Of a DNA stretch of 64,000 nt, positions 1 through 64,000 are shown piece after piece. How positions within the stretch are numbered: the first letter of the stretch is position 1; every line of letters starts with the position of its first letter. Source of the DNA: an uncultured Clostridia bacterium (GTDB lineage Bacteria > Bacillota > Limnochordia > DTU080 > RSA5). The DNA is taken from positions 17,727 to 81,726 of the forward strand of contig CAYRIY010000003.1 in NCBI GenBank assembly GCA_964424335.1, written 5' to 3'. A program made the position numbers and the translations under genes. The notes under the pieces are model-generated. The model ran no database searches, was not told where the DNA came from, and worked only from the letters and a program-made list of their open reading frames with translations.

Positions 1-639
1 ATGGGCGCCGAGACGGGAGACCTCTTGCTCTTTGTCGCCGATCAAAAGGCGACAGCCAACGAGGTGCTGGGGCGCGTGCGCCTCAACCTCGCAGAGCGCC
101 TCGGACTTGCGGACACCGACGGCTTCTCCTTTTGCTGGGTGGTCGATTGGCCACTCTTGGAGTGGGATGACGAGGAGAAGAGGTACACTGCGGTCCACCA
201 TCCGTTCACCTCGCCGCACCCCGAAGATCTCGAGCGACTCGAGAGCGATCCCGGAAGCGTGCGGGCGCTTGCGTATGACCTGGTATTAAATGGCGTCGAG
301 CTCGGCGGGGGGAGCATTCGGATCCACCGCCGCGACGTGCAGGAGCGGGTGTTCCGGGCCCTTGGCATCACGGCCGATGAGGCCGCCGAGAAGTTTGGCT
401 TCCTGCTCGAGGCGTTCGAGTATGGGGCGCCTCCACACGGAGGGATTGCGTTTGGGCTCGACCGCATGGTCATGTTGATGGCCGGGATGGACTCGATCAG
501 GGATGTCATCGCATTTCCCAAGACGCAGCGAGGAGCGTGTCTCATGACGCAGGCGCCCTCCTCGGCATCGCCGCGACAGCTCGATGAGCTATACATCAGG
601 CTCGACCCGGAGGTCGCCGCCCTGCGGGATGGGCGGTAG
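1..639 (+). CDS. aspS: aspartyl-tRNA synthetase, C-terminal fragment (5' end outside window)
   Basis: Class II aaRS motif 3 ([24 protein letters not shown]); ORF open to window start. Confidence 0.9.
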
Positions 640-931
640 ACTTGTCGAACCGTCCTGCGCCGTGATATGATCGTTGTGCGACATGGTTTCCCTGCTATGT
701 GCGTGTTTAAAGTCGGCCTCGTTATGAGCCAACACCGTAACGAGAGGGAGCCCGGACTCCGCATCGCGATGCACATGCCTAGCATGTCTAGGACGTTGCT
801 GACCGACGGGAGGGCACCCACCTGCCGAGGGCAGGTTCATTAACGGCCGACGAAACGGCATAGCGGGGTCTCTTTTTATTCCTCCAAAATTTAACGCGCA
901 ACCTCAATTTTTCCGCGAAACCGCACCGGAG

Positions 932-2254
932 GTGGGCTCCATGGATCTCTTCGAGGCGACTTCCCGTACGGAACGGGAGAAGAAAGCGCCTCTTGCCGAT
1001 CGGATGCGGCCGAGGAACCTCGACGAGTTTGTCGGACAAGCGCGGCTCGTGGGCCCCGGATCTTATTTGCGTCGACTATTTGAGGGCGATCGCATCCACT
1101 CGCTCGTGCTATACGGCGAACCTGGAACGGGAAAAACGACGCTTGCTCGCCTCGCGGCGTCCTCGACCTCCTCGCACTTCGAATCGCTCAATGCCGTCAC
1201 GTCCGGAGTAGGCGACATCCGGCGAGTCATCCAGGAGGCGGCCGATCGGCGGGCGCTTTACGGGAAGGGCACCATTCTCTTCATAGACGAAATCCATAGG
1301 TTCAACAAGAGTCAACAGGACGCGCTACTGCCTGCAGTCGAAGACGGCACGATCGTCTTGATCGGCGCCACGACGGAAAACCCGTACTTCGAAGTCAACG
1401 CGCCCCTCCTTTCGCGGGCGCGGGTCGTGCGGCTCGAGCCGCTTAGCCCCGCGGATCTGAGGGTGATCGTGCGGCGGGCGCTTGCCGACGTAGAGCGCGG
1501 GCTCGGGAGCGATGGCCTCGAGATCGATGAGGACGCCGAGGACCACCTCGTTCACATCGCGTCGGGGGACGCGCGGGTCGCCTTGAACACGTTGGAATTG
1601 GCAGCGCTCGGGACGAAGGTGCGCGGCGAACGGCGCATCTCGTTATCCGTGGTGGAGGAAGTGGCCGATCGGGCCGCCGTTCGATACGATAAGACGGGGG
1701 ATCAGCACTACGACGTCATATCCGCATTCGTCAAAAGCATGCGCGGCTCAGATCCGGATGCCGTCCTATACTGGCTTGCGAGAATGCTGGAGGCCGGCGA
1801 GGATCCGAGGTTTATCAGCCGCCGCATCGCGATCCACGCGAGCGAGGACGTAGGAAACGCGGACCCCATGGCGCTCGTGCTCGCGAATGCAGCGGCGCAA
1901 ACGGTCGAGCGCGTCGGTCTGCCCGAAGGGCAGCTCGCGCTCGCACAAGCAGCCGTGTACGTGGCGACTGCGCCCAAGAGCAACGCAGTCTGTGTCGGCA
2001 TTGCCAAAGCTCGCGAGGACGTGCGGGCGGGAGAGGTCGGCCCGGTGCCTAAGCACCTGCGCGACTCACACTACTCGGGCGCGGCCGCGCTCGGCCACGG
2101 AAAGGGTTACCGCTACCCGCACGATGATCCGTCGGGCTACGTTCGGCAAGACTATTGGCCTGAAGGCATGGAGGCCAAAGTCTACTACCAGCCTGTCGAC
2201 CGAGGGCACGAAGCAAGAGTCCGGGAGCGGATGAACCGACTTAGGGAGCGTTGA
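932..2254 (+). CDS. rarA: replication-associated recombination protein A (MgsA/RarA AAA+ ATPase)
   Basis: Walker A GEPGTGKTTLA, Walker B ILFIDEIHRFNK, C-terminal MgsA helical domain; same position as yrvN in Bacillus. Confidence 0.9.
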   Translation: MGSMDLFEATSRTEREKKAPLADRMRPRNLDEFVGQARLVGPGSYLRRLFEGDRIHSLVLYGEPGTGKTTLARLAASSTSSHFESLNAVTSGVGDIRRVIQEAADRRALYGKGTILFIDEIHRFNKSQQDALLPAVEDGTIVLIGATTENPYFEVNAPLLSRARVVRLEPLSPADLRVIVRRALADVERGLGSDGLEIDEDAEDHLVHIASGDARVALNTLELAALGTKVRGERRISLSVVEEVADRAAVRYDKTGDQHYDVISAFVKSMRGSDPDAVLYWLARMLEAGEDPRFISRRIAIHASEDVGNADPMALVLANAAAQTVERVGLPEGQLALAQAAVYVATAPKSNAVCVGIAKAREDVRAGEVGPVPKHLRDSHYSGAAALGHGKGYRYPHDDPSGYVRQDYWPEGMEAKVYYQPVDRGHEARVRERMNRLRER

Positions 2255-2390
2255 CGCTGTTGTCATTGGCGTGCTATCATTGGGCTGACGTAAAAGCGAG
2301 TGTTTTACTCGGGTTTTGTTGGTGTTCACGAGCCCCGTTGCTATAGGATTTGAGTAAAACCTTGCGAAACGGCGGAGGTGACTAGTCGCC

Positions 2391-2840
2391 TTGAGAATAT
2401 CCTCGAGAGGCGAGTACGGAGTGAGGGCGATGTTCGACCTGGCGCAGCGTTACGGCGAGGGCCCCATCGCGCTCAAGCTGATCGCCGAGCGACAACAGGT
2501 ATCGGAACACTACCTCGAGCAGTTGATGGGGGCCCTTCGCAAGGCGGGGCTCGTCGGCAGCGTGCGCGGCGCGCAAGGCGGGTACGAGCTGCTGACACAT
2601 CCTGAGAACATCTCGATCGGCGACATTATCAGAGCGCTCGAGGGGCCGGTGCTCACGGTGCACGGCTCCGACGGCAACGCCCAAAAACCGGAGGACCCGG
2701 ACCAACTCGCTATTTGGATGATGTGGAGTTCGATGGCCGAGAAGGTCAACGCCGCGCTCGACTCCTACTCTTTGGCAGAGCTTTGCGATGAGGCGGCCAG
2801 AATGAAGGCGCAGGGCGATTCATTCATGTATCACATCTGA
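2391..2840 (+). CDS. cymR: Rrf2-family transcriptional regulator (CymR/IscR-like)
   Basis: N-terminal MRISSRGEYGVRAM.LA wHTH typical of Rrf2; directly upstream of cysteine desulfurase and mnmA as in Bacillus; TTG start. Confidence 0.8.
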   Translation: MRISSRGEYGVRAMFDLAQRYGEGPIALKLIAERQQVSEHYLEQLMGALRKAGLVGSVRGAQGGYELLTHPENISIGDIIRALEGPVLTVHGSDGNAQKPEDPDQLAIWMMWSSMAEKVNAALDSYSLAELCDEAARMKAQGDSFMYHI

Positions 2841-2904
2841 CTTGACGCCGGCGTTTGGCGATTTGGCGGGCTCGATGCTTTAGCAAAGGAGGCGGCGTCC
2901 CAGC

Positions 2905-4098
2905 ATGAAGCGGATCTACATGGACTATGCAGCGACGACGCCGCTCGACCCGGACGCGGCGGTGGCCATGCGGCCGTATCTCGAGGAGGTCTTTGGCAAT
3001 CCGTCGTCGCTTTACCGCACCGGCAGAGACGCGAGAAGGGCGCTCGACGATGCACGGGATCGCCTCGCGGCGATCTTGGGCGCGGACAGCCCCCGGGAGA
3101 TCATCTTTACGAGCGGAGGCTCGGAGGCTGATAACCTTGCGCTAAAAGGGGTTGCCTGGGCCCTCGAGAAGCAGGGGCGACACATCGTCACCTCGCAGAT
3201 CGAGCACCACGCGGTATTGCACGCGGCGGCGTTTTTGGCCGACCGGGGTTTTGAGGTTACGTACGTAGAGCCAAGCGGCGACGGGGTGATCGAGCCCGGT
3301 CGGGTCCGGGACGCGATGCGGGATGACACCATCCTCGTCTCCGTGATGCACGCGAACAATGAAACAGGCGTCATTCAGCCGATCGAGGAGATCGCAAAGA
3401 TCGCCCGAGAGCAAGGGGCGCTTTTCCACACGGACGCGGTCCAGACGGTGGGCCACATCCCCGTGAACGTGCGCGAGATCGACTGCGACCTCTTGTCGCT
3501 TTCGGCTCACAAGTTTTACGGTCCAAGGGGAGTCGGCGCGCTTTACGTCAAAAGGCGCACGCCGATCGTCCCGCTCATTCACGGCGGTGGGCAAGAGCAC
3601 GAACTGCGCGCCGGCACCGAATACGTGGCCGGGGCCGTGGGCATGGCAACAGCGCTGGAGCTGGCCGTGGAACGCATGCACGACGAAGCGGAGCGCCTTG
3701 CGGCCTTGCGCGACAGGCTCGCAGGCGGTTTGCTCGAGCTCGTGCCCGGCATAACCGTGAACGGACACTCTGTGCGACGACTTGCGGGTCACGTCAACGT
3801 GTCGATCGACGGCGTCGAAGGAGAGTCGGTGCTGCTCAACCTCGACATGAAGGGAATTGAGGCGTCGAGCGGATCTGCCTGCACGTCGGGGTCGATCGAG
3901 GCGTCTCACGTGTTGCTCGCCATGGGCCTTGATCGCCGAGCCGCTCTGGGATCGGTCCGCTTTACGCTTGGGCGCCACACCACGGCGGACGAGGTAGAAG
4001 AGGTGCTCGTCGTGCTGCCGCAAATCATCGATCGCTTGCGCAGCGCGCATTCAGATTCGGGGCGAGCGACCTACAGGGAACGCGAGGGGAAGGGTTGA
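2905..4098 (+). CDS. cysteine desulfurase (NifS/IscS family, PLP-dependent)
   Basis: SAHKFYGPRGVGALYV PLP-lysine region, SSGSACTS active-site cysteine loop. Confidence 0.9.
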   Translation: MKRIYMDYAATTPLDPDAAVAMRPYLEEVFGNPSSLYRTGRDARRALDDARDRLAAILGADSPREIIFTSGGSEADNLALKGVAWALEKQGRHIVTSQIEHHAVLHAAAFLADRGFEVTYVEPSGDGVIEPGRVRDAMRDDTILVSVMHANNETGVIQPIEEIAKIAREQGALFHTDAVQTVGHIPVNVREIDCDLLSLSAHKFYGPRGVGALYVKRRTPIVPLIHGGGQEHELRAGTEYVAGAVGMATALELAVERMHDEAERLAALRDRLAGGLLELVPGITVNGHSVRRLAGHVNVSIDGVEGESVLLNLDMKGIEASSGSACTSGSIEASHVLLAMGLDRRAALGSVRFTLGRHTTADEVEEVLVVLPQIIDRLRSAHSDSGRATYREREGKG

Positions 4099-4104
4099 GA
4101 CGCG

Positions 4105-5244
4105 ATGAGTGTCGCTAAGAGTAAGGGACGAGTGTTGGTTGCGATGAGCGGGGGCGTGGACAGCTCCGTCGCCGCGGCGTTGCTGATCGAGGAGGGGTAT
4201 GAGTGCATCGGCGTGACGATGCAGCTTTGGCCCGAGGATCTGCCTGTCGAGCATGAGAGCGGGTGCTGCTCGATCTCGGCGGTCGAAGACGCGCGCCGCG
4301 TGGCCAACAAACTCGGGATTCCCTACTACGTGCTCAACTTTGCACACTCCTTTGCCGAGCAGGTGATCGATCGGTTCGCCGAAGAGTACATGCAAGGTCG
4401 GACGCCCAACCCTTGCATCGTGTGCAATGAAAAGGTGAAGTTTGGCACGTTTCTCCAAAAGGCGCTCGAGCTTGAGTGCGACTACGTGGCGACGGGCCAC
4501 TACGCCTCGGTGGAGTACGATGCCGGGCGAGGACGATTTCTCCTTCGGCGCGGGAAAGACCGTTCCAAAGATCAAAGTTATACCCTGTACGGCCTCACGC
4601 AAGAGCAGTTGTCGCGCACGCTCCTGCCCCTGGGCAAGTACGACAAATCCAAAGTGCGGGAAGAAGCGCGCAAGCTTGGACTGATCACGGCCAACAAGCC
4701 CGACAGCCAGGAAATTTGCTTTGTGCCCGAAGGAGACTACCGCGGCTTCATGGAGCGGTACGCACCGGAGAGCGTCCACCCGGGTGAGATCGTCGACCTC
4801 GAAGGCAACGTGCTCGGGACTCACCGCGGCATCTCCTTTTATACGGTGGGCCAGCGCAAAGGCCTTGGGATCAGTCACCCGACGCCCTTGTACGTCGTGC
4901 GGGTCGATGCAAAGCGCAACCGCGTCGTCGTCGGCCCCAAGGAGGCCGTCGAAGGCGTTGCGCTCCTAGCCGATCCCGTCAACTTCGTTTCCGTGCCAAA
5001 GCTCGAAGGGCCGATGCACGTCACCTGTAAGATTCGGTATAAGTCGGAGGATACTTCGGCCGTGATCGAGCCCGGCCCGGACGGCGGCGTCGTAACCCGC
5101 TTTGAAGAGCCCGAGCGGGCGATCACGCCCGGCCAATCCGTCGTTTGGTACGACGGGGACATCGTCGTCGGCGGCGGAATCATCGTCAAGGACCTCAAAG
5201 TAGATCCCACAAGGCGCGAACCTGCTCGCGCAGCTTCCTCATAA
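4105..5244 (+). CDS. mnmA: tRNA 2-thiouridine(34) synthase MnmA
   Basis: PP-loop VAMSGGVDSSVAA, conserved CxxC and C-terminal domain; follows the desulfurase. Confidence 0.9.
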   Translation: MSVAKSKGRVLVAMSGGVDSSVAAALLIEEGYECIGVTMQLWPEDLPVEHESGCCSISAVEDARRVANKLGIPYYVLNFAHSFAEQVIDRFAEEYMQGRTPNPCIVCNEKVKFGTFLQKALELECDYVATGHYASVEYDAGRGRFLLRRGKDRSKDQSYTLYGLTQEQLSRTLLPLGKYDKSKVREEARKLGLITANKPDSQEICFVPEGDYRGFMERYAPESVHPGEIVDLEGNVLGTHRGISFYTVGQRKGLGISHPTPLYVVRVDAKRNRVVVGPKEAVEGVALLADPVNFVSVPKLEGPMHVTCKIRYKSEDTSAVIEPGPDGGVVTRFEEPERAITPGQSVVWYDGDIVVGGGIIVKDLKVDPTRREPARAASS

Positions 5245-5356
5245 GAGCCTGTTGCTCGTCCTAACGCGCAAAACGGCCGTGCCCTCGTGCGCCGCCCGGG
5301 CATACTAATGCCGGCAACTCGCTGCCAACCTTAAAGGGCGCCGAGGTGAGCGACGT

Positions 5357-5923
5357 TTGCGTCGAGGGCGGGACGTCATTGGAATCCCCATCATGGCAAC
5401 GGGCGCCGATCGGACGCTCGGAACTGTTGCCGACCTATACTTTAGGCCAGACGGCGCGGTCTGGGCGTTTCTCGTCGCGCCGGCGAAAGGCCTCTTCAAG
5501 CGTCCGATCCGAGTTGCGCTCGCACGATTTGACGCCATCCGCGACGGCAAAGCGTACATCGAACGCGACAAATTTTCCGACGAAAAAGGAGCCGACGTTC
5601 CAAATGTGACTGCGCGGGGCGAGCGGACCGGCCTGTGCGGCAAAAACTTGATCACGGCAGACGGAAAGCAGCTCGGAACCATCGCCGACGTCGTGCTCGA
5701 CGGGCTTACGCAAAAACGCCCCTCGGGCGCGGCGAAAGGAGTCTCCATGAGTCTTTGGGGCTTTGAAGTCTCCGACGGCATTGTCAAAGACTTACTCGAC
5801 GGGCGGCCGGTCGTCGAGGCCGCAGGCGCCTATCTCGACGGAGATGACGTGGTATTGGACGCAGCGCGCAAACACATGAACTTGGCCCCGAGCGGTCATG
5901 ATACCCGTGAAGGGAGTGAGTGA
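5357..5923 (+). CDS. tandem PRC-barrel domain protein (hypothetical)
   Basis: Two PRC-barrel-like repeats (IGIPI..GTVADLYF.., LITADGKQLGTIADVVLD); TTG start, real start could be ATG at 5393. Confidence 0.55.
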   Translation: MRRGRDVIGIPIMATGADRTLGTVADLYFRPDGAVWAFLVAPAKGLFKRPIRVALARFDAIRDGKAYIERDKFSDEKGADVPNVTARGERTGLCGKNLITADGKQLGTIADVVLDGLTQKRPSGAAKGVSMSLWGFEVSDGIVKDLLDGRPVVEAAGAYLDGDDVVLDAARKHMNLAPSGHDTREGSE

Positions 5924-6156
5924 CCGACATGTTTCGCATGTTTCGGGGTCGATTGTTTTGGAGTGTTGCCGGTATTGCCGCGGCTGCGTACCTTCTTCGC
6001 CGCTCGAGGCGGAGCCCTGTCGATGCATTGAGGTATACGCCGGACCGGATCGCGATGGATGATGTCGTGCGCGTCGGAAAGACGGCGCTTGACTCGGCGC
6101 TTAGCGCGGGGCGCTCGCTGGTCGACACGACGGCGAAGGCCTTGGCGCGGCGATAA
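5920..6156 (+). CDS. small membrane-anchored hypothetical protein
   Basis: 78 aa, N-terminal TM helix; start overlaps the upstream stop (ATGA coupling). Confidence 0.4.
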   Translation: MTDMFRMFRGRLFWSVAGIAAAAYLLRRSRRSPVDALRYTPDRIAMDDVVRVGKTALDSALSAGRSLVDTTAKALARR

Positions 6157-6213
6157 ATCAGCGCTGCCTAGCGAACTGGAGGCGCCCCTAGGATGGAATC
6201 GAGTCGACATTAG

Positions 6214-7239
6214 ATGTCACGCCGTGCCAAGCTGATTGTCCTTGTGGCCGCGGCCCTCACGGCGGCGCTCCTCATCTTGCGCGTGCGGGGTGTACTCACG
6301 CCGTTTTTCCTGGGGGGCGCGGTTGCGTACGTAAGTTATCCGCTCGTTCGATTGCTTGAATCCAAACAGGTTCCACGCGGGACGGCGATCCTCTTGGTGT
6401 ACGCCATGTTCGCCGTCTTCGTCATTTTGCTCGTCTACGCCGTTCTCCCAAGCCTGACCCGAGAGCTCGATCAAATGATCGCGATTTTGCCGGAGCAGAC
6501 AAGGAGGCTCGAAGGGCTCACCGACCACGCCCTCAAAGACCTGCAGAAGCTTTGGATGCCGGAGATGTTGCAGGAAGTCGTCAACCTCTCGCTCCGGCGA
6601 GCGGAGGATCTGCTCGGGCGTTTTGCTTCGCGGATCGCAGAGCTGCTTGTAGGGCTGGTCTCGCACGTGTTCAACCTCGTTCTCGCGCCGTTTCTCGCTT
6701 ACTACCTGCTGAGGGATCTCCATTCGATCCAGCGAGCGGCGATCGCGTGGATGCCGAGCGGCGTGCGCAAGGACGTGCTCGACCTTGGTCGCAAGGTGAA
6801 TCACGTCGTGTCGGGGTTTTTGCGCGGCCAGTTGATCGTCTCGTGCATCGTCGGAATACTCGTCGCATCCGGTCTTTCGCTGCTTGGCGTCAAGTACGCC
6901 ATCATCGTCGGGATCTTCGCGGGACTTGCCGACATTATCCCGTACTTTGGCCCGCTCATCAGCGCGGTTCCCGCCGTCGCCCTGGCCCTCACGGTTTCAC
7001 CGTGGACGGCCTTGTGGGTCGTGATCTTGCTCATCGCCATCCAGCAGTTCGAGGGCAGTGTGCTCAGTCCCAAGATCGTGGGGGATCGTGTCGGCCTTCA
7101 CCCGCTCACGGTAATCTTCGCGGTGCTTGCCGGAGGGGAACTGATGGGAATACTTGGAATGCTGATGGCGGTGCCGGTCGCGGCCACTGTCAAGGTCGTC
7201 GCGGCCCACGTGGGAGACCGGATCCTAGAGCGCGGGTAA
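6214..7239 (+). CDS. AI-2E family transporter (PerM/YrrI-like)
   Basis: Multi-TM protein with C-terminal GILGMLMAVPVAA motif; same position relative to alaS as yrrI in B. subtilis. Confidence 0.85.
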   Translation: MSRRAKLIVLVAAALTAALLILRVRGVLTPFFLGGAVAYVSYPLVRLLESKQVPRGTAILLVYAMFAVFVILLVYAVLPSLTRELDQMIAILPEQTRRLEGLTDHALKDLQKLWMPEMLQEVVNLSLRRAEDLLGRFASRIAELLVGLVSHVFNLVLAPFLAYYLLRDLHSIQRAAIAWMPSGVRKDVLDLGRKVNHVVSGFLRGQLIVSCIVGILVASGLSLLGVKYAIIVGIFAGLADIIPYFGPLISAVPAVALALTVSPWTALWVVILLIAIQQFEGSVLSPKIVGDRVGLHPLTVIFAVLAGGELMGILGMLMAVPVAATVKVVAAHVGDRILERG

Positions 7240-7318
7240 TCGTGCCCCGCGCATGTCGAAAACGCGCCCCGATTTCCCCGAAAGCCGCATGGCAAAAGGC
7301 ATAGCGCGGGACTTTTGG

Positions 7319-7347
7319 TTGACAAAGGAAATGCGCTCTTGTAACAT
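7319..7347 (+). promoter_or_regulatory. sigma-A-type promoter upstream of alaS (TTGACA-17-TAACAT)
   Basis: Hexamers read directly with a 17-nt spacer, ~35 nt upstream of the alaS RBS. Confidence 0.4.
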
Positions 7348-7381
7348 TAATTAATGCATTTCCAGCGAGGAGGCTCGGCTC

Positions 7382-10048
7382 GTGAAGTCCTTGACTACGG
7401 ACCAACTGCGCGAGACGTACATCCGATTTTTCGAGCGCAAAGGTCACCACGTGGGTGAAAGCGCATCGCTCGTACCGCACGGCGACCCGACGCTCCTGTT
7501 GACGAGCGCCGGCATGGTCCCGTTTAAGCCATACTTTTTGGGCTGGGAGACGCCCAAGCATACGCGCATTACTACGTGCCAGCGTTGCGTTCGCACAGGC
7601 GACATCGACAACGTCGGCAAGACCGATCGACACCATACGTTCTTTGAAATGTTGGGAAATTTTTCCTTTGGTGATTACTTCAAGCAAGAGGCGATCGAGT
7701 TTGCTTGGGAGTTTGTCACCAAGGAGCTCGAATTTGATCCTGAGCGCCTGTGGGTCTCAGTCTACCTCGAGGACGACGAAGCCTACAACATATGGAACAA
7801 GGACATCGGCGTCCCCGAGGAGCGCATCGTGCGGCTCGGAAGGGAAGACAACTTTTGGGAGATCGGCGTGGGGCCGTGCGGACCTTGCTCGGAGATTTAT
7901 TACGACAAGGGCCCCGAGCACGGTTGCGGACGAGCGGAGTGCGCGCCAAGCTGTGACGAGTGCGAGCGGTACCTCGAGATCTGGAACCTCGTCTTCATCC
8001 AATTCCATCAGGATGAGGAGAAGAATCTGACGCCGCTCAAGAGCAAAGGCGTCGACACAGGGATGGGCCTCGAGCGGACGGCCTCGCTGCTTCAGTCCGT
8101 GCCGAGCAACTTCTCGATCGACCTCATTGCACCCATCGTGGAGCACATCGCTTCGATGAGCGGCGTGCAGTACGGCAGCGGCGGAGAGTCGGACGTGAGC
8201 GTCCGCGTCATCACCGACCACATGCGCGGTGTGACGTTCATGGTGGCCGACGGCATCTTGCCCGGCAATGAGGGGCGAGGCTATGTGCTGCGGCGGCTCC
8301 TGCGGCGCTCGGTGCGCCATGCGAGGCTTCTAGGCATCGAAGGTCGCTTTTTGCCGAGCGTCGTCGATCTCGTCATCGACTTGATGAAAGTGGGCTATCC
8401 GTATCTCGAGAGTCAGCGGGAGTACGTCCGCAACGTCGTGGCGACGGAGGAGGCCCGTTTTCACGAAACCCTCGATCAGGGCATGGAGATCCTCGAGCGC
8501 ATGACCGCACGCCTGCGCGAGCAGGGGCGGACGGTGCTTGGCGGCGAGGATGCGTTTCGCCTTTATGACACGTACGGTTTTCCCGTTGAGTTGACGGCGG
8601 AGATCTTGAAAAGCCACGGCTTTGAGTTGGACACGCAAGGGTTTGACGAGGCCATGGAGGCGCAGCGCGAGCGGGCGCGGGCCGCACGCGGCCAGATGGG
8701 CTATTTAGGGGACGTCGACGTCGCGTACGGCGACCTCGACCTTGGCGTGAATCGAACGCCGTTCGTGGGGTATGAGTCCCTAGAAGCACAGACCGAGCTG
8801 ATCGGCCTCGTCGTCAGGGGCGAGCAGGCAGGTCGTGCGGCCGCCGGCGAGCAAATCGAGGCGATTTTGGCGGTTACGCCGTTTTATCCAGAGGGCGGCG
8901 GACAGGTCCCCGACATTGGAACGATCGAAGGCCCAAGCGGCCGGATGCGGGTGGAGAGCGTCAGCAAGGTCGGAGACGGCATCATCGTCCATCGCGGCCA
9001 GGTCGAATCGGGCAGTCTCCAAGTGGGTGACCAGGTGCGCGCCGAGGTCGACGCCGAGCGCCGCAAGGATACGGAGCGCAACCATACGGCGACCCACCTC
9101 ATGCACAAGGCGCTCCACGAAGTGCTCGGCGACCATGCCAATCAGGCGGGATCGCTCGTGGCGCCGGATCGCTTGCGATTTGACTTTACTCACTTTAAAC
9201 CGCTTTCGAGGGACGAGCTCGCCGAGATCGAGCGGCGCGTCAACGAGCGCATCTTGGAAAACCTGCCGGTGACCGACTTTGTCACGGAGTTCGACAAGGC
9301 AAAGGAACTTGGCGCGATGGCCCTTTTTGGCGAGAAGTACGGCGATGAGGTCCGCGTCGTCAAGGTGGGCGAGTACAGCATCGAACTTTGCGGCGGAACC
9401 CACGTCAAATCGAGCTCCGACATAGGCATTTTCCGCATCGTGCAGGAAGGCGGCGTTGCGGCCGGCGTGCGGCGCATCGAGGCGGTGACCGCCCGCGGCG
9501 CGCTCAAGTTTCTGGCAAGCCGCGACGAGGCGCTTCGTGAGGCCGCCGACAAGTTGCAAGTCGCCCCAAGCGACCTGCCAAAACAGCTCGACAAGTTGCT
9601 TGGCGCGATGAAAGAGCAAGAGCGGCAGATCGAGCAGTTGAAGGGTAGGCTTGCGCAGGCGCAGGTCGGATCGTTGGCCGCTCGGGCGGAGGATTTTGGC
9701 GGCATCAAAGTGCTGGCCGCGGACGTCGAAGGGCTCGACATCGATGGCCTTCGCTCGCTTGGCGATCGACTCAAGCAGGAGATGGGAGCGGCGGTCGTCA
9801 TCTTGGGCTCGTCCGATGGCGGCAAGGTGCAGATGGTGGCAATGGCGAGCGACGCCGCCGCCGATCGCAGCGTCGACGTGAAAAAGGCCCTGACGCAGGC
9901 CGCAGCGCTCGTCGGCGGAGGCGGCGGGGGCAATCCCAAGATGGCGCAGGCGGGCGGGAAGGATCCATCTCGCTTGAAAGACGCGCTCGATGATGCCAAG
10001 GATCGCATTGTGCGCCAGCTCTTCGAACGGACGGCGAGCGAGGCGTAA
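7382..10048 (+). CDS. alaS: alanyl-tRNA synthetase
   Basis: 888 aa; class II AlaRS core, editing domain HTATHLMH...CGGTH, C-terminal DHHA1. Confidence 0.95.
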   Translation: MKSLTTDQLRETYIRFFERKGHHVGESASLVPHGDPTLLLTSAGMVPFKPYFLGWETPKHTRITTCQRCVRTGDIDNVGKTDRHHTFFEMLGNFSFGDYFKQEAIEFAWEFVTKELEFDPERLWVSVYLEDDEAYNIWNKDIGVPEERIVRLGREDNFWEIGVGPCGPCSEIYYDKGPEHGCGRAECAPSCDECERYLEIWNLVFIQFHQDEEKNLTPLKSKGVDTGMGLERTASLLQSVPSNFSIDLIAPIVEHIASMSGVQYGSGGESDVSVRVITDHMRGVTFMVADGILPGNEGRGYVLRRLLRRSVRHARLLGIEGRFLPSVVDLVIDLMKVGYPYLESQREYVRNVVATEEARFHETLDQGMEILERMTARLREQGRTVLGGEDAFRLYDTYGFPVELTAEILKSHGFELDTQGFDEAMEAQRERARAARGQMGYLGDVDVAYGDLDLGVNRTPFVGYESLEAQTELIGLVVRGEQAGRAAAGEQIEAILAVTPFYPEGGGQVPDIGTIEGPSGRMRVESVSKVGDGIIVHRGQVESGSLQVGDQVRAEVDAERRKDTERNHTATHLMHKALHEVLGDHANQAGSLVAPDRLRFDFTHFKPLSRDELAEIERRVNERILENLPVTDFVTEFDKAKELGAMALFGEKYGDEVRVVKVGEYSIELCGGTHVKSSSDIGIFRIVQEGGVAAGVRRIEAVTARGALKFLASRDEALREAADKLQVAPSDLPKQLDKLLGAMKEQERQIEQLKGRLAQAQVGSLAARAEDFGGIKVLAADVEGLDIDGLRSLGDRLKQEMGAAVVILGSSDGGKVQMVAMASDAAADRSVDVKKALTQAAALVGGGGGGNPKMAQAGGKDPSRLKDALDDAKDRIVRQLFERTASEA

Positions 10049-10202
10049 GCGAGGCTCAGTTTTAAGCCTGCTCATCAGCGCCAGAGATTGGTCTCAAGGG
10101 GAAAGCCACGGCCTCGTCGAAGAGTCACTTTAAGAGTCCAAATGCGTTTGCCGCATCCCGGGGCGAACGCAAGCGGACCTAAGAGTATCGGAGGGACGCC
10201 TG

Positions 10203-10484
10203 ATGATGGGATCCCATGACGAGACGATGCGCTTTTTGTTCGCCCGCAACGAGCGGCGAACGCGCGATGTGTTGTTTGCGGTCTACGCAGCGCTCGTTGA
10301 AAAGGGGTACGATCCTGTGAGCCAGCTCGTGGGTTACCTCCTTTCAGGCGATCCGACCTACATCACGAGCCATCGAGGGGCAAGGAGCCTCATTCGCACC
10401 CTCGATCGCGATGAACTGCTGGAGGAGCTCGTCGCAAGTTACCTCAATATCGAGACGCCAAACGGCAGGGTCGATCACATGTAG
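10203..10484 (+). CDS. ireB: IreB-family regulatory phosphoprotein (UPF0297/YrzL)
   Basis: 93 aa, [31 protein letters not shown] signature; conserved alaS-yrzL-ruvX order. Confidence 0.8.
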
Positions 10485-10539
10485 GCACCGGCACGATGCG
10501 CTAAAGGCAATCAAAGTTAAGGCGAAGATTAGGATTATA

Positions 10540-10568
10540 GGGAGGAGCAAAGCTCCTCCCTTTCTGTT
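10540..10568 (+). terminator. rho-independent terminator after ireB
   Basis: GGGAGGAGC-AAA-GCTCCTCCC stem-loop followed by TTTCTGTT. Confidence 0.6.
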
Positions 10569-10748
10569 ACAATTCTAGCGTCGGATCAGGATCGCTCAGG
10601 CCGGCAAGCCGGGAGCGATTGGAGACTATAGCGTGCGAGCATCCTCGGCTCGATCGGGCAGCGAGTGGGGACGCTAGCTTAGCGGGATATTCCAAGCGAG
10701 AGGCGAAAGGGGGCAAGCTTCCCATTGCATGAGGGCGAAGGCCGCGTG

Positions 10749-11156
10749 ATGGGCCTTGACGTGGGTCGAAAGACGATCGGAGTCGCCGTGAGCGATCCGC
10801 TCATGCTTACCGCGCAAGGCGTCGAAGTGTGGCGCCGACGATCGATCGACGAGGACTTGGAGTACCTTGCCCGCCTTGCTCGGGAGTACGATGTCCGTGT
10901 GATCGTCATGGGGCTCCCTTTGAGGACGGACGGCGCCTTGGGACCTGAGGCCGAATACGTGCGGGAGTTTGCCCAGCGCGTCAGGCAGCGGATCGCCGCC
11001 GACGTGGTCCTCTGGGACGAGCGCTTTACGACGAAGGAAGCCGAACGAGTCTTGATCGGAGCAGGCGTCAGCCGCAAAAAAAGAAAAGGCGTCGTCGACA
11101 TGACGGCGGCAACCCTGATCCTGGACGGGTACCTAGCCAGGCATCGCCCTTCATGA
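10749..11156 (+). CDS. ruvX: Holliday junction resolvase-like protein RuvX (YqgF)
   Basis: MGLDVGRKTIGVAVSD N-terminus, RNase H-like fold motifs; ORF opens at 10725, ATG at 10749 preferred. Confidence 0.85.
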   Translation: MGLDVGRKTIGVAVSDPLMLTAQGVEVWRRRSIDEDLEYLARLAREYDVRVIVMGLPLRTDGALGPEAEYVREFAQRVRQRIAADVVLWDERFTTKEAERVLIGAGVSRKKRKGVVDMTAATLILDGYLARHRPS

Positions 11157-11206
11157 CACGCGTGTGTCGATCGGCGGAACAGGCACTCAAAAGAGAGGCG
11201 AATCGG

Positions 11207-11452
11207 ATGATTAACGAACCCGAATCAGAAATCGTGCTGGTAGACGACGAAGGTGTGGAGCACAAGTTCACGCTCTACCGCATCATTGAGATCGACGATG
11301 CGGCATACGCCCTGCTGGAGCCTGAGGATTCCGATGGCGACCTCGTGATCTTGCGCGTCGAGGGCGAGGATGACGACCAGGTGTTGGTCACGCTCGAAGA
11401 CGACGAATGGGACCGAGTTACTGCGGCTCTGGACGGAATCGAGGACCTCTGA
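11207..11452 (+). CDS. DUF1292 family protein (YrzB-like)
   Basis: Acidic ~80 aa, IVLVDDEGVEHKF..Y pattern; follows ruvX as yrzB does in Bacillus; ORF opens at 11153. Confidence 0.75.
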   Translation: MINEPESEIVLVDDEGVEHKFTLYRIIEIDDAAYALLEPEDSDGDLVILRVEGEDDDQVLVTLEDDEWDRVTAALDGIEDL

Positions 11453-11532
11453 CCTGCACACACCGTGTTTCTCCCGCATATGATCGAGAAGAGTGCGCCT
11501 TTTCTTGATCATGAATCGTGGGAGGAAGCAAC

Positions 11533-12249
11533 TTGCTGACGCCGGTCTTGGCTCTCTTGGTGCCGCTGTTTCAAGGAATCTCCGTACTTGTATCGTACAT
11601 TGCCAATCATAACGCTTTTCCAAAGCCGTTAAGCCCGGAGCGGGAAGCAGAGCTCCTAGCTAAGATGGAGCAAGGGGACGAGGACGCACGCAACGTCTTG
11701 ATCGAAAGAAATCTGCGCCTTGTCGCACATATCGTCAAGAAGTTCGATAACACGGGCGAAGATGCCGACGACCTCATTTCGATCGGCACGATCGGGTTGA
11801 TCAAAGCGATCAACACGTTCGACATGCGCAAGCAAACCCGACTCGCCACATACGCCGCCCGTTGCATCGAAAACGAGATCTTGATGCACCTGCGCTCCAC
11901 CAAGCGGCTACGCAGCGAAGTGATGCTCGACGATCCCATCGGCTCGGACAAGGAGGGCAATGAGATCACGCTCATGGATATCCTCTCGTCCGATCAGGAT
12001 GTGGCTGAGACCGTGGAGACCAGCGTGGAACAGCAAAAGATGCTCCAGCGGATCGCACGGCTCAGCAAGCGCGAGAAGAAGGTAATCGAACTCCGCTATG
12101 GGCTTCTCGGAGGCATTCGCAAGACACAGCGCGAGATCTCGCGATCGCTTGGCATCTCGCGCAGTTACGTCTCGCGCATCGAAAAGCGGGCCCTCGGAAA
12201 GTTGCAGCGGGAGTTGGCCGCTGAAGCGTCGAAAGAGCCTGTGATATAA
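11533..12249 (+). CDS. sigK: RNA polymerase sporulation sigma factor SigK (pro-sigma-K), uninterrupted
   Basis: Near-identical to B. subtilis SigK across region 2 ([64 protein letters not shown]) and region 4 ([14 protein letters not shown]); hydrophobic N-terminal pro-sequence; TTG start 5-6 nt after GGGAGGAAG. Confidence 0.85.
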
Positions 12250-12312
12250 TAGACTTGGAATGGTTGATTTTCACTTAGGACGTCATTGATTTTTAGAGGT
12301 GAACCCGTAGAC

Positions 12313-12849
12313 GTGATCGATCTACTATGCCCCGACGAATGCGTGGAGTCGGTGCTCGACATCGATCTTGAGAGCCTCTCCCAAAGGGGGATCACAGCTC
12401 TCATACTCGACCTCGACAACACGCTTCTCGCCTGGGAGACGGATAAAATTCCACCCGCGGTGTCGCGTTGGATCGATCGCGCGAGGGACTTGGGCTTTAA
12501 AGTGTGCATCGCCTCCAATGGGACCAAAAGCCGCGTCCGCAAGATCGCCGGCGAACTGGGCGTACCGGCGATTCCTAAGGCGATAAAGCCCCGCAAGCGG
12601 CCGTTTCGCCTAGCGATGGAGATCCTGGGCGCGTCGCCGGAAAAGACCGCCGTCATCGGCGATCAAGTATTCACCGACGTGTTGGGCGGAAACCGCCTTG
12701 ACCTGTATACGATTCTCATCAACCCTGTGAGCAAAATGGAGCTAAAGACGACGCGCATCGTTCGCCGAGTCGAAAAAAGGGTGCTCACTCGCCTGCAAAG
12801 AAAAGGTCGCATCGAGGGGGACGAGCTCGAACTCCGTCTGCGGCGATGA
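12313..12849 (+). CDS. yqeG: YqeG-family HAD phosphatase
   Basis: HAD motif I ILDLDNTLL, motif III GDQVFTDV; GTG start after AGAGGTG. Confidence 0.8.
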   Translation: MIDLLCPDECVESVLDIDLESLSQRGITALILDLDNTLLAWETDKIPPAVSRWIDRARDLGFKVCIASNGTKSRVRKIAGELGVPAIPKAIKPRKRPFRLAMEILGASPEKTAVIGDQVFTDVLGGNRLDLYTILINPVSKMELKTTRIVRRVEKRVLTRLQRKGRIEGDELELRLRR

Positions 12850-12953
12850 GATCGACGCTTTGTTGCACATAAGCCGCCGAAGCGGCATTCGAGCGGGCGC
12901 TTTGAAAATGTGAGCGCCCTTTAATCGGTTTTTTGGGGGAAATTTAAGGGACG

Positions 12954-14090
12954 ATGACGGAAGAAGTATGCGAGGGCTGCGGGGTGCCGCTGCAGTCCGA
13001 TCACCCTGAGGCGCCGGGTTACGTGCCCTCGCACGTCGCCCAGAGGGAAGCTCCTGTGCTCTGTCGGCGGTGCTTTCGCATCAGCCACTACGGAAAAGAG
13101 ACGCAAAACTCGCCGGTCGATGGCGACAGCGCGCTCAGCATCGTGCTCGATGTGATCGAGCGGGTCGACGCGTGCCTTTATGTCATCGACATCCTCGATT
13201 TTGAAGGCAGTTTTGTCGAAGCGATACTCAAGGCGGCAAAGGGAAAGCTCCTCGTCGCCGTAAACAAAGTCGATCTGTTGCCCTCCAAGACCCCGCCTGA
13301 GGAGGTCGCATCGTGGGTCCAGGCGCGGCTTCGAGATCGTCGCATCGAGTTTGAAGGCGTCCACTGCGTCAGCGCCGCCACCGGCTTTGGCATTCGCGTC
13401 CTGCTCGACGCAGCGCGAAATCTGGCCGGAAAGAAGGGCAAAGTTGGCCTCGTCGGCGCGACCAACGTCGGCAAGTCGACGCTCCTTTCGAAATGGCTGA
13501 AGGGAGACCAAGGAGGGCCTACGGTCTCTCGCTTTCCAGGGACCACCGTGGGTGTCGTCGGACGGACGCTCGACGGCGCAAATGTGGAAATCCTCGATAC
13601 ACCCGGACTTTTGACGCGCGGCCGCATGACGGACATCCTCTGCCGCCACTGCGCCGCCAACCTCGTCCCCGACGCATCGATCAGCAGCAAACTGCTGCGG
13701 CTAAGCGCAGAGCAAGGCGTCGCGTTTGACGGACTGGCCTCGATCGTTCCCGTGGCACAGGACGGCGATGAGGCGGTCGTATTGGCGTTTGCGGCGGGAG
13801 GGGTGCCCGTCAGGCGACTTAGACAGGACAAGCTCCAACGCACGCTCGGGGATTTGGCCCTTGCCGATCAGGAGACGGTGTGCGAGGAGTGTAAACAAAA
13901 CTTGAGCAAGAACGGCTGGGAGGTCGTGGAGGCTTACGTCGATGAGATGGAAGACGTGGTCATCCACGGCTTGGGGTGGCTTTCGCCAAGGCGAAAAGGT
14001 CTGCGCGTCCGGGTCACGGTTCCGGCGGGCGCCCTCGTGACGACCAGGCCCCGCCTGATCGGCCCCAAAGATCCAAGGCCTTCCCAGTAA
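12954..14090 (+). CDS. yqeH: ribosome biogenesis GTPase YqeH
   Basis: N-terminal CxxC...CxxC zinc finger, circularly permuted GTPase motifs (VGATNVGKST, DTPG). Confidence 0.85.
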   Translation: MTEEVCEGCGVPLQSDHPEAPGYVPSHVAQREAPVLCRRCFRISHYGKETQNSPVDGDSALSIVLDVIERVDACLYVIDILDFEGSFVEAILKAAKGKLLVAVNKVDLLPSKTPPEEVASWVQARLRDRRIEFEGVHCVSAATGFGIRVLLDAARNLAGKKGKVGLVGATNVGKSTLLSKWLKGDQGGPTVSRFPGTTVGVVGRTLDGANVEILDTPGLLTRGRMTDILCRHCAANLVPDASISSKLLRLSAEQGVAFDGLASIVPVAQDGDEAVVLAFAAGGVPVRRLRQDKLQRTLGDLALADQETVCEECKQNLSKNGWEVVEAYVDEMEDVVIHGLGWLSPRRKGLRVRVTVPAGALVTTRPRLIGPKDPRPSQ

Positions 14091-14189
14091 TGTAATGGAT
14101 TGAAAAGGTTTCTGAATAGAGGGTAAGTTTCTGGGCGTACACTCTAATGCGATGCTTTTCCCAAATAAGCGCATGGAGGTAAGCCCCTC

Positions 14190-14387
14190 GTGAATGTCGT
14201 TGCGGTACCCAAGACGATTCCCCTGGCCAATGGCCGAAAACTTGGCGTGGTGGAGGAGATCCGGCTCGCCGTCACAGAGGCGCGCCGGACGCATCCCGGG
14301 CTTGGATCGTTGGTGGACATTACGGTGAAGCGTCTGGAAGACCGAGTCCGGCTCGTCCTCTTCTTTTCATGTGGGTCGAGCGCCTAG
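14190..14387 (+). CDS. hypothetical small protein (65 aa), unassigned
   Basis: GTG start 8 nt after GGAGGT; no family recognised. Confidence 0.25.
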
Positions 14388-14502
14388 GGCGGCGGGGGCA
14401 AAAGGAACGTTCCCTCTAAATAGCGAATCCAGGGGAGTGCGCCGGATTTTTTGGGCCGGGCTTTCAAAAGTAGGTTCGCTAAAGCAGCGGGGAGGACACG
14501 CA

Positions 14503-15720
14503 ATGCTTCGTTACATGACCGCTGGCGAATCGCACGGCCAAGCGCTTGTCGCTATTGCCGAGGGATTCCCAGCGGGTTTGTATTTAACGAGAGAAGATAT
14601 CGATACCGATCTGGCCAGGCGGCAAGTCGGCTACGGCCGCGGTCGCCGCATGAAGATCGAAAAAGACCAGGTCCAGATCTTGAGCGGCGTTCGCTACGGA
14701 TACACGCTCGGAAGTCCGATCGCACTCTTGATTGAAAACCGCGATTGGAAAAACAGGATGGACGAGATGACGCCCGATCCGGTCGAAGGGAAGGGCGGAC
14801 CCAACATACCCGTCGGAGAGCGCGTGACGCGTCCGCGCCCGGGTCATGCGGACCTTAACGGCGCCTTGAAATACGGTCACCGGGACTTGCGCAACGTCCT
14901 CGAGCGAGCGTCCGCTCGGGAGACGACGGCCCGCGTCGCCGTGGGCGCCATCGCCAGGCGGCTCCTCAAGCATTTTGGCATCGAAGTCTTTAGCCACATC
15001 GTGCGCCTTGGGGGCGTAGGGGCAAACCTCGAGGGGCTCTCATACTCGGAAATCGCCCAGCGCGCCGAAGCGTCCGACGTGCGCTGCGCAGACAGTGACG
15101 CGGCCCAGCAAATGAAGGCAAAAATCGATCAGGCAAAGGCCGCCGGAGACACGGTCGGCGGCGTCTTTGAAGTCGTCGTGACCGGAGCCCCTCCCGGCCT
15201 TGGAAGTCACGTGCACTGGGACCGAAAACTCGATGCCAGGATCGCCCGTGCCGTGCTGAGCATTCAGGCGATCAAGGGCGTTGAGATCGGTTTAGGCTTT
15301 GGTGTCGCCGAGCGCTTCGGATCGGAGGTGCACGACGCCATCGGCTACCGACCGTACCCCGAGCAAGATGCGGATGACCTTGACGGGTCGGAGCGCTATG
15401 GGTTTTTCCGCCACAGCAACCGCGCGGGCGGATTCGAAGGCGGGATGACGTCCGGCGAGCCCATCGTCGTCCGGGGCGCCATGAAGCCGATTTCTACGTT
15501 GTACAAGCCCTTGGAGTCCGTCGATTTCTACACTAAGGAAACCTTTGCCGCGAGTATCGAGCGCTCCGATACGTGCGCCGCGCCGGCGGCCGGGGTGATC
15601 GCCGAGTCGGTGGTCGCGATCGAGGTCGCCGCGGCATTTCTCGAAAAGTTTGGCGGAGACGGCATCGAGGAGATCGAGCGCAACTACGAGGGTTACTGCC
15701 GCTACTTGCGGGAGGTGTGA
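14503..15720 (+). CDS. aroC: chorismate synthase
   Basis: [14 protein letters not shown]-terminus after GGAGG RBS; conserved [15 protein letters not shown] motifs. Confidence 0.9.
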
Positions 15721-15725
15721 CCCTC

Positions 15726-16253
15726 TTGCGAGAAAGCCTCGTGTTGGTCGGGTTTATGGGCGCGGGAAAGTCGACCGTCGGCAGGATGGCCGCGCAGCGA
15801 CTGAATGCCGCGTTCATAGACTCCGACGCCGTGATCGAGGCCCGCGCTGGAAAGCGGATCAGCCAGATCTTTGCCGAGGACGGCGAGGCGGCCTTTAGGG
15901 CGCTCGAGCGGGCGACGATTGCAGATCTGGTGCGAGAACCCGACGCCGTGATCGCAACGGGGGGCGGCGCCTTTGTCGACCCCAACACGCGGGAACTGCT
16001 CAATCGCACCTCGGTGACCGCTTATTTGCGGGCTCCGTTTGACGTGCTGTGGAATCGCATTGCGCATGGAACGGAGCGGCCGCTCCTGTCGGGAGACGAT
16101 CCGCGGGGGCGACTTGCGGCTCTGTTTGAATCCCGGATCGCCAGCTACGAGCAGGCGAGGATCGTGGTGGATGCGACCTTGCCCGCTCCTCAAGTGGTGG
16201 AGGAGTTGTTACATAAGTACCATGAGTGCACCAGGGAGCAAGCGAGTAAGTAG
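15726..16253 (+). CDS. aroK: shikimate kinase
   Basis: Walker A GFMGAGKSTVG; TTG start 10 nt after GGAGG (alternative GTG at 15717 overlaps the aroC stop). Confidence 0.8.
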   Translation: MRESLVLVGFMGAGKSTVGRMAAQRLNAAFIDSDAVIEARAGKRISQIFAEDGEAAFRALERATIADLVREPDAVIATGGGAFVDPNTRELLNRTSVTAYLRAPFDVLWNRIAHGTERPLLSGDDPRGRLAALFESRIASYEQARIVVDATLPAPQVVEELLHKYHECTREQASK

Positions 16254-17343
16254 CGTGAGCGGACGGCAGATCGATGTGAATTTGGGCGACCGGTCGTATC
16301 CGGTCATCATCGGGTCGGGGCTTTTGGAGCGCACCGGAATGTACGCCCGGGAGCAGGGCCTCCGGGGCAACGCGCTCTTGATCGCAAGCGAATCGGTGGG
16401 CGCTTTGTACGCCGGCGTGACGTTAAAAAGCCTAAATGACGCGGGTTATTCGGTTCACTACGCCGTCATCCCCGACGGCGAAGAGCACAAGTCGCTCGAA
16501 ACTGTCGATCGCCTATACGATGCGTGCGTCGACGCCCGGCTCGACCGCGGCTCGTTTATCGTGGCGCTTGGCGGTGGCGTGGTCGGCGATGTATCCGGCT
16601 TCGTTGCGGCAACCTACATGAGGGGAATCCCCTTTGTCCAGATCCCCACGACGCTCCTCGCCCAAGTAGACGCGAGCGTCGGCGGGAAGACGGCGATCAA
16701 TCGACCGGCGGCTAAAAACCTGGTCGGAGCCTTTCACCAGCCTCGCCTCGTCCTGGCGGACGTCGCAACGCTGGTTAGCCTGCCAAGGCGGGAGTTCATC
16801 TCCGGGCTCTCCGAAGTCGTAAAGCACGGCCTGATCGCGGACAAGGATCTCTTTGAGTATTGCGAAGCGAACGCGCCCGCTCTGCTTGGCCTCGAGCGCG
16901 AGCCCTTGGAGCACGTCATTTTTCGCTCCGTCGAGATCAAAGCGGCGGTTGTGGAGCAAGATGAGCGGGAAGGCGGACTGCGCGCCGTGCTCAATTATGG
17001 ACACACGGTCGGCCATGCGATCGAACAAGCCGCCAAGTACGGCGCCTATACCCACGGAGAAGCCGTGGCGATCGGGATGGCGGTCGAGGGTCGCATGAGC
17101 GTTGCCAGGGACATGCTCTCCGAAGGGGATTGGCAACGGATGGTCGACCTCTTTGCGAGGCTCGGTTTGCCGACCCGGAGTCCTGGGCTCAACTTTGCGG
17201 ACTTGGTCGACGCGATGAGGAAGGATAAAAAGACAGATGGCGGCAGGCTGCGCTTTGCCCTCCTAGAAGGCTTGGGCGGCGTAGCGATCGTCTCCGACGC
17301 GACGCTCGACGAAGTGGAGCGCGCCTACCGAGCGGTCGCCTAG
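16222..17343 (+). CDS. aroB: 3-dehydroquinate synthase
   Basis: NAD-binding GGGVVGD, metal-binding residues, KTAINRPAAKNLVGAFHQP; ATG 16222 overlaps the aroK end (alternative GTG 16255). Confidence 0.85.
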   Translation: MSAPGSKRVSSVSGRQIDVNLGDRSYPVIIGSGLLERTGMYAREQGLRGNALLIASESVGALYAGVTLKSLNDAGYSVHYAVIPDGEEHKSLETVDRLYDACVDARLDRGSFIVALGGGVVGDVSGFVAATYMRGIPFVQIPTTLLAQVDASVGGKTAINRPAAKNLVGAFHQPRLVLADVATLVSLPRREFISGLSEVVKHGLIADKDLFEYCEANAPALLGLEREPLEHVIFRSVEIKAAVVEQDEREGGLRAVLNYGHTVGHAIEQAAKYGAYTHGEAVAIGMAVEGRMSVARDMLSEGDWQRMVDLFARLGLPTRSPGLNFADLVDAMRKDKKTDGGRLRFALLEGLGGVAIVSDATLDEVERAYRAVA

Positions 17344-17391
17344 GATCATGCGGACCCGCGGTCAAAACACTTGCTTGGAGGCGATTTCGGC

Positions 17392-17835
17392 GTGAGAGTG
17401 CTCGTAATTCACGGACCTAACTTGAATATGCTTGGCGAACGAGAAACCGGCATATACGGTACCGTCACGCTCGATGAAATCAATCGCCGCATCGAGGAGC
17501 GAGCCGAGGAGCTTGGGGCTGAGGTGGAGTTTTTCCAGACCAACCACGAAGGCGACGCGCTCGACAAGCTCGCGACGGCGCGGCGGGAGTTCTCCGGGGT
17601 GCTGATCAACCCGGCTGCATGGACCCATACGAGCGTGGCCCTTCGTGACGCGATTGCCGCAACCGGGCTCCCGGCGGTCGAGGTGCACCTCTCCAACGTG
17701 TACAAGCGGGAGCCCTTTCGACATGTTTCGTACACTGCGCCCGTCTGTTTGGGCCAGGTGGCAGGTTTTGGTCCGGACAGTTACCTATTGGGCCTTGATG
17801 GGCTCATTCGCCACCTGCGCCGCCAACGCGCATGA
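17392..17835 (+). CDS. aroQ: type II 3-dehydroquinate dehydratase
   Basis: VLVIHGPNLNMLGERE and HLSNVY.RE motifs. Confidence 0.85.
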   Translation: MRVLVIHGPNLNMLGERETGIYGTVTLDEINRRIEERAEELGAEVEFFQTNHEGDALDKLATARREFSGVLINPAAWTHTSVALRDAIAATGLPAVEVHLSNVYKREPFRHVSYTAPVCLGQVAGFGPDSYLLGLDGLIRHLRRQRA

Positions 17836-17863
17836 GGCCGACTTCACGGATGAGGGTGATCAC

Positions 17864-18928
17864 TTGACGGAGCGAATCGAGCGACTGAGAGAGCGTTTGA
17901 AAAAAGAGTCCGTGGACGCGCTGTTTTTAAGCAGCCCGAGCAACCGCCGGTACCTGACGGGATTTACCGGGTCGACCGGAGTCGTCGTCGTGAGCCAAGA
18001 GACGGTTTACATGATTACCGACTTCCGGTACTTCGACCAGGTGAGTGCCGAATCTCCCCACGTTGAACTCGTAAAGAGCAAAAACCTCCTCGAAGACTTC
18101 GTCACGCTCATCAAAGAGCGCAAGGAGCTTCGACGCATTGCATTCGAAGCCGAGCACCTCACGGTCAACACGTACCGCGCCATCGAGGAGAAGCTGCCGC
18201 AGCACGCGCTCACGCCTGCGGTCGGGTGGGTGGAAGACCTGCGCACCGTCAAAGAGCCGAGCGAAATTGCGGCCATCGAGCGCGCTGTGGCGGTCGCGGA
18301 CCGCGCCTTCACGTATATTCTCGACCGTTTGAAAGGCCGCACCGAGCGGGAGATCGCGCTCGACCTCGAGTTTTTCATGCGAAATGAGGGCGCCGAGCGC
18401 CTCGCATTCCAATCGATCGTGGCGTCCGGGCCCAACGGAGCGCTCCCGCACGCCGTTCCTACGGACCGGGTGGTGGCAGAAGGGGACTTCGTCACCCTCG
18501 ACTTTGGCTGCGTCGTCGACGGTTATTGCTCCGACATGACCCGTACGGTCGCCGTAGGCAAGGCGGACGACCGCCAGCGAGAGATTTACGATCTCGTACT
18601 GGAAGCACAAGAAGCCGGAGTGAAGGCGGTTCGAGCGGGGCTGACGGGCAAGGAAGTGGATGCGGCCGCCCGAAGCATCATCGAGGCTCGTGGGCACGGC
18701 GATCACTTCGGCCACGGCCTTGGACACGGAGTCGGGCTCGATATCCACGAAGCGCCCAGACTGGCGCCCAAGGTCGAATCCGTGCTCGAACCTGCAATGG
18801 TGACGAGCGTCGAGCCGGGCATTTACCTATCCGGTTGGGGCGGCGTCCGCATCGAAGACCTGGTCGTCGTCACGCAGGAGGGCCGGCGGGTCTTGACCCA
18901 ATCCCCAAAGAGCCTGATTGAGGTATAA
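17864..18928 (+). CDS. Xaa-Pro aminopeptidase (M24B, YqhT-like)
   Basis: Creatinase N-terminal domain plus M24 metal ligands ([18 protein letters not shown]); TTG start. Confidence 0.85.
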
Positions 18929-18945
18929 GAAAGGAAGATTCGCAC

Positions 18946-19503
18946 GTGATATCCGTAAATGATTTAAGGACGGGGCTGACCATCGAGTTCGAAGGAACCC
19001 TCTATTCGGTGGTCGAGTTCATGCACGTAAAGCCTGGGAAGGGAGCGGCGTTCGTCAGGACCAAACTGAAAAACCTCGAGACTGGCGCCGTGCTCGAGCG
19101 AAACTTCCGCGCCGGCGAGCGCGTGAACCGGGCGCACATCGAAAACAAGGAGATGCAGTACCTTTACAATACAGGGGACGAGTACTTCTTCATGGACGAG
19201 CGAACCTACGAACAGGTCGCGCTCGGCAAGGATCTCCTGGATGACGCCGTCCTGTTTTTAAAGGACAACATGACGATCTCCGTACAGTTTTATCAGGGGC
19301 GGGCAATCGGCGTCGAACTGCCCACCTTTGTCGAGCTCACCGTGACCCAGACAGATCCTGGGTTCAAGGGCGACACGGCCACGGGCGGCTCCAAACCGGC
19401 CACGCTCGAGACGGGCCTTGTCGTACAGGTGCCGCTCTTTGTCGATCAGGGCGAAGTGATCAGAGTCGACACCCGCACCAAGGAGTACCTCTCAAGAGCT
19501 TAG
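18946..19503 (+). CDS. efp: elongation factor P
   Basis: [17 protein letters not shown]...[15 protein letters not shown]; GTG start. Confidence 0.95.
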
Positions 19504-19633
19504 CGCATACTAGGCCCGCATGGGAACGGACGAAACGCTCGGGCCCAGCTCGCCGGGGCATTGGCCGCATGACTAGCGTGCCATGCCTTGCCGGCCCTGG
19601 CCCTGAGCGTTTGGCCAATCGGAGGGGAACGCC

Positions 19634-20150
19634 ATTGGAGGTACGCGAACGCATCGCCTACATCCGGGGCCTCTTGGAGGGCTCGGACGACTTGCGGGCT
19701 GACCAGAAGGCGCACAATCTATGGGAGAATGTTTTGGAAGTGTGTGACAAATTGGCAGAATCCGTCGTTGAACTGCAAAACGAACAAGACGACCTCGAAG
19801 AGTACGTATACGGGATCGACACCGATTTGTGCGACCTCGAGGACGCGGTATACGGGTTCAGCGACCAAGAAGACGAGAGCGGCGGCGATGACGCCGCGCA
19901 GGCGACGGAGCTCGAGGAAGATCTCGATGAGGACGACATGGTCCGGGCCGAGTGTCCGCGCTGCGGCGAAGAGGTCTTTTTCGAGGAGTCCTTCCTTTAT
20001 GACGATGACGTCGAGATCTCTTGCCCCGACTGCGGCGAGGTGCTTTATAGGAGCAACGATGTGATCGTCGACGAAAACGGTCATTACCCGGACTATCCGG
20101 ACGGGGAAGTGTACGCCGTCGGCCCGGAGGGCGAACGCCCGTCGCCTTGA
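19634..20150 (+). CDS. highly acidic protein with C-terminal 4-Cys zinc ribbon (hypothetical)
   Basis: D/E-rich with CPRCG...CPDCG; sits between efp and spoIIIAA where Bacillus has yqhV; TTG start after GGAGGGG. Confidence 0.55.
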
Positions 20151-20229
20151 TGAGTCAGGTTAAAATGCGCATTCGGTCATAACAGCGCCGGCTTGTACAT
20201 AGGTTGTCGTGAACGTGGAGGGACGACCT

Positions 20230-21207
20230 ATGTCAACACTCATGGCCACCCAAGTGGCCGACCGCCGGCTTGCTCACGTATTGTCTATCCTTCCTCCTTG
20301 GGTTGAGGAGGCGCTTTCGTCGCTCGATCCCCGTGAGCGGTCCGAGGTCGAAGAGATTCGCATCTCTCAAGGCCAACCGCTCACGGTGACGCTCTCGGGC
20401 GGCGATCGGTTCATCTCGCCCAAGGCGCATGCCCACGCTCAGAGCCAAGACTTCCGCATCGAGAAGCATCATGTCGATTCAGTTTTGGACGCGATCACTC
20501 AGTCTTCCGTTTACGCCTTGGAAGAGGCGATGAAGGAGGGCTACCTGTCGCTGCCGGGCGGACACCGTGTCGGGATCTCCGGTAGGCCTAGGCTTGACCG
20601 CGGCGAGGTGGTCGGGTTTAGCTGCATCACGGGTTTCAACGTAAGGATCAACCGGCCCGTCCACGGAGCGAGCCGTCTTGTCTTGCCTTCCCTCATGCGC
20701 CCCGGCGGCACAATCTACTCTACATTGATCATCTCTCCCCCCGGCTGCGGCAAGACAACCCTCTTGCGCGATCTTGTGCGAACGCTCAGCGAGGGGGCGA
20801 GCGAGCTTGGCCTTCGCCCTCACAGGATCGGTGTGGCCGACGAGCGCTCGGAGATTGCCGGGTCGCACCTGGGCGTTCCCCAAAACGACCTCGGTCCCCG
20901 CACCGATGTGATCGATGCTTGTCCAAAGCGTATCAGTATGTCCATGTTGATTCGGTCGATGCGTCCGGACGTGGTGGCAACGGACGAGATCGGGCACCCC
21001 GATGACGTGCGGGCCGTGTCCGACGCTCGCAGCGCCGGTGTCGTCCTGCTTGTCACGGCGCACGGGGAGACGCTCAAGGATCTGACGGCCCGAGCGTCCC
21101 TTAGGCCGCTGCTCAAAGGGAGCTATTTTGGCCGCATCGTGATCCTTAGCCGCAGGAAAGGGCCGGGAACGGTGGAGCGTGTCATCAAGGGGAGGGAGGA
21201 GCTATGA
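20230..21207 (+). CDS. spoIIIAA: stage III sporulation protein AA (AAA+ secretion-type ATPase)
   Basis: Walker A PPGCGKTTLLRDL; first gene of an eight-gene cluster matching spoIIIA. Confidence 0.85.
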   Translation: MSTLMATQVADRRLAHVLSILPPWVEEALSSLDPRERSEVEEIRISQGQPLTVTLSGGDRFISPKAHAHAQSQDFRIEKHHVDSVLDAITQSSVYALEEAMKEGYLSLPGGHRVGISGRPRLDRGEVVGFSCITGFNVRINRPVHGASRLVLPSLMRPGGTIYSTLIISPPGCGKTTLLRDLVRTLSEGASELGLRPHRIGVADERSEIAGSHLGVPQNDLGPRTDVIDACPKRISMSMLIRSMRPDVVATDEIGHPDDVRAVSDARSAGVVLLVTAHGETLKDLTARASLRPLLKGSYFGRIVILSRRKGPGTVERVIKGREEL

Positions 21208-21710
21208 AGGCGATCGGAGCCGCTTTGGTCGTCGCCGGAGCGGCTTTGCTCGGGCATTTGGCCGCAAGCGAGCGGGAGCGGCGGGTCCGGGAGCTGGATG
21301 GCCTGCTTTACGGCCTCAATCTTCTTGAAACAGAGGTGGTATATGGTCTAACCATGCTCCCAATCGCACTCGAACGAGCGGCCCAAGGAGGATCGGGCGC
21401 AGGCGCTCTGTTTTCGACAGCGGCGCGAGAGCTGCGCAAGGGGAGCGGCGCGGCCAAGGCGTGGGTCGCCGGAATACGCGCGCTCGAGCGCCGCTCGGCT
21501 CTGAAGGAAGGAGACATGATGCCGCTTCTTTACTTGGGTGGAACGATCGGCCTCTCATCGGCGCAAGATCAAAGCCGCCACCTGCAACTGGCGCGGCGTC
21601 AGATCGAGGCGCGCCTCGAAGCGGAGCGAAGGCGCTTGCCTCAGGTCGCTCGGCTCGTCAGGGCGCTCGGCCTTTGCGGCGGCCTCGCAGCCGCACTCAT
21701 GCTTGTTTGA
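21204..21710 (+). CDS. spoIIIAB: stage III sporulation protein AB
   Basis: Position and size; overlapping start ATGA; membrane/GspF-like. Confidence 0.75.
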   Translation: MKAIGAALVVAGAALLGHLAASERERRVRELDGLLYGLNLLETEVVYGLTMLPIALERAAQGGSGAGALFSTAARELRKGSGAAKAWVAGIRALERRSALKEGDMMPLLYLGGTIGLSSAQDQSRHLQLARRQIEARLEAERRRLPQVARLVRALGLCGGLAAALMLV

Positions 21711-21785
21711 ATTGTGAGGTAATGAAGATGTACGCCCGGAAAGGCCGGAAAAATCGCGTTGACTCGCTATAGGAGGCTGGCGCCC

Positions 21786-21986
21786 TTGGACATCAGCATG
21801 GTTTACCGCATCGCAGGCCTTGGGATCATCATTGCCATCCTGAACATCGTCCTTGCACAAGCAGGCCGTCAGGAGCAGGCGCAGATGCTCAGCCTTGCCG
21901 GCGTGATCATCGTGTTGGTTTGGATCGTTCAGATGATCAGCAACTTGTTTGCAAACGTGGAGACGGTCTTTCAACTTTGGCACTGA
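21786..21986 (+). CDS. spoIIIAC: stage III sporulation protein AC
   Basis: ~66-aa double-TM protein (YRIAGLGIIIAILNIVL...) like SpoIIIAC; TTG 11 nt after GGAGG. Confidence 0.75.
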   Translation: MDISMVYRIAGLGIIIAILNIVLAQAGRQEQAQMLSLAGVIIVLVWIVQMISNLFANVETVFQLWH

Positions 21987-22001
21987 TAGGGGCGAAGAGG
22001 C

Positions 22002-22394
22002 TTGACGGATGTGATGCGCGTCGTCGGGCTCGGAATCGTCGTAAGCGTCCTTCTTACCGTGATTCGAAAGGATATTCCGCCGATTGGCGCGCAAGTTGCG
22101 GCGGCGTTCGTCGTGACGGCGCTCTTGATGTTGATGGAGCCGTTGGCTGGGGTCGTACGAGCTTTTGCGGAGCTCGCCTCAGGCGCGGGGGTGCGCACCG
22201 TCTACCTCGCTTTAGTCCTGAAGGCGGTGGCAATCGCCTTTATCACGTCGGTCGGCGCGGAACTGAGCCGCGACGCCGGGGAAGCGGCGATTGGATCGGT
22301 TGTGGAGCTGACGGGCAAGGTGTTCATTTTGCTCCTTGCAGTTCCGGTGATCGCCGCAATCCTTGATGCCCTGGTGAGCCTGCTGCCGGGGTGA
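22002..22394 (+). CDS. spoIIIAD: stage III sporulation protein AD
   Basis: 130-aa polytopic membrane protein paralogous to AC; position. Confidence 0.8.
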   Translation: MTDVMRVVGLGIVVSVLLTVIRKDIPPIGAQVAAAFVVTALLMLMEPLAGVVRAFAELASGAGVRTVYLALVLKAVAIAFITSVGAELSRDAGEAAIGSVVELTGKVFILLLAVPVIAAILDALVSLLPG

Positions 22395-22441
22395 AGAGCT
22401 CGCTACCGGGGTGAAAATCGAAGAACGGAAGGGAGGGCTGT

Positions 22442-23677
22442 ATGTCCTTGGATACTCGACGGCGTGTGATCATCCGAGCCGCGGCTCGGGCCTTTCTCAT
22501 CGGAAGCGTCATTTTGGCGGTCGCCTTAGGCAGTCTGCCAGGAGCTCTGGCGCAGACCGGATTTGACCGTCTACACCAGTCCCAGACGCCCCTCACGCCC
22601 GAGGAGATCGTCTCAAGCCAGATCGAGCAGCTCTCCCTGGAAGACCTCGACTCCTTTGTCAGGGCGCTCGATCCGAACGTCCGCGAGGCGCTCCCGCCGC
22701 TTGATTTGAAGCGGATGATCTTTGAAGGGGAGGGTGTCGAGTGGGGAGCATTGGGCGCTCGCATCGCCCGCGTCTTTCTGGATGAGGTCTCACTCAACCT
22801 GAGCCTCCTTGGTCAACTCATCGTACTCGGGGTTTTTTGCGCCCTCCTAAAAACGATCGCGTCCAGCACCAGGAGTTCGGAAGTCGCGGGCGTGGCAGTC
22901 CTTGTCTCGCTCTTGGCATTGCTTTACCTTGCGCTTTCGGCCTTTCGTTCGGTGGTCGCCACGGCGTCGGACACCCTGGATCAAATGGTAGGCTTCATGC
23001 TCGCCCTCTTGCCGGTTCTGTCGACGATGTTGGCGGCAGTCGGCGCAGTCTCGACGGCGGCGATCTTTCACCCGCTCCTATATGCGACGGTCACCGGGAT
23101 CGCCGCGCTCGTGCAAAACGTGCTTTTTCCCCTGGTTTACATATCTGCGGCGCTTGCCGTGATCGGCAGTTTGTCCAAAGAGTTTCCAGTAAAGCAGTTT
23201 TCAGGCCTCTTGCGCTCGGGCACGGTGCTCATTCTGGGATTCGCCTTCGTCGCGTTCTTTGCGGTCGTACAAGCCCGAGGCGCGATCGCGCCGATCGCGG
23301 ACGGCCTTGCGATGCGTACGGCCAAGTTGCTCACGGGCGCGTTTATTCCGGTGGTCGGTGGTCGCATCGCCGACGCGCTCGACGTGATCGTCGGCGGCTC
23401 CGTCTTGATCAAAAATGCGATCGGTGTATTTGGGATGGGCGCCATCGTCGTGATCACGGCGTTTCCGATCGCCAAGATTTTCTCGATTTTGACCATTTTC
23501 CGCCTTGCAACGGCTTTGGTCGAACCGATCGCAGACGAGCGGCTCGTGCAGGCGATGGCGGGCCTCTCGGGTAGTCTGACGTTGCTCCTTGCAGGCATGA
23601 TCACTGCGGCGCTCATGTTTTTCGTCGGGATCACCGTCGTCGTGGGGGTAGGGAACGCGACGGCGTTCATTCGCTAA
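22442..23677 (+). CDS. spoIIIAE: stage III sporulation protein AE
   Basis: 411-aa multi-TM protein with signal sequence; position. Confidence 0.85.
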   Translation: MSLDTRRRVIIRAAARAFLIGSVILAVALGSLPGALAQTGFDRLHQSQTPLTPEEIVSSQIEQLSLEDLDSFVRALDPNVREALPPLDLKRMIFEGEGVEWGALGARIARVFLDEVSLNLSLLGQLIVLGVFCALLKTIASSTRSSEVAGVAVLVSLLALLYLALSAFRSVVATASDTLDQMVGFMLALLPVLSTMLAAVGAVSTAAIFHPLLYATVTGIAALVQNVLFPLVYISAALAVIGSLSKEFPVKQFSGLLRSGTVLILGFAFVAFFAVVQARGAIAPIADGLAMRTAKLLTGAFIPVVGGRIADALDVIVGGSVLIKNAIGVFGMGAIVVITAFPIAKIFSILTIFRLATALVEPIADERLVQAMAGLSGSLTLLLAGMITAALMFFVGITVVVGVGNATAFIR

Positions 23678-23722
23678 ATCCTCGCACGGGCCACGTGCGT
23701 TGGATGGAGGTCAAGATGGGCA

Positions 23723-24244
23723 GTGGGAGCCTTGGCGGACTGGATCGTGCAGCTCGGGTACTTGGTGCTGATTGCCGGCCTTGTCGAGCTGCTCCTACCG
23801 AGCAACTCGGCGCGGGGCGCCGTGCGGCTCGTGGTCGGACTCGTCGTCATCCTCGCGATCGTTGAGCCTGTCGTGCGGTGGATCGGCGATCCAGGCTCGA
23901 TCGACCGGCTGTCCCAAAGCGTCATGGTCGAGGACGGCTCACGCTACATCGAAGCCGGCGTTCGCCTCACCGAAGAGTCGGCCATAGGAGCCTCGGCGGC
24001 GTGGGCGCGCAACTTGGAGCGGCAGTTGGCGGCCGTGTCCGCGCTGGTCGCGGGCGTCCGCGATGTCTCGGTTGAGGTAAAGCTGGACGGCGCCGACGTG
24101 ACCGGCGTCGAGGTCAATCTCAAGACCGACGAAGGCGCCTGGGAACGGGGCTCTGCGAGCGTCCACAGGCTGATCGAGAGCTTTCTGCCCGGGATCGACA
24201 AGAGCGCGATCGTGATAAACGGATCGGTAGGTGAGCAAAGGTGA
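23723..24244 (+). CDS. spoIIIAF: stage III sporulation protein AF
   Basis: N-terminal double TM (WIVQLGYLVLIAGLVELLLPS) typical of SpoIIIAF; GTG start. Confidence 0.75.
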   Translation: MGALADWIVQLGYLVLIAGLVELLLPSNSARGAVRLVVGLVVILAIVEPVVRWIGDPGSIDRLSQSVMVEDGSRYIEAGVRLTEESAIGASAAWARNLERQLAAVSALVAGVRDVSVEVKLDGADVTGVEVNLKTDEGAWERGSASVHRLIESFLPGIDKSAIVINGSVGEQR

Positions 24245-24900
24245 ACCGTTGGTCGGACACATGGAAAGATTGGTGGAAGCGCTCGGGATTGTTTGGGGGG
24301 GCCCAGGCTGAGAAGGGTGAGGTCCCCGAGCCCCCCCAAGCAAACCCGAGCAGACTTCGGTACCTGGCCATTTTGATCTTGATCGGCGTAGGCCTCGTTC
24401 TGATCAGCAACCCAAGGGGAGCACCGGACGAGGAGCCCGCGGTCGGGTCGCCGGCATTCCCGACGAACGGCGGCATCGCCCCCGTGCAATCGAACTACGC
24501 CGGGTACGTCGATGAGCTGGAGCGGGAGGTTACGCTCGCCGTCACGCAGATCGCCGGAGTCGGCAACGTGGTGGTCTTGCTCGTGCCCGCGACCTCGGAG
24601 GTCAGCGTATTGGCAGAAGAGGTCACGGAGCGGGAGAGCGAGTCGACCGACGCCGGTGGAGAGGAGGGGAGTACGCGCTATGAGCGGAGCGTGACTCGCA
24701 GGCCGATCACCGTGACCGGAGATGACGGCAGACGGCAGGATCCTGTTTTACTCTATACCCAAAAGCCCGAGATCGCCGGCGCTCTCATCGTGGCGGACGG
24801 AGCGAGAGATCCTCGGATTCAATACCTCGTCGTGCGGGCGGTTTCGACCGTGCTCGGCATTCCTCCGCACAAAGTCGAGGTCGTGCCAAAGAAGTCGTAA
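24241..24900 (+). CDS. spoIIIAG: stage III sporulation protein AG
   Basis: N-terminal TM plus C-terminal YscJ/FliF-like ring-building domain; position. Confidence 0.8.
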   Translation: MNRWSDTWKDWWKRSGLFGGAQAEKGEVPEPPQANPSRLRYLAILILIGVGLVLISNPRGAPDEEPAVGSPAFPTNGGIAPVQSNYAGYVDELEREVTLAVTQIAGVGNVVVLLVPATSEVSVLAEEVTERESESTDAGGEEGSTRYERSVTRRPITVTGDDGRRQDPVLLYTQKPEIAGALIVADGARDPRIQYLVVRAVSTVLGIPPHKVEVVPKKS

Positions 24901-24933
24901 ATCAATCCAAGGCAGGTGGTGGAGGTGTTCATC

Positions 24934-25632
24934 GTGATTGGAAAATCGGTGTGGAAGCGTGGAATCCTCATCATCGGACTACTGACCGCGGCAGCCATCT
25001 TTTATGTCATGTCGCAGATCCAGGATCCGTCCCGAGAAAGCACGGGAACGCTTGTGTTCAGCAATCAGTTCATGCCCGGCATCGAACCTGAAAGCACGGC
25101 ACAGTCGGCGGCTTCCGATCCGATCCAAGCGCCGATCGAGTCCGCGGACGCAAGCAAGCTTGGGGACCTCGAGGCGATCGCGACGCTTGCTATGACGCCG
25201 TCGCCCGAACCGGGCTCCGATGCGCTTTCGGCCTCACTGCTGGTGGCAGCGGAGCCAGAGCCCTTCGCGAGCGTCGTACGCAGCCCGGGGTTTGACACGT
25301 ACCGCCTCATGCGTGAACAAAACAGGTCGCGGCAAATCGAAGCGATCCAAGGAATGCTGCAAGCCGATCGCTTGACCGATGGCGAGCGTCGCGAGCTTCA
25401 AAATCAGCTTCTCCAGATGCTTTCCATGCGTGAACTCGAGGAGCGAGCGGAAGGTCTCTTGGTCGCACGGGGCCTCTCCGACGTGATCGTGATGCTCGGG
25501 CGATCGGGCGCGGAGGTTGTCGTCGCAGACGCTTTGGAGCAGCAAGACGCGGCCCGCATCGGGGATGTCGTCGCTCGCCTTGCAGGCGTTCCACTCGACG
25601 CCATCACGATCGTCGACGGGGCGGGCCTATAG
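24934..25632 (+). CDS. spoIIIAH: stage III sporulation protein AH
   Basis: N-terminal TM plus YscJ-like domain; last gene of the cluster; GTG 8 nt after GGAGG (ORF opens at 24916). Confidence 0.8.
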
Positions 25633-25710
25633 GTCAAGGGCGCGTTCATTGCTTATATGAGGCGGCCATGACCCGAAAAAATCGATCTTCGATCTTGGGA
25701 TCGAAATCCC

Positions 25711-25768
25711 ACCTTGCGCGAGCATCCCTCGGGCGTTTGTGCCGGCCCGAGGGATGCTCGCGCAAGGT
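25711..25768 (+). other. perfect 24-bp inverted repeat (hairpin, 10-nt loop) between spoIIIAH and accB
   Basis: ACCTTGCGCGAGCATCCCTCGGGC - GTTTGTGCCG - GCCCGAGGGATGCTCGCGCAAGGT; no U-tract follows. Confidence 0.9.
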
Positions 25769-25886
25769 TCGCTTGGTGGGTGCCCGGCCCGTTGAATGGG
25801 AAGGAATAACTTACGTCAACACGAACCAGATTACGATACGATTCACGCATCGGCGCGAACGTTTGCCGCCGAAAGGGGAACGCTTC

Positions 25887-26357
<471 letters not shown>

Positions 26358-26545
26358 TCTTATCGTCCCCGTGCCTAAGCGCACAAACGTCTATTTGACG
26401 CTCCCAGTCGTCTTCATGCGGTCATAGAGGAATGTCTTTGTGAGCGCCCGATCTTTTCGGCACGGCCGAGCCGCAAGGCGGACGAAAGGCCAAGCGGGCC
26501 GGCGTCTCTAGCCCTATTTGGGCATGAGGTGGGCCGCATGACAGG

Positions 26546-26668
26546 CGGATTCTCTAAGGAGTCACTCAGCTCGCGGCCCGACTTTGTCGGGCCGGCCAAG
26601 CCACGATCGGATGAAAATCCGCGGGGCGTCAAGTGGGGACGGCAGCCAATCGGATTTTTAAGAGGAGG
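26546..26668 (+). promoter_or_regulatory. copy A of a 123-nt paralogous leader element ending in the accC SD
   Basis: Aligns position-for-position without gaps to 47649..47771 (~82% identity); contains a CGGAU-GAAA-AUCCG hairpin, an internal direct repeat CGGATTYTNTAAGRR at both ends, and AAGAGGAGG at the 3' end. Confidence 0.7.
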
Positions 26669-26675
26669 ACTGTCG

Positions 26676-28019
26676 TTGTTTGAAAAGGTGCTGATCGCCA
26701 ATAGGGGCGAAATCGCTCTGCGCGTGATCCGGGCATGCAGAGAACTCGGCATCGAGTCGGTTGCGATTTACTCGGAGGCTGACCGAGATTCACTCCATGT
26801 CATGGCCGCAGATGAAGCGATCTGCGTCGGACCGGGCCCGTCGAGCGGTTCCTACCTCAACATTCCAAACATCATAAGCGCGGCGGTCTTGTCCGGGGCG
26901 GACGCAATACATCCCGGTTATGGGTACCTTTCGGAGCGGGCGCACTTCGCGGAGATTTGCGAAACACACGGCATCAAGTTTATCGGCCCCTCGGTCTTTG
27001 CGATCGAGCAGATGGGAGACAAGGTGACGGCAAAGCGGACCATGGCTCAAGCAGGGGTCCCCGTCATGCCTGGCAGCCTTGAGCCGGTGGAGTCGGACGA
27101 TGAGGCGATCGCGCTTGCCGACGAAATCGGTTATCCTGTCATCGTCAAGGCATCCGCCGGCGGAGGCGGACGAGGCATGAGGCTGGCGAGAAGCCGGACC
27201 GAGCTCGAGAGGGTGCTGGGACCGGCTCGGACCGAGGCAGGCGCGGCGTTTGGCAGCGATGCGGTCTACATCGAGAAGTATCTCGAAGAGCCCCGTCATG
27301 TCGAGATTCAGATCTTGGCCGACGAACATGGCAACATCGTCCACCTCGGCGAGCGCGAGTGTTCGATCCAACGACGCCACCAGAAGCTGATCGAGGAGGC
27401 CCCGTCGCCGATCGTGGACAGCGCTTTGCGAGACGCGATGGGCAAGGCCGCCGTGCTTGCGGCTCAGGCGGTGGGGTACGCGAACGCGGGGACCGTGGAG
27501 TTTCTCGTTGATCGTGAGAAGAATTTTTACTTCCTCGAGATGAATACGAGAATCCAGGTCGAGCACCCCGTCACGGAGTGGGTGACAGGCGTCGATCTCG
27601 TCAAAGAGCAAATGCGCGTCGCATCAGGGGCCAAGCTGTCGATGAGGCAAAAGGACATTCGATTGCGAGGGCATGCGATCGAGTGTAGGATCAACGCGGA
27701 AGATCCGGAGCGTGGCTTCATGCCCTCGCCGGGGACCGTACGATTTTATCACGCTCCCGGTGGGATCGGCGTGCGTGTCGACAGCGCCTTGTACACGGGC
27801 TGCGTGGTGCCGCCTTACTACGATTCCATGCTGGCCAAGCTGATCGTCCATGCAGAGGACAGACAGTCCGCGATCGAAAAGGCTTTGGCCGCGCTTGACG
27901 AATTTCGCATCGATGGCATCAATACAAATGTCGCCTACCTCAAGGAGATCCTCGATCACCCGAAGTTTCGCGAGGGCGAGCTCTCCACCAACTTCATCGA
28001 TCGCCACATGGCTCGGTAG
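26676..28019 (+). CDS. accC: acetyl-CoA carboxylase biotin carboxylase subunit
   Basis: MFEKVLIANRGEIALRVIRACRELGIE N-terminus, ATP-grasp motifs; TTG 6 nt after GAGGAGG; unusually separated from accB by 318 nt. Confidence 0.9.
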   Translation: MFEKVLIANRGEIALRVIRACRELGIESVAIYSEADRDSLHVMAADEAICVGPGPSSGSYLNIPNIISAAVLSGADAIHPGYGYLSERAHFAEICETHGIKFIGPSVFAIEQMGDKVTAKRTMAQAGVPVMPGSLEPVESDDEAIALADEIGYPVIVKASAGGGGRGMRLARSRTELERVLGPARTEAGAAFGSDAVYIEKYLEEPRHVEIQILADEHGNIVHLGERECSIQRRHQKLIEEAPSPIVDSALRDAMGKAAVLAAQAVGYANAGTVEFLVDREKNFYFLEMNTRIQVEHPVTEWVTGVDLVKEQMRVASGAKLSMRQKDIRLRGHAIECRINAEDPERGFMPSPGTVRFYHAPGGIGVRVDSALYTGCVVPPYYDSMLAKLIVHAEDRQSAIEKALAALDEFRIDGINTNVAYLKEILDHPKFREGELSTNFIDRHMAR

Positions 28020-28067
28020 GCGTGATGAAAGACCAAACACTCGGCTGACTCGAAAGGAAGATCGAAC

Positions 28068-28454
28068 GTGGCAGAAAAGAAGGAGCGAACCGAGCTTGGC
28101 GACATCCGGATCGCAAACGAAGTCGTCGGTGTGATCGCGGGCCTCGCCGCGACCGATGTCGACGGTGTCGCCGGCATGAGCGGAGGCATTGCGGGAGGGA
28201 TTGCGGAGCTCCTTGGCCGCAAAAACCTATCGAAGGGCGTCAAGGTCGAAGTGGGCGAGGAACAGGCGGCCGTCGACCTGTTCGTCGTGGTGGAATACGG
28301 CGTTCGGATTCCCGATATCGCCTGGCACATTCAGGAGAACGTAAAGCGAGCGATCGAGACGATGACGGGTCTTGAGGTCGTGGAAGTGAACGTGCACATC
28401 CAGGGCGTTCATTTCCCAAGTGAAGAACGGTATGAGGATACCCGCGTCAAATAG
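28068..28454 (+). CDS. Asp23/Gls24 family alkaline-shock protein (YqhY-like)
   Basis: DUF322/Asp23 signature (IANEVVGVIAGLAA..VDGV); follows accC as yqhY does in Bacillus. Confidence 0.85.
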   Translation: MAEKKERTELGDIRIANEVVGVIAGLAATDVDGVAGMSGGIAGGIAELLGRKNLSKGVKVEVGEEQAAVDLFVVVEYGVRIPDIAWHIQENVKRAIETMTGLEVVEVNVHIQGVHFPSEERYEDTRVK

Positions 28455-28512
28455 TGACGAAATGAAGCGACGGTGACCGAGCAGGTTTGATTTCGCGGCG
28501 CCCGGGGAGACG

Positions 28513-29073
28513 ATGCGCATGCCGAGGGATTCACAACAACTGAGAATGGTCGATCGCACTGTCCTAACGCTTGCTGCGATCTTTCTCATCCTCTTGTCCG
28601 GGCTCGTCCTGGCCCACGGACTCGGTTGGCAAGGGGCAGGGAGCCTTTTCAACGTCGTGTCCCAACTAGAGGGGCGTTTGCTCGAATCGGTCCTCACCGC
28701 GGTCGTCCTACTCCTCGTCGGCCTTCACATATTGTTCTACGGAACGCAGCACGAAGACGAAGGCGGCATTCGCCAGGAGACCGAGATCGGTCATGTTCAG
28801 ATCTCCCTAAGGGCGATCGAATCGCTCGTCCAGCGGACGGCGAAGGGCGTTCGCGGCATCCGTGACGTCGATGTAAGGGTTCACTCAAGTCCCGAAGGGG
28901 TCGCGGTCGCGCTCTCGGTGGTCGCGGTCCCTGAGATCCCGATTCCGCAAATATCGGAGGAAGTCGGTCACAAAGTCCGCTCACAGGTGCGGGAGTCGCT
29001 CGGCATCCCCGTCGACGACGTGGCGATCGAGATCAGGAACATCGCAGGCGAAGCCAAAGGCCGAGTCGAGTAA
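28513..29073 (+). CDS. Asp23-associated membrane anchor protein (AmaP-like)
   Basis: N-terminal TM helices plus Asp23-like C-terminal half; operon position. Confidence 0.6.
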   Translation: MRMPRDSQQLRMVDRTVLTLAAIFLILLSGLVLAHGLGWQGAGSLFNVVSQLEGRLLESVLTAVVLLLVGLHILFYGTQHEDEGGIRQETEIGHVQISLRAIESLVQRTAKGVRGIRDVDVRVHSSPEGVAVALSVVAVPEIPIPQISEEVGHKVRSQVRESLGIPVDDVAIEIRNIAGEAKGRVE

Positions 29074-29126
29074 GCGTCAAGCTATTGGTCCGGGAGATTC
29101 GGGAACGATAGGGGAGGGAAAAGATC

Positions 29127-29345
29127 ATGAACGGCCTCTTGTCCGAGTTTTTGGAGTGGCTCTTTCGGCATCGCGGCAAGGTGGTCGGGACCCTCGTCGG
29201 CCTGCTCCTAGGGTGGATGATCGTGGCCTATGGCGTGTTCAAGACGCTTTTTATCGCCGCTTGTCTCATTGGGGGATACATTGTGGGCACGTGGCTCGAC
29301 GAGGGCCCACCGGGTCGCAGAGGCTTTTCACGTCGCCGTAGGTAA
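29127..29345 (+). CDS. DUF2273 small integral membrane protein
   Basis: 72 aa, two TM segments; typical third gene of Asp23 loci. Confidence 0.6.
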   Translation: MNGLLSEFLEWLFRHRGKVVGTLVGLLLGWMIVAYGVFKTLFIAACLIGGYIVGTWLDEGPPGRRGFSRRRR

Positions 29346-29445
29346 GCCGAGTGTGCCCTGATACTCAAAACGCTTTAAGCGAGCGTCTGATACAAATTCG
29401 ATCGATTCTTGCGATCGATCGCTTGAGAGTAGGTCCGATTCTGTC

Positions 29446-29853
29446 GTGAGCAGAAGGTTCGCCCGTGAAGTTGCAGTACGAACACTCTTCCAGGTCGATG
29501 TGGGCCGGGCGAATGTCGACCGGGCTTTTCAATACAGCCTCGAAGGGTACGATCTCGAAGCGAAGGATGTAGCGTTTGCCCGCTCGCTCGTCGACGGCGT
29601 GCTCGCCAATTTGAGCGAGATTGACCGCACGATTGCCCGCTCGGCCGATCACTGGTCGATCGACCGCATGGCCAAGACGGACCGAAACATCCTTAGAATT
29701 GCGGTATACGAAATCCTATTCGGCGATGATGTCCCCTCAAGTGTTGCCGTGAACGAGGCGGTAGAACTGGCCAAGACGTACGGCGACGCAGACTCCGGAA
29801 AGTTTGTCAACGGCATCCTTGGGTTTGTTCTACGTGGCGCTTCCCAGACATAG
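29446..29853 (+). CDS. nusB: transcription antitermination factor NusB
   Basis: ARE.AV..LFQ...G and KFVNGIL motifs; GTG start. Confidence 0.9.
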   Translation: MSRRFAREVAVRTLFQVDVGRANVDRAFQYSLEGYDLEAKDVAFARSLVDGVLANLSEIDRTIARSADHWSIDRMAKTDRNILRIAVYEILFGDDVPSSVAVNEAVELAKTYGDADSGKFVNGILGFVLRGASQT

Positions 29854-29918
29854 TGATAGGCTACAGCCGTAAATCGCGGCAGTAGCCTCATCAACTCATG
29901 TGAAGGGAAGTTGGGAAC

Positions 29919-30077
29919 ATGTGGATCAAACTGGCCATCGGCGCGATCGTCGGACTCGTCCTCGGCTACTTCTTGGCGCCCGGATATGCGCTCTGGGTGG
30001 TCGTGGGCATCGTCGCAGGGTACTTGGTCGAGCTTTTTACTCAGCGTCGCAAGTCCAAGCAGAAGGTGCAAGGGTGA
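29919..30077 (+). CDS. 53-aa double-TM small protein (below the ORF-track cutoff)
   Basis: ATG after AAGGGAAG; translation MWIKLAIGAIVGLVLGYFLAPGYALWVVVGIVAGYLVELFTQRRKSKQKVQG*. Confidence 0.45.
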   Translation: MWIKLAIGAIVGLVLGYFLAPGYALWVVVGIVAGYLVELFTQRRKSKQKVQG

Positions 30078-30157
30078 TCCCGTAGAAAAGGGATGGCCCC
30101 GACCCCCGCCGAATGCAGATTTACCAGCTCGTGTTGAATGTCAAAGGCGGGAGTCGC

Positions 30158-31411
30158 ATGGTGGAACAGCCGAGTTTCGGAGGCCGGCACGTCTATAGCG
30201 TCAGTGAGCTGACCCGGACGATCAAGAGCGTGCTCGAGCGCTCTCGGGACCTCGCTTCCCTGCTCGTCAAGGGTGAGATCTCAAACTTTAAGCACCACAC
30301 CTCAGGGCACATGTACTTTACGCTCAAGGACGACAAGGGGCGTCTCAAGTGCGTGATGTTCCGAGGAAGGGCCTCGACACTGCGGTTTCGTCCTGAAGAC
30401 GGCCTCACCGTCGTGGCTGGAGGCTCGATCAGCGTCTATGAGGCGGCGGGAGAGTATCAACTCTACGTGGACGAGCTCTACCCTGCGGGTCAGGGAGCGC
30501 TCCACCTCGCCTTTGAGCAGCTTAAACAGAAACTGGCCGCGGAAGGCCTCTTTGCAAGCGAGCGGAAGCGACCGATTCCGTTTCTGCCCCGGACCGTAGG
30601 GGTCGTCACATCGCCTACGGGGGCGGCGATTCGGGACATTCTAAGCGTGCTCAGGCGCCGCTTTCCCAATGTCGACATCTTGATCGCGCCGGCGATCGTA
30701 CAAGGGGACGCCGGTCCCCCTAGCGTCGTCGAAGCCATTCGGCGGATGAACGCGAGGGATGATGTCGATGTCTTGATCGTTGGACGGGGCGGAGGCTCTC
30801 TTGAGGAGCTTTGGACGTTCAATGACGAGCGTGTGGCTCGAGCGATCGCAGCCTCGCGCATTCCGGTCATCTCCGCGGTCGGGCATGAAACAGACGTGAC
30901 GATTGCAGATTTTGTAGCGGATCGACGGGCCCCGACGCCTTCTGCGGCGGCTGAAATGGCCGTGCCGGAGCGCGCGGGGCTTTCCCGCGATATCGACGCG
31001 CATAAGGAGCGCCTAATCGGCGCCCAAACGAAACTCATCGCTCGGATGAGGGAAAACTTGGGCTACCTGGAGCAAAGCGCTGCGCTCACCAGGCCGGGGG
31101 ATCGCGTCCGGCAACTCAGCCAACAAGTGGACGAGTTGGTCCATCGCTCCAGCCTTGCTATGACGCGCGAAATGCAAAGCAAGCGGAGCAAGTTGGCCGC
31201 GCTCGTTGGAAAGTTGGATGGCCTCAGTCCCCTCGGCACATTGGCCCGCGGCTACGCCATTTGCAGCGTTTACGACACGGACCAGGTCGTCACCGACGCC
31301 TCGATGGTAAAGCCGGGCGATGCCTTGAGGGTTCGAGTAAGTCGAGGCGAATTCGTTGCCCGGGTGACGGACGGAGTCGGCCCGATGCAAGCCCAGCTCC
31401 CGATTGGGTAG
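30158..31411 (+). CDS. xseA: exodeoxyribonuclease VII large subunit
   Basis: OB-fold N-terminus (VKGEISNFK.H.SGH.YFTLKD) and catalytic core (GRGGGS.EDLW.FN); ORF opens at 30113. Confidence 0.9.
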   Translation: MVEQPSFGGRHVYSVSELTRTIKSVLERSRDLASLLVKGEISNFKHHTSGHMYFTLKDDKGRLKCVMFRGRASTLRFRPEDGLTVVAGGSISVYEAAGEYQLYVDELYPAGQGALHLAFEQLKQKLAAEGLFASERKRPIPFLPRTVGVVTSPTGAAIRDILSVLRRRFPNVDILIAPAIVQGDAGPPSVVEAIRRMNARDDVDVLIVGRGGGSLEELWTFNDERVARAIAASRIPVISAVGHETDVTIADFVADRRAPTPSAAAEMAVPERAGLSRDIDAHKERLIGAQTKLIARMRENLGYLEQSAALTRPGDRVRQLSQQVDELVHRSSLAMTREMQSKRSKLAALVGKLDGLSPLGTLARGYAICSVYDTDQVVTDASMVKPGDALRVRVSRGEFVARVTDGVGPMQAQLPIG

Positions 31412-31535
31412 CAATCGTAGGAAAACGTCGATCGCACGTCGCTGCGCGACAATGATTTAATGGCAGAAGGCGCTGCTCACTTATTTGACGCGAGGGCGAC
31501 GCAGGCAGCGCCTGGAGAGAAGAGGAGTGACGTTC

Positions 31536-31814
31536 GTGAGCGAGGAGAAATCAGGCGTCGGCGTTGGCGGCTCGGAAAACGCCACGTTCGAGGAGGCCTT
31601 TAAGGAGCTCGAGTCGATCGTGCGCAAGCTCGAGGGCGGTGACGTGAAGCTCGAGGAGTCCCTCAAGCTCTTTGAAGAGGGAGTGCGCCTCGCGCGCGCC
31701 TGTTCGGCGAAGTTGGACGCTGCGGAGGGTAAGATCAGGCTGCTCCTCGAGGGGGAGGATGGGTCGCCTGTCGAAGCGCCCTTTGACGACTTGCCTGGAG
31801 CGGCCTCCTCGTGA
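31536..31814 (+). CDS. xseB: exodeoxyribonuclease VII small subunit
   Basis: FEEAFKELESIVRKLEGGDVKLEESLKLFEEG; GTG after AGAGGAG; 124-nt spacer after xseA. Confidence 0.85.
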   Translation: MSEEKSGVGVGGSENATFEEAFKELESIVRKLEGGDVKLEESLKLFEEGVRLARACSAKLDAAEGKIRLLLEGEDGSPVEAPFDDLPGAASS

Positions 31815-32803
31815 GCCGATTAAAGGGGACGTCCACGGTTGCCGAAGCCTTGCGCGAGCGGGTAGAGCGGGTCGAGGAAGCGCTTCACGCCCTCTTGCCG
31901 CACCCGAGCGCGTTTCCTGAGGTCATTCACGAGTCCATGCGCTACAGCACGCTTGGAGGCGGCAAGCGGCTTCGTGCGGTGCTCTTGATGGAGGCCGCCG
32001 CGCTCGTGTCTGCACTGCCAGCGGCGCGACGCGTCTCCCCCGATGAAGCGTCCGTGCACATCACGCCCGAATTAATGCGGTCCGTCGGCGCGGCCCCGGC
32101 AGCCGGCGCTGCGGTGGAGATGGTGCACGCCTTCTCCCTGATCCATGACGATCTTCCGTGCATGGATGACGACGACCTTAGGCGCGGCAAGCCTACAAAC
32201 CACAAAGTGTACGGTGAAGGGATCGCGGTATTGGCAGGGGACGGGCTCTTGGCGCGTGCCTTTGAAGTGACCGCAAGGTTGCCCTGGGCTGGAACGGATC
32301 ATCAAACAGCCGCCCTTGTTACGGCCGAACTCGCGATGGCTGTGGGCTCGGGCGGGATTGTCGGGGGCCAGGTTGCCGACATCCAGGCAGAGAGTCGTTC
32401 GTTCGACGATTCCTCTCTTGATTCTCACGAGACGCTCGCCTACATTCATGCGCATAAGACAGGAGCGCTCTTTGTTGCCAGCCTGCGTATAGGCGGGATC
32501 ATCGGGGGAATGACCCCTGATGAGCTTGCCCAGTTGACATCTTTTGGCGAAAGCATCGGCCTTGTGTTCCAAATCGTGGACGACATCCTCGACGTCGAAG
32601 GCGAGGCGAGCGCCATGGGCAAAAATGTCGGCGGCGACGAGGAACGCGGCAAGCTTACGTATCCCGCCTTATACGGCCTCGATGCTTCCAAACGCCGCGT
32701 CGCGGAGGAGATGGAGCGCGCGGGCTCGGCGCTCGATGTGTTCGGCGAGAAGGCGGCGTTCCTGAGGGCGCTTGCAGAGGCGATGGCGTTACGCCGTTCG
32801 TAG
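31811..32803 (+). CDS. ispA: (2E,6E)-farnesyl diphosphate synthase
   Basis: FARM LIHDDLPCMDDDDLRRGKPT and SARM FQIVDDILD. Confidence 0.9.
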   Translation: MSRLKGTSTVAEALRERVERVEEALHALLPHPSAFPEVIHESMRYSTLGGGKRLRAVLLMEAAALVSALPAARRVSPDEASVHITPELMRSVGAAPAAGAAVEMVHAFSLIHDDLPCMDDDDLRRGKPTNHKVYGEGIAVLAGDGLLARAFEVTARLPWAGTDHQTAALVTAELAMAVGSGGIVGGQVADIQAESRSFDDSSLDSHETLAYIHAHKTGALFVASLRIGGIIGGMTPDELAQLTSFGESIGLVFQIVDDILDVEGEASAMGKNVGGDEERGKLTYPALYGLDASKRRVAEEMERAGSALDVFGEKAAFLRALAEAMALRRS

Positions 32804-32829
32804 TGGTATAATATAAACGACTTTAGGAT

Positions 32830-33500
32830 AGGTGGTGCAGTATCCTAGTCAGACTTCGGCCTTTGAAGACGGGCCTAAAAATCCGTCGCGGGCACATCGA
32901 TGAAGTCCCTGGTGGTGGCCATCGACGCCCAGTCGGGGGTTGCTGCTGGGGGTTAAGGTGATGGGGCGATCTACAATGGCATGTAGGCGTTGACCCCGTC
33001 TCCGCGGAGACCCACGTCCGTGGGGAACCGCTTGCGTATCGTGCTTCGTGGTTCGGGCGCAAGCGGAGAACTACGGCTTGGGGTTAAACCTGCACGCGAT
33101 GCAAGTCGACAGGTCGGAGGTTCGGACTTGTCGCAAGTGTTGGGTGCAGTGTAGCCTGCCTTGAGTGGCGGGGGTGGGATAGCAGGTATCAGCTCGCTTG
33201 CTTCCATGGCCAGGGAGAAAGTGAGTCCTTGCTGCTTGAAACCCTTACTGCAAAAGAGGCTAGAAGGTTTTGAAGTCTGTCGAGGAAAACTCCTAGGCTG
33301 TTCCCTTGCGGGAGGCCTTGCGGGGATTACGGTGTGGTCTGAGTGGCAATCCAGCCTTGCCGTCGGTGACGCGGCAAAGTGGCCGGAAAGGGGAAACCGC
33401 CGAGGACGGTGACGTCGCGGAGGGCCGCTGGGAAAACCTGCTGGACCTTAAGCCACAATCTTTACTCGCAAGGCTGCCACCTATGCCGTTTTTTCTATTG
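32830..33500 (+). ncRNA. ole: candidate OLE (ornate, large, extremophilic) RNA
   Basis: ~860-nt gap between ispA and dxs with no credible ORF, dense GC-rich helices and GNRA-like loops, ending in a T-run near 33490; ispA-ole-(oapA)-dxs is the described OLE locus; boundaries approximate. Confidence 0.5.
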
Positions 33501-33665
33501 GTTTGCCCCCTTGGTATTGCCCCCCAAAATGGTTTTGACACACACCTCACTTTTTAACTCTCTCCCTCGAAGAGGCTCCGTTTGCGTCCGTTCGACCAAG
33601 GAAAGGATATAGTTACGCTTCGCCGAAAGATCGATGATGAGGGTTTTTGAAAGCGAGGAGATTGG

Positions 33666-35582
33666 GTGCCCAGGTTACTCGATTCGATCGACTCTCCCCA
33701 GGACTTAAAGGGATTGAGCATCGATCAACTGGAAAAACTCGCAAGCGAGATCAGGGAAGAGATGGTTGCAACGGTGTCTCGCACCGGAGGACATCTCGGC
33801 GCCAACCTGGGGGCGGTTGAGCTTACCATCGCTTTACATACAGTGCTTGACTCTCCCAAAGACAAGATTGTTTGGGACGTCGGCCACCAAGCCTACCCGC
33901 ACAAACTGTTAACCGGGAGGAGAGACCGCTTTCACACGCTCCGGCAGGAAGGTGGGATCAGCGGCTTTCCGAAGATGGCCGAGAGTCCCCACGACGCCTT
34001 TGGCGTGGGTCACGCAGGCACCTCGATCTCAGCCGCGCTCGGCTACGCAGTCGCCCGAGACAGGTTGGGTGAGCGCTACGCCGTGGTGAGCGTAACGGGA
34101 GACGGCGCCCTCACGGCAGGTATGGCCTTTGAAGCGCTCAACAACGCGGGCGACCTTGGCGTTGACCTCGTGGTGATCATCAACGACAACGAGATGTCGA
34201 TCGCGCCCAACGTGGGCGCTCTCTCAGCGTACCTCGCCCGAGTGCGGATGGACAAAAAGATCCGGCGAGCTCGTGATGAGATCGAAGGTCTCATAAAGCG
34301 AATTCCGGCGATCGGGGGCCCCGTGGTCAAGTCGGCCGAGCGCGTCAAGGAATCGCTTTTCAACATGATCTCGCCTGGCGCGTTCTTTGAGAGTTTGGGC
34401 TTTAGTTACTACGGCCCGATGGATGGCCACAACATTGCGGTGATGCAGCGGGTGATCCGTGACGCAATCGAGCGGGGCGGTCCCGTCTTGATCCACGCGG
34501 TCACCGAAAAGGGGCGCGGCTACGCGCCCGCCGAGAAAGACCCCGGCAAGATGCATGCGATGAAGCCGGCGGCGAATGCGACCGCGCCCAAAGTCGCGGC
34601 CGATCCTCCCCCGGTCAAGGCTCCTTCGTACAGCCAGGTCGTAGGTGACACCCTAATCGAGTTGACCAGGGAAGATCCGCGCGTGGTGGGCATAACCGCC
34701 GCCATGCCCGATGGCACCGGGCTCGACCGTCTGGCGGCGGCGTTTCCTGACCGCTGCTTTGACGTCGGGATCGCCGAGCAGCATGCGGTGACATTTGCCG
34801 CAGGCCTTGCCTGCGCAGGGATGAAGCCGGTCGTCGCGATCTATTCAACCTTTTTGCAGCGTGGATACGATCAGTTGATCCACGATGTCTGCTTGCAGGA
34901 CCTTCCCGTCACGTTCGCCATTGATCGGGCCGGACTCGTGGGCGACGACGGGCCGACGCACAACGGCACGTTCGACATCGCTTACCTTCGCACCACGCCG
35001 AACATCGTCCTCATGGCGCCCAAGGACGAGAACGAATTGCGCCGCATGCTAAAGACGGCCGTTGATGCAGGCAGGCCGGCGGCCATTCGGTTTCCGAGGG
35101 GCTCAGGGCTCGGCGTCCCTCTCGACGAGCAATTGGAGCCGATTCCGATCGGCAAAGCCGAACTGTTGATGGACGGCAATGACGTTGCGATTTTCGCGCT
35201 GGGAAGTATGGTGGCGCCCGCGCTCGAAGCAGCGAGGGCGCTCGCTGATGACGGCATCTCATGCGCGGTCGTCAATGCCCGTTTTGTCAAACCGCTCGAC
35301 GGAGAGCTCCTACGCGCGCTCGGCGAGTCGGTCGGCCGCATCGTCACGGTCGAGGAGCACGCGCTGGCGGGCGGGTTTGGCTCGGCGGTCCTTGAAGCGC
35401 TAAACGAAAGCGGATCGGAGGCGCGTGTGAAGCGCCTCGGCATTCCCGACATCTTTGTGGAACAAGCAAGTCCCGCTGCCCAGCTGGCTGCGTGCGGCCT
35501 CAATTCGAGGGGCATCCAGGCCGCGTGCCGCAGCCTGCTCCAATCGGAAGCTCCGGAGAAGGTGGCCACAGGACGGGCCTAA
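33666..35582 (+). CDS. dxs: 1-deoxy-D-xylulose-5-phosphate synthase
   Basis: TPP-binding GDG..T.GMA.EALN, transketolase-like domains; GTG after GAGGAG. Confidence 0.95.
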   Translation: MPRLLDSIDSPQDLKGLSIDQLEKLASEIREEMVATVSRTGGHLGANLGAVELTIALHTVLDSPKDKIVWDVGHQAYPHKLLTGRRDRFHTLRQEGGISGFPKMAESPHDAFGVGHAGTSISAALGYAVARDRLGERYAVVSVTGDGALTAGMAFEALNNAGDLGVDLVVIINDNEMSIAPNVGALSAYLARVRMDKKIRRARDEIEGLIKRIPAIGGPVVKSAERVKESLFNMISPGAFFESLGFSYYGPMDGHNIAVMQRVIRDAIERGGPVLIHAVTEKGRGYAPAEKDPGKMHAMKPAANATAPKVAADPPPVKAPSYSQVVGDTLIELTREDPRVVGITAAMPDGTGLDRLAAAFPDRCFDVGIAEQHAVTFAAGLACAGMKPVVAIYSTFLQRGYDQLIHDVCLQDLPVTFAIDRAGLVGDDGPTHNGTFDIAYLRTTPNIVLMAPKDENELRRMLKTAVDAGRPAAIRFPRGSGLGVPLDEQLEPIPIGKAELLMDGNDVAIFALGSMVAPALEAARALADDGISCAVVNARFVKPLDGELLRALGESVGRIVTVEEHALAGGFGSAVLEALNESGSEARVKRLGIPDIFVEQASPAAQLAACGLNSRGIQAACRSLLQSEAPEKVATGRA

Positions 35583-36400
35583 TGGGTAAAACTGCCAAAG
35601 AACGTCTCGATGAGGCGCTCGTGAACCAAGGCCTATTTCCAAGTCGTAGCAAGGCCAAGGCCGCAGTGATGGCCGGCATCGTCTATGTGAACGGAAAGCA
35701 GGTCGACAAGTCAGGCGTCCAAGTGGATCGCGATGCACGGATCGAAGTGCGGGGTCCGACGATTCCCTACGTGAGCCGGGGCGGACTAAAGCTGGCGGCG
35801 GCGCTGGATCGGTTCCATCTTTCGCCGCAGGGGAAAGTGTGCCTCGATGTGGGAGCCTCCACCGGAGGATTTACTGACTGTCTCCTGCAGCGAGGGGCCC
35901 GCCTCGTGCATGCGGTCGACGTCGGATACGGGCAACTGGCGTGGTTGCTTAGGCAGGATGAACGAGTAGTCGTGTGGGAGCGGACAAACTTCCGCTATGT
36001 GACCCCGGAGCAAATATCCGGCATCGAGCTCGCCGCTGTCGACGTCTCGTTCATCTCCTTGAGGCTCATCCTGCCTGTCTTGCGGCGTTTGGTCGTGCCG
36101 GAGGCGGACGTTGTCACATTGATCAAGCCGCAATTTGAGGCGGGGCCTGATCGCGTCGGCAAGAAGGGGGTCGTCCGTAGCATGGACGTGCACATCGACG
36201 TACTGAGCGAGCTCCTTGAGTGGGCGCGAGCCGAAGCCGATTTCGAACCCCAAGGCCTTTGCCATTCGCCGATCACCGGACCAGAAGGCAACATCGAGTT
36301 TCTCGCATGGTGGCGCCTTTCTCGATCATCAAAACGCGACGAATGGATCGACGTAGAAGGCGTCGTGCGCGAGGCGTGGGCCACACTTGGTGAACATTGA
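35582..36400 (+). CDS. tlyA: TlyA-family rRNA 2'-O-methyltransferase
   Basis: S4 domain N-terminus plus FtsJ-like MTase (DVGASTGGFTD); TAATG overlap with dxs. Confidence 0.85.
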   Translation: MGKTAKERLDEALVNQGLFPSRSKAKAAVMAGIVYVNGKQVDKSGVQVDRDARIEVRGPTIPYVSRGGLKLAAALDRFHLSPQGKVCLDVGASTGGFTDCLLQRGARLVHAVDVGYGQLAWLLRQDERVVVWERTNFRYVTPEQISGIELAAVDVSFISLRLILPVLRRLVVPEADVVTLIKPQFEAGPDRVGKKGVVRSMDVHIDVLSELLEWARAEADFEPQGLCHSPITGPEGNIEFLAWWRLSRSSKRDEWIDVEGVVREAWATLGEH

Positions 36401-36431
36401 CATTAACCGTTAAGATTCCCGCTAAGAGGGG

Positions 36432-37286
36432 GTGTCGCCATTGTCTGCCATCGCGTTGCTTCCCCATTCTGGGAAACCGGCTGCTATGGATTTGGCGGCC
36501 GGGCTCATTTCCCACCTGGAACAACGAGCGATCGAAGTTTGGGTCGAACAAGACGCAGCAGAGAAGCTGGGCCGAAAAGACCTGGTCGCAGGCGATCAGG
36601 AGTTTGCCGCGTGCCTTGCTGCGATCGTGCTCGGGGGGGACGGGGCGTTTCTAAAGGCAGCCAGAACGGTAGCGCCCCTCGGCGTGCCGCTTCTTGGCGT
36701 GAATTTGGGGCACCTTGGCTTTTTGACCGCGGTCGAGCCCGCAGGCCTATTTGGCGCGCTCGAGCGGTTGCTTGAGGGAGATTACACGATCGAAGAGCGC
36801 CTCATGCTGAAGGCCTCGATCATCCGGTCCGGCGAGCGGATCGCATCTTTTTTCGGTTTAAACGATGCGGTGGTGACGCGGGGCGTCTTTCCCCGGGTGA
36901 TCCAACTCGATACGTTTATCGATGACGCCTTTGTGGGCACGTTTTTGGCGGACGGCATGATCGTCTCCACGCCGACCGGATCGACGGCGTACTCGCTCTC
37001 CGCCGGGGGGCCGATCTTGCATCCCCGCCTCGAGGCGCTCGTCGTCACCCCGATCTGTCCGCATACGGTAGGGGCGCGCACGTTGGTGACACGGCCCGAC
37101 GAGCGCGTCAAGATCCGAATGACCAACGAGCGGACAGACGCGATGCTTACGGTCGATGGCCAAATTGCAGAAGCACTGCGAAGCGGCGACGAGGTCGAAG
37201 TGACGCGGGCAGGAAAGCCCGCGCGCTTGGTTAATCTGAATGGGCGGAGTTTCTATGACCTCCTCCACAGTCGGCTTCTGCTATGA
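36432..37286 (+). CDS. nadK: NAD kinase
   Basis: GGDG motif (IVLGGDGAFL), NE/D motifs, DGQIAE. Confidence 0.85.
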   Translation: MSPLSAIALLPHSGKPAAMDLAAGLISHLEQRAIEVWVEQDAAEKLGRKDLVAGDQEFAACLAAIVLGGDGAFLKAARTVAPLGVPLLGVNLGHLGFLTAVEPAGLFGALERLLEGDYTIEERLMLKASIIRSGERIASFFGLNDAVVTRGVFPRVIQLDTFIDDAFVGTFLADGMIVSTPTGSTAYSLSAGGPILHPRLEALVVTPICPHTVGARTLVTRPDERVKIRMTNERTDAMLTVDGQIAEALRSGDEVEVTRAGKPARLVNLNGRSFYDLLHSRLLL

Positions 37287-37310
37287 AGTCCCGCCAAGAA
37301 GGAAGAGAGC

Positions 37311-37787
37311 ATGAAAGATTCCCGGCACCAAGCTATCTTGTCGATCATTCGTGAAAGCGACGTGCGCACCCAGGAGGAACTCGCAAGCGCTTTGCGCGAG
37401 CGCGGCTTTGAGGTGACGCAGGCCACCGTCTCACGGGACGTACGTGAGCTAGGCGTTGTGAAGGTCGCTTCCAAAGACGGCGGCTACCGGTATGCCGTGC
37501 CGCCCACTCCGCTTCCGCCCGACGCGCTCGGCCGGGTGCAAAAAACCTTTCACGACTACGTTAGGGATGTAACATTCTCCGGCAACTTGCTTGTGATCAA
37601 GACACAGCCCGGCAGTGCGATGGTAGTGGCGGCGGCCCTCGACGCCCTAAACCTCGAGGGCGTCGCCGGCACGATCGCAGGCGACGACGCCGTCTTGGTC
37701 GTCGCGAAGGACGGGAGGCCTTCCCCTGCGGACGGAGCCGCGACGGAGCTATACGAGCGCTTCTTGGAGTGGCGGCGCGAGCCATAG
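37311..37787 (+). CDS. argR: arginine repressor
   Basis: wHTH (TQEELASALRERGFEVTQATVSRDVRELG) plus C-terminal arginine-binding GTIAGDDAV. Confidence 0.9.
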   Translation: MKDSRHQAILSIIRESDVRTQEELASALRERGFEVTQATVSRDVRELGVVKVASKDGGYRYAVPPTPLPPDALGRVQKTFHDYVRDVTFSGNLLVIKTQPGSAMVVAAALDALNLEGVAGTIAGDDAVLVVAKDGRPSPADGAATELYERFLEWRREP

Positions 37788-37817
37788 AAACGCGAAAGCA
37801 GGGAGGGAGCCGGTGCA

Positions 37818-39545
37818 GTGCTGCATGAACTCCACATCGAAGATTTCGCCCTTGCCCGCCTTGTCGACGTCGAGTTCGCGCCTGGCTTCAACGTCTTGAC
37901 AGGAGAGACCGGAGCGGGAAAGTCGATTCTGATCGATGCCGTTCAAGCGGCGATCGGCGGGCGCGTGAGCGCGGGCGATGTGCGGCAGGGCAGCGAGCGC
38001 GCGCGCATCGAGGCGTCGTTCTCGCTTTCCCCTGGGATGATCGATTCGGAAGCCTTGGACGCGTTCGCGATTGAAGGCGACGACACGCTGATCTTGTCGC
38101 GTGAGATCCCCACCGAAGGGCGAAACAAGTGCCGTATCAACGGGCGGCTTGCAAATGCCTCACAACTAGCGGAGGTAGGCGGGCGTCTCGTAGAAGTGCA
38201 CGGTCAGCACGATGCCCATGCGCTGGTTGCCGTCGCGCGCCACATCGACCTGCTCGACGCGCTGGGCGGCGAAAAGCTGCGGCAATTGCGGGAAACGGTG
38301 GCCGGCAATGTGGCCCGCCGCCGCTCGATTCTCGCGGAGATCGAACGTCTCGAAGAGGGCGAGCGGGATCGGGCGAGGCGAGAAGACCTCCTAGCCTATC
38401 AAATCGATGAAATTGCCGCCGCGCGTTTGGAGCTCGGTGAAGACGCTGCGCTCGAGGCGGAGCGCGGGCGACTCGCTCACGCCGAGCGGCTTGCCCACGG
38501 CGCCAGAGAAGTCTATAGCGCCCTGTACGAAGGCGACGGCGGCCACCTCTCCGCACTGGATCTGATCGGTGCTGCGAGCGACCGTTTGATGTCGATCTCG
38601 GAGTACGATTCATCGCTCGTGCCGCTGCTCGAAGAGCTTCAATCAGCCATGGCGAGCCTCCAAGAGGTGGCACGGGAGATTCGTCGCTATGGCGAAGACG
38701 TCACCTACGATCCGGAGCGACTTGCGGAAGTCGAAGAACGGCTCGAACTCATCAGCAGGCTCAAACGGAAGTACGGCGATGGGATCGACGAAATCCTGGA
38801 GTTTGCCGCATCCGCCCAAAGAGAGCTCGACGAGGTGACGAGCGCATCTGATCGCATCAAGGCGCTTAAAGCTGAGCTCAAGACGTTGGACGACGCCTTG
38901 CGCCAGCAGGTGAGCGACTTGTCGCTCCTCAGGCAAAAGACGGCGCAGCAGGTGAGCGGAATGGTCGAGGCCAGGCTGCGATACCTCCAAATGCCTGACG
39001 CCCAGTTTCAAGTCTCGATCACGCGCCGCGAGGACCCCGAAGGGATCGAGATTGGCGGTGACATGGTTCGCCTGGGTAGCTTTGGCATCGATCACGTCGA
39101 GTTTCTCTTTTCCGCCAATCGGGGTGAGAGTCCAAGGCCGCTCGCCAAGATCGCATCCGGCGGCGAAATGTCGCGGGTGATGCTTGCGATCAAGGCAGCC
39201 CTTGCAGAAGTGGAGCGCACCCCGACGCTCATTTTTGACGAGGTCGACGCGGGGATCGGAGGAGAGACGGCTCAACGAGTGGGCGACACCCTTGCCGAGC
39301 TTGCACGGGGACGCCAGGTGCTCGTCGTCACGCACCTTGCCCAGATTGCCGCCAAAGCCGACCAACACTTCGTGGTCGAGAAATCGTCCGATGGAGACCG
39401 GACGACGGTGAACGTGCGCCTCGTTGAGGGCGAAGAGCGCGTGCGGGAACTTGCTCGCATGCTGGATGGAAAGGCGACGGATGCGAGCTTCAAGCATGCC
39501 AAGGCGCTGCTCGAGCTGGCCGCCGAAGGCAAGTCCTCCAGCTAA
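37818..39545 (+). CDS. recN: DNA repair protein RecN
   Basis: SMC-like Walker A GETGAGKS, coiled coil, signature/Walker B (LIFDEVDAGIGG); GTG after GGGAGGGAG. Confidence 0.9.
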   Translation: MLHELHIEDFALARLVDVEFAPGFNVLTGETGAGKSILIDAVQAAIGGRVSAGDVRQGSERARIEASFSLSPGMIDSEALDAFAIEGDDTLILSREIPTEGRNKCRINGRLANASQLAEVGGRLVEVHGQHDAHALVAVARHIDLLDALGGEKLRQLRETVAGNVARRRSILAEIERLEEGERDRARREDLLAYQIDEIAAARLELGEDAALEAERGRLAHAERLAHGAREVYSALYEGDGGHLSALDLIGAASDRLMSISEYDSSLVPLLEELQSAMASLQEVAREIRRYGEDVTYDPERLAEVEERLELISRLKRKYGDGIDEILEFAASAQRELDEVTSASDRIKALKAELKTLDDALRQQVSDLSLLRQKTAQQVSGMVEARLRYLQMPDAQFQVSITRREDPEGIEIGGDMVRLGSFGIDHVEFLFSANRGESPRPLAKIASGGEMSRVMLAIKAALAEVERTPTLIFDEVDAGIGGETAQRVGDTLAELARGRQVLVVTHLAQIAAKADQHFVVEKSSDGDRTTVNVRLVEGEERVRELARMLDGKATDASFKHAKALLELAAEGKSSS

Positions 39546-39619
39546 AACACATGGTGTGCGTCAAAATCGACGGGCAACCTAGGGCGTAGATTCTCTGGTC
39601 CCTAGGAGTGGTTAGCCCA

Positions 39620-40969
39620 ATGAAGCCACGGCAGCGCCGGCGGCTCATCGCCGCCGGTCTATTTTGTCTCATCGCGGCATTGGCCGCGCCCCAAGTCAAC
39701 GTTTTGCTCTCCTTTCCCGACCAGCTCCGAGTGTTCCCCGGTCAATCCTTTCACTTTGATGTGGGTCCCCTCTTCAGCGTGGCCACGATTCCGTGGGATG
39801 AGAAGGGGCCGGGAACCGAACCTTCGGGCAGCGACGATTCGAGTGCTGCAAATGATGCCCCGATCACACCCCAAGCGACCGATGAATACGGCGTCGAACT
39901 CCGTCTCCTTGGATTACTCCCCGTTCAGCGAGCGAAGGTCTCGGTCGTGCCCCAGATCGAAGTGGTGCCATCCGGACAGGCGGTCGGCATCCTGCTTAGT
40001 CAACAAGGCCTCATCGTCGTGCGCACCGTTCCGGTTTCGACTCGTTTCGGCGCCGAGGTGTCTCCCGCTCGCGACGCTGGAATACTTCCCGGAGACATTC
40101 TGATCAGCGCCGGTGGGACGCCGATTCATCATCCGCTCGACCTTCAAGGCCTAGCCGAGTATTACGGCCGGCGCAACCGACCTCTTAGCATAACACTGCT
40201 CAGAAAAGGGATCGAGGTGCAGACCCAGGTGATCCCTGCGCCGAGGGATGTTACGGGCCCAAGTGAGGCGGAGTACGCGCTCGGTCTGCAACTAAAGGAT
40301 CCGGCAGCAGGCGTGGGGACGCTCACGTTTTGGGATCCCGTGGGCGGGGCGTATGGAGCGCTCGGTCACATGGTCACGGAGGGGGGAGAGGCGCTGGCGC
40401 TCGGGGCCGGGCGCATCGTTCCGGCAGTGATTCACGGGATCCAGCCGGGCATGCGGGGACGCCCCGGTGAAAAGATCGGGCTTTTCGGAAGCGGCGCCTC
40501 GCTCGGCGTGATTGAGAAAAACACGGCATTTGGCATCTTCGGGCACCTCGATCAAGCGGCCATGGGTTTGTTGGTCAGCGCAGACCGAAAGGCCGTCCCT
40601 GTGGCCCTGGCGCACGAAGTCCGAACGGGAAAAGCCGAGATCCTAACGGTTGTGGAAGGCGACGAAGTGCGCTCCTTCGAGGTGGAGATCATCGAGGTCG
40701 AACGGCAATCCCGCCCCACGGGCAAAGGGCTCGTGATCGAAGTCACCGATCCTGAGCTCATTGCTCGCACCAACGGCATCGTCCAAGGCATGAGCGGCAG
40801 CCCCATCCTGCAGGACGGCAAACTCGTCGGTGCGATCACCCACGTCTTTATCAACAACCCTCGCCGCGGCTTCGGCGTGCTGGCGGAGTGGATGGTGTAT
40901 GAGGCGGGCCTGACCGAGTGGCGCGACGTGCAGCGCTCGCAAGCTACGATCACGGATCTCGCCGGATAA
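39620..40969 (+). CDS. spoIVB: SpoIVB peptidase (S55) with PDZ domain
   Basis: Signal/TM N-terminus, PDZ (GILPGDILISAGG), S55 catalytic region; classic recN-spoIVB-spo0A order. Confidence 0.85.
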   Translation: MKPRQRRRLIAAGLFCLIAALAAPQVNVLLSFPDQLRVFPGQSFHFDVGPLFSVATIPWDEKGPGTEPSGSDDSSAANDAPITPQATDEYGVELRLLGLLPVQRAKVSVVPQIEVVPSGQAVGILLSQQGLIVVRTVPVSTRFGAEVSPARDAGILPGDILISAGGTPIHHPLDLQGLAEYYGRRNRPLSITLLRKGIEVQTQVIPAPRDVTGPSEAEYALGLQLKDPAAGVGTLTFWDPVGGAYGALGHMVTEGGEALALGAGRIVPAVIHGIQPGMRGRPGEKIGLFGSGASLGVIEKNTAFGIFGHLDQAAMGLLVSADRKAVPVALAHEVRTGKAEILTVVEGDEVRSFEVEIIEVERQSRPTGKGLVIEVTDPELIARTNGIVQGMSGSPILQDGKLVGAITHVFINNPRRGFGVLAEWMVYEAGLTEWRDVQRSQATITDLAG

Positions 40970-41035
40970 CTATGCAGGATTGCCCATAGTCGTGAGCGAA
41001 AAACAACACGTTGCGCCAAACGGGGGTGGTTCATT

Positions 41036-41800
41036 TTGGCTGAAAAGGTCAGGATCTTGATTGCCGACGACAATAAGGAATTTTGCGAACTCGTGGGCCA
41101 GATGATCGACTCCCAAGATGACATGGTCTGCATCGGGTGCGTTCACGATGGGCAGTCTGCGGTGCTCGCCGCAAAGGAAATGGCGCCGGACCTCGTCATC
41201 CTGGACCACGTCATGCCGGTGCTTGACGGCATAGGCGTGCTCGAATCGGTGCGCGCCTTCGAAGATCGCCCCCGCATCTTGATGCTCACGGCGTTTGGCC
41301 AAGAGCACTTGATCCAGCGCGCCGCCGAACTCGGCGTCGACTATTACTTGATGAAACCGTTCGACTTTCCCACATTGATCCAGCGCATTCGTCAAATATG
41401 CAACCCAAGCATCGCTCGCACGACCTTCCAAGATGAGAAGCGGCGACAGCAAATCGAAAAGCAGGTCGCCCAGTTGCTCTCGGCGCTCGGCGTGCCGCCA
41501 CATTTCAAAGGGTATACGTACCTGCGGGATGCCATCACATCGGTCGTCCTCGACCCCGATCTTCTGGGCGCGGTCACCACCGAGCTCTATCCGCAAGTCG
41601 CCAAGCAGCGCAACACCACGTCGACCAAAGTTGAGCGCGCCATCCGGCATGCGATCGAATCGACCTGGATGAGGGGCAACTTACAGTTTATCGACGAGCT
41701 CTTTGCCCACACGGTCGACGCAGACAAAGGAAAGCCTACCAACTCTTCGTTTATCGCTCGGCTCGCGGACCACGTGCGCCTCGAGCTGGTCGCGAGTTAG
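41036..41800 (+). CDS. spo0A: sporulation master regulator Spo0A
   Basis: Receiver domain (IADDN...DLVILD.VMP) and the Spo0A-specific C-terminal DNA-binding domain (PHFKGYTYLRDAI, ERAIRHAIE). Confidence 0.95.
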   Translation: MAEKVRILIADDNKEFCELVGQMIDSQDDMVCIGCVHDGQSAVLAAKEMAPDLVILDHVMPVLDGIGVLESVRAFEDRPRILMLTAFGQEHLIQRAAELGVDYYLMKPFDFPTLIQRIRQICNPSIARTTFQDEKRRQQIEKQVAQLLSALGVPPHFKGYTYLRDAITSVVLDPDLLGAVTTELYPQVAKQRNTTSTKVERAIRHAIESTWMRGNLQFIDELFAHTVDADKGKPTNSSFIARLADHVRLELVAS

Positions 41801-41862
41801 ACCAACACCTTCAGGAAGCTTTTAATCCCAGGATAGCCCGGCGAATCGAGGAGCGATACTAA

Positions 41863-41893
41863 AGGAAGAGGCAAGCAGCCTCTTCCTTTTTGT
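41863..41893 (+). terminator. rho-independent terminator after spo0A
   Basis: AGGAAGAGGC-AAGCA-GCCTCTTCCT followed by TTTTGT. Confidence 0.7.
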
Positions 41894-41914
41894 CGGTTAG
41901 GGGGGCATTCCGCC

Positions 41915-43030
41915 TTGCGTGGCAGTGTGAGGTTGGGCCGCAAGACCAAAGACCTCGTCGCCGCTCTCGCCCCGGGAGAGATCGCCGTCATCGCGCACGA
42001 GGATCTCGACGAGTTGGCAGCTCGGGGACTGATCGGCGCCAAAGTACAGGCGGTGATCAACGCGCGGCGTTCGATAAGCGGGCGATATCCCAACCCCGGT
42101 CCGCTCCTGCTTGCCCAGGCCTCGATTCCGATCGTCGACGCGGTAGGCGACGAGCTCTTTGAGCTGTTGCATGACGGAGACGTGGTCGAAATCGTCGACG
42201 GCCGGATCGTTCGGGACGAGACGCCGATTGCGAAGGGCGAAGTCCTCACCAAAAATGCGATCGACGAGCTCATGCGGCAGGCCAAGGCAAATGTAGTCAA
42301 AGAGATCGAGCGGTTCGTCGAAAACACGATCGAGTACGCGGAACGAGAGAAAGAGCTCGTGCTCGGCGCCGTCAGCTTCCCGCTGCTCAAGACAAGGATC
42401 GAGGATCGGCCGGTGCTTATTGTCGTGCGCGGGCGCGGATACAAAGACGACCTCGCGGCCATCGGATCGTACATCGAGGAGATCAAACCGGCGCTGATCG
42501 GCGTCGACGGGGGGGCGGACGCCCTCATGGAGGCGGGTTACCGTCCGGACATCGTGATCGGCGACATGGACAGCGTCAGCGATCGCGCCTTGCGGGCGGC
42601 TGTCGAACTCGTGGTCCACGCTTATCCGGACGGAAGGGCTCCGGGCCTTGAGCGGATCGAGCGTTTGGGCCTGGGGGCACATGTCGTGCCCTCGATCGGA
42701 ACGAGTGAGGATGTCGCCTTGTTGATGGCGTACGAGCTTGGGGCAAACGTGATCGTGGCGGTGGGAACCCATTCCAACATCGTCGACTTTCTCGAAAAAG
42801 GGCGCGCCGGCATGGCGAGCACCTTTCTCGTAAGGTTGAAAGTGGGAAGCATTCTTGTCGATGCAAAAGGACTTAGTCAGGTGTACAAAGGCAGGCCGCG
42901 GGGAAAATACCCTATGCTGGTCCTCCTTGCAGCGCTTGCGCCGACGCTCGTGGTCGCGAGTTTGAGCGAGCCGGTAGGACGGTGGATTCGCATGTTTGTG
43001 CTCTATCTCCGCCTTTCGCTTAACTTTTGA
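41915..43030 (+). CDS. steA: SteA-like protein (putative cytokinetic-ring protein; TPK-like domain)
   Basis: 371 aa; thiamin-pyrophosphokinase-like core (ALIGVDGGADALMEAG..PDIVIGDMDS); resembles mycobacterial Rv1697-type proteins encoded after recN; starts a 4-gene overlapping operon. Confidence 0.65.
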   Translation: MRGSVRLGRKTKDLVAALAPGEIAVIAHEDLDELAARGLIGAKVQAVINARRSISGRYPNPGPLLLAQASIPIVDAVGDELFELLHDGDVVEIVDGRIVRDETPIAKGEVLTKNAIDELMRQAKANVVKEIERFVENTIEYAEREKELVLGAVSFPLLKTRIEDRPVLIVVRGRGYKDDLAAIGSYIEEIKPALIGVDGGADALMEAGYRPDIVIGDMDSVSDRALRAAVELVVHAYPDGRAPGLERIERLGLGAHVVPSIGTSEDVALLMAYELGANVIVAVGTHSNIVDFLEKGRAGMASTFLVRLKVGSILVDAKGLSQVYKGRPRGKYPMLVLLAALAPTLVVASLSEPVGRWIRMFVLYLRLSLNF

Positions 43031-43887
43031 TGACGGAAAGGTGGTCTCTCGTGGTCGTCGACATTCGCTACCATCTGGCCTCGATCGTCGCCGTCTTTCT
43101 CGCACTTGGACTCGGGATCCTGGTCGGGGCAGCCCTCTCAGGCGGCGAAGGGCTCGAACAACAGGAGCGCTGGCTTGCAGCACTTGAGAGCGAGCTCCAA
43201 TCGTTGCGAGAGACCGGGGAGCGAAACGCGTCCCTGCTTCGCCAGACCGGCGCTGAACGCGACCGCTACAAGGCGTTTGCCGCCGAGCTAAGCGAGGTTG
43301 TCATGCGCGGCGTCCTCGACGGAGAGCGCGCCGCGCTCGTCGTATTGGGGGCCGATACGGCGTCTGCCGCACGCGTCGAAGACATCCTCCGCCAAGGCGG
43401 AGCCCAAGTCGTCCGAAAGGCCTCCGTCGCACTTTCTTGGACCGAGGCCGACCTCGTCCGATTGCTCGCGCCCCCCGAAGGGCGCGCCGCAGAAAACGCA
43501 GGTCTTGCGCTTGCCGCTGCCTTGATCGGCCAGCCGGCGTCCGGTTTTACGTCCGTCGAGTCTCCTGCGATCACCTTTCAGGCGCTATCGAGCGAGCAGC
43601 CCACCATCGCCGCGCTCGTCCTTGGCGGGCATCCTGACCGCTTTCGAGAGATCGCCGCTTCATTGGCGGCAGCCCTCAAGACCCAAGGAATACGGACGGC
43701 AGCCGTTGTCTTGGACGAGGACGCGTGGAATCCGACGCTCGGCCAGTGGGACGTCCCCTACGTCGCCCACTTTGGCACGCCGATGGGCGACTTGAGCCTC
43801 GTCGTCTTGCTTGGCGGCGCGGGCGGGTCGGGCGGATTTGGCCTTGGAGACGGTCGGGCGCTTTGGCCTGCCCAGGATTTTCGATGA
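43027..43887 (+). CDS. steB: SteB/MctB-family membrane-anchored protein
   Basis: N-terminus VVDIRYHLASIVAVFLALGLGILVGAAL matches the MctB/SteB signature, followed by a coiled-coil; start overlaps the steA stop. Confidence 0.6.
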   Translation: MMTERWSLVVVDIRYHLASIVAVFLALGLGILVGAALSGGEGLEQQERWLAALESELQSLRETGERNASLLRQTGAERDRYKAFAAELSEVVMRGVLDGERAALVVLGADTASAARVEDILRQGGAQVVRKASVALSWTEADLVRLLAPPEGRAAENAGLALAAALIGQPASGFTSVESPAITFQALSSEQPTIAALVLGGHPDRFREIAASLAAALKTQGIRTAAVVLDEDAWNPTLGQWDVPYVAHFGTPMGDLSLVVLLGGAGGSGGFGLGDGRALWPAQDFR

Positions 43888-44564
43888 CGGCGACCGCGAT
43901 CGTTCCGGCTTACAACGAAGAGGGAAGCGTGGGGCCGACGGTGCGCGCGCTATTGAACTCGGGCGCGGTCGAGCGGGTCGTTGTCATCGATGACGGGTCG
44001 GTGGACGGGACAAGCGTCGAAGCTAGGCGGGAAGGGGCGGAAGTGATCGCGCTCGGCCGAAACAGCGGGAAGGGTGTAGCGCTAAACGAGGGCCTTGGGG
44101 CGGTGGAGGCGGCGATCTATCTGCTGGCCGATGCAGACTTAAAAGAAAGCGCGGGCCGGCTCGCCGCGCTTGTCGATGCGGTCCGCCGCGATGGCGCAGA
44201 TTTAGCGATCGCCCAGTTCGATACTACAGGCGGGTTTGGGGTCGCCAAAAAGATTGCTCGCTACGGGATTCGCCACTTGACGCGCCGTGACATGAAGAGC
44301 CCACTTTCGGGCCAACGGGCCTTGTCCAAGCGAGCATTGGATGCGGTCATGCCGTTTCCGCACGGGTGGGGCGTGGAGGTGGCGATGACGGTGCGAGCGC
44401 TGTGGAATGGGCTCTCCGTCGTGGAGGTGCCTGTGGCGCTCGAACATAGAGTGACGGGCCGCGACGTCGCCGGATTTATGCACCGGGGCAGGCAGTGCGC
44501 CGCGGTCGCCTTGACCCTCTGGCGGTTAAATTCCCGCAAGGAGCGGCGACGCGCACGTGGATGA
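43884..44564 (+). CDS. family 2 glycosyltransferase (polyprenyl-phosphate hexosyltransferase-like, 226 aa)
   Basis: GT-A fold motifs IVPAYNEE, VIDDGS.DGT, DAD; ATGA overlap with the steB stop. Confidence 0.75.
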   Translation: MTATAIVPAYNEEGSVGPTVRALLNSGAVERVVVIDDGSVDGTSVEARREGAEVIALGRNSGKGVALNEGLGAVEAAIYLLADADLKESAGRLAALVDAVRRDGADLAIAQFDTTGGFGVAKKIARYGIRHLTRRDMKSPLSGQRALSKRALDAVMPFPHGWGVEVAMTVRALWNGLSVVEVPVALEHRVTGRDVAGFMHRGRQCAAVALTLWRLNSRKERRRARG

Positions 44565-45396
44565 GTTTGGGGTCGTCGTCGTGCTTTTCTTGATATCAGG
44601 ACTTTCTTATGTGATCGCACTGATCCTCGTCAAACCCGCCTGCGGTCTCCTTGCACGCGGAGGACTGCGAGCCAAAAACTTCAGGCACGTCTTTATACCG
44701 ACCGGCGTCGGAATCGTATTGCCGCTGGCGTCGCTCGTTCCGATCGGGATTTTCGGGTCGCCTCCGCAGTCGTCCCTTTGGCTTTTTATCCTGTTTGGCG
44801 TCGCTATGTTGGGGCTTGTCGACGATGTTGCGGGAAAGGGGGAGCACGGCGGTTTCACGAGCCATCTGCGTGCGCTTAGGCGCGGCACGCTGACGACGGG
44901 CTCGGTGAAGGCGCTCTTTGGAGGTGGGGTAGCCCTCTATGCAGGCTGGATGCTCCACGGCAGTGCACTTCCGGCCGCGCTTGCCGGTGGCGTCATCGCT
45001 TTGTCGACCAACGCCGTCAACCTACTTGACCTACGGCCAGGGCGCGCCATCAAGGGGGCGATGCTCCTCTCGGTCGCCGGCTTGATCGCTCTAACCTTTG
45101 CGGGTTCGCCCGTGGCGGAGGCGTGGCAAAGCGCGCTGCTCGCCGCCGCTCCCCTCGGGGCGGGCGTCGCTTTGCTTTGGGGCGACCTCAGGGCTCGTTT
45201 CATGATCGGCGATACGGGCGCAAACACACTCGGGATCAGCGCTGGTATGATATTGGCATTGCTCCCTTACTTCCTCCAGGGCGTGGCGCTCCTTGTTCTC
45301 GTATTGATTCACGCAATATCGGAGCGACGGTCCCTCTCCTCGTTGATCGAAACGACGCCTATTCTCAAGTGGCTCGACGACTTGGGCAGGGGATAG
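44557..45396 (+). CDS. MraY/WecA-family (PF00953-like) polyprenyl-phosphate sugar-phosphate transferase homolog, divergent
   Basis: Multi-TM; LVDDVAG (DDxxD-like), NAVNLLDLRPGRA in place of NAxNxxDGxDGL, MIGDTGANTLG (like FMGDxGS); start overlaps the GT2 stop. Confidence 0.6.
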   Translation: MDEFGVVVVLFLISGLSYVIALILVKPACGLLARGGLRAKNFRHVFIPTGVGIVLPLASLVPIGIFGSPPQSSLWLFILFGVAMLGLVDDVAGKGEHGGFTSHLRALRRGTLTTGSVKALFGGGVALYAGWMLHGSALPAALAGGVIALSTNAVNLLDLRPGRAIKGAMLLSVAGLIALTFAGSPVAEAWQSALLAAAPLGAGVALLWGDLRARFMIGDTGANTLGISAGMILALLPYFLQGVALLVLVLIHAISERRSLSSLIETTPILKWLDDLGRG

Positions 45397-45459
45397 TCGT
45401 CCGGCAAACCCACACTTGGGCAGGGACCGGCCCTCATACCCAGAATCCCTTTCGGAAGT

Positions 45460-47604
45460 ATGCCGACCAACGACCAAGTTAGCGAATACTTCGGACCGTC
45501 CGGTTCCCTATCCCAGATCTTGCCCGGCTTTGAGCACCGGCGCGAACAAGTCGAGTTGGCGCTCGGCATCGAGCGCGCCCTTCGCAGGGGCGAGGTCGGC
45601 TTTTTCGAGGCGGGCACGGGAACAGGAAAATCGTTCGCCTACCTCATTCCAGCGGCCCGTTATGCGATCGAGCGCGAGCGACCCGTGGTCGTCTCTACGT
45701 ACACGATCTCCCTTCAAGAGCAGCTCATTCATAAAGACATTCCCGTCATCAAGCGGATCTTTCCAGAACTCAAGACCGTCCTGGTCAAGGGTTGGTCGAA
45801 CTATATCTGCAGGCTCCGTCTGGACGCGGCCCTACGGGCGCCTGGCGAGTTAATCGATCTATCGATCGGCGACTCGCTCCTTCGGATTGCGGCGTGGGCG
45901 GAGAAGACGACCGATGGAACCCGCTCGGACCTGCCGTTTCGCCCTTCTCCATCCCTGTGGGACGAAGTGTGCGCTGAAAGCGACAGTTGTCTCAAGACTG
46001 CGTGCCCTCATTACTCCGGCTGTCCGCTCTTTAGAGATCGCAGCGCAATGATCGGCGCGCATCTTTTGATCGTCAACCACCACCTGCTCTTTGCCGACCT
46101 CTCGGTCCGAAGAGAACTGGGGTGGGAGACGGAGCAGGCGGTGCTTCCAAGCTACGATGCCGTCATCGTGGACGAGGCCCATCACGTCGAAGACGTTGCG
46201 AGCGAGTACATGGGGTACGGGCTCTCGAGCGTCGGGGTGGCGCAGCTCTTTGGTCGCTTGCTGCGAAGCCGCCAAGGACGACAGTTCGGCCTGCTCCCGA
46301 TGATCGAGGGGGCACTTTCTCAAAGAATCGGCGAGGAAGAGTGCGAGGAGGCCCTGGTTCAGCTCCGCACCGAGACTGCCGGCGCGTTTCAGCGCGCCCA
46401 AGTAGCCGTCGGGAAATTCTTGGACAGCGTAAAGAGTTACACCCTCAGCGAGCGCGAGACGGGCAATGAGGTCGAGCCCGTTCGAATCGAGCCCAGGATG
46501 GAAGCGCATTGGCTAGAGCGTGTGGGGCCTGCGGCCGAAGAGGCGTCTGAACTCGTGGACCGACTCGCAAGCCACATTCAGCGTTTTCGGAAAGTGCTTT
46601 ATGAAGGGGAAGAGGGCCGAGATCCCGCCTTGCTTTCCCGCATCGACGCGATGCGAAGGCGGCTCTCAAATCTCTCGCGAGCGCTCGGCCAGTTTACGGC
46701 TTTGGACTTTGAAAATCTCGTCTATTGGATCGAACACACCTCGAAGGCCAGGGAGAACACGCGCCTTGTGAGCGCTCCGATCGACGTCGGTCCCTATGTG
46801 CTCGAGTGGGTCGAACGCCAATGCGACACCCTCGTCCTCACCTCCGCGACCTTGGCCGTGCACGGGTCGTTCGAATACACTCGAAAGCGTCTTGGGCTTT
46901 CGGGCTCGGTTGAGATCGCTGGGAGACTCGGGGTTAGAGAGCAAATGATCGACTCACCTTTTGACTACGAAGGCCAAGTGGTCCTGGGGGCGATCGACGA
47001 CCTGCCCGAACCCAACACACACGCCTACCGACAGGCGCTGCCGGAGGCGTTGTTTCAGCTCGTCACGGCGAGTGAAGGACGAGCGCTCGTGTTGTTCACT
47101 TCATACGCGCTCCTTGCGTCCGTCGACCGCGATTTGCGCGACCGCCTCGAAGCGATGGACTACGCGCTGCTCTCGCAAGGTCAGGCGCCCCGCTCACACA
47201 TCCTGGAGCGCTTCAAGGCGGGAGGGCGCTCCGTCTTGCTGGGCACCGATAGCTTTTGGGAAGGGGTCGACGTCCCGGGAGAGGCTTTGTCGATGGTCGT
47301 CGTGACGCGCCTACCCTTTGACGTTCCCACCGACCCGCTCGCCGCTGCCAGGGCCGAGCGCATTCGCGCCATGGGTGGATCGCCCTTCGTCGAATACTCA
47401 CTGCCGCGCGCCGCCTTAAAGCTCAAGCAAGGATTTGGTCGACTCATCCGCACCCAGAGCGATCGGGGCGCCGTCATTCTCTGCGACCGCAGAATCACAA
47501 CGAAGCGATACGGCAAGTACTTCCTCGATGCACTGCCTCCGTGCCGGGTCGTGACGGGAAACGCCCGCGACGTAGCGCTCGAAGTAAAGCGCTTCCTCTC
47601 GTAA
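45460..47604 (+). CDS. dinG: DinG-like ATP-dependent DNA helicase (Rad3/XPD family, helicase only)
   Basis: Walker A AGTGTGKS, DEAH box VIVDEAHH, Fe-S cysteine cluster (CAESDSCLKTACPHYSGC); no N-terminal exonuclease domain. Confidence 0.85.
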   Translation: MPTNDQVSEYFGPSGSLSQILPGFEHRREQVELALGIERALRRGEVGFFEAGTGTGKSFAYLIPAARYAIERERPVVVSTYTISLQEQLIHKDIPVIKRIFPELKTVLVKGWSNYICRLRLDAALRAPGELIDLSIGDSLLRIAAWAEKTTDGTRSDLPFRPSPSLWDEVCAESDSCLKTACPHYSGCPLFRDRSAMIGAHLLIVNHHLLFADLSVRRELGWETEQAVLPSYDAVIVDEAHHVEDVASEYMGYGLSSVGVAQLFGRLLRSRQGRQFGLLPMIEGALSQRIGEEECEEALVQLRTETAGAFQRAQVAVGKFLDSVKSYTLSERETGNEVEPVRIEPRMEAHWLERVGPAAEEASELVDRLASHIQRFRKVLYEGEEGRDPALLSRIDAMRRRLSNLSRALGQFTALDFENLVYWIEHTSKARENTRLVSAPIDVGPYVLEWVERQCDTLVLTSATLAVHGSFEYTRKRLGLSGSVEIAGRLGVREQMIDSPFDYEGQVVLGAIDDLPEPNTHAYRQALPEALFQLVTASEGRALVLFTSYALLASVDRDLRDRLEAMDYALLSQGQAPRSHILERFKAGGRSVLLGTDSFWEGVDVPGEALSMVVVTRLPFDVPTDPLAAARAERIRAMGGSPFVEYSLPRAALKLKQGFGRLIRTQSDRGAVILCDRRITTKRYGKYFLDALPPCRVVTGNARDVALEVKRFLS

Positions 47605-47648
47605 AGCATACCTCTACGAACGTCTACATAGATTTCATCGACGGCCAA

Positions 47649-47771
47649 TCGGATTTTATAAGAAGTCACCCACTTGGCCGCCCGACTTTGTCGGTCCGGC
47701 CCAGCCACGAGCGGATGAAAATCCGCGGGTCGGCAAGTGGGGACACATGCTGGACCGATTTTCAAGAGGAG
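47649..47771 (+). promoter_or_regulatory. copy B of the 123-nt paralogous leader element ending in the deacetylase SD
   Basis: Ungapped alignment to 26546..26668; a GCATA-16-CATAGAT forespore-sigma-like promoter lies just upstream (47606..47633). Confidence 0.7.
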
Positions 47772-47779
47772 GTGGGGGC

Positions 47780-48607
47780 GTGTTCGTCGTCTTTCGCATG
47801 CGGAGGATCTTCCTTGCACTTGGGATTGTCGCCGCCGTCGCGCTCTTTGGCCATTACGCCGCCCGTCCACTCGCCCAAGCCGTGGCGACGGCGGTCTCCG
47901 AGCGGAAAGTTCCGATCTACAAAGTCGCCCGTGACGACAACAAGGTCTCCATTTCCCTCGATGCAACGTGGGGCGTGGAGCAGACCGACGAACTCCTCGA
48001 CATCCTCGACCGCCACGGCGTGAAAACGACCTTCTTTCTCGCTGGTTACTGGGTGGAAAAACATCCCGACTACGTGAAAAAGATAGCCGACCGCGGGCAT
48101 GAAATCGGAAATCACTCGTACGAACATCCCCACATGAACGCCCTGACGCGGGAGAAAATCGTGGCGGACCTCAAGCGAAATCACGATCTGTTGAAAGAGA
48201 TCACGGGGCAGGACGCGTTCTTGTTTCGGCCGCCGTTTGGCGAGTACAGCAACAAAGTGATCGAGGCGGCCAGTGAGCTTGGTTACTTTACGATCCAGTG
48301 GTCGATCGACTCGCTCGACTGGAAAGACGTGAGCGCAGACTTCATGGTCAACCGTGTGCTCAGTAACGTCGGCCCGGGAGACATCATCCTTTTTCACAAC
48401 GCAGGCAAGCATACGCCCAAGGCGATCGATGTCTTGCTCGCCCAGCTCAAGTCCCGCGGCTTTGACGTGGTTCCGATCTCCGAATTGATCTACCGAGATC
48501 ATTACCTCATCGAAAGTCACTCCGGAGTCCAGCGAAGACAAGAGCCGCCGCCCGGAGCGAGCGATGATGGGACTCCGCCCGCTCAAAACAGAGGGGATGA
48601 AACGTGA
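47780..48607 (+). CDS. polysaccharide deacetylase (NodB domain, PdaA-like)
   Basis: N-terminal TM plus NodB motifs (SLDATWG, HEIGNHSYEHPH, LFRPPFGEY, IILFH); GTG 7 nt after AAGAGGAGG (ORF opens at ATG 47747 inside the element). Confidence 0.8.
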   Translation: MFVVFRMRRIFLALGIVAAVALFGHYAARPLAQAVATAVSERKVPIYKVARDDNKVSISLDATWGVEQTDELLDILDRHGVKTTFFLAGYWVEKHPDYVKKIADRGHEIGNHSYEHPHMNALTREKIVADLKRNHDLLKEITGQDAFLFRPPFGEYSNKVIEAASELGYFTIQWSIDSLDWKDVSADFMVNRVLSNVGPGDIILFHNAGKHTPKAIDVLLAQLKSRGFDVVPISELIYRDHYLIESHSGVQRRQEPPPGASDDGTPPAQNRGDET

Positions 48608-49392
48608 ATCAAGGCTCGCTTCGCGTCATGGTGATTACACGAAAGCACCTCTATGTCTGTTTGGCTGTGATTGGGCTCATGGCCGGCATCATCAAAGGGC
48701 TCGGCGCCGTTTCGCCGACTGCTCCTGCGACGACGGCGAATGAAGGCGGCGTCGCCATTTTGTCGCAAGATCAGCCGGTGCGCCAAGTTCCGGGGCGTTC
48801 CGGTGAAATGGCGTTTACGGTCAACGTCGATTGGGGAAACGAAGTGTTGGTCGATATGCTCGACGTCTTCGACCGGTACGGCGTCAAAGTGACGTTTTTT
48901 CTGACGGGCCGCTGGGCAAAGGCTTTCCCTGAAATGGCCGCGGAGCTCGCGCGACGCGGACATGAAATCGGCAACCACGGCGTCTCACACGCCCATCCGA
49001 CTCAGCTTTCGGCATCCGATCTCAGAAAGCACATCGGCGATAACGTCGAGATCTTGCGCGCAGCTACAGGCGTCGAACCGGTGCCCCTTTACGCGCCTCC
49101 ATACGGAGAGCAGGACGGGCGGGTCGTGAGTGAAGCGGCAGGGTTAGGACACTGGACGACGCTGTGGACGCTCGATACGATCGATTGGCAAAACCCTTCG
49201 CCCGACACGATCTACAGGCGGATCGTGCCCCGGGCGGCTGATGGCGCCATCGTGTTGATGCATCCAAAGCCACAGACCCTCGAAGCGCTCCCGCGCATGA
49301 TCGAGGGTCTGAAAGAGAACGGTTACACGCTCGTGCCTCTACATGAGTTGATCGTGGGCGCGGCGCCTTTGCCTTTGGAAAATCCGTCCTAA
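48604..49392 (+). CDS. polysaccharide deacetylase (NodB domain, PdaB-like), tandem paralog
   Basis: NodB motifs (TVNVDWG, HEIGNHGVSHAHP, LYAPPYGE, IVLMHP); GTG start overlaps the upstream stop. Confidence 0.8.
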   Translation: MNQGSLRVMVITRKHLYVCLAVIGLMAGIIKGLGAVSPTAPATTANEGGVAILSQDQPVRQVPGRSGEMAFTVNVDWGNEVLVDMLDVFDRYGVKVTFFLTGRWAKAFPEMAAELARRGHEIGNHGVSHAHPTQLSASDLRKHIGDNVEILRAATGVEPVPLYAPPYGEQDGRVVSEAAGLGHWTTLWTLDTIDWQNPSPDTIYRRIVPRAADGAIVLMHPKPQTLEALPRMIEGLKENGYTLVPLHELIVGAAPLPLENPS

Positions 49393-50693
49393 ACCAAATT
49401 GTTGCGGATCACGGACCATATCCCCGGATCCTCTTGACCGAGTCGCCACAGGGAGATGCCTGCGAGGCCGTACTTTTTCACGAGCTCGATCTTGTGCGAG
49501 ACGCTCGAGCGGTCCTCGAAGTACACCGTCCTGCCTGCGCCGTATTTGAAATACGGCACTTTGGCGACGTCGTCCCACTGAATGCGGGCCCCATGAGCGC
49601 TCGCCAATTCCATCGCCTGCCGATACGTCACCGATCGACCGCGGCCGCTCGCAGGCCAATCGTACCCGTACGCCGGGATGCCAAGCACGATCTTCTCGGG
49701 CGGCACGCCGGTCGATATCGCATACCGGACGACGCGCTCGACCCAGCCGATCGACGCGACGGGGCCGGGTGGGCCGCCACGCCAGTGTTCGTCGTAGGTC
49801 ATGAGCATCATCTGGTCCACGTACTGGCCGATCGTGCCGTAGTCAAATCCGCCCGCCCACGTGCTCGAAATATCGTTGTAGGTCTTGGACGGAACGGCAA
49901 TCGTAACCGAGAGGCCCGCGGGCCCTAGCCGCTCTGAAAGCGCCTTGATGAACAGATTGAGATTTTGTCGATCGCTTGGGAGCACCATCTCGAAATCGAT
50001 GTGCACTCCGGACATGTCCCACTCGCGCAGCACTCGGTAAATGTCTTCGACGGCGTTTTGCCTCGACTGGGCGTTCGCGAGCACCGCGTGGGAAAGACTT
50101 ACATCAAAGTTGACCTCGCCGGATTGAGTCTGGCGAATGTTGTGCACGAGCGCAAGACTTTTTAGCCCGTTCTCGCCTGCCACCCGGAGCGCTTGCCCAA
50201 CGTCGCGGGCGTCGAATGAAAGGTTCATGTAGCCGCTGGGCAACACTTCCCACATCCAGGGGACGAGCGTCGTGATCACGTCCAGGTTTTCTCGCAGCGA
50301 CGGCCCGGACGGGCGAAGCGAGTCCGTGACGTAGTAGGCGACGACATCGTATTTGCCGCGCCTTGCTTGAGTGTTGGAGGTGTGGCTCGTTGAAACAGCG
50401 AAGGTATTGACGTAGCCTACCTGGCCGTTCGCAAGTCGTACGCGGTACCAGCCGTTTGTTTCGTCAAGGACGGTCAACGAGTCGCCTCGGACAAGCGTCG
50501 CGATGACCTCATCGCTGCGCGGAACCTCGTGAACGGACACTTTGTTGGCCCGGATGACGCCCGGACGTTCATTTTGGGTCGAAATCACGGCCGGCGCATC
50601 TGTATGGGACGGGGCATTTTTCGGGCCACCTCCTAGGAAGCCTCCCGTCAAGAGGAGTATAGATAGTAGTGTGATGAGGGCAGTCTGGGACAA
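49389..50693 (-). CDS. GH18 glycoside hydrolase with N-terminal SH3b-like domain (YdhD/YaaH-like spore peptidoglycan hydrolase)
   Basis: Signal peptide, SH3b (GDSLTVLDETNGWYRVRL), GH18 catalytic DGVHIDFE; TTG after GAGGAGG; its stop overlaps the convergent deacetylase stop. Confidence 0.8.
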   Translation of the reverse strand: MSQTALITLLSILLLTGGFLGGGPKNAPSHTDAPAVISTQNERPGVIRANKVSVHEVPRSDEVIATLVRGDSLTVLDETNGWYRVRLANGQVGYVNTFAVSTSHTSNTQARRGKYDVVAYYVTDSLRPSGPSLRENLDVITTLVPWMWEVLPSGYMNLSFDARDVGQALRVAGENGLKSLALVHNIRQTQSGEVNFDVSLSHAVLANAQSRQNAVEDIYRVLREWDMSGVHIDFEMVLPSDRQNLNLFIKALSERLGPAGLSVTIAVPSKTYNDISSTWAGGFDYGTIGQYVDQMMLMTYDEHWRGGPPGPVASIGWVERVVRYAISTGVPPEKIVLGIPAYGYDWPASGRGRSVTYRQAMELASAHGARIQWDDVAKVPYFKYGAGRTVYFEDRSSVSHKIELVKKYGLAGISLWRLGQEDPGIWSVIRNNLV

Positions 50694-50946
50694 GTCTTCG
50701 CCTCCTCGTGGTCACGGGTGTGGTTGGGCTTCGCTTGGTCGGCCCAAAGCGCGGCAGGTTGATCTCGCGTTAAGAGCGCGCCGCATCGAAGGGACTAGAC
50801 GCTGATAGGTTGGAGGTTCGTGCGCCAACCGAGCGCTTCCTTTAGGCAATAATCGCGCCTTACGCCAGCTAATGCCAGGTTTGTGCACGTGTGGTTCGCG
50901 CCTGTCGGCGATTGTGATCGTGAATGATTCGGGGGTAACAGCCTTA

Positions 50947-52215
50947 GTGTACCAGCGCACGCGATTAGACAACGGCATTCGTGTCGTGACGGAATCGATT
51001 CCCTACGTCCGTTCGGTAGCGATCGGGTTTTGGTACCTCGCGGGCTCGCGGCACGAATCGCCGGCACAAAACGGCATCTCTCACCTCATCGAACACTTGA
51101 TGTTTAAGGGGACCAAGAGGCGCACCGCCCGACAAATCGCCGAGATCATCGACGCGTCCGGCGGACAGATGAACGCATTTACCAGTAAGGAGACAACGTG
51201 TTACTACGCCCGAGTGCTCGACGAACACGTCGGTTTGGCCGTCGAAATACTCTCGGATATGCTGCGTCATTCCCTGTTTGCTCCGGCCGAAATCGACAAA
51301 GAGAAAGGCGTCGTCCTCGAGGAGATCAAGATGTACGAAGACTCGCCGGACGAGATCGTGCACGATCTGTTTGCTGAGGCAGTCTTAGCGGGCCACCCCC
51401 TCGGTCAAGGCATCTTGGGCACCGAGGAGACGGTGGGGCCGATCGATCGCGAGCAGGTCCTAGGCTACATCGCCAAGCGCTACAACGCGAACAACCTCGT
51501 CGTCGCCGCGGCGGGGAACATCGTTCATTCGCAGGTGGTCGAGGAGGTCGAGCGGTGGTTTAGCGATTTGCCGGTGGGCGAGGCCCAGTCGGATTACGTC
51601 CCCCTCGTGCTTTCTGGCCATGACGCAACGCGCACCAAAGATACGGAGCAGGTGCACATCTGCGTCGGATCGCTCGGGCTCGAGCGCAACCATCCGGATC
51701 GATACGCGCTTCACGTGCTCGACATCGCACTTGGCGGCGGGATGAGTTCGCGCTTTTTCCAAGATCTGCGAGAGGAGCGCGGCCTCGTCTATTCCACCTA
51801 CACCTACCACACGAGCTTTGAAGAAACAGGTTTGTTTACGGTTTACGCCGGCACCTCGCCTGAGAACGTCGAGCAGGTGCTCGGGTTGCTTCACACCGGC
51901 TTGATCGATGCGGCCCAAAAGGGGTTTGGCTCGGACGAACTGCTCAGGGCAAAGGAGCAGCTCAAAGGGAGCTTGATGATCGGACTCGAAAATACGGCAA
52001 ACCGCATGAGCCGGATCGCTCGGTGCGATCTACTTGGTGAAGAGCTGCTGACACCCGACGAACTCATCCGGAAGATCGACAAAGTGACGTTGAAGGACCT
52101 CGAGCGCGTGGCGCACACGCTCTTTAGCGGCCGACTCTACACGGTTGCGATCGGGCCCGTCGACGAATCGCTCACATGTGTGTCGAGGGCCGGCGCCGAG
52201 GAGGAAAACCGCTGA
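50947..52215 (+). CDS. M16-family zinc peptidase (YmxG/MlpA-like)
   Basis: Inverted zinc motif HLIEHLMFKGT...E; conserved ymxG-(dut)-ymxH-dpaAB neighbourhood; start ambiguous (ATG 50872 vs GTG 50947). Confidence 0.8.
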   Translation: MYQRTRLDNGIRVVTESIPYVRSVAIGFWYLAGSRHESPAQNGISHLIEHLMFKGTKRRTARQIAEIIDASGGQMNAFTSKETTCYYARVLDEHVGLAVEILSDMLRHSLFAPAEIDKEKGVVLEEIKMYEDSPDEIVHDLFAEAVLAGHPLGQGILGTEETVGPIDREQVLGYIAKRYNANNLVVAAAGNIVHSQVVEEVERWFSDLPVGEAQSDYVPLVLSGHDATRTKDTEQVHICVGSLGLERNHPDRYALHVLDIALGGGMSSRFFQDLREERGLVYSTYTYHTSFEETGLFTVYAGTSPENVEQVLGLLHTGLIDAAQKGFGSDELLRAKEQLKGSLMIGLENTANRMSRIARCDLLGEELLTPDELIRKIDKVTLKDLERVAHTLFSGRLYTVAIGPVDESLTCVSRAGAEEENR

Positions 52216-52676
52216 TGGACGGTCGGATTTGCGTGAAAGTGCTGCCCGTATCGCCGCTCATTGGATCCAAGATCGATTTGCCCGCATACGCGACGCCTGG
52301 CTCGGCCGGGATGGATCTGCGGGCCTGCATCGAACGCCCGCTTACGATTGCCCCGGGCGAGCGTGCGCTCGTTCCCACGGGGATCGCGATCCAGTTGCCT
52401 TCGCCAACGATCGGAGCCTTTGTCTTCGCACGAAGCGGCCTCGCGGCAAAGCATGGCATCCACCTTGCCAACGGGGTCGGTGTCATTGACAGCGACTACA
52501 CGGGCGAGATCAAGTGCGCCATGGCCAACGCCGGCAACGAGGCGTTCACCATCGCACCCGGCGATCGGATTGCCCAACTCGTTTTTCTCCCGATTTACCT
52601 CGCTGAATTGGAAATAGTAGACTCGCTCTCCGAGACCGTCCGCGGCGCGGGCGGGTTTGGACACACCGGGCTCTAA
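52215..52676 (+). CDS. dut: dUTP diphosphatase
   Basis: Five dUTPase motifs (AGMDLRA, RSGLA, GVIDSDY.GE, GDRIAQLVF); TGATG overlap. Confidence 0.9.
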   Translation: MDGRICVKVLPVSPLIGSKIDLPAYATPGSAGMDLRACIERPLTIAPGERALVPTGIAIQLPSPTIGAFVFARSGLAAKHGIHLANGVGVIDSDYTGEIKCAMANAGNEAFTIAPGDRIAQLVFLPIYLAELEIVDSLSETVRGAGGFGHTGL

Positions 52677-52748
52677 AGCTTTTCCGGTTTATATCCCGCG
52701 GCAATCGCATAGCTTCGTAGTGTCACTTCTTTCGCGAGGGGTATCACG

Positions 52749-52988
52749 TTGAGGTACAGCGATTTGGCGGGAAAGGAGATCATCGACATCGATGAAGGCG
52801 TTCGCATTGGGGTGATCAGTGAGACCGACCTCGTCGTCGACTGTGCCGAGGGGTGCATTCGCTCCATCATCATTCCCACCCGTGGCCGTTTTTGGGGCAG
52901 ACGGGAGCTTGTGATTCCCTGGAGCGGAATCCGAAAGATCGGAGTCGACCTCATCATCGTCGATATGAGCGCGGTTCGGTCCGTGTGA
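52749..52988 (+). CDS. ymxH: YlmC/YmxH-family sporulation protein (PRC barrel)
   Basis: MRYSDLAGKEIIDIDEG..IG.I.DLVVD; 79 aa; TTG start. Confidence 0.8.
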   Translation: MRYSDLAGKEIIDIDEGVRIGVISETDLVVDCAEGCIRSIIIPTRGRFWGRRELVIPWSGIRKIGVDLIIVDMSAVRSV

Positions 52989-53116
52989 GCGCGGGGGCGG
53001 CAATCGAATATCGTGGCGCGACGGGGGCCAGAATAGAAGGGCCGAAGGTCATTCGCTTTAGGGACGGAAGGCGCCTTCTTTCGGTAAGCAACCTCTACAA
53101 AGGAGTGCTTTACGAT

Positions 53117-53668
53117 ATGGCCACTGTCGTAGGTGTCTTTTCCAGCCACGAACAGGCGGAGAAAGCAGTACGTTCTCTGCAGGACAAAGGGTTCACCAAA
53201 GATGATATCAGCATCGCCGCGCGGGACGATCGCCAGGGATCCGGCGATCAGAACGAAGGCGGGGGTCAGGGCGAGAACGGCTTTGGCTTCGAGGCTGGTG
53301 GCGATATGGGGATGAGTTCCGACTCGGTGACCGACGGCACGGCGTGGGGTGGGGCGCTCGGCGGGCTTGCGGGCTTGCTCGCCGGTGTTGGCGCGCTTGC
53401 GATCCCGGGCATCGGCCCGATCGTAGCCGCGGGTCCTCTGGCTGCAGCGCTTTCGGGCGCGGTGGCGGGAGGTGTCGCCGGCGGCTTGATCGACTTTGGC
53501 ATTCCAGAGCAAGAAGGTCGCCGATATGAGAACGAGCTAAAGCAAGGGAACGCTTTGGCGATCATCAAGGCTGAAGGCGACAAGGCCGAAATCGCCGAAT
53601 CGATCCTGCAGCAGTCGGGTGCGAACGAAGTGCAGGTGTTTGACGGCAACGGGTCGGAATCGCACTAA
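53117..53668 (+). CDS. YflT/DUF1269-type general stress protein (glycine-zipper membrane-associated)
   Basis: N-terminal VVGVF...A..AV..L...GF and C-terminal GIPE.EGRRYE..L..G..L motifs around a Gly/Ala-rich segment. Confidence 0.7.
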   Translation: MATVVGVFSSHEQAEKAVRSLQDKGFTKDDISIAARDDRQGSGDQNEGGGQGENGFGFEAGGDMGMSSDSVTDGTAWGGALGGLAGLLAGVGALAIPGIGPIVAAGPLAAALSGAVAGGVAGGLIDFGIPEQEGRRYENELKQGNALAIIKAEGDKAEIAESILQQSGANEVQVFDGNGSESH

Positions 53669-53835
53669 CCGCGTCCTGCTCACCGCTGGGAGTCGAAAGG
53701 GCTCGGAGCATCCCGAGCCCTTTCGCTGCCTCGTTGTCAGCGCCCGTCACGGGCTAGGCAATGGTTGACAAGCCTTTCCCAATGAGGCAAAATGGGCTTA
53801 AAAGAATCCAATTGCAGACTAACTGCGAGGGCCAT

Positions 53836-53996
53836 AGAGGCGCGAGAGACAAGAGTAGGGTCGTTGAGGCAAGGGCAGCCAGTGAAGCGACCGCGAAAGG
53901 GGATCTCGCCGAAGTTCGACTTTTCGCCCGGTAAAGTCGGACTGGGGTGGCGGCAAAGAGCCGTCGCACTGCCACCGTGATCGGTGGAGCGCTATC
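53836..53996 (+). promoter_or_regulatory. lysine riboswitch (L-box) aptamer
   Basis: L-box blocks in order: AGAGGCGCGAG...AGAGTAGGG, GAAAGGGGATCTCGCCGAAG, GTCGCACTG, GGTGGAGCGCTATCC, all close to the B. subtilis lysC leader. Confidence 0.8.
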
Positions 53997-54026
53997 CCGG
54001 CAGCACGAAAAGGGCTTATAGCGTTC

Positions 54027-54056
54027 GGTTGGCTTTCAATGTGCCAGCCTTTTTTT
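54027..54056 (+). terminator. intrinsic terminator (L-box expression platform)
   Basis: GGTTGGC-TTTCAATGT-GCCAGCC stem-loop followed by TTTTTTT, ~40 nt upstream of dapB. Confidence 0.6.
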
Positions 54057-54097
54057 TATGCCCCGATGAGTTTCATAAATTAAGGAGGCATTCCCCC

Positions 54098-54898
54098 ATG
54101 AACGTGGTGGTTAGCGGAGCCGGCGGCAAGATGGGCCGCGAGGTGGTACGAGCCGTCCACGGCGCGAACGACATGGAACTGGTCGGCGCCATCGATCCGT
54201 TTTGCGCCGGAGAGGATGCCGGCGAACTTGCGGGCCTGGGCTCCCTAGGCGTGCCTGTATACGCTTCGATCGAGGAAGCGTTTGAGCAGACCGACGCGGA
54301 TCGCATGGTCGACTTTACCACGCCCGATGCGGTTTTTGACAACGTCATGACGGCCCTCGATCTTGGTAAGCGGGTCGTCTTTGGCACGACGGGCCTGGAT
54401 GAGGAGCGCCTGCAAGAGATCGATGCGCGGGCGCGTGAGCGATCGCTTGGCGTCGTACACGCTCCAAACTTTGCCATCGGCGCCGTCCTCATGATGCGAT
54501 TTGCCGCCGAGGCCTCCCGGTTTTTTGACCAGGTGGAGATCATCGAACTCCACCACGATCAAAAGAAAGACGCGCCGAGCGGAACCGCAATCAAGACCGC
54601 AGAGCTGATTGCAGAGGCGAGAAAGTCTCGAGGCGAAGTGGCTGCAGTCACCGAGACCGAAGTGGTTGCGGGGGCGCGCGGCGGGGAGGTCCAGGGCGTG
54701 CAGGTACATAGCGTCAGGTTGCCGGGACTCGTAGCGCACCAGGAGGTGTTGCTCGGACTTCCGGGTCAGACGCTCACCATTCGGCACGACTCCTTTGATC
54801 GGGCTTCATTCATGCCCGGCGTGCTGCTTGCGCTGCGAAAGGTCGGGGAGATTACGGGGTTGGTTTACGGCCTCGAGCACCTTCTTTTCGAGGAGTAA
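54098..54898 (+). CDS. dapB: 4-hydroxy-tetrahydrodipicolinate reductase
   Basis: NAD(P)-binding VVVSGAGGKMGRE, E(L/I)HH.K.D.PSGTA; ATG after AAGGAGG. Confidence 0.9.
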   Translation: MNVVVSGAGGKMGREVVRAVHGANDMELVGAIDPFCAGEDAGELAGLGSLGVPVYASIEEAFEQTDADRMVDFTTPDAVFDNVMTALDLGKRVVFGTTGLDEERLQEIDARARERSLGVVHAPNFAIGAVLMMRFAAEASRFFDQVEIIELHHDQKKDAPSGTAIKTAELIAEARKSRGEVAAVTETEVVAGARGGEVQGVQVHSVRLPGLVAHQEVLLGLPGQTLTIRHDSFDRASFMPGVLLALRKVGEITGLVYGLEHLLFEE

Positions 54899-54940
54899 AT
54901 CTCGCGTCGGGTCGGACCTTGTCGGCATTTACGGCGAATC

Positions 54941-54968
54941 ACCCGCCTACCTGAAGCGTCATAGAGTA
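54941..54968 (+). promoter_or_regulatory. candidate sigma-K-type promoter (AC-17-CATAGAGTA) upstream of dpaA
   Basis: Matches the mother-cell sigma-K consensus AC-N16/17-CATAnnnTA; spoVF (dpaAB) is sigma-K-dependent in B. subtilis. Confidence 0.35.
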
Positions 54969-55020
54969 CTACTGTACATGGCATGCGATCGACGCTCCGG
55001 AAAAAAGGGAGGCGACCTCC

Positions 55021-55911
55021 TTGCCAGGCGCGGATGGACTGCGAGTGGCAATGCTCGGGGGCGATGAACGAGAACTGGTGTTGCTAAGGAGCCTCCTCGA
55101 TCACAAGTTTCATGTGGTCGTGGCCGGGTACCCCGACCTGCCCGAGATTAGCGGATCGACTCGGGCTCAGAGCGTGTATGAGGCGGTGAAGGGCGCAGAC
55201 GCCGTCGTCTGTCCAATGAGCAACACGGACGAGGAGGGTGTCATCAAGGCGTGCCTCGACCGGTCGGTGCGACTGGTCCTGGACGAGAAGGCGTTCTCGC
55301 TGATGGGCGCCGGGACGCCGCTCTTCATCGGGGTGGCAAAGCCAAAGATCGAGATGCTCGCGGTAAAGTACGGCGTGCGCTTGGTCCAAGTCGCCGAGGT
55401 CGACGAGGTTGCGGTCTTAAACTCCATTCCCACGGCAGAAGGAGCGATCGCTAAGGCGATGGCGGAACTCGAGGTGACGCTCCACGGCAGCCGCGCAGTC
55501 GTCGTCGGTTTTGGGCGGTGCGCCGTGACGCTCGCTCGAATGCTTGCGGGAATAGGAGCGAAGGTCCGGGTGGTTGCGAGGGATCGGGCGCAGCTCGCCA
55601 GGGCGTTCGAAATGGGACTCGATACAGGGCGCCTTCTCGAAATTGCGCGTTTCGTCGAGGACGCGGCAGTGGTCTTTAATACGGTTCCCGCGATGATTCT
55701 CAGCCGTGACGTGCTTTCGCGGATGCCAAAATCGGCCGTTGTCATCGACATTGCCTCTGCGCCTGGGGGGACGGACTTTCAAGCTGCCGGCGAACTTGGA
55801 ATCAAGGCTTTCTTGGAACTTGGCATTCCCGGGAAGGTCGCTCCAAAGACGGCCGGAGAAGTCTTGGCAAACGTCGTGCCGCCGATGATTCTCGAGGCCT
55901 GCGGCCGCTAG
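55021..55911 (+). CDS. dpaA: dipicolinate synthase subunit A
   Basis: Rossmann-like domain (VVVGFGRCAVTLARML), DpaA family; TTG after GGGAGG. Confidence 0.85.
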   Translation: MPGADGLRVAMLGGDERELVLLRSLLDHKFHVVVAGYPDLPEISGSTRAQSVYEAVKGADAVVCPMSNTDEEGVIKACLDRSVRLVLDEKAFSLMGAGTPLFIGVAKPKIEMLAVKYGVRLVQVAEVDEVAVLNSIPTAEGAIAKAMAELEVTLHGSRAVVVGFGRCAVTLARMLAGIGAKVRVVARDRAQLARAFEMGLDTGRLLEIARFVEDAAVVFNTVPAMILSRDVLSRMPKSAVVIDIASAPGGTDFQAAGELGIKAFLELGIPGKVAPKTAGEVLANVVPPMILEACGR

Positions 55912-55941
55912 CTTGGAGCGTTCAATCTCGAAAGGCCGGGG

Positions 55942-56598
55942 ATGGGTCGCTTTGTCGTGTGCACCAACTTTCAGGGCGAGAGGTGCATACACAAATTGCG
56001 CTTGCAGGGTAAGACGATAGGCTGGGGGGTCTGCGGTTCGCACTGCAGTTACGAAGAAGTGCTGCCGCAGGTCGAATCGGTAATCAAAGAGGGCGCCAGA
56101 GTGATCCCGGTGATGTCCAACACGGCGATCACCACACAGACACGGTTTGGGACGCCGGAAAACTTGGCCGCCCAACTCAAAGCGATAACCGGGAACGATC
56201 CGATCACATCGATCGTAGAGGCCGAGCCCTCGGGTCAAAAGAAGACGTTTGATTGCTTTGTCATCGCACCTTGTACGGGGAATACGCTGGCCAAGCTTGC
56301 AAATGCGTTTACGGACACGCCTGTGCTGATGGCCGCCAAGGGCACGCTTAGGAACTGGCGTCCCGTCGTCGTCGCGATTTCGACCAACGACGCGCTTGGC
56401 AACAATGCAAAGAACATCGGGATACTGCTAAACACACGCAACATGTACTTCGTGCCCTTTGGCCAAGACAATCCCGAAGCAAAGCCAAACTCGTGTGTCG
56501 CAGACTTCAACCTGGCCAAGGACACGGTGATCGAAGCGCTCAATGGAAGACAGTTGCAACCGGTAATCATCGAGAGGTCTAGGAGGGCGATCCGATAG
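55942..56598 (+). CDS. dpaB: dipicolinate synthase subunit B (flavoprotein-like)
   Basis: GWGVCGSHCSY... and IAPCTGNTLAKLA motifs of the DpaB/SpoVFB family. Confidence 0.85.
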   Translation: MGRFVVCTNFQGERCIHKLRLQGKTIGWGVCGSHCSYEEVLPQVESVIKEGARVIPVMSNTAITTQTRFGTPENLAAQLKAITGNDPITSIVEAEPSGQKKTFDCFVIAPCTGNTLAKLANAFTDTPVLMAAKGTLRNWRPVVVAISTNDALGNNAKNIGILLNTRNMYFVPFGQDNPEAKPNSCVADFNLAKDTVIEALNGRQLQPVIIERSRRAIR

Positions 56599-56629
56599 GA
56601 CCGCCCTGGCGAAAGAAAGGGTGTTGTCG

Positions 56630-57673
56630 ATGTCTGCTTTGAACGTCGCGATCTTGGGTGCGACCGGGGTCGTCGGAATGGAACTTCTCAAAATCCTCGA
56701 GGAGCGGAACTTTCCCATAGGTTCGCTCAAGCTCTTGGCATCGCCTCGCAGCGCGGGAAAGAAGGTCCGATTCAAAGATCAGGAACTGACGATCGAGGCG
56801 GTCGGCCCCGAGGCATTCCGCGGCATCGACATCGCTTTTTTCAGCGCCGGAGGGAGCGTGAGCCAGGAGTGGGCGCCCATCGCCGTCTCCAGCGGCGCGC
56901 TCGTCATCGACAATACAAGCGCGTTTAGGTTAGATCCTGACGTGCCGCTCGTCGTCCCGGAAGTAAATTCACACGCAATCGGCGAACACAAGGGAATCAT
57001 TGCAAATCCCAACTGTTCGACGATCATTATGGCGGTTCCCCTTGCGCCGATCTACAGGGAGTTTGGCATCCGCCGCGTCGTCGTCTCGACCTATCAGGCA
57101 GTTTCCGGCGCCGGACTCCAGGCGATGCAAGAGCTCGAAGAGCAGGTGCGGGCCTATGCCGAAGGAAGACCGATGGAGGCAAACGTCCTACCGGTGGCGT
57201 CGCTTCCGGTTCATCATCAGATCGCCTTTAATTTGATACCTCACATCGACGTCTTTCAAGATCTGGGCTACACCAAAGAAGAGTGGAAGATGGTCCATGA
57301 GGCGCGCAAGATTTTGGGCGCGCCGGATCTCAAGGTGTCGCCGACGACGGTCCGAGTTCCCGTCTTGCGCAGCCACTCCGAATCGATCAACGTCGAGACC
57401 GAACGGTACGTCTCCGCGGACGACCTGCGTGCGGTCTTGCAAAGCGCCGAGGGGGTCGAAGTTGTCGACGATCCTGAGCGCCTCGAGTATCCGATGCCCT
57501 GGCAGGCATCGGGGAAGGACCCGGTGTTCGTCGGTAGGATCAGACAAGATCCGACTGTCGAGAACGGCATCAACATGTTTGTGGTCGGCGACCAGATCCG
57601 CAAAGGCGCGGCTTTGAACGCAGTGCAGATCGCCGAGCGCGCCTTGGCAGATGGGCACTTGAGGGCCCGTTGA
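56630..57673 (+). CDS. asd: aspartate-semialdehyde dehydrogenase
   Basis: VAILGATGVVG, active-site NPNCSTI; ATG 10 nt after GAAAGGG. Confidence 0.9.
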   Translation: MSALNVAILGATGVVGMELLKILEERNFPIGSLKLLASPRSAGKKVRFKDQELTIEAVGPEAFRGIDIAFFSAGGSVSQEWAPIAVSSGALVIDNTSAFRLDPDVPLVVPEVNSHAIGEHKGIIANPNCSTIIMAVPLAPIYREFGIRRVVVSTYQAVSGAGLQAMQELEEQVRAYAEGRPMEANVLPVASLPVHHQIAFNLIPHIDVFQDLGYTKEEWKMVHEARKILGAPDLKVSPTTVRVPVLRSHSESINVETERYVSADDLRAVLQSAEGVEVVDDPERLEYPMPWQASGKDPVFVGRIRQDPTVENGINMFVVGDQIRKGAALNAVQIAERALADGHLRAR

Positions 57674-57700
57674 TCAATGGGACATAAGGAGAGAGCGCGT

Positions 57701-58582
57701 GTGACACCTTTTGGAGAAGTTTTGACGGCAATGGTGACACCGATGAGGCCTGACGAATCCGTCGATCTGGAGAAAGCGAAGGAACTGGCTCGCTTCTTGG
57801 TCGACCACGGCTCAGACGGCCTCGTCGTATGCGGCACGACCGGAGAGTCGCCCACGTTGACGGCAGACGAGAAGTTGAGTTTATTTGAAGCCGTCGTCGA
57901 GGCGGTCGGCGACCGGGCCACGGTGATCGCGGGGACGGGTTCTTACAATACGCATGAGAGCGTCTCCTTGACGGCGAAGGCGTCGTCTACCGGCGTGGAC
58001 GGGGTGATGCTCGTCGTCCCATACTACAACAAGCCGCCGCAGGAGGGCCTCTATCAACATTTTCGCAAAGTCTCCGAGGCGACGGAGCTGCCGGTGATGC
58101 TCTACAATGTGCCGCCCAGGACGAGCCGCAATCTCGAGCCCGAAACCGTAGCTCGCCTTGCGGAGCTTCCAAACATCGTCGCGATCAAGGAAGCGGCGGG
58201 AGACATGGAGCAAGTGAGCCGGTTGAAAGCGCGCCTTCCCGAATCGTTCGCGATTTACAGCGGAGAGGACAGTCTCACGCTGCCGATGCTTTCGCTCGGC
58301 GCCGTGGGTGTCGTGAGCGTCGCCTCCCACGTGGTCGGTGAGACGATCAAAGAGATGATCCAAGCCTTTCGATCCGGCGACACCGATGCCGCTCGAGCTT
58401 GCCACGATCGGCTGATGCCGGTCTTTAAGGCGCTGTTTGTCACGACCAATCCGATCCCCGTCAAGTGGGCGATGAGCCTCTTTGGCCTGGACATGGGACC
58501 GTTTCGTCTGCCGCTCGTCCCTCCGACACCCGCGGAACAGGCCACCGTCAAGGAAGCCCTCCGCAATTTCGGCGTTTTGTGA
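57701..58582 (+). CDS. dapA: 4-hydroxy-tetrahydrodipicolinate synthase
   Basis: GTTGESPTL, VVPYYNKP, catalytic lysine region IVAIKEA; GTG after AAGGAGAG. Confidence 0.9.
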   Translation: MTPFGEVLTAMVTPMRPDESVDLEKAKELARFLVDHGSDGLVVCGTTGESPTLTADEKLSLFEAVVEAVGDRATVIAGTGSYNTHESVSLTAKASSTGVDGVMLVVPYYNKPPQEGLYQHFRKVSEATELPVMLYNVPPRTSRNLEPETVARLAELPNIVAIKEAAGDMEQVSRLKARLPESFAIYSGEDSLTLPMLSLGAVGVVSVASHVVGETIKEMIQAFRSGDTDAARACHDRLMPVFKALFVTTNPIPVKWAMSLFGLDMGPFRLPLVPPTPAEQATVKEALRNFGVL

Positions 58583-58706
58583 TCCGGTCTCAACGTTTAG
58601 ACGTCGACCTGGCGTGTCAAACGCGAGGCGTAAAGCGCGGCGAAGGTTTCCCCGGCGATAAGGGGGCGCCTTCGCCTGCTTCGTTTTCAGCGCATCCGAT
58701 TTTTGC

Positions 58707-58735
58707 TTGCTGCGCCCGTGAAAGAGCAGTATAAT
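58707..58735 (+). promoter_or_regulatory. sigma-A-type promoter (TTGCTG-17-TATAAT) for the RNase J gene
   Basis: Hexamers read directly; leaves a ~135-nt leader. Confidence 0.4.
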
Positions 58736-58871
58736 TGGCTTTAGTGTGTGTTTGACCGGATTTCATTTTTTGAAAGCGTTCATCGACACATTCTAAGTAT
58801 GGATCGACGCGGGGTTCCAGGACGCCGGGGCTTTTCACGCGTCGCTCCCGCGGAGGTGCTTTTCGCGCATC

Positions 58872-60539
58872 ATGTCCACAACTCAATCAGCTGTTTCGCT
58901 TCTTCCGCTCGGCGGGGTCGGTGAGATCGGCAAGAACCTCTGGGTCGTCGAGCAGAATGGCGAAATTCTCGTGCTCGACTGCGGGGTCATGTTTCCCGAT
59001 GACGAGATGCTCGGGGTGGATCTCGTGATCCCGGACGTCTCGTACTTGGTAGAACGCCGGGACAAGGTACGGGCCATCGTCCTCAGCCACGGGCACGAGG
59101 ACCACATCGGAGCTCTGCCTTACGTGCTCAGGCAACTCAACGTGCCCGTTTACGGCACGCCCTTGACGCTCGGACTCGTCGAGCCCAAATTGGAAGAGCA
59201 CGGTCTGCTCAGAGAGACCGTCCTAAAGCCGATTCATGCCGGCGAGCGGCTGCAACTTGGCAGCTTTGACCTCGAGTTCATCCACGTAAACCACTCGCTT
59301 CCTGATGTCGTCGCCATTGCTATTCGCACGGGCGTCGGCATCATCCTATACGCCACCGATTTCAAGTTTGATTACACGCCGATCGATGGCAAGGTGACCG
59401 ACTTGCAGCGCTTGGCCGAGATCGGCAAAGAGGGCGTCGCCTGTCTCCTTTCCGACAGCACCAACGCCGAGCGCCCGGGGTATACGCTGTCTGAAAAGAC
59501 GGTCGGCCAAACGTTGATCGAGGCGTTTCGTCGAGCGACGAAGCGGGTGGTCGTTGCGACATTCGCGTCCAACATCCATCGCGTTCAGGAAGTCTTCGAC
59601 GCGGCCCACATGTTTGGGCGCAGAGTCTGCGTCATCGGCAGGAGCATGATCAAAAACGTCGAGATCGCATCGAGGCTGGGATACCTGCAAATCGCGGACG
59701 GAATCCTGGTTGACGTCGACGAGCTGCAAGACCTCCCCCCTGAGCGCGTCGCCATCATCTCGACGGGAAGCCAAGGGGAGCCCATGGCGGCGCTCACCCG
59801 CATGGCATCAAACGAACACCGAAGAATTACGATCGATCCGGGCGACACGGTCGTGATCTCGGCGAGTCCGATTCCGGGAAATGAACGGTCCATCGGCCGG
59901 ACGATCAATCAACTTTTTAAGCAAGGCGCTAACGTGATCTACCACGCCGTGAGCGGCGTCCACGTCTCAGGCCACGCAAGCCAAGAGGAGCTCAAATTGA
60001 TGCTCAGCCTGGTCCGGCCGCGATTTTTCGTGCCCATTCACGGGGAGTACCGCATGCTGATCGCACACGCCCGCTTGGCCGAGGACCTCGGAATCGCCGA
60101 GGAAAACATCGTCATCCCGGAGATTGGAGACCGGATCGAAATATCGGCTGAAAAGATCCGAAAGGGCGTCCCCGTCGCCGGCGGCCAAGTCCTCGTGGAT
60201 GGGCTCGGCGTGGGCGACGTCGGCAACATCGTGCTGCGTGACCGCCAGCAGCTTTCCAAGGACGGAATCTTGATCGTCGTGATCGGCCTCGACAAACAAA
60301 AAGGCAAGGTCGTTGCGGGTCCCGACATCATCTCGCGCGGCTTTGTCTACGTTCGCGAGTCGGAGAAGTTGATCGAAGAGGCCCGTGCACTGGTGAGCGG
60401 CACGCTGAGCGAGATTGCGCTCGATCGAGTCTCGGAGTGGAATATGATCAAGACCGAGGTCCGAGACGCGCTCCAGCGGTACTTGTACGAAAAGACCAAA
60501 CGCCGACCGGTCATTTTGCCGATCGTGATGGAAGTTTAG
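58872..60539 (+). CDS. rnj: ribonuclease J
   Basis: Metallo-beta-lactamase HGHEDHIG, beta-CASP and C-terminal domains; 555 aa. Confidence 0.9.
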   Translation: MSTTQSAVSLLPLGGVGEIGKNLWVVEQNGEILVLDCGVMFPDDEMLGVDLVIPDVSYLVERRDKVRAIVLSHGHEDHIGALPYVLRQLNVPVYGTPLTLGLVEPKLEEHGLLRETVLKPIHAGERLQLGSFDLEFIHVNHSLPDVVAIAIRTGVGIILYATDFKFDYTPIDGKVTDLQRLAEIGKEGVACLLSDSTNAERPGYTLSEKTVGQTLIEAFRRATKRVVVATFASNIHRVQEVFDAAHMFGRRVCVIGRSMIKNVEIASRLGYLQIADGILVDVDELQDLPPERVAIISTGSQGEPMAALTRMASNEHRRITIDPGDTVVISASPIPGNERSIGRTINQLFKQGANVIYHAVSGVHVSGHASQEELKLMLSLVRPRFFVPIHGEYRMLIAHARLAEDLGIAEENIVIPEIGDRIEISAEKIRKGVPVAGGQVLVDGLGVGDVGNIVLRDRQQLSKDGILIVVIGLDKQKGKVVAGPDIISRGFVYVRESEKLIEEARALVSGTLSEIALDRVSEWNMIKTEVRDALQRYLYEKTKRRPVILPIVMEV

Positions 60540-60615
60540 GAATGACAGGCTCATTGGACCGGCGCAGTTAACTCATACTAAGGGGGCCCATAACCCTGAA
60601 AGGGTGAGTTAGCTG

Positions 60616-61479
60616 GTGGACACCCCTAAATCGCAGGCGCTTGCGCCCGCCAATGAGCAGCTACAGGCCGTACAGCAACTGGGTACGCCCAGCGTGCCCC
60701 CAAAGATCGACGGCGGCATTCACGTCTTGACCGTGGTGGGGCAGATCGAGGGGCACATCTTGCTCCCGCCCAAAAACAAGACGACGAAGTATGAGCACGT
60801 CATTCCTCAACTGGTCGCCGTGGAGCAAAATCCGGCGGTAAAAGGCTTACTGGTCATCTTGAACACGGTCGGCGGCGACATCGAAGCGGGCCTTGCGATT
60901 GCCGAGATGATCCGCACGCTTTCCAAGCCCAGCGTCTCGCTTGTCCTGGGCGGAGGGCATTCGATTGGGGCTCCGATCGCCGTCGCCGCCACGCGGTCAT
61001 TCATCTCGAGCACCGCGACCATGACCGTGCATCCGATCCGCCTCACCGGCCTTGTGATCGGTGTGCCTCAGACGTACGAGTATCTCGACAAAATGCAAGA
61101 CCGAGTCATCCGGTTTATTGTCGAAAACTCCCAGGTCAGTGAGGGCAAGCTAAGGGAGCTGATGTTTCGCACCGGTGAACTGATGAGGGATGTCGGAACG
61201 GTGCTGGTCGGAGCCGAAGCGGTCCGCTTGGGCTTGATCGACGCGATCGGAGGTCTTCGGGAAGCCGCGGCGGAGCTCAGGGCTTTGATACAAGGAGCGG
61301 AGCGATCCGGCGCGATGGCCCAGGCGCCAAGTCAGGCGCAGGGCAACCCGTATCTGCCCGCACCAACCTTTGGCCAACCGTACATGCCGGGCGTGCCAAA
61401 CGGGCCTGCTCCTTTCCTCCCACCAACGGGGCCGTCGCCCCAACCCTTTGTTCAGCCCCCGGGAGGCGGATTGCAGTGA
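60616..61479 (+). CDS. tepA: translocation-enhancing protein TepA (ClpP-like, YmfB)
   Basis: ClpP-fold protein lacking the canonical catalytic triad context; conserved rnj-tepA-ylzJ order; GTG start. Confidence 0.8.
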
Positions 61480-61682
61480 TCCTTTACACCATCGTCGCCA
61501 CAGATCAGATTTTTGAAGAACCTGACGACCGCACGTTTGTCACGGCCCAGTTTCAAGGGATCAACGTCGTGGTCGAGCCGGTAGGGGACGGGCGGGCCCG
61601 CGTCGAGCGGGTGCTCTCCACCGATCCCGAGCACTACTTGCGAGACGACCTGCAACCAGGTGCGATGCTGCGACTCTTGTAG
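61476..61682 (+). CDS. ylzJ: YlzJ-like family protein
   Basis: 68 aa; starts by overlap with the tepA stop, as ylzJ does in Bacillus. Confidence 0.7.
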
Positions 61683-61685
61683 CGT

Positions 61686-62408
61686 CTAGCCGATGGGCGG
61701 AGGAAAGGGGCCCCAGACGATGGGGCCTTTTTTCTTAGCGGGAGCATCGGGCTGGCTCTGTGGCTGGGGCGAGACCCTAGAGGACACGCGCTCTTCATTG
61801 ACGTTCTCTTGGCCTTTGTCCGCTTGGTCTATGGTTGACGGGTCGGTGTGGTTAATTGAGCCGTAGAGATCGTGGTACTCCTCGGGAGTGGGCTTCCGTG
61901 TCGCGACGGGTTCGTCGATGCCGACTTCCTTTTCCGGCGAAGAACCGGTGCGAACTTGTGAAATCCGGGTCTCGCCCTTGGCCCAGTCCGATGGCCGCTC
62001 TTGCTCGTCGGATTGCTTATTTGTCCCAGGAGACCTGCGGTCCGAAACGGTAAGTTCGACCGTGATTTGATGCTGGAATTCGCCTGTGATCGGATCGTAT
62101 GTGTGATCTGAGCGGAGTTCACCCAAGGCGACGTCCGCGTGTTGGACCGGAATCGATCCGACGCCGATTCGGCTCGAAAACGGGATGTAAAATCCTTGCC
62201 CGGCGACGTCACGACCGCGAGTGTTGCGGCAGTATACATACGCGCGCACGCCGCCCTTGACCAAGATCCGGTTGGGTCCGTCGAGATCGCACTTGAGCGG
62301 ATCGGCTTCGAGCCGTACATCGAGGACCTCCGCGACGTTTTCGAGGCGACCGCCGCCATGTAGCACGATCGTTGCCCTCTCGATCGGGCGGCTCTCTTCT
62401 ATGCCCAT
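61686..62408 (-). CDS. hypothetical protein with a structured N-terminal domain and a P/Q/E-rich disordered C-terminal tail
   Basis: 240-aa minus-strand ORF with its own intergenic region; no family assigned; its 3' end runs through the terminator hairpin. Confidence 0.5.
   Translation of the reverse strand: MGIEESRPIERATIVLHGGGRLENVAEVLDVRLEADPLKCDLDGPNRILVKGGVRAYVYCRNTRGRDVAGQGFYIPFSSRIGVGSIPVQHADVALGELRSDHTYDPITGEFQHQITVELTVSDRRSPGTNKQSDEQERPSDWAKGETRISQVRTGSSPEKEVGIDEPVATRKPTPEEYHDLYGSINHTDPSTIDQADKGQENVNEERVSSRVSPQPQSQPDAPAKKKGPIVWGPFPPPIG
61705..61735. terminator. bidirectional rho-independent terminator
   Basis: AAGGGGCCCCA-GACGA-TGGGGCC followed by TTTTTTCTT on the + strand; overlaps the last codons of the minus-strand ORF. 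Confidence 0.7.
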
Positions 62409-62579
62409 GGACGTTCTACGCTCCTTGTGAAAAAACGATTGGCTGCCGTCCCCACTTATCGAGCGCTCTCCTAGAGTTACATCTATTCAACCGCGCCAGA
62501 AACTAACATCGTTTTTGGACGGATCGTGCCCTATCATGGGGATATGTCGGCACAACACTTGAAAAAGGAGTGCGTGCAC

Positions 62580-63137
62580 ATGACTCGAGCCTTCAATGGC
62601 GTTGCAGCCATTGCATTCGCGGTCCTCTTATTCGGGAGCGCGGTCGAGATGGCCGTTGCTGCTTCCATCGGGGGATCGGAATTTGAGATCACACAGATCG
62701 TCTCCGCCGACGAGGGCATCCAGGTCGACGTGGCGGACGACGACGCCGAGTGGAGCCTTTACCGCAAGCTCAATGAGGAGCGGATCCGCGAGGGCAGGGA
62801 GCCGTTGACACGAAGCGCCGAGCTCGATCGATTGGCCCGGCAAAAGGCGTGGGACATGGTCCATCATCGCTACTTCGACCACGTGTCCCCGACCTTGGGC
62901 ACCATATTTGACATGCTTCACTCGAGCGGCATCGCGTACAAGTGGGCTGGGGAGAACATCGCTCGGGTTTCATCCGTAGAGGTGGCTCACGAAGCCTTCA
63001 TGGAGAGCCCCGATCATCGCGCCAACATCTTGAGCGCAGGCTACACCGAGGTGGGCGTCGGCGTCGTCCGTGCAGGCGGCAAGCTGTATGTCTGTCAGGT
63101 TTTCATGATGCCGCGGGCGGCGATGACTTCCTCGTAA
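62580..63137 (+). CDS. CAP-domain (SCP/PR1-like, YkwD-type) secreted protein
   Basis: Signal peptide plus CAP motifs (HHRYFDH, GENIA, SPDHRANIL, YTEVGVGV); ATG after AAAAAGGAG. Confidence 0.8.
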   Translation: MTRAFNGVAAIAFAVLLFGSAVEMAVAASIGGSEFEITQIVSADEGIQVDVADDDAEWSLYRKLNEERIREGREPLTRSAELDRLARQKAWDMVHHRYFDHVSPTLGTIFDMLHSSGIAYKWAGENIARVSSVEVAHEAFMESPDHRANILSAGYTEVGVGVVRAGGKLYVCQVFMMPRAAMTSS

Positions 63138-64000
63138 ACGCGGAGCGTCAGCGCTGCCTGCTTGCGGACATCCCAGTGACGAGCGGCGCATTCGATGCCG
63201 AATCGCTGGAGCTCTGCAAGGCGTCGCCGATCTGAGATCAGCGAGTAGACGGTTTGCGCGATCGCGGATTGGGATGGGCGAAGTCGGCTTGCCCGACCGC
63301 TGAAGTTGTGAAAGCGCAATCGGTCAAAACGCTCGGGCGTGACGAGCCCGTCCCAAAAGACGCCTAGGACGCAAGCTGCCGCGCCACAAGCCATAGCTTC
63401 TCGTACGCCGCGGCCGGTCGTGAAGACGATGTCCATTCGTTGTAACACCCTCGCGGGGTCGTCTGTTGGCTCGGGCGTACCGTGGGGCGCCCAATCGGAG
63501 ACGTACCGGATCTCGATGTCCGAGCGGGCGCCGATCGCTTTGTGAAGCGCCTCGAGGCCCAGCCTCTTCGCCGGGCCTACCCGTCCTAAATACGCGGCCG
63601 AGAGTGGCCCCGCGTCAACCCGTCTTGGGGAGTTATGGGCCTTCGCGGGAGCAAACCGGGCGAGGTCGATTCCATTTTCGATCACCACGACACGTTCGCC
63701 CAAATGAAGCAATGGGCGCGCCGTCTCGTCGCTCACTGCGATGACTTTGTCGATCATTCCCAAAGATGAGGGGAGGCGCTGGTCGGGGCCGTGGAGCGTA
63801 ACGACGAGACTTAGACCTAGCGTGCCGGCGTTGCGGATGCCCCATTCGGCCGCGCCGCATGAGTGGGCGTGGAACACGTCGACCTTCGTACCGGCGACGA
63901 ACGCATTTAGGTCATGCCGCTCGAGCTGTGCCACGCGAACGCCAAGAGCCTTGGCGCCGTCAAACGTTCCCGAGCGACGGATCTCGTTGAATGCGACGGT
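63095..64000 (-). CDS. GT4 (group 1) glycosyltransferase, N-terminal end beyond window edge
   Basis: GT-B C-terminal domain with EX7E-type motif (GVREAMACGAAACVLG); reading frame stays open to position 64000. Confidence 0.7.
   Translation of the reverse strand, partial: TVAFNEIRRSGTFDGAKALGVRVAQLERHDLNAFVAGTKVDVFHAHSCGAAEWGIRNAGTLGLSLVVTLHGPDQRLPSSLGMIDKVIAVSDETARPLLHLGERVVVIENGIDLARFAPAKAHNSPRRVDAGPLSAAYLGRVGPAKRLGLEALHKAIGARSDIEIRYVSDWAPHGTPEPTDDPARVLQRMDIVFTTGRGVREAMACGAAACVLGVFWDGLVTPERFDRLRFHNFSGRASRLRPSQSAIAQTVYSLISDRRRLAELQRFGIECAARHWDVRKQAALTLRVYEEVIAARGIMKT

Follow-up and report, generated by a model that had tools for sequence, protein, structure and literature searches.

A Putative IS110-Associated Miniature Module That Targets and Regenerates Ribosome-Binding Sites Ahead of accC and Other Genes of an Uncultured Firmicute

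Introduction

What kind of sequence can hold accB and accC 318 nt apart, and why does nearly the same sequence stand before an unrelated gene elsewhere on the same contig? The window analysed here, a 64-kb stretch of DNA (GC = 60.7%), has the gene order spoIIIA-accB-accC-asp23-nusB-xseAB, which together with its protein matches points to an uncultured Limnochordia-like Firmicute. In it the gene for the biotin carboxyl carrier protein, accB (EAMKLMN motif), has its last base at 26357, and the TTG of accC is at 26676 (MFEKVLIANRGEIA). A first-pass annotation of this DNA had given the same distance of 318 nt and had called it abnormal, and the spacers of 37-79 nt that we found in relatives bear this out. 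It had also proposed that the 3' part of the gap, together with a second copy before a PdaB-like deacetylase gene, is a structured leader controlling the ribosome-binding site (RBS) by alternative pairing, in the manner of a riboswitch, a thermosensor or a protein-titrated leader.

On the evidence of sequence comparison we favour, with a probability of about 0.7, a different reading: the leader before accC would be one unit, with its 5' linker, of a ~105-nt, lineage-specific and recently amplified MITE-like repeat, mobilised in trans. The unit would be non-autonomous and tied to an IS110-family insertion sequence (DEDD recombinase, bridge RNA) that is present in the same metagenomes. Such a module would target ribosome-binding sites and regenerate them, with a secondary effect on expression being possible.

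Results

Two Paralogous Copies and Their Remnants in the Window

Aligned without gaps, copy A (26546-26668) and copy B (47650-47772) are identical at 100 of 123 positions (81%, 23 mismatches). They are true ungapped paralogues, as had been reported, although the earlier coordinates of copy B (47649-47771) were 1 nt out of register and yield only 42/123 identity. The similarity of the core (26576-26640 against 47680-47744, 65 nt, 92% identity, E = 7e-21 by blastn inside the 64-kb window) is far beyond chance. The parts said to be shared were all recovered, namely the terminal direct repeat, the CGGAU-GAAA-AUCCG hairpin, the GCCCGAC-UUU-GUCGG hairpin and CAAGTGGGGAC. The reading frames had been described as different in the two copies, which is not correct, the distance from the first base to the start codon being 130 nt in both; the copies are nevertheless non-coding and conserved at the nucleotide level. 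In fact, four of the six frames are open through the copies as a matter of composition (61% GC DNA), and this, together with repeat periods of 105 and 107 nt, the start MFEKV shared by AccC homologues and the orthologous loci without the element, allowed us to rule out a leader peptide or coding repeat.

Rfam 15 was scanned at the gathering score over the whole window, while both copies, together with the left end of the insertion sequence (IS) described below, were scanned at E-values up to 10. The gathering-score scan assigned neither copy A nor copy B to a family, and the relaxed scan returned only chance-level matches on both, in agreement with the previous statement that the element belongs to no recognised riboswitch class. 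Terminators and sigma-70 promoters were looked for inside the element and none was found. Elsewhere, the window contains a full-length OLE (ornate large extremophilic) RNA at 32816-33496 (+, 486 bits), consistent with an anaerobic or extremophile Firmicute host, a lysine riboswitch aptamer at 53827-54002 (+, 104 bits) and a 6S RNA at 686-873 (+, 80 bits). An exact look-up of the PdaB-like protein gave no record, and that of AccC a sole match, a Logan contig which begins inside the element.

Table 1. Spacer remnant, repeat units and related fragments recognised in the window.
Feature	Position	Strand	Sequence or supporting match
Putative ancestral accB-accC spacer remnant	26358..26431	+	aligns with the 79-nt spacer of L049 (..GGTCGTCTCTATGTGTTTAAAATAGGAGGACTGTCGTTG)
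Decayed repeat unit, ~130 nt	26432..26561	+	covariance model and nhmmer
Repeat unit A, 106 nt	26562..26667	+	TCACTC...GGATTTTTAAGAGGAG; covariance model 117.6 bits over 26546-26672
Left linker of copy B	47640..47665	+	fragment like the 3' end of a unit (GACGGCCAATCGGATTTTATAAGAAG)
Repeat unit B, 106 nt	47666..47771	+	TCACCCACTTGG...CCGATTTTCAAGAGGAG; covariance model 143 bits over 47650-47776
5'-truncated remnant, 3' module of the unit only	62421..62457	-	AAGTGGGGACGGCAGCCAATCGTTTTTTCACAAGGAG; exact 22-mer in common with unit A

As listed in Table 1, the gap holds more than one unit. The last 8 nt of unit A, in which the 5' strand of helix P1 is degraded, are the SD of accC, upstream of the TTG at 26676. 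The decayed unit before it has an internal insertion of ~23 nt and is recognised both by the covariance model, at 26445-26501 (23.1 bits, E = 7.6e-6), and by nhmmer (E = 1e-4); its 3' part, GTGGGCCGCATGACAGGCGGATTCTCTAAGGAG, matches the 3' module of the type-2 units described below, and its final part is the linker CTCTAAGGAG. The SD-like TAAGGAG at the 5' side of the copies, previously taken for a decoy of the real SD, is no more than the linker, derived from the target or from the end of a preceding unit. Similarly, copy B has a left linker that looks like the 3' ends of unit A and of two metagenomic copies, L029 and L037 (GACGGCAGCCAATCGGATTTTTAAGAGGAG), while the end of unit B supplies the SD of the PdaB-like deacetylase gene (GTG 47780). 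The minus-strand remnant, whose 22-mer has E = 3.8e-7 and which scores 14.9 bits with the covariance model, immediately precedes the SD and ATG of an ORF at 62408..61686 (-) and provides that SD. The 240-aa product of this ORF gave no Pfam match; its C-terminus is of low complexity and Pro/Gln-rich.

Comparison with Orthologous Loci

In relatives whose AccC is 90, 85 and 74% identical, accB and accC are separated by 79, 68 and 37 nt, respectively; no element is present, and the spacers show the same ..GGAGGACTGTCGTTG junction. The 79-nt spacer of L049, the relative with 90% identical AccC, aligns with window 26358-26431, a stretch which terminates in the left half of the original SD (..GGTCATAGAGGA). 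Its junction ..ATAGGAG/GACTGTCGTTG (a slash marks junctions throughout) corresponds to ..TAAGAGGAG/GACTGTCGTTG in the window, and at the right border of unit A the junction GGAG/GACTGTCGTTG is that of the ancestral site, ..TAGGAG/GACTGTCGTTG. The extra ~236 nt (26432-26667) are therefore placed exactly at the old SD, and the spacing from SD to start codon is unchanged with respect to L049. The 318-nt gap would then be composed of ~74 nt of old spacer and two units, one of them decayed.

Loci orthologous to pdaB (70-79% protein identity) have leaders of 81-102 nt that lack the element, and they keep the helicase-pdaB-pda-GH18 synteny. In L001-L006 the ..CAAGGGAGGTAGGGGCGTG junction is kept as well, together with a promoter-like RCATAC-N15-ACATAG motif (L001, L004, L006; window 47606-47634) that all relatives have upstream of the gene and that we take to resemble mother-cell sporulation sigma (E/K) promoters. 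Since this conserved motif lies upstream of unit B, the unit would fall within the 5' UTR. The empty sites in the relatives read ..TAGGAG/GACTG and ..AAGGGAG/GTAGGGG. Judged from these alignments, a unit was inserted into the pdaB leader and into the accB-accC spacer in this lineage only. A riboswitch, a thermosensor or a protein-titrated leader is difficult to reconcile with the absence of the element from both sets of orthologous loci, in close relatives with 70-90% protein identity.

The rate of change of the element also argues against a cis-regulatory leader. Between two strains with 99% identical PdaB, it differs at 7 of 132 positions, against 0 of 102 upstream and 7 of 828 in pdaB, that is, the element changes about six times faster than its flanks. 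When L016 (113-239) is compared with window 47640-47771, the differences in the element include a paired flip from CGG..CCG to CCG..CGG in the two linkers, and a change of the loop from GAAA to GAGA is also among them; the clustering of these differences suggests gene conversion between copies or relaxed constraint.

A Dispersed Repeat Family with a Single Orientation

A count of copies across genomes, put forward by the first-pass annotation as a check, was carried out on metagenomes and returned 30 loci, mostly from JGI samples Ga0182742, Ga0180215 and Ga0180216. At least ten further loci carry the element, with L020, L023, L028, L029, L035, L037, L038, L040, L042 and L046 being true copies by nhmmer and the covariance model, and strain orthologues of copies A and B were recovered by the same scan. 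Several of the contigs start or stop inside the element, as typically happens where an assembly breaks at a repeat. In 185,579 species genomes, the core pattern GGATGAAAATCCN{6,16}AGTGGGGA, within whose reach GAGA-loop variants do not fall, gave 9 matches in unrelated taxa, in which similarity was limited to the pattern and which we attribute to chance; a scan of viral contigs gave 0 matches. A sequence with no Rfam family and no homologue of its core pattern in the species genomes is not what would be expected of a genuine regulatory leader.

All copies are sense-oriented toward the next gene, and in L020 and L023, where the upstream gene is divergent, the element is still directed at the downstream one. 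Nine copies terminate 7-12 nt before a start codon, and the unit's 3' end, GGATTTTYRRAGGAG, is the SD of whichever gene comes next. The junctions, compared over 10 or more loci that are without exception sense-oriented, are ..RRGGAG/TCACCC.. on the left and ..RRAGGAG/flank on the right. That the element always adjoins an SD would suit a regulatory leader; yet the downstream genes form no coherent set, coding for AccC, PdaB, PCuAC, ThrRS, two xylose-isomerase-like proteins, FdhD-MobB, a Gfo/Idh/MocA protein and one hypothetical protein. Many copies without orientation bias had been named as the outcome that would speak against regulation; the copies are indeed many, but all of them face a gene start. 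Insertion that is targeted to the SD and specific in orientation explains this bias without invoking regulation.

The layout of the unit, with the linkers in brackets, is [TTTTYRRAGGAG] TCACCCACTTGGCCG-CCCGACNTTGTCGG-CCCGGCCAAGCCACGAG-CGGATGAAAATCCG-CGGGGCGGCAAGTGGGGAC-ACATGCCAGACGGA [TTTTYRRAGGAG], and the period is 105 nt in one type of unit and 107 nt in the second. Copies are 76-100% identical, the cores of L046, L040a and L028 being 100% identical, and some copies form tandem arrays, of three units in L040, of at least two in L020, and in the accB-accC gap itself. Identical cores at different loci and tandem arrays are both features that weigh against a regulatory leader. The arrays in L020 (1617-1782) and L040 (1-324, -) are both ordered type 1 (105 nt) then type 2 (107 nt), and this common order hints at a higher-order repeat of 212 nt.

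Fold of the Unit

By computed folding, the unit forms a three-way junction (z = -3.4 to -3.6) of helices P1 (GUCACCCACUUGGCCG/CGGCAAGUGGGGAC), P2 (CCGAC/GUCGG) and P3 (CGGAU-GAAA-AUCCG). The structure is real as a property of the sequence, and it speaks in favour of a genuine cis-regulatory leader, i.e. a riboswitch, an RNA thermometer or a protein-binding RNA which controls the RBS by alternative pairing. Covariation in the helices, which had been indicated as a check, was examined on 15 sequences, with copies 76-100% identical: 92% of the cells are paired, and four pairs are changed on both sides, compared with 0.9 in shuffles, a number reached in 4 of 500 shuffles. The source of these changes is one type-2 unit and L037, very few sequences, and the outcome is ambiguous. 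Among the changes which preserve the hairpins are a G-C to A-U replacement at the base of P3 in L037, where pairing is compensated, the GAAA to GAGA change in L016, where the GNRA loop is kept, and two compensatory pairs in P1 of type-2 units. By contrast, P1 is broken in copy A. The wobble pairs (7 G-U against 9 A-C) carry no strand signal.

The switch itself was modelled as well. CUUGGCCG can pair with either of two partners, but the alternative helix is not significant, scoring no better than shuffles, and the switch model was rejected.

Taken with the empty orthologous loci and with the relationship of the element to the ends of an IS110-family IS reported below, these results make a cis-regulatory leader very improbable. 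What holds of the earlier interpretation is that the copies are paralogous, non-coding, placed in a transcribed leader or between cistrons and terminated by a functional SD, with a stable fold possible; regulation is the part that we do not retain. Selection on the folded form of the unit, as RNA or as DNA, may nevertheless have acted, and the substitutions which preserve the hairpins give a hint of it.

Relationship to an IS110-Family Insertion Sequence

The window holds no IS110 transposase in its 64 kb. In the metagenomic locus L040, a 408-aa ORF with the domains DEDD_Tnp_IS110 and Transposase_20 (334-1560, -) ends ~27 nt before the three-unit array, and in L051 (241-1458) a 99% identical transposase gene is followed by ..GGGAGTTATTTTCGAAGGAG and then by one unit; as L040 and L051 could be the same site, this adjacency possibly represents a single locus. 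The ends of the IS were read from a 72% identical relative, P0246, found on ten contigs at about five distinct sites, the closest IS being of the P0241 type, whose true left end was not among the sequences recovered. The IS110-family clade as a whole (L040, L051, L052-L062), in Limnochordia-like metagenomes, is inserted immediately 3' of RAAGGAG.

The left flank of the P0246-type IS always ends in RAAGGAG. The element begins TCCCTCACGGTGCCG and ends ..CAAGATCGGATTTTTAGAGGAG, so that the about five sites read ..RAAGGAG/TCCCTCACGG...GGATTTTTAGAGGAG/flank, with the junctions ..RAAGGAG/TCCCTCAC.. and ..TAGAGGAG/flank; in L054 the end of the IS lies 12 nt before a start codon. Its right end (~28 nt) and the 3' module of the unit end alike, in ...ATTTTYRRAGGAG, and in units A, L029 and L037 the 3' module has the very sequence of the IS right end. 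Over the terminal ATTTTCGAAGGAG the unit and the IS agree at 13 of 13 nt, a match reached in 0 of 2000 shuffles. The left end is ~270 nt long and opens with a unit-like module of ~150 nt: these first ~150 nt show homology with the unit by nhmmer (E = 6e-8 to 7e-6), the module terminates ..GAGAAGGAG/TC, and its P1-equivalent strands differ from those of the unit yet remain complementary. Homology is confined to this upstream module (M) of the left end; when compared with the core IS left end (TCTGGACCC..), the 5' end of the unit shows no significant similarity (p = 0.05-0.16).

Deeper within the left end, a patch reads GTGAAGGAG where the right end is CGAAGGAG, and GTAGAGGAG in two relatives with the right ends CAGAGGAG or TAGAGGAG (YAGAGGAG). 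Because the patch covaries with the right end in three IS relatives, it is a candidate for the left donor guide of a bridge RNA. The stand-alone unit lacks the patch; all it has is CAAGUGGGGAC, a complement of the unit's first bases. A complete two-loop bridge-RNA architecture was looked for in the IS left end by Rfam and by MFE folding and none was found, with no two-loop signal in the MFE folds.

These data bear on another explanation, in which the unit is an independent REP/BOX-like host repeat, of unspecified mobility, that serves as the preferred target of the IS110 element, the module in the IS left end being a captured copy. IS110-family elements are known to target repeats, as IS621 and ISPpu9 do with REPs (PMC11208160, PMC1525189), and the IS abuts units in L040 and L051; moreover, the dissimilarity of the core left end from the unit, and the strong folding of stand-alone units where the IS left end does not fold strongly, would be natural for a host repeat. 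On the other hand, the 72% identical relative inserts at plain RAAGGAG sites with no adjacent unit, so units are not required as targets, and the unit and the IS share both the grammar of their junctions (..GGAG/TC.. and ..ATTTTYRRAGGAG/) and the rule of orientation. In addition, the left-end module accompanies the IS at each of the about five sites, and its divergence exceeds that among the units, which indicates an old part of the IS. We regard the host-repeat explanation as unlikely, though it deserves to be kept in mind.

Discussion

The reading that we prefer, of an IS110-tied unit moved in trans, can be put as a sequence of steps. A recombinase with a bridge RNA would recognise RAAGGAG and insert circularised DNA of the IS or of the unit in one orientation; in the case of the unit, the junction of the circle would read ...ATTTTYRRAGGAG/TCACCCAC.... 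The right end of the element mimics the target, so that the downstream gene would receive a new SD at the original spacing and the insertion would be tolerated. [quoted passage not shown] As RAAGGAG is an SD motif, asymmetric and located just upstream of starts, both the orientation and the position of the copies would follow. One feature does not fit easily: the left and right linkers of one copy often match beyond the 2-nt core, and this is unpredicted by a simple IS110 exchange model. Descent may have run from the IS module to the unit, or else the module may be a unit that the IS has captured.

The matching linkers, specific to each copy, look like target-site duplications, and near the ends of the unit there is a 14-bp imperfect inverted repeat (GTCACCCACTTGGCCG / CGGCAAGTGGGGAC). 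A classical MITE with terminal inverted repeats (TIR), or a palindromic element mobilised by an IS200/RAYT system, with the P1 inverted repeat as its terminal repeats, could therefore be considered. The 3' arm, however, stops ~25 nt short of the right end, the two arms are not both adjoined by the duplicated linkers, and all copies have the same SD-like linker instead of a random duplication. The strict single orientation, for its part, suits a site- and orientation-specific recombinase, and no TIR-type or Y1 transposase was seen in any of the loci, which are short. We consider this the least credible of the explanations, and a very improbable one.

Several properties of known systems support an IS110-tied unit. 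IS110 elements are excised in circular form and integrate into specific targets about a short core; the bridge RNA is encoded in the left end, a 22-bp donor suffices when the RNA is given in trans, and the left donor guide is expected to covary with the donor end (PMC11208160). A mini-IS with the ends only moves when the transposase and the non-coding region are provided in trans (PMC11187229). The IS110 group, with IS621 and ISPpu10 (PMC11208160), is similar to the IS described here in the DEDD_Tnp_IS110 and Transposase_20 domains, in the ~270-nt left end and ~28-nt right end, in the lack of terminal inverted repeats, in the sequence- and orientation-specific insertion beside a short shared core, and in a patch inside the left end whose sequence is that of the right end with the core, which is expected of a left donor guide. 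The differences are that the window has only the non-autonomous unit, with no recombinase gene, and that the target is an RBS consensus instead of a REP.

The closest precedent is MITEPpu9, the registered name of the ssr9 module of ISPpu9 in Pseudomonas putida KT2440; this module has IS-like boxes and an AG core at its borders, occurs as orphans and in tandem, and forms minicircles of its own (PMC12288879). Both are small non-coding modules bounded by boxes that resemble the IS ends, with AG at both junctions, and both insert in one orientation at a specific short target. In our case, the ends resemble those of the IS110-family parent (3' end 13/13, body homologous to the first ~150 nt of the left end), and the unit has the RAAGGAG target and the fixed orientation of the IS, with a short core repeated at the junctions. 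Units are found by the transposase gene (L040, L051), as orphans (the window and 10 loci) and in arrays (L020, L040 and the accB-accC gap); in P. putida, copies next to the transposase gene, orphans and tandem duplicates are explained by minicircles of the module alone made by the transposase. The two modules differ in the target, here the SD-like RAAGGAG and not a REP, with the right end of the unit regenerating the SD of the downstream gene; in the place of the related module, here in the IS left end, upstream of the transposase gene and not downstream; in the copy number, apparently higher here; in the host, an uncultured Limnochordia-like Firmicute; and in the data, which for our unit are sequence only. 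Unlike in a classical MITE, defined by terminal inverted repeats and a duplicated target, the 3' arm is internal (~25 nt) and all linkers are SD-like.

The insertion itself, the distribution of the copies and the relationships of sequence are shown by the comparisons above; mobilisation in trans (by analogy with these systems), guidance by RNA to SD motifs and neutrality for expression are what we infer. Effects on the expression of accC or pdaB, such as lost translational coupling or altered stability or processing of the mRNA, are possible as by-products, and would not be the reason for which the element is there. One may go further and imagine an IS110-family bridge recombinase programmed onto the SD consensus, with the 105-nt modules serving as portable structured 5'-UTR cassettes. 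[quoted passage not shown] We offer this extension as a speculation, a shade more doubtful than the host-repeat explanation.

Other dispersed repeats share part of this behaviour. The BOX elements of Streptococcus pneumoniae are small, dispersed, intergenic and modular, with tandem sub-units (PMC3049150), and BOX, ERIC, Correia and BIME sequences are, like the unit, transcribed together with neighbouring genes as 5' or 3' adducts, with stable RNA folds, and can affect expression (PMC3049150). They differ in that they have no strict sense orientation, do not lie exactly on the SD and are unlinked to IS110 recombinases.

If the preferred reading is correct, a false riboswitch candidate is removed and the odd accB-accC split is explained. 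The case would also reveal, in nature, an element of the IS110 (bridge-RNA) family that comes with a miniature derivative, targets the RBS motif and restores this motif with its right end, so that insertion before essential genes could occur without silencing them and tandem arrays could arise by recreation of the element's own target. For the biology of bridge recombinases, an uncultured Firmicute lineage would show in nature how a target is chosen, how mobilisation can be modular and how mini-elements are moved in trans. For annotation, it calls for caution, as 'leaders' that are well folded, adjacent to an SD and present in multiple copies can be mobile DNA.

Mycobacterial interspersed repetitive units (MIRU) are tandem repeats of 40-100 nt within operons, oriented with the operon and near the downstream start. 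Short ORFs overlapping the flanking stop and start codons have been reported for MIRU, whereas the periods here are 105 and 107 nt, there is no consistent ORF and an SD is supplied.

A last observation concerns the flanks of the IS. L055, L056, L058 and L060 have the right flank TTATCCACAAATCC.. in common and different left flanks, while L053 and L058 share the left flank and differ in the right one; this mixing possibly reflects recombination between IS copies, chimeric assemblies or a second repeat.

Follow-up and report, generated by a model that had tools for sequence, protein, structure and literature searches.

The closest described relatives of the locus analysed here are the SteAB proteins of the Mycobacteriales (Cg1603-1604; Rv1697-Rv1698/MctB), a regulator of RipA/RipC-dependent cell separation encoded by adjacent, coupled genes that follow tlyA-nadK-recN. 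The SteA pocket resembles phosphonucleotide sites, and Corynebacterium SteA (CgSteA), the only SteA for which UDP/GDP binding has been demonstrated, is stabilised by GDP and UDP (PMC12977500). The same work noted in 2026 that steAB can follow spo0A and suggested a possible sporulation role (PMC12977500). The C. difficile cluster cdr20291_1053-1057 was reported in 2025 as essential and of unknown function; its knockdown gives swollen, chaining cells, and its genes are annotated as 'pyrophosphokinase', 'exported protein' and 'glycosyl transferase', with no link to SteAB (PMC12157513). The initial annotation had called the arrangement undescribed, which is too broad for the parts, each of them published, and seems to hold for their connection, as we found no paper joining them. 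A more tentative comparison is offered by the pairs that start wall glycopolymer linkage units, WecA-WbbL and TagO-TagA. These, too, combine genes for a phosphosugar transferase and for a soluble glycosyltransferase (GT) of small size, a pairing that would suit the making of polyprenyl-PP-disaccharide. The phosphosugar transferases (PNPTs) of these pairs are full length and have canonical loops, and to our knowledge such pairs are not encoded with SteAB.

The window, a 64,000-nt stretch of DNA from an uncultured Clostridia bacterium, contains four consecutive ORFs at 41915–45396, all on the + strand. As initially annotated, their starts and stops overlap, by 1, 4 and 8 nt. The features of the locus are as follows.

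41861–41891, + strand: spo0A intrinsic terminator, a 12-bp stem (AAAGGAAGAGGC/GCCTCTTCCTTT) with loop AAGCA, then a T run; read from the sequence
41899–41905, + strand: Shine-Dalgarno-like AGGGGGG, its end 9 nt before the steA TTG; read from the sequence
41915 (TTG)–43030, + strand: steA, 371 aa
43030 (ATG; alternative TTG at 43027)–43887, + strand: steB, 285 aa
43884 (ATG)–44564, + strand: GT2 gene, 226 aa
44557 (GTG)–45396, + strand: PNPT-like gene, 279 aa

The three junctions read TGATG (steA/steB), ATGA (steB/GT) and GTGGATGA (GT/PNPT-like). The GT start at 43884 is backed by homologs, the mechanical ORF beginning at 43725, and the PNPT-like start at 44557 is favoured by homolog alignment and by the AlphaFold2 (AF2) model of TM1 over an alternative GTG at 44611 (261 aa), which a gene caller picked on an identical ENA contig. 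Only 23 nt lie between the spo0A terminator and the start codon of steA; this terminator is the dominant hairpin of the 114-nt intergenic region in both MFE and centroid folds; a consensus terminator scan missed it because the stem takes up part of the T run. We read the cassette as one operon that combines a SteAB complex with a predicted, dedicated two-enzyme glycosyl-transfer unit, whereas in Mycobacteriales the latter two genes are not adjacent to steAB. The gene order 5′ of the cassette is dxs-tlyA-nadK-argR-recN-spoIVB-spo0A, in agreement with the upstream order initially annotated, and a gene for a DinG-like helicase follows the cassette. Polysaccharide deacetylase genes and a gene for an SH3-GH18 protein, types associated with spore-cortex metabolism, lie near the cassette.

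The first ORF is, judged by its sequence, SteA, predicted to be a TPK/MptE-like protein that binds nucleotides in the cytoplasm and ends in a membrane helix. Specifically, it matches the NCBIfam equivalog NF040608 (division_SteA; 369 profile positions) with 487.9 bits (cutoff 150) over residues 2–367, and residues 3–325 match the MtSteA structure (PDB 9HMY) with E=1.3e-67, followed by PDB 9HMZ with E=3e-49. Pfam SteA-like_C (PF12555) is matched at residues 318–366 (27.6 bits versus 26.4), and TPK_catalytic reaches 30.4 bits at a cutoff of 30.7. These matches make Mycobacteriales SteA an orthologue of the window protein and confirm the initial SteA-like, TPK-fold call. The acidic/His motif residues D198, D217, D219, H235 and D266 are virtually invariant among 147 locus-derived SteA homologs. 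D198, D217, D219 and H235 are kept in all 147, whereas position 198 is G in MtSteA, positions 217 and 219 are N and T in CgSteA, and position 235 is L in both.

The second ORF is, on profile evidence, a SteB/MctB-family protein, as had been claimed. It matches Pfam PF11382 (MctB) with 75.5 bits (cutoff 25.6), covering only profile positions 2–128 of 306; Romboutsia and Solirubrobacterales proteins at the steB position of the cassette match PF11382 over its full length. A family profile that includes the window SteB matches the MctB structures 9M9Z (E=4.6e-18) and 9HLE and Cg1604 8AU6 (E=1.5e-15), each over nearly full length, although actinobacterial-like rows may drive these profile matches; the window SteB as a single sequence has no PDB match. 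Mycobacteriales SteB belongs to the same family, and the ectodomain of the window protein is much more divergent. By likeness to published SteB, the N-terminal hydrophobic stretch probably serves as a membrane anchor, and the remainder is presumed to be an extracytoplasmic domain. A partner NlpC/P60 hydrolase or RipA for SteB was not identified in the window. Thus, profile searches assign the first two ORFs to SteA and MctB and not to unrelated families, and the third to GT2.

The third ORF is predicted to be a small soluble GT-A glycosyltransferase whose closest solved relatives are GpgS, then ArnC, GtrB and DPMS. It matches Pfam PF00535 with 74.6 bits and carries a DAD motif (D83, D85), PLSGQR, and a 30-residue basic C-terminal helix. 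Its AF2 model (pLDDT 94) contains no TM segment and retrieves GpgS structures as all of its best 35 Foldseek matches (E about 1e-14, TM 0.71–0.79), followed by ArnC, GtrB, MpgS and DPMS, while by sequence profile GpgS and P. furiosus DPMS tie at 73.6 bits. The GT-A fold and the DxD, PLSG and GfGVE motifs are common to the window GT and GpgS (GT81). DPMS, GtrB and ArnC have the GT-A fold and DxD in common with it, but carry a TM/interface-helix pair where the window GT has only its one long basic C-terminal helix. The GT reaches 57.3 bits with the GpgS equivalog NF010496, under the cutoff of 262, and lies far under the cutoff of every NCBIfam equivalog. The initial assignment to GT2 therefore stands, while the label of polyprenyl-phosphate hexosyltransferase is not established; sequence and fold make both a GpgS-like soluble phospho-acceptor and a polyprenyl-phosphate type candidate acceptors.

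The fourth ORF is, as judged from its predicted fold, a divergent, truncated member of the MraY/WecA/GPT-fold phosphosugar transferase family. It has about 9 TM helices, and each of the 28 best Foldseek matches of its AF2 model (pLDDT 93.5) is to MraY or human GPT, at a probability of 1.0; MraY, WecA, TagO and human GPT have the same fold (TM 0.6–0.69). The motifs are DD (D89, D90), NAVNLLDLRPGRA (152–164) and GDTG (218–221), and three elements link it to the MraY superfamily, namely the DD where TM3 meets the cytoplasm, NxxNxxD, and the Asp of GDxG(S/A)N. Specifically, the family profile matches E. coli MraY with E=8e-8. In this alignment D89/D90 fall on D115/D116 and D219 falls on D267, and this triad is invariant in the family. 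The residues N41, H103, K118, N152, N155, D158, R160, P161, R163, N223, E256, S259 and D274 are likewise invariant. The window protein has no match in Pfam, PF00953 included, at E<=0.01; many family members do match PF00953 (for example P0466, 45.6 bits versus 27). The retained fold and Asp residues thus uphold the PF00953-like call, and of the motifs initially read, DD and GDTG are present, while the first reads DDxxG and not DDxxD. The DGxDG motif had been described as degenerated. However, the 'NLLDLRPGR' loop at this site shows no variation in 26 of 26 diverse members, and searching with it as a pattern recovers at least 592 relatives; it is a family signature and not decay. The subfamily occurs in at least 592 of 185,579 species genomes, and the family is separate, with about 1,825 clusters at 50% identity.

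The cassette has a close match in C. difficile, where spo0A is followed by SteA (373 aa), MctB (291 aa), GT2 (230 aa), PNPT (274 aa) and DUF3866 (355 aa), sizes that agree with Table 2 of PMC12157513. Order, domains and sizes of cdr20291_1053-1056 agree with those of the window cassette, and the PNPT family is common to both; we therefore treat the window cassette as the putative counterpart of these essential genes. The window lacks the fifth C. difficile gene, DUF3866, tblastn finding no homolog of it anywhere in the stretch, and has the DinG-like helicase gene after the cassette; DUF3866 directly follows the PNPT gene in 26 of 59 spo0A-type loci. The chaining on knockdown of the C. difficile cluster bears only indirectly on septal localisation of SteA and a part for it in cell separation. 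Polarity of CRISPRi or transposon insertions could make upstream C. difficile genes seem essential through downstream ones.

About 120 independent loci show the gene order of the cassette, far beyond chance. Of 49 metagenome loci seeded with SteA that extend for at least 3.3 kb downstream, 46 carry the PNPT-like gene downstream of steAB, and steA lies upstream in all PNPT-seeded loci that have enough DNA on that side, so the co-conservation at stake in the initial annotation is borne out. The cassette is found in Bacillota, Armatimonadota, Actinomycetota and an Anaerolineae MAG; in most Bacillota loci it lies immediately 3′ of spoIVB-spo0A, while in Armatimonadota and Actinomycetota recN is directly upstream and spo0A is absent. 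The recN-steA-steB synteny is common to Bacillota and Actinomycetota, with spoIVB-spo0A inserted in the former, as proposed from the mycobacterial order. In addition, two GT-PNPT fusion architectures were found. In one (L137-type, 477 aa), the GT C-terminal helix runs straight into PNPT loop A; in the other (L141/P0469-type), the 540- and 527-aa proteins are collinear and 41% identical. The fusions couple GT with PNPT, and none couples SteAB with either enzyme.

We take the cassette to be the form that the SteAB system has outside Mycobacteriales. It is most likely a vegetative division/envelope module, because it is co-conserved beyond the phyla with spo0A, its C. difficile counterpart is essential, and knockdown there causes swelling and chaining. 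Its place beside spo0A most likely stems from the old conserved order recN-[spoIVB-spo0A]-steA and not from sporulation-specificity. As a whole, the reading of a vegetative envelope/division module that joins SteAB to a glycosyl-transfer pair, including the nucleotide-sensing model set out below, seems to us probable, though not strongly so.

A different reading takes the locus as frozen synteny only, with GT and PNPT forming an independent pathway (for example a wall glycopolymer linkage unit) uncoupled from SteAB. The dxs-tlyA-nadK-recN...pyrG region is frozen synteny, in which tlyA, nadK, recN and pyrG, too, stay together in different phyla with no known functional link, and adjacency by itself is weak evidence. 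The restriction of fusions to GT and PNPT, a Capsulimonas PNPT-like gene that lies away from steAB, and the fact that Mycobacteriales SteAB functions without both enzymes (PMC12977500) favour such independence. However, the genes of the cassette are packed far more tightly than its flank, with median gaps of 14 nt (steA/steB), 9.5 nt (steB/GT) and 3 nt (GT/PNPT) versus 202 nt (spo0A/steA), and one third of steB/GT junctions overlap or abut. The cassette also stays intact in 5 loci without the recN/spo0A flank, Thermoleophilia that have lost the GT (steA-steB-PNPT-pyrG) still have the PNPT gene directly 3′ of steB, and the C. difficile chaining agrees with the known phenotype of SteAB loss. We thus regard an uncoupled pathway as unlikely.

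In the working model for the coupled module, the PNPT-like enzyme would transfer a phospho-sugar from a UDP-sugar onto polyprenyl phosphate at the cytoplasmic face, with catalysis by the retained MraY-type triad (D89, D90, D219) and substrate selection by the family-specific Arg pair (R160, R163). From the conserved fusions, the GT would act on the same carrier in an adjacent step, releasing UDP or GDP, and the TPK-like pocket of SteA may bind the released nucleotide or nucleotide-sugar and so read the pathway. By analogy with Mycobacteriales, the SteA2B2 helix bundle would pass the signal to SteB outside the membrane, and SteB would then position a peptidoglycan hydrolase for septal cleavage. 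Alternatively, SteA outside Mycobacteriales could itself be an active TPK/MptE-like enzyme (a pyrophosphokinase or nucleotide-dependent transferase) in a three-enzyme machine with PNPT and GT, a version we consider doubtful. Such a machine would make a polyprenyl-linked (pyro)phospho-sugar for septal wall maturation, with SteB coupling synthesis to hydrolase positioning, and in Mycobacteriales the neighbouring enzyme genes would have disappeared, leaving a partly degenerate SteA that senses a ligand, which would be why this ligand is hard to find.

The nucleotide-sensing model presupposes an active PNPT-like enzyme, whose catalytic activity is not assured by its sequence. At 279 aa versus about 360, it is about 80 residues shorter than MraY-type PNPTs, and both TM10 and the HHH/HIHH sugar-recognition loop are absent from the alignment and the AF2 model. 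The alignment to MraY stops near profile position 235 of 273, and the model closes with short helices after TM9, the C-terminal end consisting, unlike in MraY-type PNPTs, of cytoplasmic helices that bear the invariant E256, S259 and D274. In the NxxNxxDGxDG loop, N152, N155 and D158 are kept, but LRPGR stands where MraY-type PNPTs have GxDGL, and the second Asp is P161, between R160 and R163. Structure prediction, suggested initially as a way to see whether an active site survives, returns the PNPT fold, and the alignment the Asp triad, without the canonical loop, the HHH loop or TM10. These losses, together with the two gained invariant Arg, the missing Pfam match and a score of only 16 bits (cutoff 450) with the MraY_archaea equivalog, could fit a non-catalytic pseudoenzyme, a scaffold or sensor of polyprenyl phosphate or lipid intermediates that feeds SteAB while the GT acts elsewhere. 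We judge this quite improbable: the equivalents of all three Asp residues essential in MraY, the two Asn and the first Asp of the loop, residues of a kind usually lost in pseudoenzymes, are invariant in 26 diverse members, the maintained fusion to a GT with intact DxD argues for consecutive catalysis, and human GPT is active although it lacks both Asp residues of the loop.

The initial reading of a septum- or engulfment-specific envelope glycosylation system for sporulation under Spo0A-linked control is very improbable, since, although the cassette directly follows spoIVB-spo0A in most Bacillota loci, the 23 nt between terminator and steA make spo0A read-through possible, spore-cortex-type genes lie nearby and a sporulation role has been suggested in print, spo0A carries its own strong terminator, Armatimonadota and Actinomycetota have the cassette without spo0A, and the C. 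difficile genes are essential in vegetative growth, with vegetative shape and chaining defects.

Two questions meet at this locus, the nucleotide-containing ligand of SteA (PMC12977500) and the function of cdr20291_1053-1057 (PMC12157513). If SteAB outside Mycobacteriales is indeed hard-wired to a UDP/GDP-sugar enzyme pair, the cassette may point to the SteA ligand, narrowing its search to that pathway, and the C. difficile genes could be assigned to SteAB-type control of cell separation. A distinct, widespread PNPT subfamily would then be a candidate antibiotic target apart from MraY and WecA. The comparison also raises the possibility that mycobacterial SteAB is what is left of a larger module. 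In some PNPT-less or Thermoleophilia-type loci, a gene for a MurJ-family flippase lies directly after steAB or the PNPT gene, a hint of a possible lipid carrier.

The locus in the window is one ordinary representative of a widespread four-gene cassette, in which starts and stops overlap as the initial annotation described:

41915–43030, + strand: steA; start TTG; no overlap with the previous gene
43030–43887, + strand: steB; start ATG; 1-nt overlap with the previous gene (TGATG)
43884–44564, + strand: GT, a small GT-A glycosyltransferase; start ATG; 4-nt overlap with the previous gene (ATGA)
44557–45396, + strand: PNPT-like, a truncated, divergent MraY/WecA-fold phosphosugar transferase; start GTG; 8-nt overlap with the previous gene

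The gene caller used on the identical ENA contig starts the PNPT-like gene at GTG 44611; homolog alignment and a confidently predicted first transmembrane helix in the AlphaFold2 (AF2) model support the longer form from GTG 44557. The genes 5′ of the cassette are dxs, tlyA, nadK, argR, recN, spoIVB and spo0A. A strong hairpin terminator of spo0A (41861–41891), read from the sequence and then confirmed by folding, leaves 23 nt between its end and the steA TTG, too few for a conventional promoter there. The steA transcript thus reads through the terminator or starts upstream of it, so that expression of steA may rely on such read-through or on a promoter located 5′ of the hairpin. A scan of 41000–45700 reveals no promoter-like sites and only shuffle-level terminator matches, and an Rfam search of the spo0A–steA spacer finds no element.

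The first two products are members of the SteA and SteB families, as initially annotated. ORF1 scores 488 bits against the SteA NCBIfam equivalog (cutoff 150) and matches the solved M. tuberculosis SteA core with E=1.3e-67. The SteA profile also matches TPKs and the archaeal MptE-type 6-hydroxymethyl-dihydropterin pyrophosphokinase 8SD5 (E=1e-6) over the DGG...GDxDS...HAY stretch. Across 147 SteAs taken from the loci, D198, D217, D219, H235, Y237 and D266 show virtually no variation; residues 198, 217, 219 and 235, encoded at 42506–42619, belong to the TPK/MptE-like acidic and His motifs. In contrast, the two solved Mycobacteriales proteins depart from some of these residues, MtSteA having G198 and L235 and CgSteA having N217, T219 and L235. 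This pattern of residues is a lead that SteA proteins outside Mycobacteriales may have catalytic activity or depend on a metal; it is no evidence of activity. ORF2 matches the N-terminal part of the MctB/SteB Pfam profile with 75.5 bits. As a single query against the PDB it matches no solved structure, but a profile built from 16 proteins that occupy this position in the cassette matches the MctB/SteB structures and Cg1604 over the full length (1e-15 to 5e-18), a match that its actinobacterial-like rows may drive. The Pfam model is matched in full by Romboutsia and Solirubrobacterales proteins at this position.

ORF3 encodes a soluble GT-A enzyme of 226 aa, and its PF00535 match (75 bits) upholds the GT2 part of the initial assignment. 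The more specific label, polyprenyl-phosphate hexosyltransferase, is possible, not established, and we do not adopt it with confidence, because GpgS and P. furiosus DPMS tie at 73.6 bits against the family profile, because the first 35 Foldseek matches of the AF2 model (pLDDT 94) are all GpgS, with ArnC, GtrB, MpgS and DPMS following about 100-fold weaker, and because the protein has a single long basic C-terminal helix and no membrane helices.

ORF4 itself has no Pfam match; its assignment as PF00953-like is supported by the many family members that carry PF00953, by the match of the family profile to E. coli MraY (E=8e-8), and by an AF2 model (pLDDT 93.5) whose top 28 Foldseek matches in the PDB are MraY and human GPT only. 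In the alignment to E. coli MraY, D89/D90 fall on D115/D116 and D219 on D267, and NAVNLLD aligns with NAVNLTD; D115, D116 and D267 are the three essential aspartates of MraY. The PNPT-like family differs from MraY in having LRPGR instead of GLDGL and in lacking the HHH loop and the tenth helix, and these differences are constant across the family. The initial annotation had read the replaced motif as a degenerate DGxDG; since LRPGR is constant, we reject that reading and regard the motif as a signature. A search of 185,579 species genomes with NLLDLRPGR as the sole pattern recovers at least 592 relatives that were confirmed, and an exhaustive profile search places the family at 1,825 clusters at 50% identity (E<=1e-30). 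E256, S259 and D274 are also invariant in its C-terminal tail. A less likely reading of the PNPT-like protein is a non-catalytic sensor. The 90%-identity cluster of P0122, the 274-aa PNPT-like protein of C. difficile, additionally contains entries of 230 aa named "glycosyltransferase family 2", which look like an artefact of the clustering or may stem from ORFs that are fused or mis-called.

Comparison of gene order across genomes, which the initial annotation had proposed, shows that the four genes are co-conserved. In the set seeded with the PNPT-like protein, steA-steB lies upstream in every one of the 80 best genome loci whose upstream DNA is long enough; in the set seeded with SteA, 46 of the 49 metagenome loci that extend at least 3.3 kb downstream have a PNPT-like gene there. 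Median gaps within the cassette are 14, 9.5 and 3 nt, against a median of 202 nt between spo0A and steA. The Bacillota order is spoIVB-spo0A-steA-steB-GT-PNPT, while an Armatimonadota MAG (L047) and an Actinomycetota MAG (L026) have recN-steA-steB-GT-PNPT. About 25 Solirubrobacterales/Thermoleophilia loci have recN-steA-steB-PNPT without GT, followed by pyrG or MurJ, and two loci have a MurJ-family flippase gene directly after steAB and no PNPT. This flippase gene (L127 3753–5519; L139 8016–9725; four Thermoleophilia-type loci), found directly after steAB if PNPT is absent or else after the PNPT-like gene, hints at a lipid-linked substrate. The cassette remains whole in five loci that lack the recN/spo0A flank. 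Capsulimonas (L164 8001–9701) is an exception: its PNPT-like gene lies away from steAB, behind an Mrp/ParA-type ATPase gene, and the tail of a convergent SH3-NlpC/P60 hydrolase gene overlaps it. Pure synteny, in which SteAB and the GT/PNPT pair have no functional link, is a less likely reading of the locus. In a Coriobacteriia MAG (L075 7305–9680, 791 aa) and a metagenome contig (L151 3198–5465, 755 aa), a large ORF without a Pfam match separates steA from the PNPT-like gene. A complete Bacillota-typical cassette on a contig assigned to Bacteroidota (L021, "Lutibacter sp. B2") and a Bacillota-typical GT2-PNPT pair at the end of a contig assigned to Alphaproteobacteria (L030, "Caulobacteraceae" MAG) likely reflect contamination or mis-binning.

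GT and PNPT are also found fused, in two architectures. In the 477-aa L137 protein, the GT C-terminal helix leads directly into cytoplasmic loop A of PNPT, and TM1 has been lost. The domains of L141 (540 aa) and P0469 (527 aa) are joined by two hydrophobic segments. The latter two are collinear at 41% identity, indicating that the fusion is old and maintained. In both architectures the GT is positioned next to the active site of PNPT on the cytoplasmic side, which agrees with two successive steps on a single lipid carrier.

The best-supported reading is that the cassette encodes, in one operon, a division and envelope module that combines SteAB with a two-step lipid-carrier-linked glycosyl-transfer unit and is active in vegetative cells. 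In such a module, the GT and PNPT-like enzymes would be linked to the nucleotide pocket of SteA. On this reading, the cassette adjoins spo0A because spoIVB-spo0A inserted into an old recN-steA junction. Of the three alternatives, namely pure synteny, a non-catalytic PNPT-like sensor and the sporulation- or engulfment-specific role first suggested, the last is the least likely and we set it aside.

The cassette makes an apparently new link between two published open questions. The first concerns SteA and SteB, whose structures have been solved: SteB binds the RipA coiled coil, a conserved SteA pocket is similar to the phosphonucleotide sites in TPK and CstII, and C. glutamicum SteA is stabilised by GDP and UDP, the ligand being left open; steAB is noted just after spo0A in some Bacillota, with no mention of a glycosyltransferase (mBio 2026, PMC12977500). 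The second concerns C. difficile cdr20291_1053-1057, essential genes of unknown function annotated as a 373-aa pyrophosphokinase, a 291-aa exported protein, a 230-aa family 2 GT, a 274-aa glycosyl transferase and a 355-aa DUF3866 protein, whose knockdown gives short, swollen, phase-bright, chaining cells; SteA and MctB are unmentioned (bioRxiv 2025, PMC12157513). In a C. difficile genome, the order after spo0A is SteA (373 aa), MctB (291), GT2 (230), PNPT-like (274) and DUF3866 (355). Literature searches that combined SteA, spo0A and glycosyltransferase or used the locus tags or SteA-like/PF12555 found no paper joining SteAB to the GT/PNPT pair or linking the two studies. The gene for the soluble DUF3866 protein, part of the essential cluster, directly follows the PNPT-like gene in C. 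difficile (L161 7830–8897) and in 26 of 59 spo0A-type loci; the window contains no homolog, and a PDB search with DUF3866 returns no informative relative.

The region 3′ of the cassette (45460–50693) contains a DinG-like helicase gene, two overlapping polysaccharide deacetylase genes (47747–48607 and 48604–49392) and a convergent SH3+GH18 gene, the latter two being gene types associated with modification of the spore cortex or wall. The dinG-pda arrangement also follows the cassette in four other loci (L057, L068, L082 and L116). Three structured RNAs are encoded elsewhere in the window:

686–873, + strand: 6S RNA (80 bits)
32816–33496, + strand: full-length OLE (ornate large extremophilic) RNA (486 bits), directly 5′ of dxs
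53827–54002, + strand: lysine riboswitch (104 bits)

Follow-up and report, generated by a model that had tools for sequence, protein, structure and literature searches.

What is a 123-nt sequence doing directly upstream of two tandem polysaccharide deacetylase genes when a second copy of it stands before accC, in the same 64-kb stretch of DNA (the window)? A repeat finder returned a single repeat family in this window, at positions 26546–26668 (copy A) and 47650–47772 (copy B), 123 nt long and aligned without gaps at 81% identity. The local alignment of copies A and B scores 134, and chance 18-mer matches elsewhere score 44 or less. The register of the alignment is kept through both start codons: GGAGG at 26664–26668 is the 3ʹ end of copy A, with the TTG of accC (26676) beginning 7 nt on, and GGAGG at 47768–47772 is the 3ʹ end of copy B, with GTG 47780 beginning 7 nt on. 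An earlier note on this DNA had placed the end of the second copy at the Shine-Dalgarno sequence (SD) of the first of two tandem NodB deacetylases, and this is confirmed. That note went on to suggest that a conserved leader shared by a fatty-acid synthesis gene and a cortex-modifying enzyme serves coordinated post-transcriptional control in sporulation. Our analysis points elsewhere. We consider it probable, at roughly 75%, that copy B is one unit of a selfish, SD-carrying multicopy intergenic repeat, limited to a Limnochordia-like Bacillota lineage as far as seen, and that it is not a sporulation regulator. Table 1 lists the features concerned.

Table 1. Coordinates of repeat units, unit fragments and neighboring features in the window.
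Feature	Position	Strand	Basis
Truncated unit: core 3ʹ end and type-b tail, AAGTGGGGACGGCAGCCAATCGTTTTTTCACAAGGAG	62421..62457	-	Covariance-model match 62420-62498, E 0.016
NodB polysaccharide deacetylase 2, YlxY/PdaB-like, overlaps stop of deacetylase 1	48604..49392	+	
NodB polysaccharide deacetylase 1, PdaB-like, start GTG	47780..48607	+	TIGR02764 215 bits (cut-off 237); PF01522
Copy B tail, type a: ACATGCTGGACCGATTTTCAAGAGGAGG; holds SD GGAGG 47768-47772 and ATG 47747	47745..47772	+	
Copy B core; 17-bp bulged inverted repeat around two hairpins	47665..47744	+	RNAalifold on nine units; covariance model
Type-b tail remnant, 5ʹ-truncated: GACGGCCAATCGGATTTTATAAGAAG, ends in decayed SD-like AAGAAG	47640..47665	+	
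Promoter-like motif GCATA (47606-47610)-N16-CATAGAT (47627-47633), sporulation-sigma type; outside repeat	47606..47633	+	
Copy A: core 26561-26640 and type-b tail 26641-26668; SD GGAGG 26664-26668	26561..26668	+	
Degenerate older unit, accB-accC spacer	about 26432..26560	+	Covariance-model match 26445-26501, E 6e-5; empty sites L101/L100

Nine distinct units served to build a covariance model, and an unfiltered search of the window with this model matches copy B at 47647–47772 with 144 bits (E 1e-48) and copy A with 121 bits (E 2.5e-40). The sequence flanking the two copies had been described as unrelated. This is not entirely so, since a remnant of a unit tail (47640–47665) lies to the left of copy B and a degenerate unit lies directly 5ʹ of copy A. 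The remnant was compared with the type-b tail GACGGCAGCCAATCGGATTTTTAAGAGGAG of copy A and of two units on metagenome contigs (L057 and L068); where it ends in AAGAAG, a second strain of the deacetylase locus (L042) has AAGGAG. The degenerate unit begins directly after a displaced native SD, ATAGAGGA (26424–26431). The truncated unit on the reverse strand gives an SD 12 nt before the ATG (62408–62406) of an ORF at 61686–62408, for which no Pfam family was found.

Both genes after copy B encode NodB (Polysacc_deac_1) proteins. Their nearest models are the PdaB and YlxY sporulation models, with scores under the curated cut-offs. The earlier description of the deacetylase as PdaA/PdaB-like, with an analogy to σG-dependent pdaA, can thus be kept for PdaB and dropped for PdaA on the evidence of the profile models. 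ATG 47747, within the element, is in frame with GTG 47780. The GTG and its SD are kept in orthologues that lack the element holding ATG 47747: the context in orthologues is ...GGGGCGTG(T/G)TC followed by GTG, and the orthologues P0001 and P0012 are called at 275 aa with GTG at the matching place. We therefore agree with the earlier preference for GTG 47780, which is the better-supported start of the deacetylase.

Upstream of copy B, GCATA-N16-CATAGAT stands directly 3ʹ of the stop codon of a DinG/YoaA-type helicase gene. The pattern [G/A]NATA-N16-CATA recurs with identical spacing in the window, in the near-identical strain L042 and at three species-level loci (L001, L003 and L005); no σ70 match was found at 47606–47633. 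As read from the sequence, the motif is native to the deacetylase locus and separate from the repeat. Because it is native and conserved, transcription of the deacetylases from this candidate sporulation-type promoter is plausible, with an ambiguous Sigma type. The −35 element GCATA fits the GNATA of σG and σF in the B. subtilis consensus table (PMC3416734). By the same B. subtilis consensus, the −10 element CATAGAT fits σG (CAWAMTA) at 4 of 7 positions, and it matches the CATANANT part of the σE consensus (KCATANANTN) at every specified position (PMC3416734). In C. difficile, PdaA is σG dependent and other deacetylases are σE dependent (PMC3789822). Of the forespore promoter (σF or σG) proposed earlier, the motif, which proved to be conserved, and the fit of its −35 element hold up, and the forespore assignment is not secure.

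Is the element conserved with the genes that it precedes? Homologues of deacetylase 1 led to three related loci, with protein identities of 70% (L001/L002), 76% (L003/L004) and 79% (L005). The gene order at L001, L003 and L005 is that of the window, namely helicase, two deacetylases, a GH18-SH3 gene and an M16 peptidase, and all three loci retain the promoter-like motif, the SD and the GTG start. No unit lies upstream of the deacetylases at any of them, and 33–79 nt separate the −10-like box from the start codon, as against 145 nt in the window. The same is seen at accC. In the window AccC, confirmed by Pfam, is preceded by AccB; the orthologous loci L101 (90% identity in AccC), L100 (85%) and L102 (74%) keep the gene order, the SD and the start codon, and have no unit upstream of accC. 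The accB–accC spacer is 318 nt in the window, versus 79 nt (L101), 68 nt (L100) and 37 nt (L102). No unit was found in the ~65 kb of related-species DNA that was searched. The relatives are MAGs with the annotation Limnochordia, Limnochordales or Bacillota. The earlier note had itself named a lack of conservation upstream of pdaA or accC orthologues as evidence against a conserved leader, and absence at all six orthologous loci (L001, L003, L005 and L100–L102) is what was found.

The earlier note had also proposed that further copies be counted and that the element be examined for covariation. A metagenome scan with the core 18-mer gave 56 matches, 10 of which are true copies spanning the whole element. 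The true copies come from three JGI samples (Ga0182742, Ga0180215 and Ga0180216), and Ga0182742 also holds the strain L042, which is 99% identical at the deacetylase locus. With an nhmmer profile and the covariance model applied to fetched loci, the count extends well beyond copies A and B, to about 13 distinct units at at least 10 loci. Copy A was met again in L073 and L099, and copy B in L042. Elsewhere, single units precede genes for a PCuAC copper chaperone (L090/L058), a xylose-isomerase-like TIM-barrel protein (L069), threonyl-tRNA synthetase (L057) and a ROK-family regulator (L068). Units also form head-to-tail arrays, of three units with periods of 105 and 107 nt in L078 and of at least two units in L047; at array junctions, a unit has as its left border the SD-like end of the unit before it. 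Seven contigs (L047, L056, L057, L058, L069, L078 and L099) end within a unit, as would be expected if assembly stopped at a multicopy repeat. Several of the units barely differ from each other, which suggests recent spread rather than ancient conservation.

By Pfam, the genes after the units are functionally unrelated: AccC, the PdaB-like deacetylase, the PCuAC chaperone, the sugar-isomerase-like TIM barrel, threonyl-tRNA synthetase (ThrRS), the ROK regulator and an unknown ORF. What these loci have in common is geometry. Wherever the start codon is known, which is so at seven loci (five with full and two with truncated units), the unit has the orientation of the downstream gene, and its terminal SD lies 7–12 nt before the start codon. 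A unit that precedes unrelated genes, forms tandem arrays and decays to fragments does not fit coordinated control of accC and the deacetylases in sporulation. Outside this set of contigs, the searches were negative. The 18-mer CGGATGAAAATCCGCGGG had 36 matches in 185,579 species-representative genomes, all by chance and none extending past the seed, and diverged copies escape such a seed. A blastn search of plasmid and phage collections with the consensus unit gave no match. Rfam 15 gave no match at the gathering score over the whole window, and for the two copies only chance-level matches at E values up to 10.

The unit is ~105 nt long and consists of an 80-nt core and a ~25-nt U-rich tail that ends in the SD-like AAGGAG(G). 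The ends of the core form a 17-bp inverted repeat with two bulges, GUC.CCCACUU.GCCGCCC with GGG.GCGGCAAGUGGG.GAC (RNAalifold, nine units); in copy B, the same left arm is matched by GGG.(U)CGGCAAGUGGG.GAC. Two small hairpins lie inside the inverted repeat, and one of them is GCGGAU-GAAA-AUCCGC. The inverted repeat is therefore internal and followed by the tail, so that the units have no terminal inverted repeats. The tail occurs in two variants, ACATGCCAGACGGATTTTCGAAGGAG and GGCAGCCAATCGGATTTTTAGAGGAG, and the type-b tail has no ATG. A consensus scan of the units found no σ70-like promoter and no intrinsic terminator. In phase with the downstream gene, the units share no consistently open reading frame, and stop codons occur in three of the five units.

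Folding predictions are strong and ambiguous at once. The 5ʹ segment CACUUGGCCGCC can pair with the middle segment CGGCCAAG or with the 3ʹ segment GGCGGCAAGUGGG, which gives two strong, mutually exclusive predicted folds: the long stem, with 95% of cells paired, and an alternative hairpin, with 91%. Structure z-scores are about −2.8 to −3.0 in three of the four units folded. Covariation is weak. The long stem has two double compensatory changes, both in the divergent unit 2 of L078, and 35 of 500 shuffles reach this count; the alternative hairpin has one double change, and 303 of 500 shuffles score as high, the nine distinct units holding little variation. Thus, the covariation analysis proposed earlier leaves the long stem marginal relative to shuffles and the alternative hairpin no better than them. 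How often the SD is predicted to be unpaired differs from copy to copy (probability 0.02 to 0.68) in an inconsistent pattern, and by this prediction sequestration or exposure of the SD does not appear to be a designed feature.

Copy B differs between the window and L042 at 7 of 132 positions (5.3%), versus 9 of 1019 (0.9%) in the flanks. That copy B changes faster than its flanks argues against strong constraint. A reciprocal G/C swap accounts for two of the seven, at positions exactly 105 nt from each other. This swap may either keep a possible 6-bp closing helix or mean that the strains kept different registers of an older two-unit array. A further change turns the GAAA loop into GAGA in L042, which is still a GNRA loop, and the units have G-U wobbles on the sense strand. 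Together, the double changes in L078, the wobbles, the GNRA loop and the reciprocal swap hint at constraint at the level of RNA or of a single strand.

The relationship of the unit to its neighbors is clearest where versions of a locus with and without it can be aligned. At accC, the empty version in related species reads ...ATAGGAGGA|CTGTCGTTG(start), and the filled version in the window reads ...ATAGAGGA|[238 nt]|CTGTCGTTG, in which the 238 nt are the degenerate unit plus the intact unit ending in AAGAGGAGGA. At thrS, the empty version (L103) has a T-box leader and then ...GTTTAGAGGAGGAGTGTCTCATG, and the filled version (L057) reads CTTAGAGGAG|unit|...TTTAGAGGAGGAGCATAGGTATG. These junctions show, for the two loci at which filled and empty versions are comparable, insertion exactly at the native SD. 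At the deacetylase locus, native sequence restarts right after the SD of the unit, at TGGGGGCGTG, which is common to L003 and L005. An SD-like motif stays upstream of the unit, and the terminal SD of the unit now precedes the native start by 7–12 nt; the start codons GTG, TTG and ATG downstream of units belong to the native genes. The SD-like motif found on both sides of the unit is GAGGA at accC and at least 9 nt, TTAGAGGAG, at thrS in L057. Left and right borders also match in L078 (CGAAGGAG) and L090 (CAAAGGAG). Because the length of the shared border varies, this is not a clean target duplication of fixed length. The flanking SD-like motif is also part of the unit tail.

We infer from these observations that the repeat is selfish and non-autonomous. 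It may spread into SD-like targets by means of a recombinase or transposase encoded elsewhere and acting in trans; short-homology recombination between the SD-bearing tail and resident SDs would be an alternative route. No transposase, recombinase or autonomous parent element was found in the ~64 kb and the short contigs examined. Arrays would lengthen and shorten by unequal exchange. The repeat is presumably tolerated because a working ribosome-binding site is regenerated. At the deacetylase locus, the unit appears to have inserted downstream of the conserved sporulation-type promoter motif and upstream of the start codon, and from that position it would be transcribed as most of a ~145-nt 5ʹ UTR, where orthologues have about 33–79 nt. 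The transcribed unit would fold into a stable bulged stem-loop in this 5ʹ UTR or in the accB–accC spacer. By analogy with REP and Correia elements, which are reported to affect mRNA stability or translation (Delihas review, PMC3184786), such a stem-loop could incidentally shift either. On this reading, the unit serves neither as a dedicated ligand sensor nor as a regulator specific to sporulation, and accC and the deacetylases are not functionally coupled by it.

The explanation closest to the earlier note is that of a cis-regulatory RNA: the unit would be a riboswitch, or would bind a protein or an sRNA, and would be common to a regulon with accC and the deacetylases among its members, with CACUUGGCCGCC switching between CGGCCAAG and GGCGGCAAGUGGG. 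Such an RNA would account for units that always lie in the sense orientation in 5ʹ leaders and end at the SD, for the strong predicted structure (both the z-scores and the highly paired helices), for the GNRA tetraloop retained between strains and for a U-to-G change in the 5ʹ segment of L078 unit 2 that is matched by A-to-C in both candidate partners. However, a regulator of this kind would hardly be missing at six orthologous loci in species with 70–90% protein identity, nor would it be expected before genes with no common function, in many near-identical copies alongside decayed and truncated ones. Furthermore, its covariation does not exceed that of shuffles in the alternative hairpin and does so only marginally in the long stem, SD accessibility is inconsistent, Rfam has no match, and the rate of change of copy B between strains is about that of unconstrained sequence. 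We consider this explanation unlikely. Slightly less likely still is a classical MITE derived from an insertion sequence with a DDE transposase, for which the 17-bp repeat would be the terminal inverted repeats and the SD motif the target-site duplication. Size (~80–105 nt), an inverted repeat of ~17–19 bp, multiple copies, assembly breaks and presence or absence between species all suit a MITE, but the architecture does not. In every copy, a conserved ~25-nt tail (in two variants) follows the right arm, so the inverted repeat is not terminal; the flanks of the inverted repeat differ (...AAGGA on the left, ACATGCC or GGCAGCC on the right); and the outer ends are direct repeats, with ...AAGGAG on both sides. 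MITEs insert both ways, whereas here orientation is tied strictly to the downstream gene. Head-to-tail arrays with a single shared junction are atypical of cut-and-paste insertion, and no related insertion sequence was found in the plasmid or phage collections.

Two further accounts fare worse. The element might be translated, either by extending the N-terminus of the deacetylase back to ATG 47747 or as a small coupled ORF like those of MIRUs, since that ATG is in frame with the GTG, copies A and B have no stop codon in the in-phase frame, L090 has a small ORF that begins at the tail ATG and overlaps the downstream start in an ATGA, and in one ENA gene call (P0361, 493 aa) the reading frame of AccC extends through the element. 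Yet in-phase stops occur in L090, L057 and L068, the type-b tail provides no ATG, the array periods are 105 and then 107 nt, and orthologues free of the element start at the conserved GTG behind the conserved SD. Frame analysis led us to reject the coding hypothesis, and we regard translation of the element as very improbable. A one-off local duplication of a leader between two genes of the 64-kb region is scarcely credible: the window has only two full copies, 21 kb apart, but contigs of the same organism add at least eight further loci, tandem arrays included, and the window itself has additional fragments. The further copies in the metagenome contigs refute a local duplication. None of the four alternatives thus approaches the selfish, SD-carrying repeat in likelihood.

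A bolder version of the preferred reading is that the units belong to a mobile element whose specific target is the Shine-Dalgarno sequence and whose own 3ʹ end restores one. Such an element could colonize the leaders of essential genes (accC, thrS) and leave these genes active, and it could provide a common 17-bp stem-loop for global control, and the three-way complementarity together with the compensatory changes would reflect a single-stranded DNA or RNA intermediate. We regard this as doubtful, if less so than any of the alternatives above. The strict orientation and position at seven loci could reflect function or selection rather than targeting. If targeting of the SD is real, it would be an unusual insertion specificity. 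If homing to the SD is true, unrelated mRNAs would share a 17-bp stem-loop handle usable by a nuclease, a protein or an sRNA, and the complementarity of the 5ʹ, middle and 3ʹ segments would mark a single-stranded DNA or RNA intermediate for mobility or function.

What follows from recognizing the unit as a repeat? A tempting and unsupported story, that of a sporulation riboregulator linking lipid synthesis to cortex modification, is removed. Repeats of this sort break assemblies, as in seven contigs here, and mimic conserved leaders in motif searches. They also mislead gene callers: one AccC model has been drawn out through the unit to 493 aa. The presence of a unit before accC and thrS without harm shows how quickly 5ʹ UTRs can be rewritten.

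How does the repeat compare with known systems? It resembles leaders of the riboswitch and T-box type in being a structured 5ʹ leader that ends at the SD, can occur in tandem and has alternative pairings. Unlike those leaders, it has no orthologous conservation, no coherent gene set and no Rfam family, and it has near-identical paralogous copies. At thrS, the related L103 has a normal T-box, and the unit in L057 is an addition at the SD. MITEs (Correia, RUP, ERIC) and REP/BIME elements are small, multicopy, structured non-coding repeats that are co-transcribed and can affect mRNA stability or processing. The unit is likewise small, multicopy, structured, non-coding and intergenic. In contrast to MITEs and REP/BIME, it has no terminal inverted repeats and no clean target-site duplication of fixed length, and it lies strictly in the sense orientation at the SD; it is also much longer than REP palindromes. 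Elements derived from IS200/IS605 (PATEs) have similar subterminal hairpins, insert 3ʹ of a short target without duplication and occur in genomes with a Y1 transposase. Insertion of our unit directly 3ʹ of GGAG is compatible with such an origin, but its two near-end hairpins are unrelated in sequence. With ends that are not inverted and hairpins that are dissimilar, the unit appears to fit none of MITE, REP and IS200/IS605. Integron attC sites, retrons and ribozymes were also rejected, the first for want of a GTTRRRY core, the second because no reverse transcriptase was seen and the third because nothing matched a ribozyme.

Three other kinds of element come nearer. Mycobacterial interspersed repetitive units (MIRUs) are ~40–100 bp long and form variable-number tandem arrays in operon spacers, oriented like the flanking genes. 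Small ORFs in MIRUs overlap the flanking genes at their ends, a case of translational coupling. MIRUs were reportedly described by Supply et al. in 1997. Our repeat shares with them the tandem, co-oriented units in operon spacers: accB–accC, with its degenerate and intact unit, fits this pattern, as do the three units of L078 and the two of L047. It differs in that it has no consistent reading frame, its inverted repeat is long and an SD stands at its end. Putative mobile promoters are upstream segments of 50–100 nt, at least 80% identical, that precede non-homologous genes of a single genome (Matus-Garcia et al. 2012, PMC3488235). This class is an operational one, based on upstream similarity, with no mechanism implied (PMC3488235). 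The pair of copies A and B falls within its definition (PMC3488235), although the part propagated here is an SD and a structured core, with no promoter.

The REP2 repeats of Neisseria and the IR repeats of Borrelia plasmids are ~120–150 bp long, have no terminal inverted repeats and are predicted to form two internal RNA stem-loops (Delihas 2011, PMC3184786). They lie immediately 5ʹ of ORFs of diverse function, for which they supply a ribosome-binding site, and they carry a promoter and an ATG (PMC3184786). Our unit is likewise directly 5ʹ of diverse ORFs, supplies the ribosome-binding site, and has internal hairpins and no terminal inverted repeats. In contrast to REP2 and the Borrelia IR, it has neither a σ70 promoter nor a start codon of its own, the start codon being native; its units can be arrayed head to tail, and its position is exactly that of the former SD. 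It also belongs to another phylum, and the likeness is one of description. Judged by such analogies, the Neisseria REP2/Borrelia IR repeats, the MIRUs and the putative mobile promoters appear to be the closest in kind, and the family that includes copy B is an undescribed one within a known kind of element.

Copy B, the unit that precedes the tandem NodB deacetylases, differs between the window and the same locus of a near-identical strain (L042). There is a reciprocal swap at positions 47651 and 47756, a spacing of exactly one unit period (105 nt): from the window to L042, CGGATTTT becomes CCGATTTT on the left, and CCGATTTT becomes CGGATTTT on the right. The swap preserves a possible 6-bp helix closing the unit (AAUCGG with CCGAUU). 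Overall, 7 of the 132 positions of copy B differ between the two strains, as compared to 9 of 1019 in the flanks, a sixfold faster change. Copy A, upstream of accC, shows no differences between the window and a metagenome contig (L073).

Units also occur in head-to-tail arrays. At two separate loci (L078 1-325, minus strand; L047 1614-1782, plus strand), a consensus unit comes first and a divergent type-2 unit after it; double compensatory changes were seen only in the latter type. Since the same arrangement is found at two different loci, the dimer seems to have been copied as one block. At unit junctions (e.g. TTTTCGAAGGAG in L078), the tail motif UUUUCGAAGG is almost complementary to itself, owing to the palindrome TTCGAA; hence, a unit's two borders, left and right, could pair in the RNA. 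In the CAAAGG and TAGAGG variants, the palindrome is broken.

The repeat has likely misled gene annotation. P0361, a 493-aa ENA protein from the AccC cluster of the window, carries 46 additional residues that the gene caller in another assembly added by reading through the repeat. In copy A, the in-phase frame is open from GTG 26529. The extension of P0361 is likely to be an annotation artefact caused by the repeat.

Among the top-scoring homologues of the first deacetylase (P0002-P0017) are proteins with lengths of 465-481 aa that share about 46-65% identity with the query across 83-97% of it. Such lengths suggest a fusion of both tandem genes into a single protein in some related organisms. 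The convergent arrangement of the deacetylase pair and a GH18-SH3 gene is kept in two related-species loci (L001 and L003), and a spoIIIA operon lies upstream of accB in a third (L100). Together, these features make for a neighbourhood with many sporulation genes.

Features of the window and of L103, a related-species locus; both L103 intervals are given for its two RNAs together
Feature	Location	Strand	Remarks
OLE (ornate large extremophilic) RNA, full-length	window 32816-33496	+	486 bits, E 1.7e-139
Lysine riboswitch aptamer	window 53827-54002	+	104 bits, > Rfam gathering score
6S RNA	window 686-873	+	80 bits, > Rfam gathering score
GH18 glycosyl hydrolase with N-terminal SH3 domain	window 49389-50693	-	convergent with deacetylase pair
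T-box leader of thrS	L103 9722-9964 and 6334-6416		ordinary type
ZTP riboswitch near thrS	L103 9722-9964 and 6334-6416

The repeat also lies at the thrS SD on one contig (L057), presumably downstream of a T-box; this contig ends inside the unit, which hides the region upstream. The OLE RNA fits a source among extremophile or anaerobe-type Bacillota.

Follow-up and report, generated by a model that had tools for sequence, protein, structure and literature searches.

The stretch of DNA analysed here, 64,000 nucleotides (64 kb) long and hereafter called the window, contains the gene run dapB-dpaA-dpaB-asd-dapA. We read it as a composite of five genes that RNA polymerase can enter at two places, a sigma-A-type promoter with a lysine riboswitch ahead of dapB and an internal sigma-K promoter ahead of dpaA (probability about 0.72). 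In growing cells, a sigma-A-type promoter would drive transcription through the riboswitch. With lysine bound, P1 would form and a hairpin followed by a U8 tract would stop transcription ahead of dapB, and with lysine scarce, an anti-P1 segment would capture the P1 3' strand and polymerase would enter dapB. Polymerase that has passed dapB would most likely continue into dpaA-dpaB-asd-dapA, because the spacer is free of terminators and only short gaps separate the genes that follow. The second start, near position 54975, would be used by SigK-RNA polymerase in the mother cell late in sporulation and give a dpaA-dpaB-asd-dapA transcript, predicted to be blind to lysine since its start lies 3' of the riboswitch terminator. 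This transcript would omit dapB. The DapB enzyme competes with DpaAB for the DapA product (HTPA/dihydrodipicolinate), from which DpaAB makes dipicolinate. Lysine responsiveness, layered control and a logic of flux partition are what this arrangement suggests.

The riboswitch leader of dapB

The leader comprises the following features.

53694..53725, + strand: strong 13-bp hairpin 3' of the upstream YflT-like gene (-36.2 kcal/mol, z -4.16)
53765..53793, + strand: sigma-A-type promoter of the riboswitch leader, TTGACA-17-CAAAAT (10/12 match)
53827..54002, + strand: lysine riboswitch aptamer, RF00168 (104.4 bits, E 9.7e-27, model positions 1-182 of 182)
54012..54026, + strand: anti-P1 segment (GGG...AUAGCGUUC), from minimum-free-energy folds
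54027..54057, + strand: intrinsic terminator of the expression platform (fold -12.5 kcal/mol, z -2.5)

A preliminary description of this DNA had placed an L-box with an intrinsic terminator before dapB and had proposed a search with RF00168. Both elements were found, the Rfam covariance model matching over its full length on the + strand against a curated gathering score of 30 bits. The aptamer ends 96 nt short of the dapB ATG and begins 34 nt 3' of the sigma-A-like promoter on the same strand. This is the position expected of the family, whose members lie in 5' leaders of genes for lysine biosynthesis or transport. The leader promoter is the only sigma-70-like site at 10/12 within 53400-59000 and the top site in 53700-58900; its GGTTGACA and an nAnAAT -10 are kept across the clade loci L082-L085. 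The hairpin at 53694..53725, which no U-tract follows and which none of 200 shuffles equalled in folding, marks the 5' boundary of the unit.

The terminator consists of GGUUGGC (54027-54033), a 9-nt loop and GCCAGCC (54043-54049), which form a 7-bp stem, and then U8 (54050-54057); a simple terminator scan with a loop limit of 8 misses it. Within the clade, neither its 5' arm CGGUUGGCU nor the T-run varies, and the 3' arm preserves its pairing despite an A/G change, so that promoter, aptamer core and terminator arm are all kept. A hairpin and U-tract 3' of the aptamer were observed here, in four clade relatives and in three distant loci. Such a platform implies a switch that lysine would turn off.

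The anti-P1 segment complements the P1 3' strand GAGCGCUAUCCC (53987-53998) and adjoins the terminator without overlapping it. In thermodynamic folds the anti-P1 helix and the terminator coexist, and an antiterminator mutually exclusive with the terminator, as an OFF switch expects, was not identified in these folds. Two other candidates were considered. The first was a long-range antiterminator in which the P1 5' strand or 5' flank pairs with the 5' arm and loop of the terminator; one locus (L138) seemed compensatory, but the duplex energies did not cleanly separate cognate from non-cognate pairs, some of the latter being better and the distant loci weak. The second, a two-part antiterminator via the P5 5' strand, could form but lies 13 kcal/mol above the minimum-free-energy fold and is not supported.

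Gene content and the passage from dapB into dpaA

Downstream of the leader, five genes are followed by a terminator-like hairpin and by the promoter-like site of the next gene.

54098..54898, + strand: dapB, 4-hydroxy-tetrahydrodipicolinate reductase (TIGR00036, 288.5 bits, cut-off 122)
55021..55911, + strand: dpaA (spoVFA) (NF006162, 331 bits, cut-off 261)
55942..56598, + strand: dpaB (spoVFB) (NF006161, 296 bits, cut-off 156)
56621..57673, + strand: asd, aspartate-semialdehyde dehydrogenase (NF011456, 496 bits, cut-off 223)
57677..58582, + strand: dapA, 4-hydroxy-tetrahydrodipicolinate synthase (TIGR00674, 371 bits, cut-off 206)
58633..58688, + strand: terminator-like hairpin (GGCGAAGG...CCUUCGCC) with an UGCUUCGUUUUC tail (-36.3 kcal/mol, z -2.69)
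58707-58735: TTGCTG-17-TATAAT ahead of rnj, 3' of the hairpin

All five genes pass curated family cut-offs, which upholds the earlier placement of dpaAB between dapB and asd-dapA. The two dipicolinate synthase subunits are adjacent, 30 nt apart, and each passes a curated equivalog model; dpaB also passes TIGR02852 (268 bits, cut-off 229), and dpaA scores 285 bits against TIGR02853, under that model's cut-off of 319.65. Translation of dpaA starts at a TTG (55021) preceded by the Shine-Dalgarno (SD) sequence GGGAGG (55007-55012). The remaining gaps measure 122 nt (dapB-dpaA), 22 nt (dpaB-asd) and 3 nt (asd-dapA), and the operon probably ends at the hairpin at 58633..58688. Identical proteins were seen only on short Logan and JGI contigs; among species representatives the best DpaA has 51% identity, and the nearest named homologues belong to Limnochordia and unclassified Bacillota MAGs.

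As had been stated before, dapG is absent: tblastn with two aspartokinases from relatives found no aspartokinase in the operon or anywhere in the window. No dap paralogues were found elsewhere in the window, and lysA, dapF and lysC lie outside the operon. Attenuation of the whole DAP/lysine branch, as first proposed, is an overstatement; dapB is the only gene certainly behind the riboswitch, and control of asd-dapA would require read-through across the 122-nt spacer.

This spacer has no T-run of at least 4 and no significant structure (z -0.27), and a hairpin with a U-tract was found in it neither in the window nor in the closest relatives. Within 53700-58900, only two sigma-A-like sites reach at least 9/12, the leader promoter and a site ahead of rnj. 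We also considered and rejected a vegetative sigma-A promoter within dpaA or dpaB or before asd, no site upstream of asd reaching at least 8/12. Read-through from dapB is plausible because the spacer lacks a hairpin plus U-tract and no other sigma-A-like promoter precedes asd, and transcription probably continues into dpaA.

The same region could instead hold two units, namely a riboswitch-controlled monocistronic dapB, ending in the spacer by Rho or by an unrecognised signal, and a purely sporulation-specific dpaA-dpaB-asd-dapA. We consider this division unlikely; under it, asd and dapA activity in growing cells would come from an internal promoter that escaped recognition or from paralogues encoded outside the operon. 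In two loci of Syntrophomonas type (L004 and L007), a hairpin and T-run after dapB form an obvious terminator, so co-transcription of dapB and dpaA is not universal. Second copies of asd and dapA may also lie beyond the 64 kb searched, and read-through would supply vegetative cells starved of lysine with DPA-synthase mRNA, an apparent waste that counts against the five-gene unit. Against the division stand the spacer itself, free of such a signal here and in the closest relatives, the lack of a sigma-A-like promoter before asd, and a dpaB-asd gap of only 22 nt.

In one fold, the end of dapB is paired with the dpaA SD, which raised the idea that read-through transcripts might be poor templates for dpaA translation. 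This idea was rejected: in five clade loci, the effect on SD accessibility in long versus short transcripts had no consistent direction.

A conserved sigma-K-type element before dpaA

The predicted second entry point involves two features within the spacer and one distant gene.

54939..54968, + strand: sigma-K-type promoter, -35 TCACC, 17-nt spacer, -10 CATAGAGTA (from motif and conservation)
54969..54987, + strand: conserved block CTACTGTACATGGCATGCG (also given as CTACTGTACATGG), around the predicted start and early 5' UTR
11518..12249, + strand: sigK, the cognate sigma factor gene, uninterrupted (TIGR02846, 346 bits, cut-off 298.65)

The element AC-N17-CATAGAGTA reads ACCCGCCTACCTGAAGCGTCATAGAGTA (54941-54968), with the AC at 54941-54942 and the -10 at 54960-54968. 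It had been described as 55 nt upstream of dpaA, which is close enough, the -10 extending from 61 to 52 nt before the TTG. The B. subtilis sigma-K consensus consists of AC at -35 and CATA---TA at -10. Using the consensus as given in PMC3789822, we found ACN17CATANNNTA once on either strand of the 64 kb, at this site, against 0.14 matches expected; at least one match occurred in 11 of 100 shuffled windows. In one genome alone, a match to this kind of motif has low specificity and is weak evidence.

The motif becomes convincing because it is conserved across related loci. Within 130 nt 5' of dpaA, the element is present at 16 of 20 species-representative genome loci, rising to 19 of the 20 with a 170-nt window and one -10 mismatch allowed, against a background rate of 0.0027 per 130 nt. 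It also precedes dpaA in all 10 clade loci and all 12 metagenome loci, with dapB present or absent. The conservation extends past what the search demanded, to a -35 of gCACC in 17 non-redundant loci (TCACC in the window) and to T/A at -10 positions 5-6. That the match is due to chance and marks no promoter would fit the shuffling result, but some 40 orthologous loci of very divergent lineages have the motif at this position without conserving the spacer sequence that flanks it, and we give this explanation almost no weight.

The element thus has AC rather than ATA at -35, a -10 of CATA---TA about 17 nt away and a conserved orthologous position, and the organism encodes the cognate factor. SigK is the factor predicted to read it, and the sigma-K-type promoter of the preliminary description stands, with the element conserved in nearly every orthologous locus. 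The 5' region of sigK itself carries GCAC-N17-CATATGAT, with the -10 at 11477-11485. Spo0A, SpoIVB and spoIIIA are also encoded in the window.

Reading by SigE, the early mother-cell sigma factor, either alone or together with SigK, is very unlikely. The -10 CATA---T is nearly identical for the two factors (PMC3789822), and the SigK protein encoded here also scores 267-269 bits against SigE models, so the factors are close. The two are distinguished by the -35, AC for sigma-K and ATA for sigma-E (PMC3789822), and the conserved -35 is gCACC; SigE-type candidate promoters in the same window, before spoIIIAA and a pdaB-like gene, carry ATA there. In addition, the spoVF genes of B. subtilis belong to the sigma-K regulon (PMC6878958). 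These observations argue for SigK alone.

The block adjoining the promoter has a core, CTAnnGTACATGG, that 8 of 11 clade loci retain. A broader and distinctly doubtful proposal takes three elements jointly: the sigma-K promoter, always placed between dapB and dpaAB-asd-dapA, might be a conserved flux-partition device; the strongly conserved CTAnnGTACATGG block might bind a mother-cell regulator, or act as an RNA element, that sets the timing of DPA synthesis or gates it; and the block might, for example, stop read-through from the riboswitch promoter from making vegetative DPA synthase. If this were true, the aptamer-less relatives that keep promoter and terminator (L135 and L139) would point to a second, riboswitch-independent terminator control.

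Relatives and known systems

An L-box ahead of dapB(-dpaA) was found at 12 other loci, which makes the architecture a lineage feature and not a one-off. The riboswitch layer is dispensable, as the aptamer is missing from three clade relatives; the aptamer-less L135 and L139 retain the promoter and terminator. An aspartokinase lies between asd and dapA in 8 of 10 clade relatives. The gene order was originally presented as a departure from B. subtilis, and it does differ. It is nonetheless nothing out of the ordinary; Clostridia-type Bacillota commonly have the layout dapB-dpaA-dpaB-asd-(aspartokinase)-dapA-rnj. Literature searches found no prior description of an L-box-dapB-dpaAB operon, and none appears in Table 1 of PMC5584792.

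The locus is a variant arrangement of known parts, none of which is new, and its value lies therefore chiefly in annotation and comparative genomics. It is a clean case, open to experiment, of a biosynthetic operon gated by a riboswitch in which an internal developmental promoter would bypass the metabolite sensor, and the placement of this promoter would leave DapB, the competitor for the branch-point intermediate, out of the sporulation transcript. Conservation of the dpaA sigma-K promoter across very deep Bacillota lineages makes it a useful reference point when sigma-K regulons of uncultured spore-formers are to be predicted.

Three known systems share parts of this design. The B. subtilis lysC L-box, which acts by transcription attenuation, belongs to the same aptamer family (RF00168), likewise occupies the 5' leader of a gene in the lysine/DAP pathway and has a platform ending in a hairpin plus U-tract. 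It precedes aspartokinase II, whereas the L-box described here precedes dapB and probably a five-gene unit; the classical antiterminator, in which the P1 3' strand overlaps the 5' arm of the terminator, cannot be drawn here.

In B. subtilis, a separate vegetative promoter precedes asd, whereas the 22 nt between dpaB and asd in our locus leave no room for one. The B. subtilis "dap operon" is given as spoVFA-spoVFB-asd-dapG-dapA in the account that PMC6878958 provides of Chen et al. 1993 and Daniel & Errington 1993. Both loci share a neighbourhood of M16 peptidase, PRC/YmxH-like gene, dpaAB, asd, dapA, RNase J and TepA-like gene, and both have a sigma-K-type promoter directly before dpaA with asd-dapA downstream in the same orientation. 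In contrast to B. subtilis, dapB and its L-box are inserted directly upstream here, and asd and dapA follow each other without an intervening dapG.

The third system comprises the L-box DAP operons of other Bacillota, such as lysA-asd-dapA-dapB of C. difficile and lysC-asd-dapA-dapB-dapD of Staphylococcus (PMC5584792, Table 1), where an L-box also precedes a multigene DAP operon with asd, dapA and dapB. None of the operons in that table contains dpaAB or has a sporulation promoter inside it.

Riboswitch leader and operon genes

The Rfam scan of the whole window returned three matches, among them a full-model lysine riboswitch (L-box) ahead of dapB, with a terminator hairpin following before the gene begins. 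Both elements had been predicted in the preliminary description, and both were borne out. The generic terminator scan overlooked the leader hairpin only because its loop limit was 8 nt. At the sequence level, the order is promoter, aptamer, terminator, dapB, putative sigma-K promoter, dpaA, dpaB, asd, dapA and terminator.

Features of the operon (window positions)
53694-53725: strong hairpin after the upstream YflT-like gene (z -4.2), 5' bracket of the unit
53765-53793: sigma-70-type promoter TTGACA-17-CAAAAT, sole site at 10/12 in the region
53827-54002, + strand: lysine riboswitch RF00168, 104.4 bits (gathering score 30), complete model covered
54027-54033 and 54043-54049: leader terminator arms GGUUGGC and GCCAGCC, 9-nt loop, U8 directly after
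54098: dapB start, NCBIfam model above cut-off
54941-54968: sigma-K motif AC-N17-CATAGAGTA, sole pattern match on both strands of the window (0.14 expected)
55021: dpaA start (TTG), Shine-Dalgarno (SD) sequence GGGAGG 8 nt upstream
58633-58688: terminator-like hairpin after dapA (z -2.7), 3' bracket of the unit

Genes were called with curated NCBIfam models, and dapB, dpaA, dpaB, asd and dapA all scored above cut-off, separated in order by 122, 30, 22 and 3 nt. These identities and their order agree with the earlier placement of dpaAB between dapB and asd-dapA. The reported lack of dapG also held, as no aspartokinase was found in the operon or anywhere across the 64 kb window. Of ten clade relatives, eight keep the aspartokinase; only the window, L082 (its closest relative) and L139 have lost it. 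TTGCTG-17-TATAAT lies between the post-dapA hairpin and the RNase J gene. Among homologous loci, L135 as a whole reads dpaB-aspartokinase-dapA, without asd, and a frameshift splits dapB in L085 (3599-4400), marking a possible pseudogene or a mistake in assembly.

Strong conservation in the clade leaders extends over GGTTGACA, the -10 element, the core of the aptamer, the 5' arm of the terminator (CGGUUGGCU) and the T-run. Distant L-box loci likewise close with a hairpin plus U-tract, which fits a transcriptional OFF switch. Bound lysine would stabilise P1 and permit termination at 54057, while in its absence the P1 3' strand (GAGCGCUAUCCC) would pair with GGG...AUAGCGUUC (54012-54026). This anti-P1 helix and the terminator coexist in thermodynamic folds of the leader. 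Two candidate antiterminators gained no clear support. A two-part helix with the P5 5' strand lay 13 kcal/mol above the minimum-free-energy structure. Distant pairing between the P1 5' strand and the 5' arm of the terminator looked compensatory in locus L138, but cognate pairs did not stand out from non-cognate ones when their energies were compared. Two clade relatives, L135 (3454-3602) and L139 (3480-3626), lack the lysine aptamer before dapB yet retain the clade's promoter (GGTTGACA...AAAAT) and its terminator-like hairpin with T-run. These leaders, among the most curious loose ends of the analysis, look like clean aptamer deletions.

Sigma-K-type promoter before dpaA

In the single window, the sigma-K motif barely exceeds chance (matches in 11 of 100 shuffles), and comparative evidence settles the question. 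A DpaA-based scan with one genome per species gave 80 loci (nearest DpaA 51% identical), and the analysis used the 20 in which dpaAB still has the M16-peptidase or asd/dapA surroundings. In 16 of these 20 species-representative loci, AC-N16/17-CATAnnnT(A/G) occurred in the 130 nt preceding dpaA, against a background in the same loci of 10 matches per 485 kb (0.0027 per 130 nt); 19 were positive when a wider window and one -10 mismatch were permitted. The element was also present in 10/10 closer relatives found via the protein index (58-74% DpaA identity) and in 12/12 metagenome loci, with or without dapB upstream. Alignment anchored on the -10 revealed conservation beyond the search pattern, namely g-C-A-C-C at the -35 and T/A after CATA. 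Sigma-K and sigma-E promoters share a common -10 and are told apart by AC versus ATA at the -35 (PMC3789822). The dpaA promoter carries AC, not ATA; elsewhere in the window, the putative sigma-E-type sites that precede spoIIIAA and a pdaB-like gene carry ATA. Conservation across orthologous loci and this AC bear out, as far as sequence can, the sigma-K-like promoter proposed earlier. The depth and consistency of this conservation represent the most useful new result.

Immediately 3' of the -10 lies the block CTA(C/T)(T/C)GTACATGG(C)ATGCG (54969-54987, + strand), another of the most curious loose ends, located at the predicted start site. In 8 of 11 clade loci (L082-L085, L135, L136 and L140 besides the window) it is more conserved than the remaining spacer, and its inner hexamer is inverted in L082 (CAGTAG instead of CTACTG). 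In 9 of 21 loci, a hexamer of the CAGTAG/CTACTG type, a post hoc pattern, occurs no more than 25 nt from the -10, versus a background of about 2%.

Sporulation genes and other RNAs of the window
686-873, + strand: 6S RNA RF00013, 80.2 bits
11518-12249, + strand: sigK, TIGR02846, 346 bits, above cut-off; uninterrupted, no skin-like insertion
20175-26357, + strand: spoIIIA operon (AA, AE and AF identified)
32816-33496, + strand: OLE (ornate large extremophilic) RNA RF01071, 485.9 bits, full-length

Spo0A and SpoIVB are also encoded in the window and, together with SigK and the spoIIIA operon, indicate a spore-former possessing the cognate sigma factor. Upstream of sigK, a sigma-K-type element GCAC-N17-CATATGAT (element and gene 11456-12249, + strand) is consistent with the expected sigK autoregulation. 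A gene whose product carries a CD1247 N-terminal domain comes before the spoIIIA operon, which has a sigma-E-type element, ATA-N16-CATAGGTT, at about 20175-20205. The OLE RNA is flanked by genes for farnesyl-diphosphate synthase (31811-32803) and dxs (33666-35582), and an MgsA/RarA-type AAA ATPase gene lies just downstream of the 6S RNA.

Predicted transcription of the operon

Polymerase that passes the leader terminator would continue through dapB into dpaA, and such read-through would put DPA-synthase mRNA into vegetative cells. In the dapB-dpaA spacer, no T-run reaches 4 nt and folding is not significant (z -0.27). A clear terminator does follow dapB in two Syntrophomonas-type loci, which keeps in play an arrangement of two transcription units, with the riboswitch controlling dapB alone and dpaA-dpaB-asd-dapA forming a separate sporulation operon; we consider this unlikely. 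In the favoured single operon with an internal promoter, SigK holoenzyme would initiate near 54975 and produce a dpaAB-asd-dapA transcript. No sigma-A-like site was found before asd, which lies only 22 nt from dpaB. The SD of dpaA (GGAGG) forms part of a short hairpin, AGGGAGG-CGA-CCUCCUU (55006-55023, + strand), adjoining the TTG start codon, and this combination suggests weak translation initiation. The hairpin was neither conserved in relatives nor significant against shuffles, and hiding of the SD in read-through transcripts, when tested, gave no consistent effect.

HTPA/dihydrodipicolinate, the product of DapA, is either oxidised to dipicolinate by DpaAB or reduced by DapB on the route to DAP and lysine. 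A sporulation transcript carrying asd, dapA and dpaAB without dapB, starting downstream of the lysine-sensing terminator, would drive flux to dipicolinate at any lysine level. This lends support to the proposed layered control in a qualified form. Attenuation of the whole DAP/lysine branch is too broad a claim: dapB alone is certain to lie behind the riboswitch, and the operon covers only part of the lysine branch. The original observation holds, and the sequence supports its interpretation, with read-through and sigma-factor usage as predictions.

Distribution and comparison with known systems

Many Clostridia-type Bacillota share the gene order dapB-dpaA-dpaB-asd-(aspartokinase)-dapA-rnj (Moorellales, Syntrophomonadaceae, Heliophilum, Thermincola, Thermacetogenium, Desulforudis and others). 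The lysine riboswitch ahead of dapB is patchier than the gene order itself. It was found in 3 of 12 dapB-containing species-representative loci (Heliophilum fasciatum, Thermanaeromonas sp. and Clostridiales bacterium PH28_bin88), two loci ending too near dapB to judge, in 2 of 9 dapB-containing metagenome loci and in 7 of 10 loci of the window's clade. L-box, dapB and a sigma-K-type promoter before dpaAB occur together in 13 loci, the window counted. The nearest named DpaA homologues belong to Limnochordia and unclassified Bacillota MAGs. Window-identical DNA was found only on short contigs, from JGI metagenomes Ga0180215 and Ga0182742 and Logan run SRR29457795 (loci L086, L087 and L081). The neighbours are M16 peptidase, dUTPase, PRC/YmxH-like and YflT-like genes upstream and RNase J and TepA-like ClpP genes downstream, and this neighbourhood, from M16 peptidase to TepA-like ClpP, corresponds to that of spoVF in B. 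subtilis.

As an RF00168 member the aptamer is ordinary, and the dpaAB promoter agrees with B. subtilis, where spoVF depends on sigma-K (PMC6878958). Multigene DAP operons under L-box control are well documented (PMC5584792, Table 1); unlike the window, none in that table contains dpaAB or an internal sporulation promoter. Literature searches found no prior description of the L-box-dapB-dpaAB layout, which is built of parts of known kinds. As first described, the layout differs from that of B. subtilis, and the operon arrangement, a variation on the B. subtilis dap/spoVF operon, is common in genomes and apparently not discussed in print.
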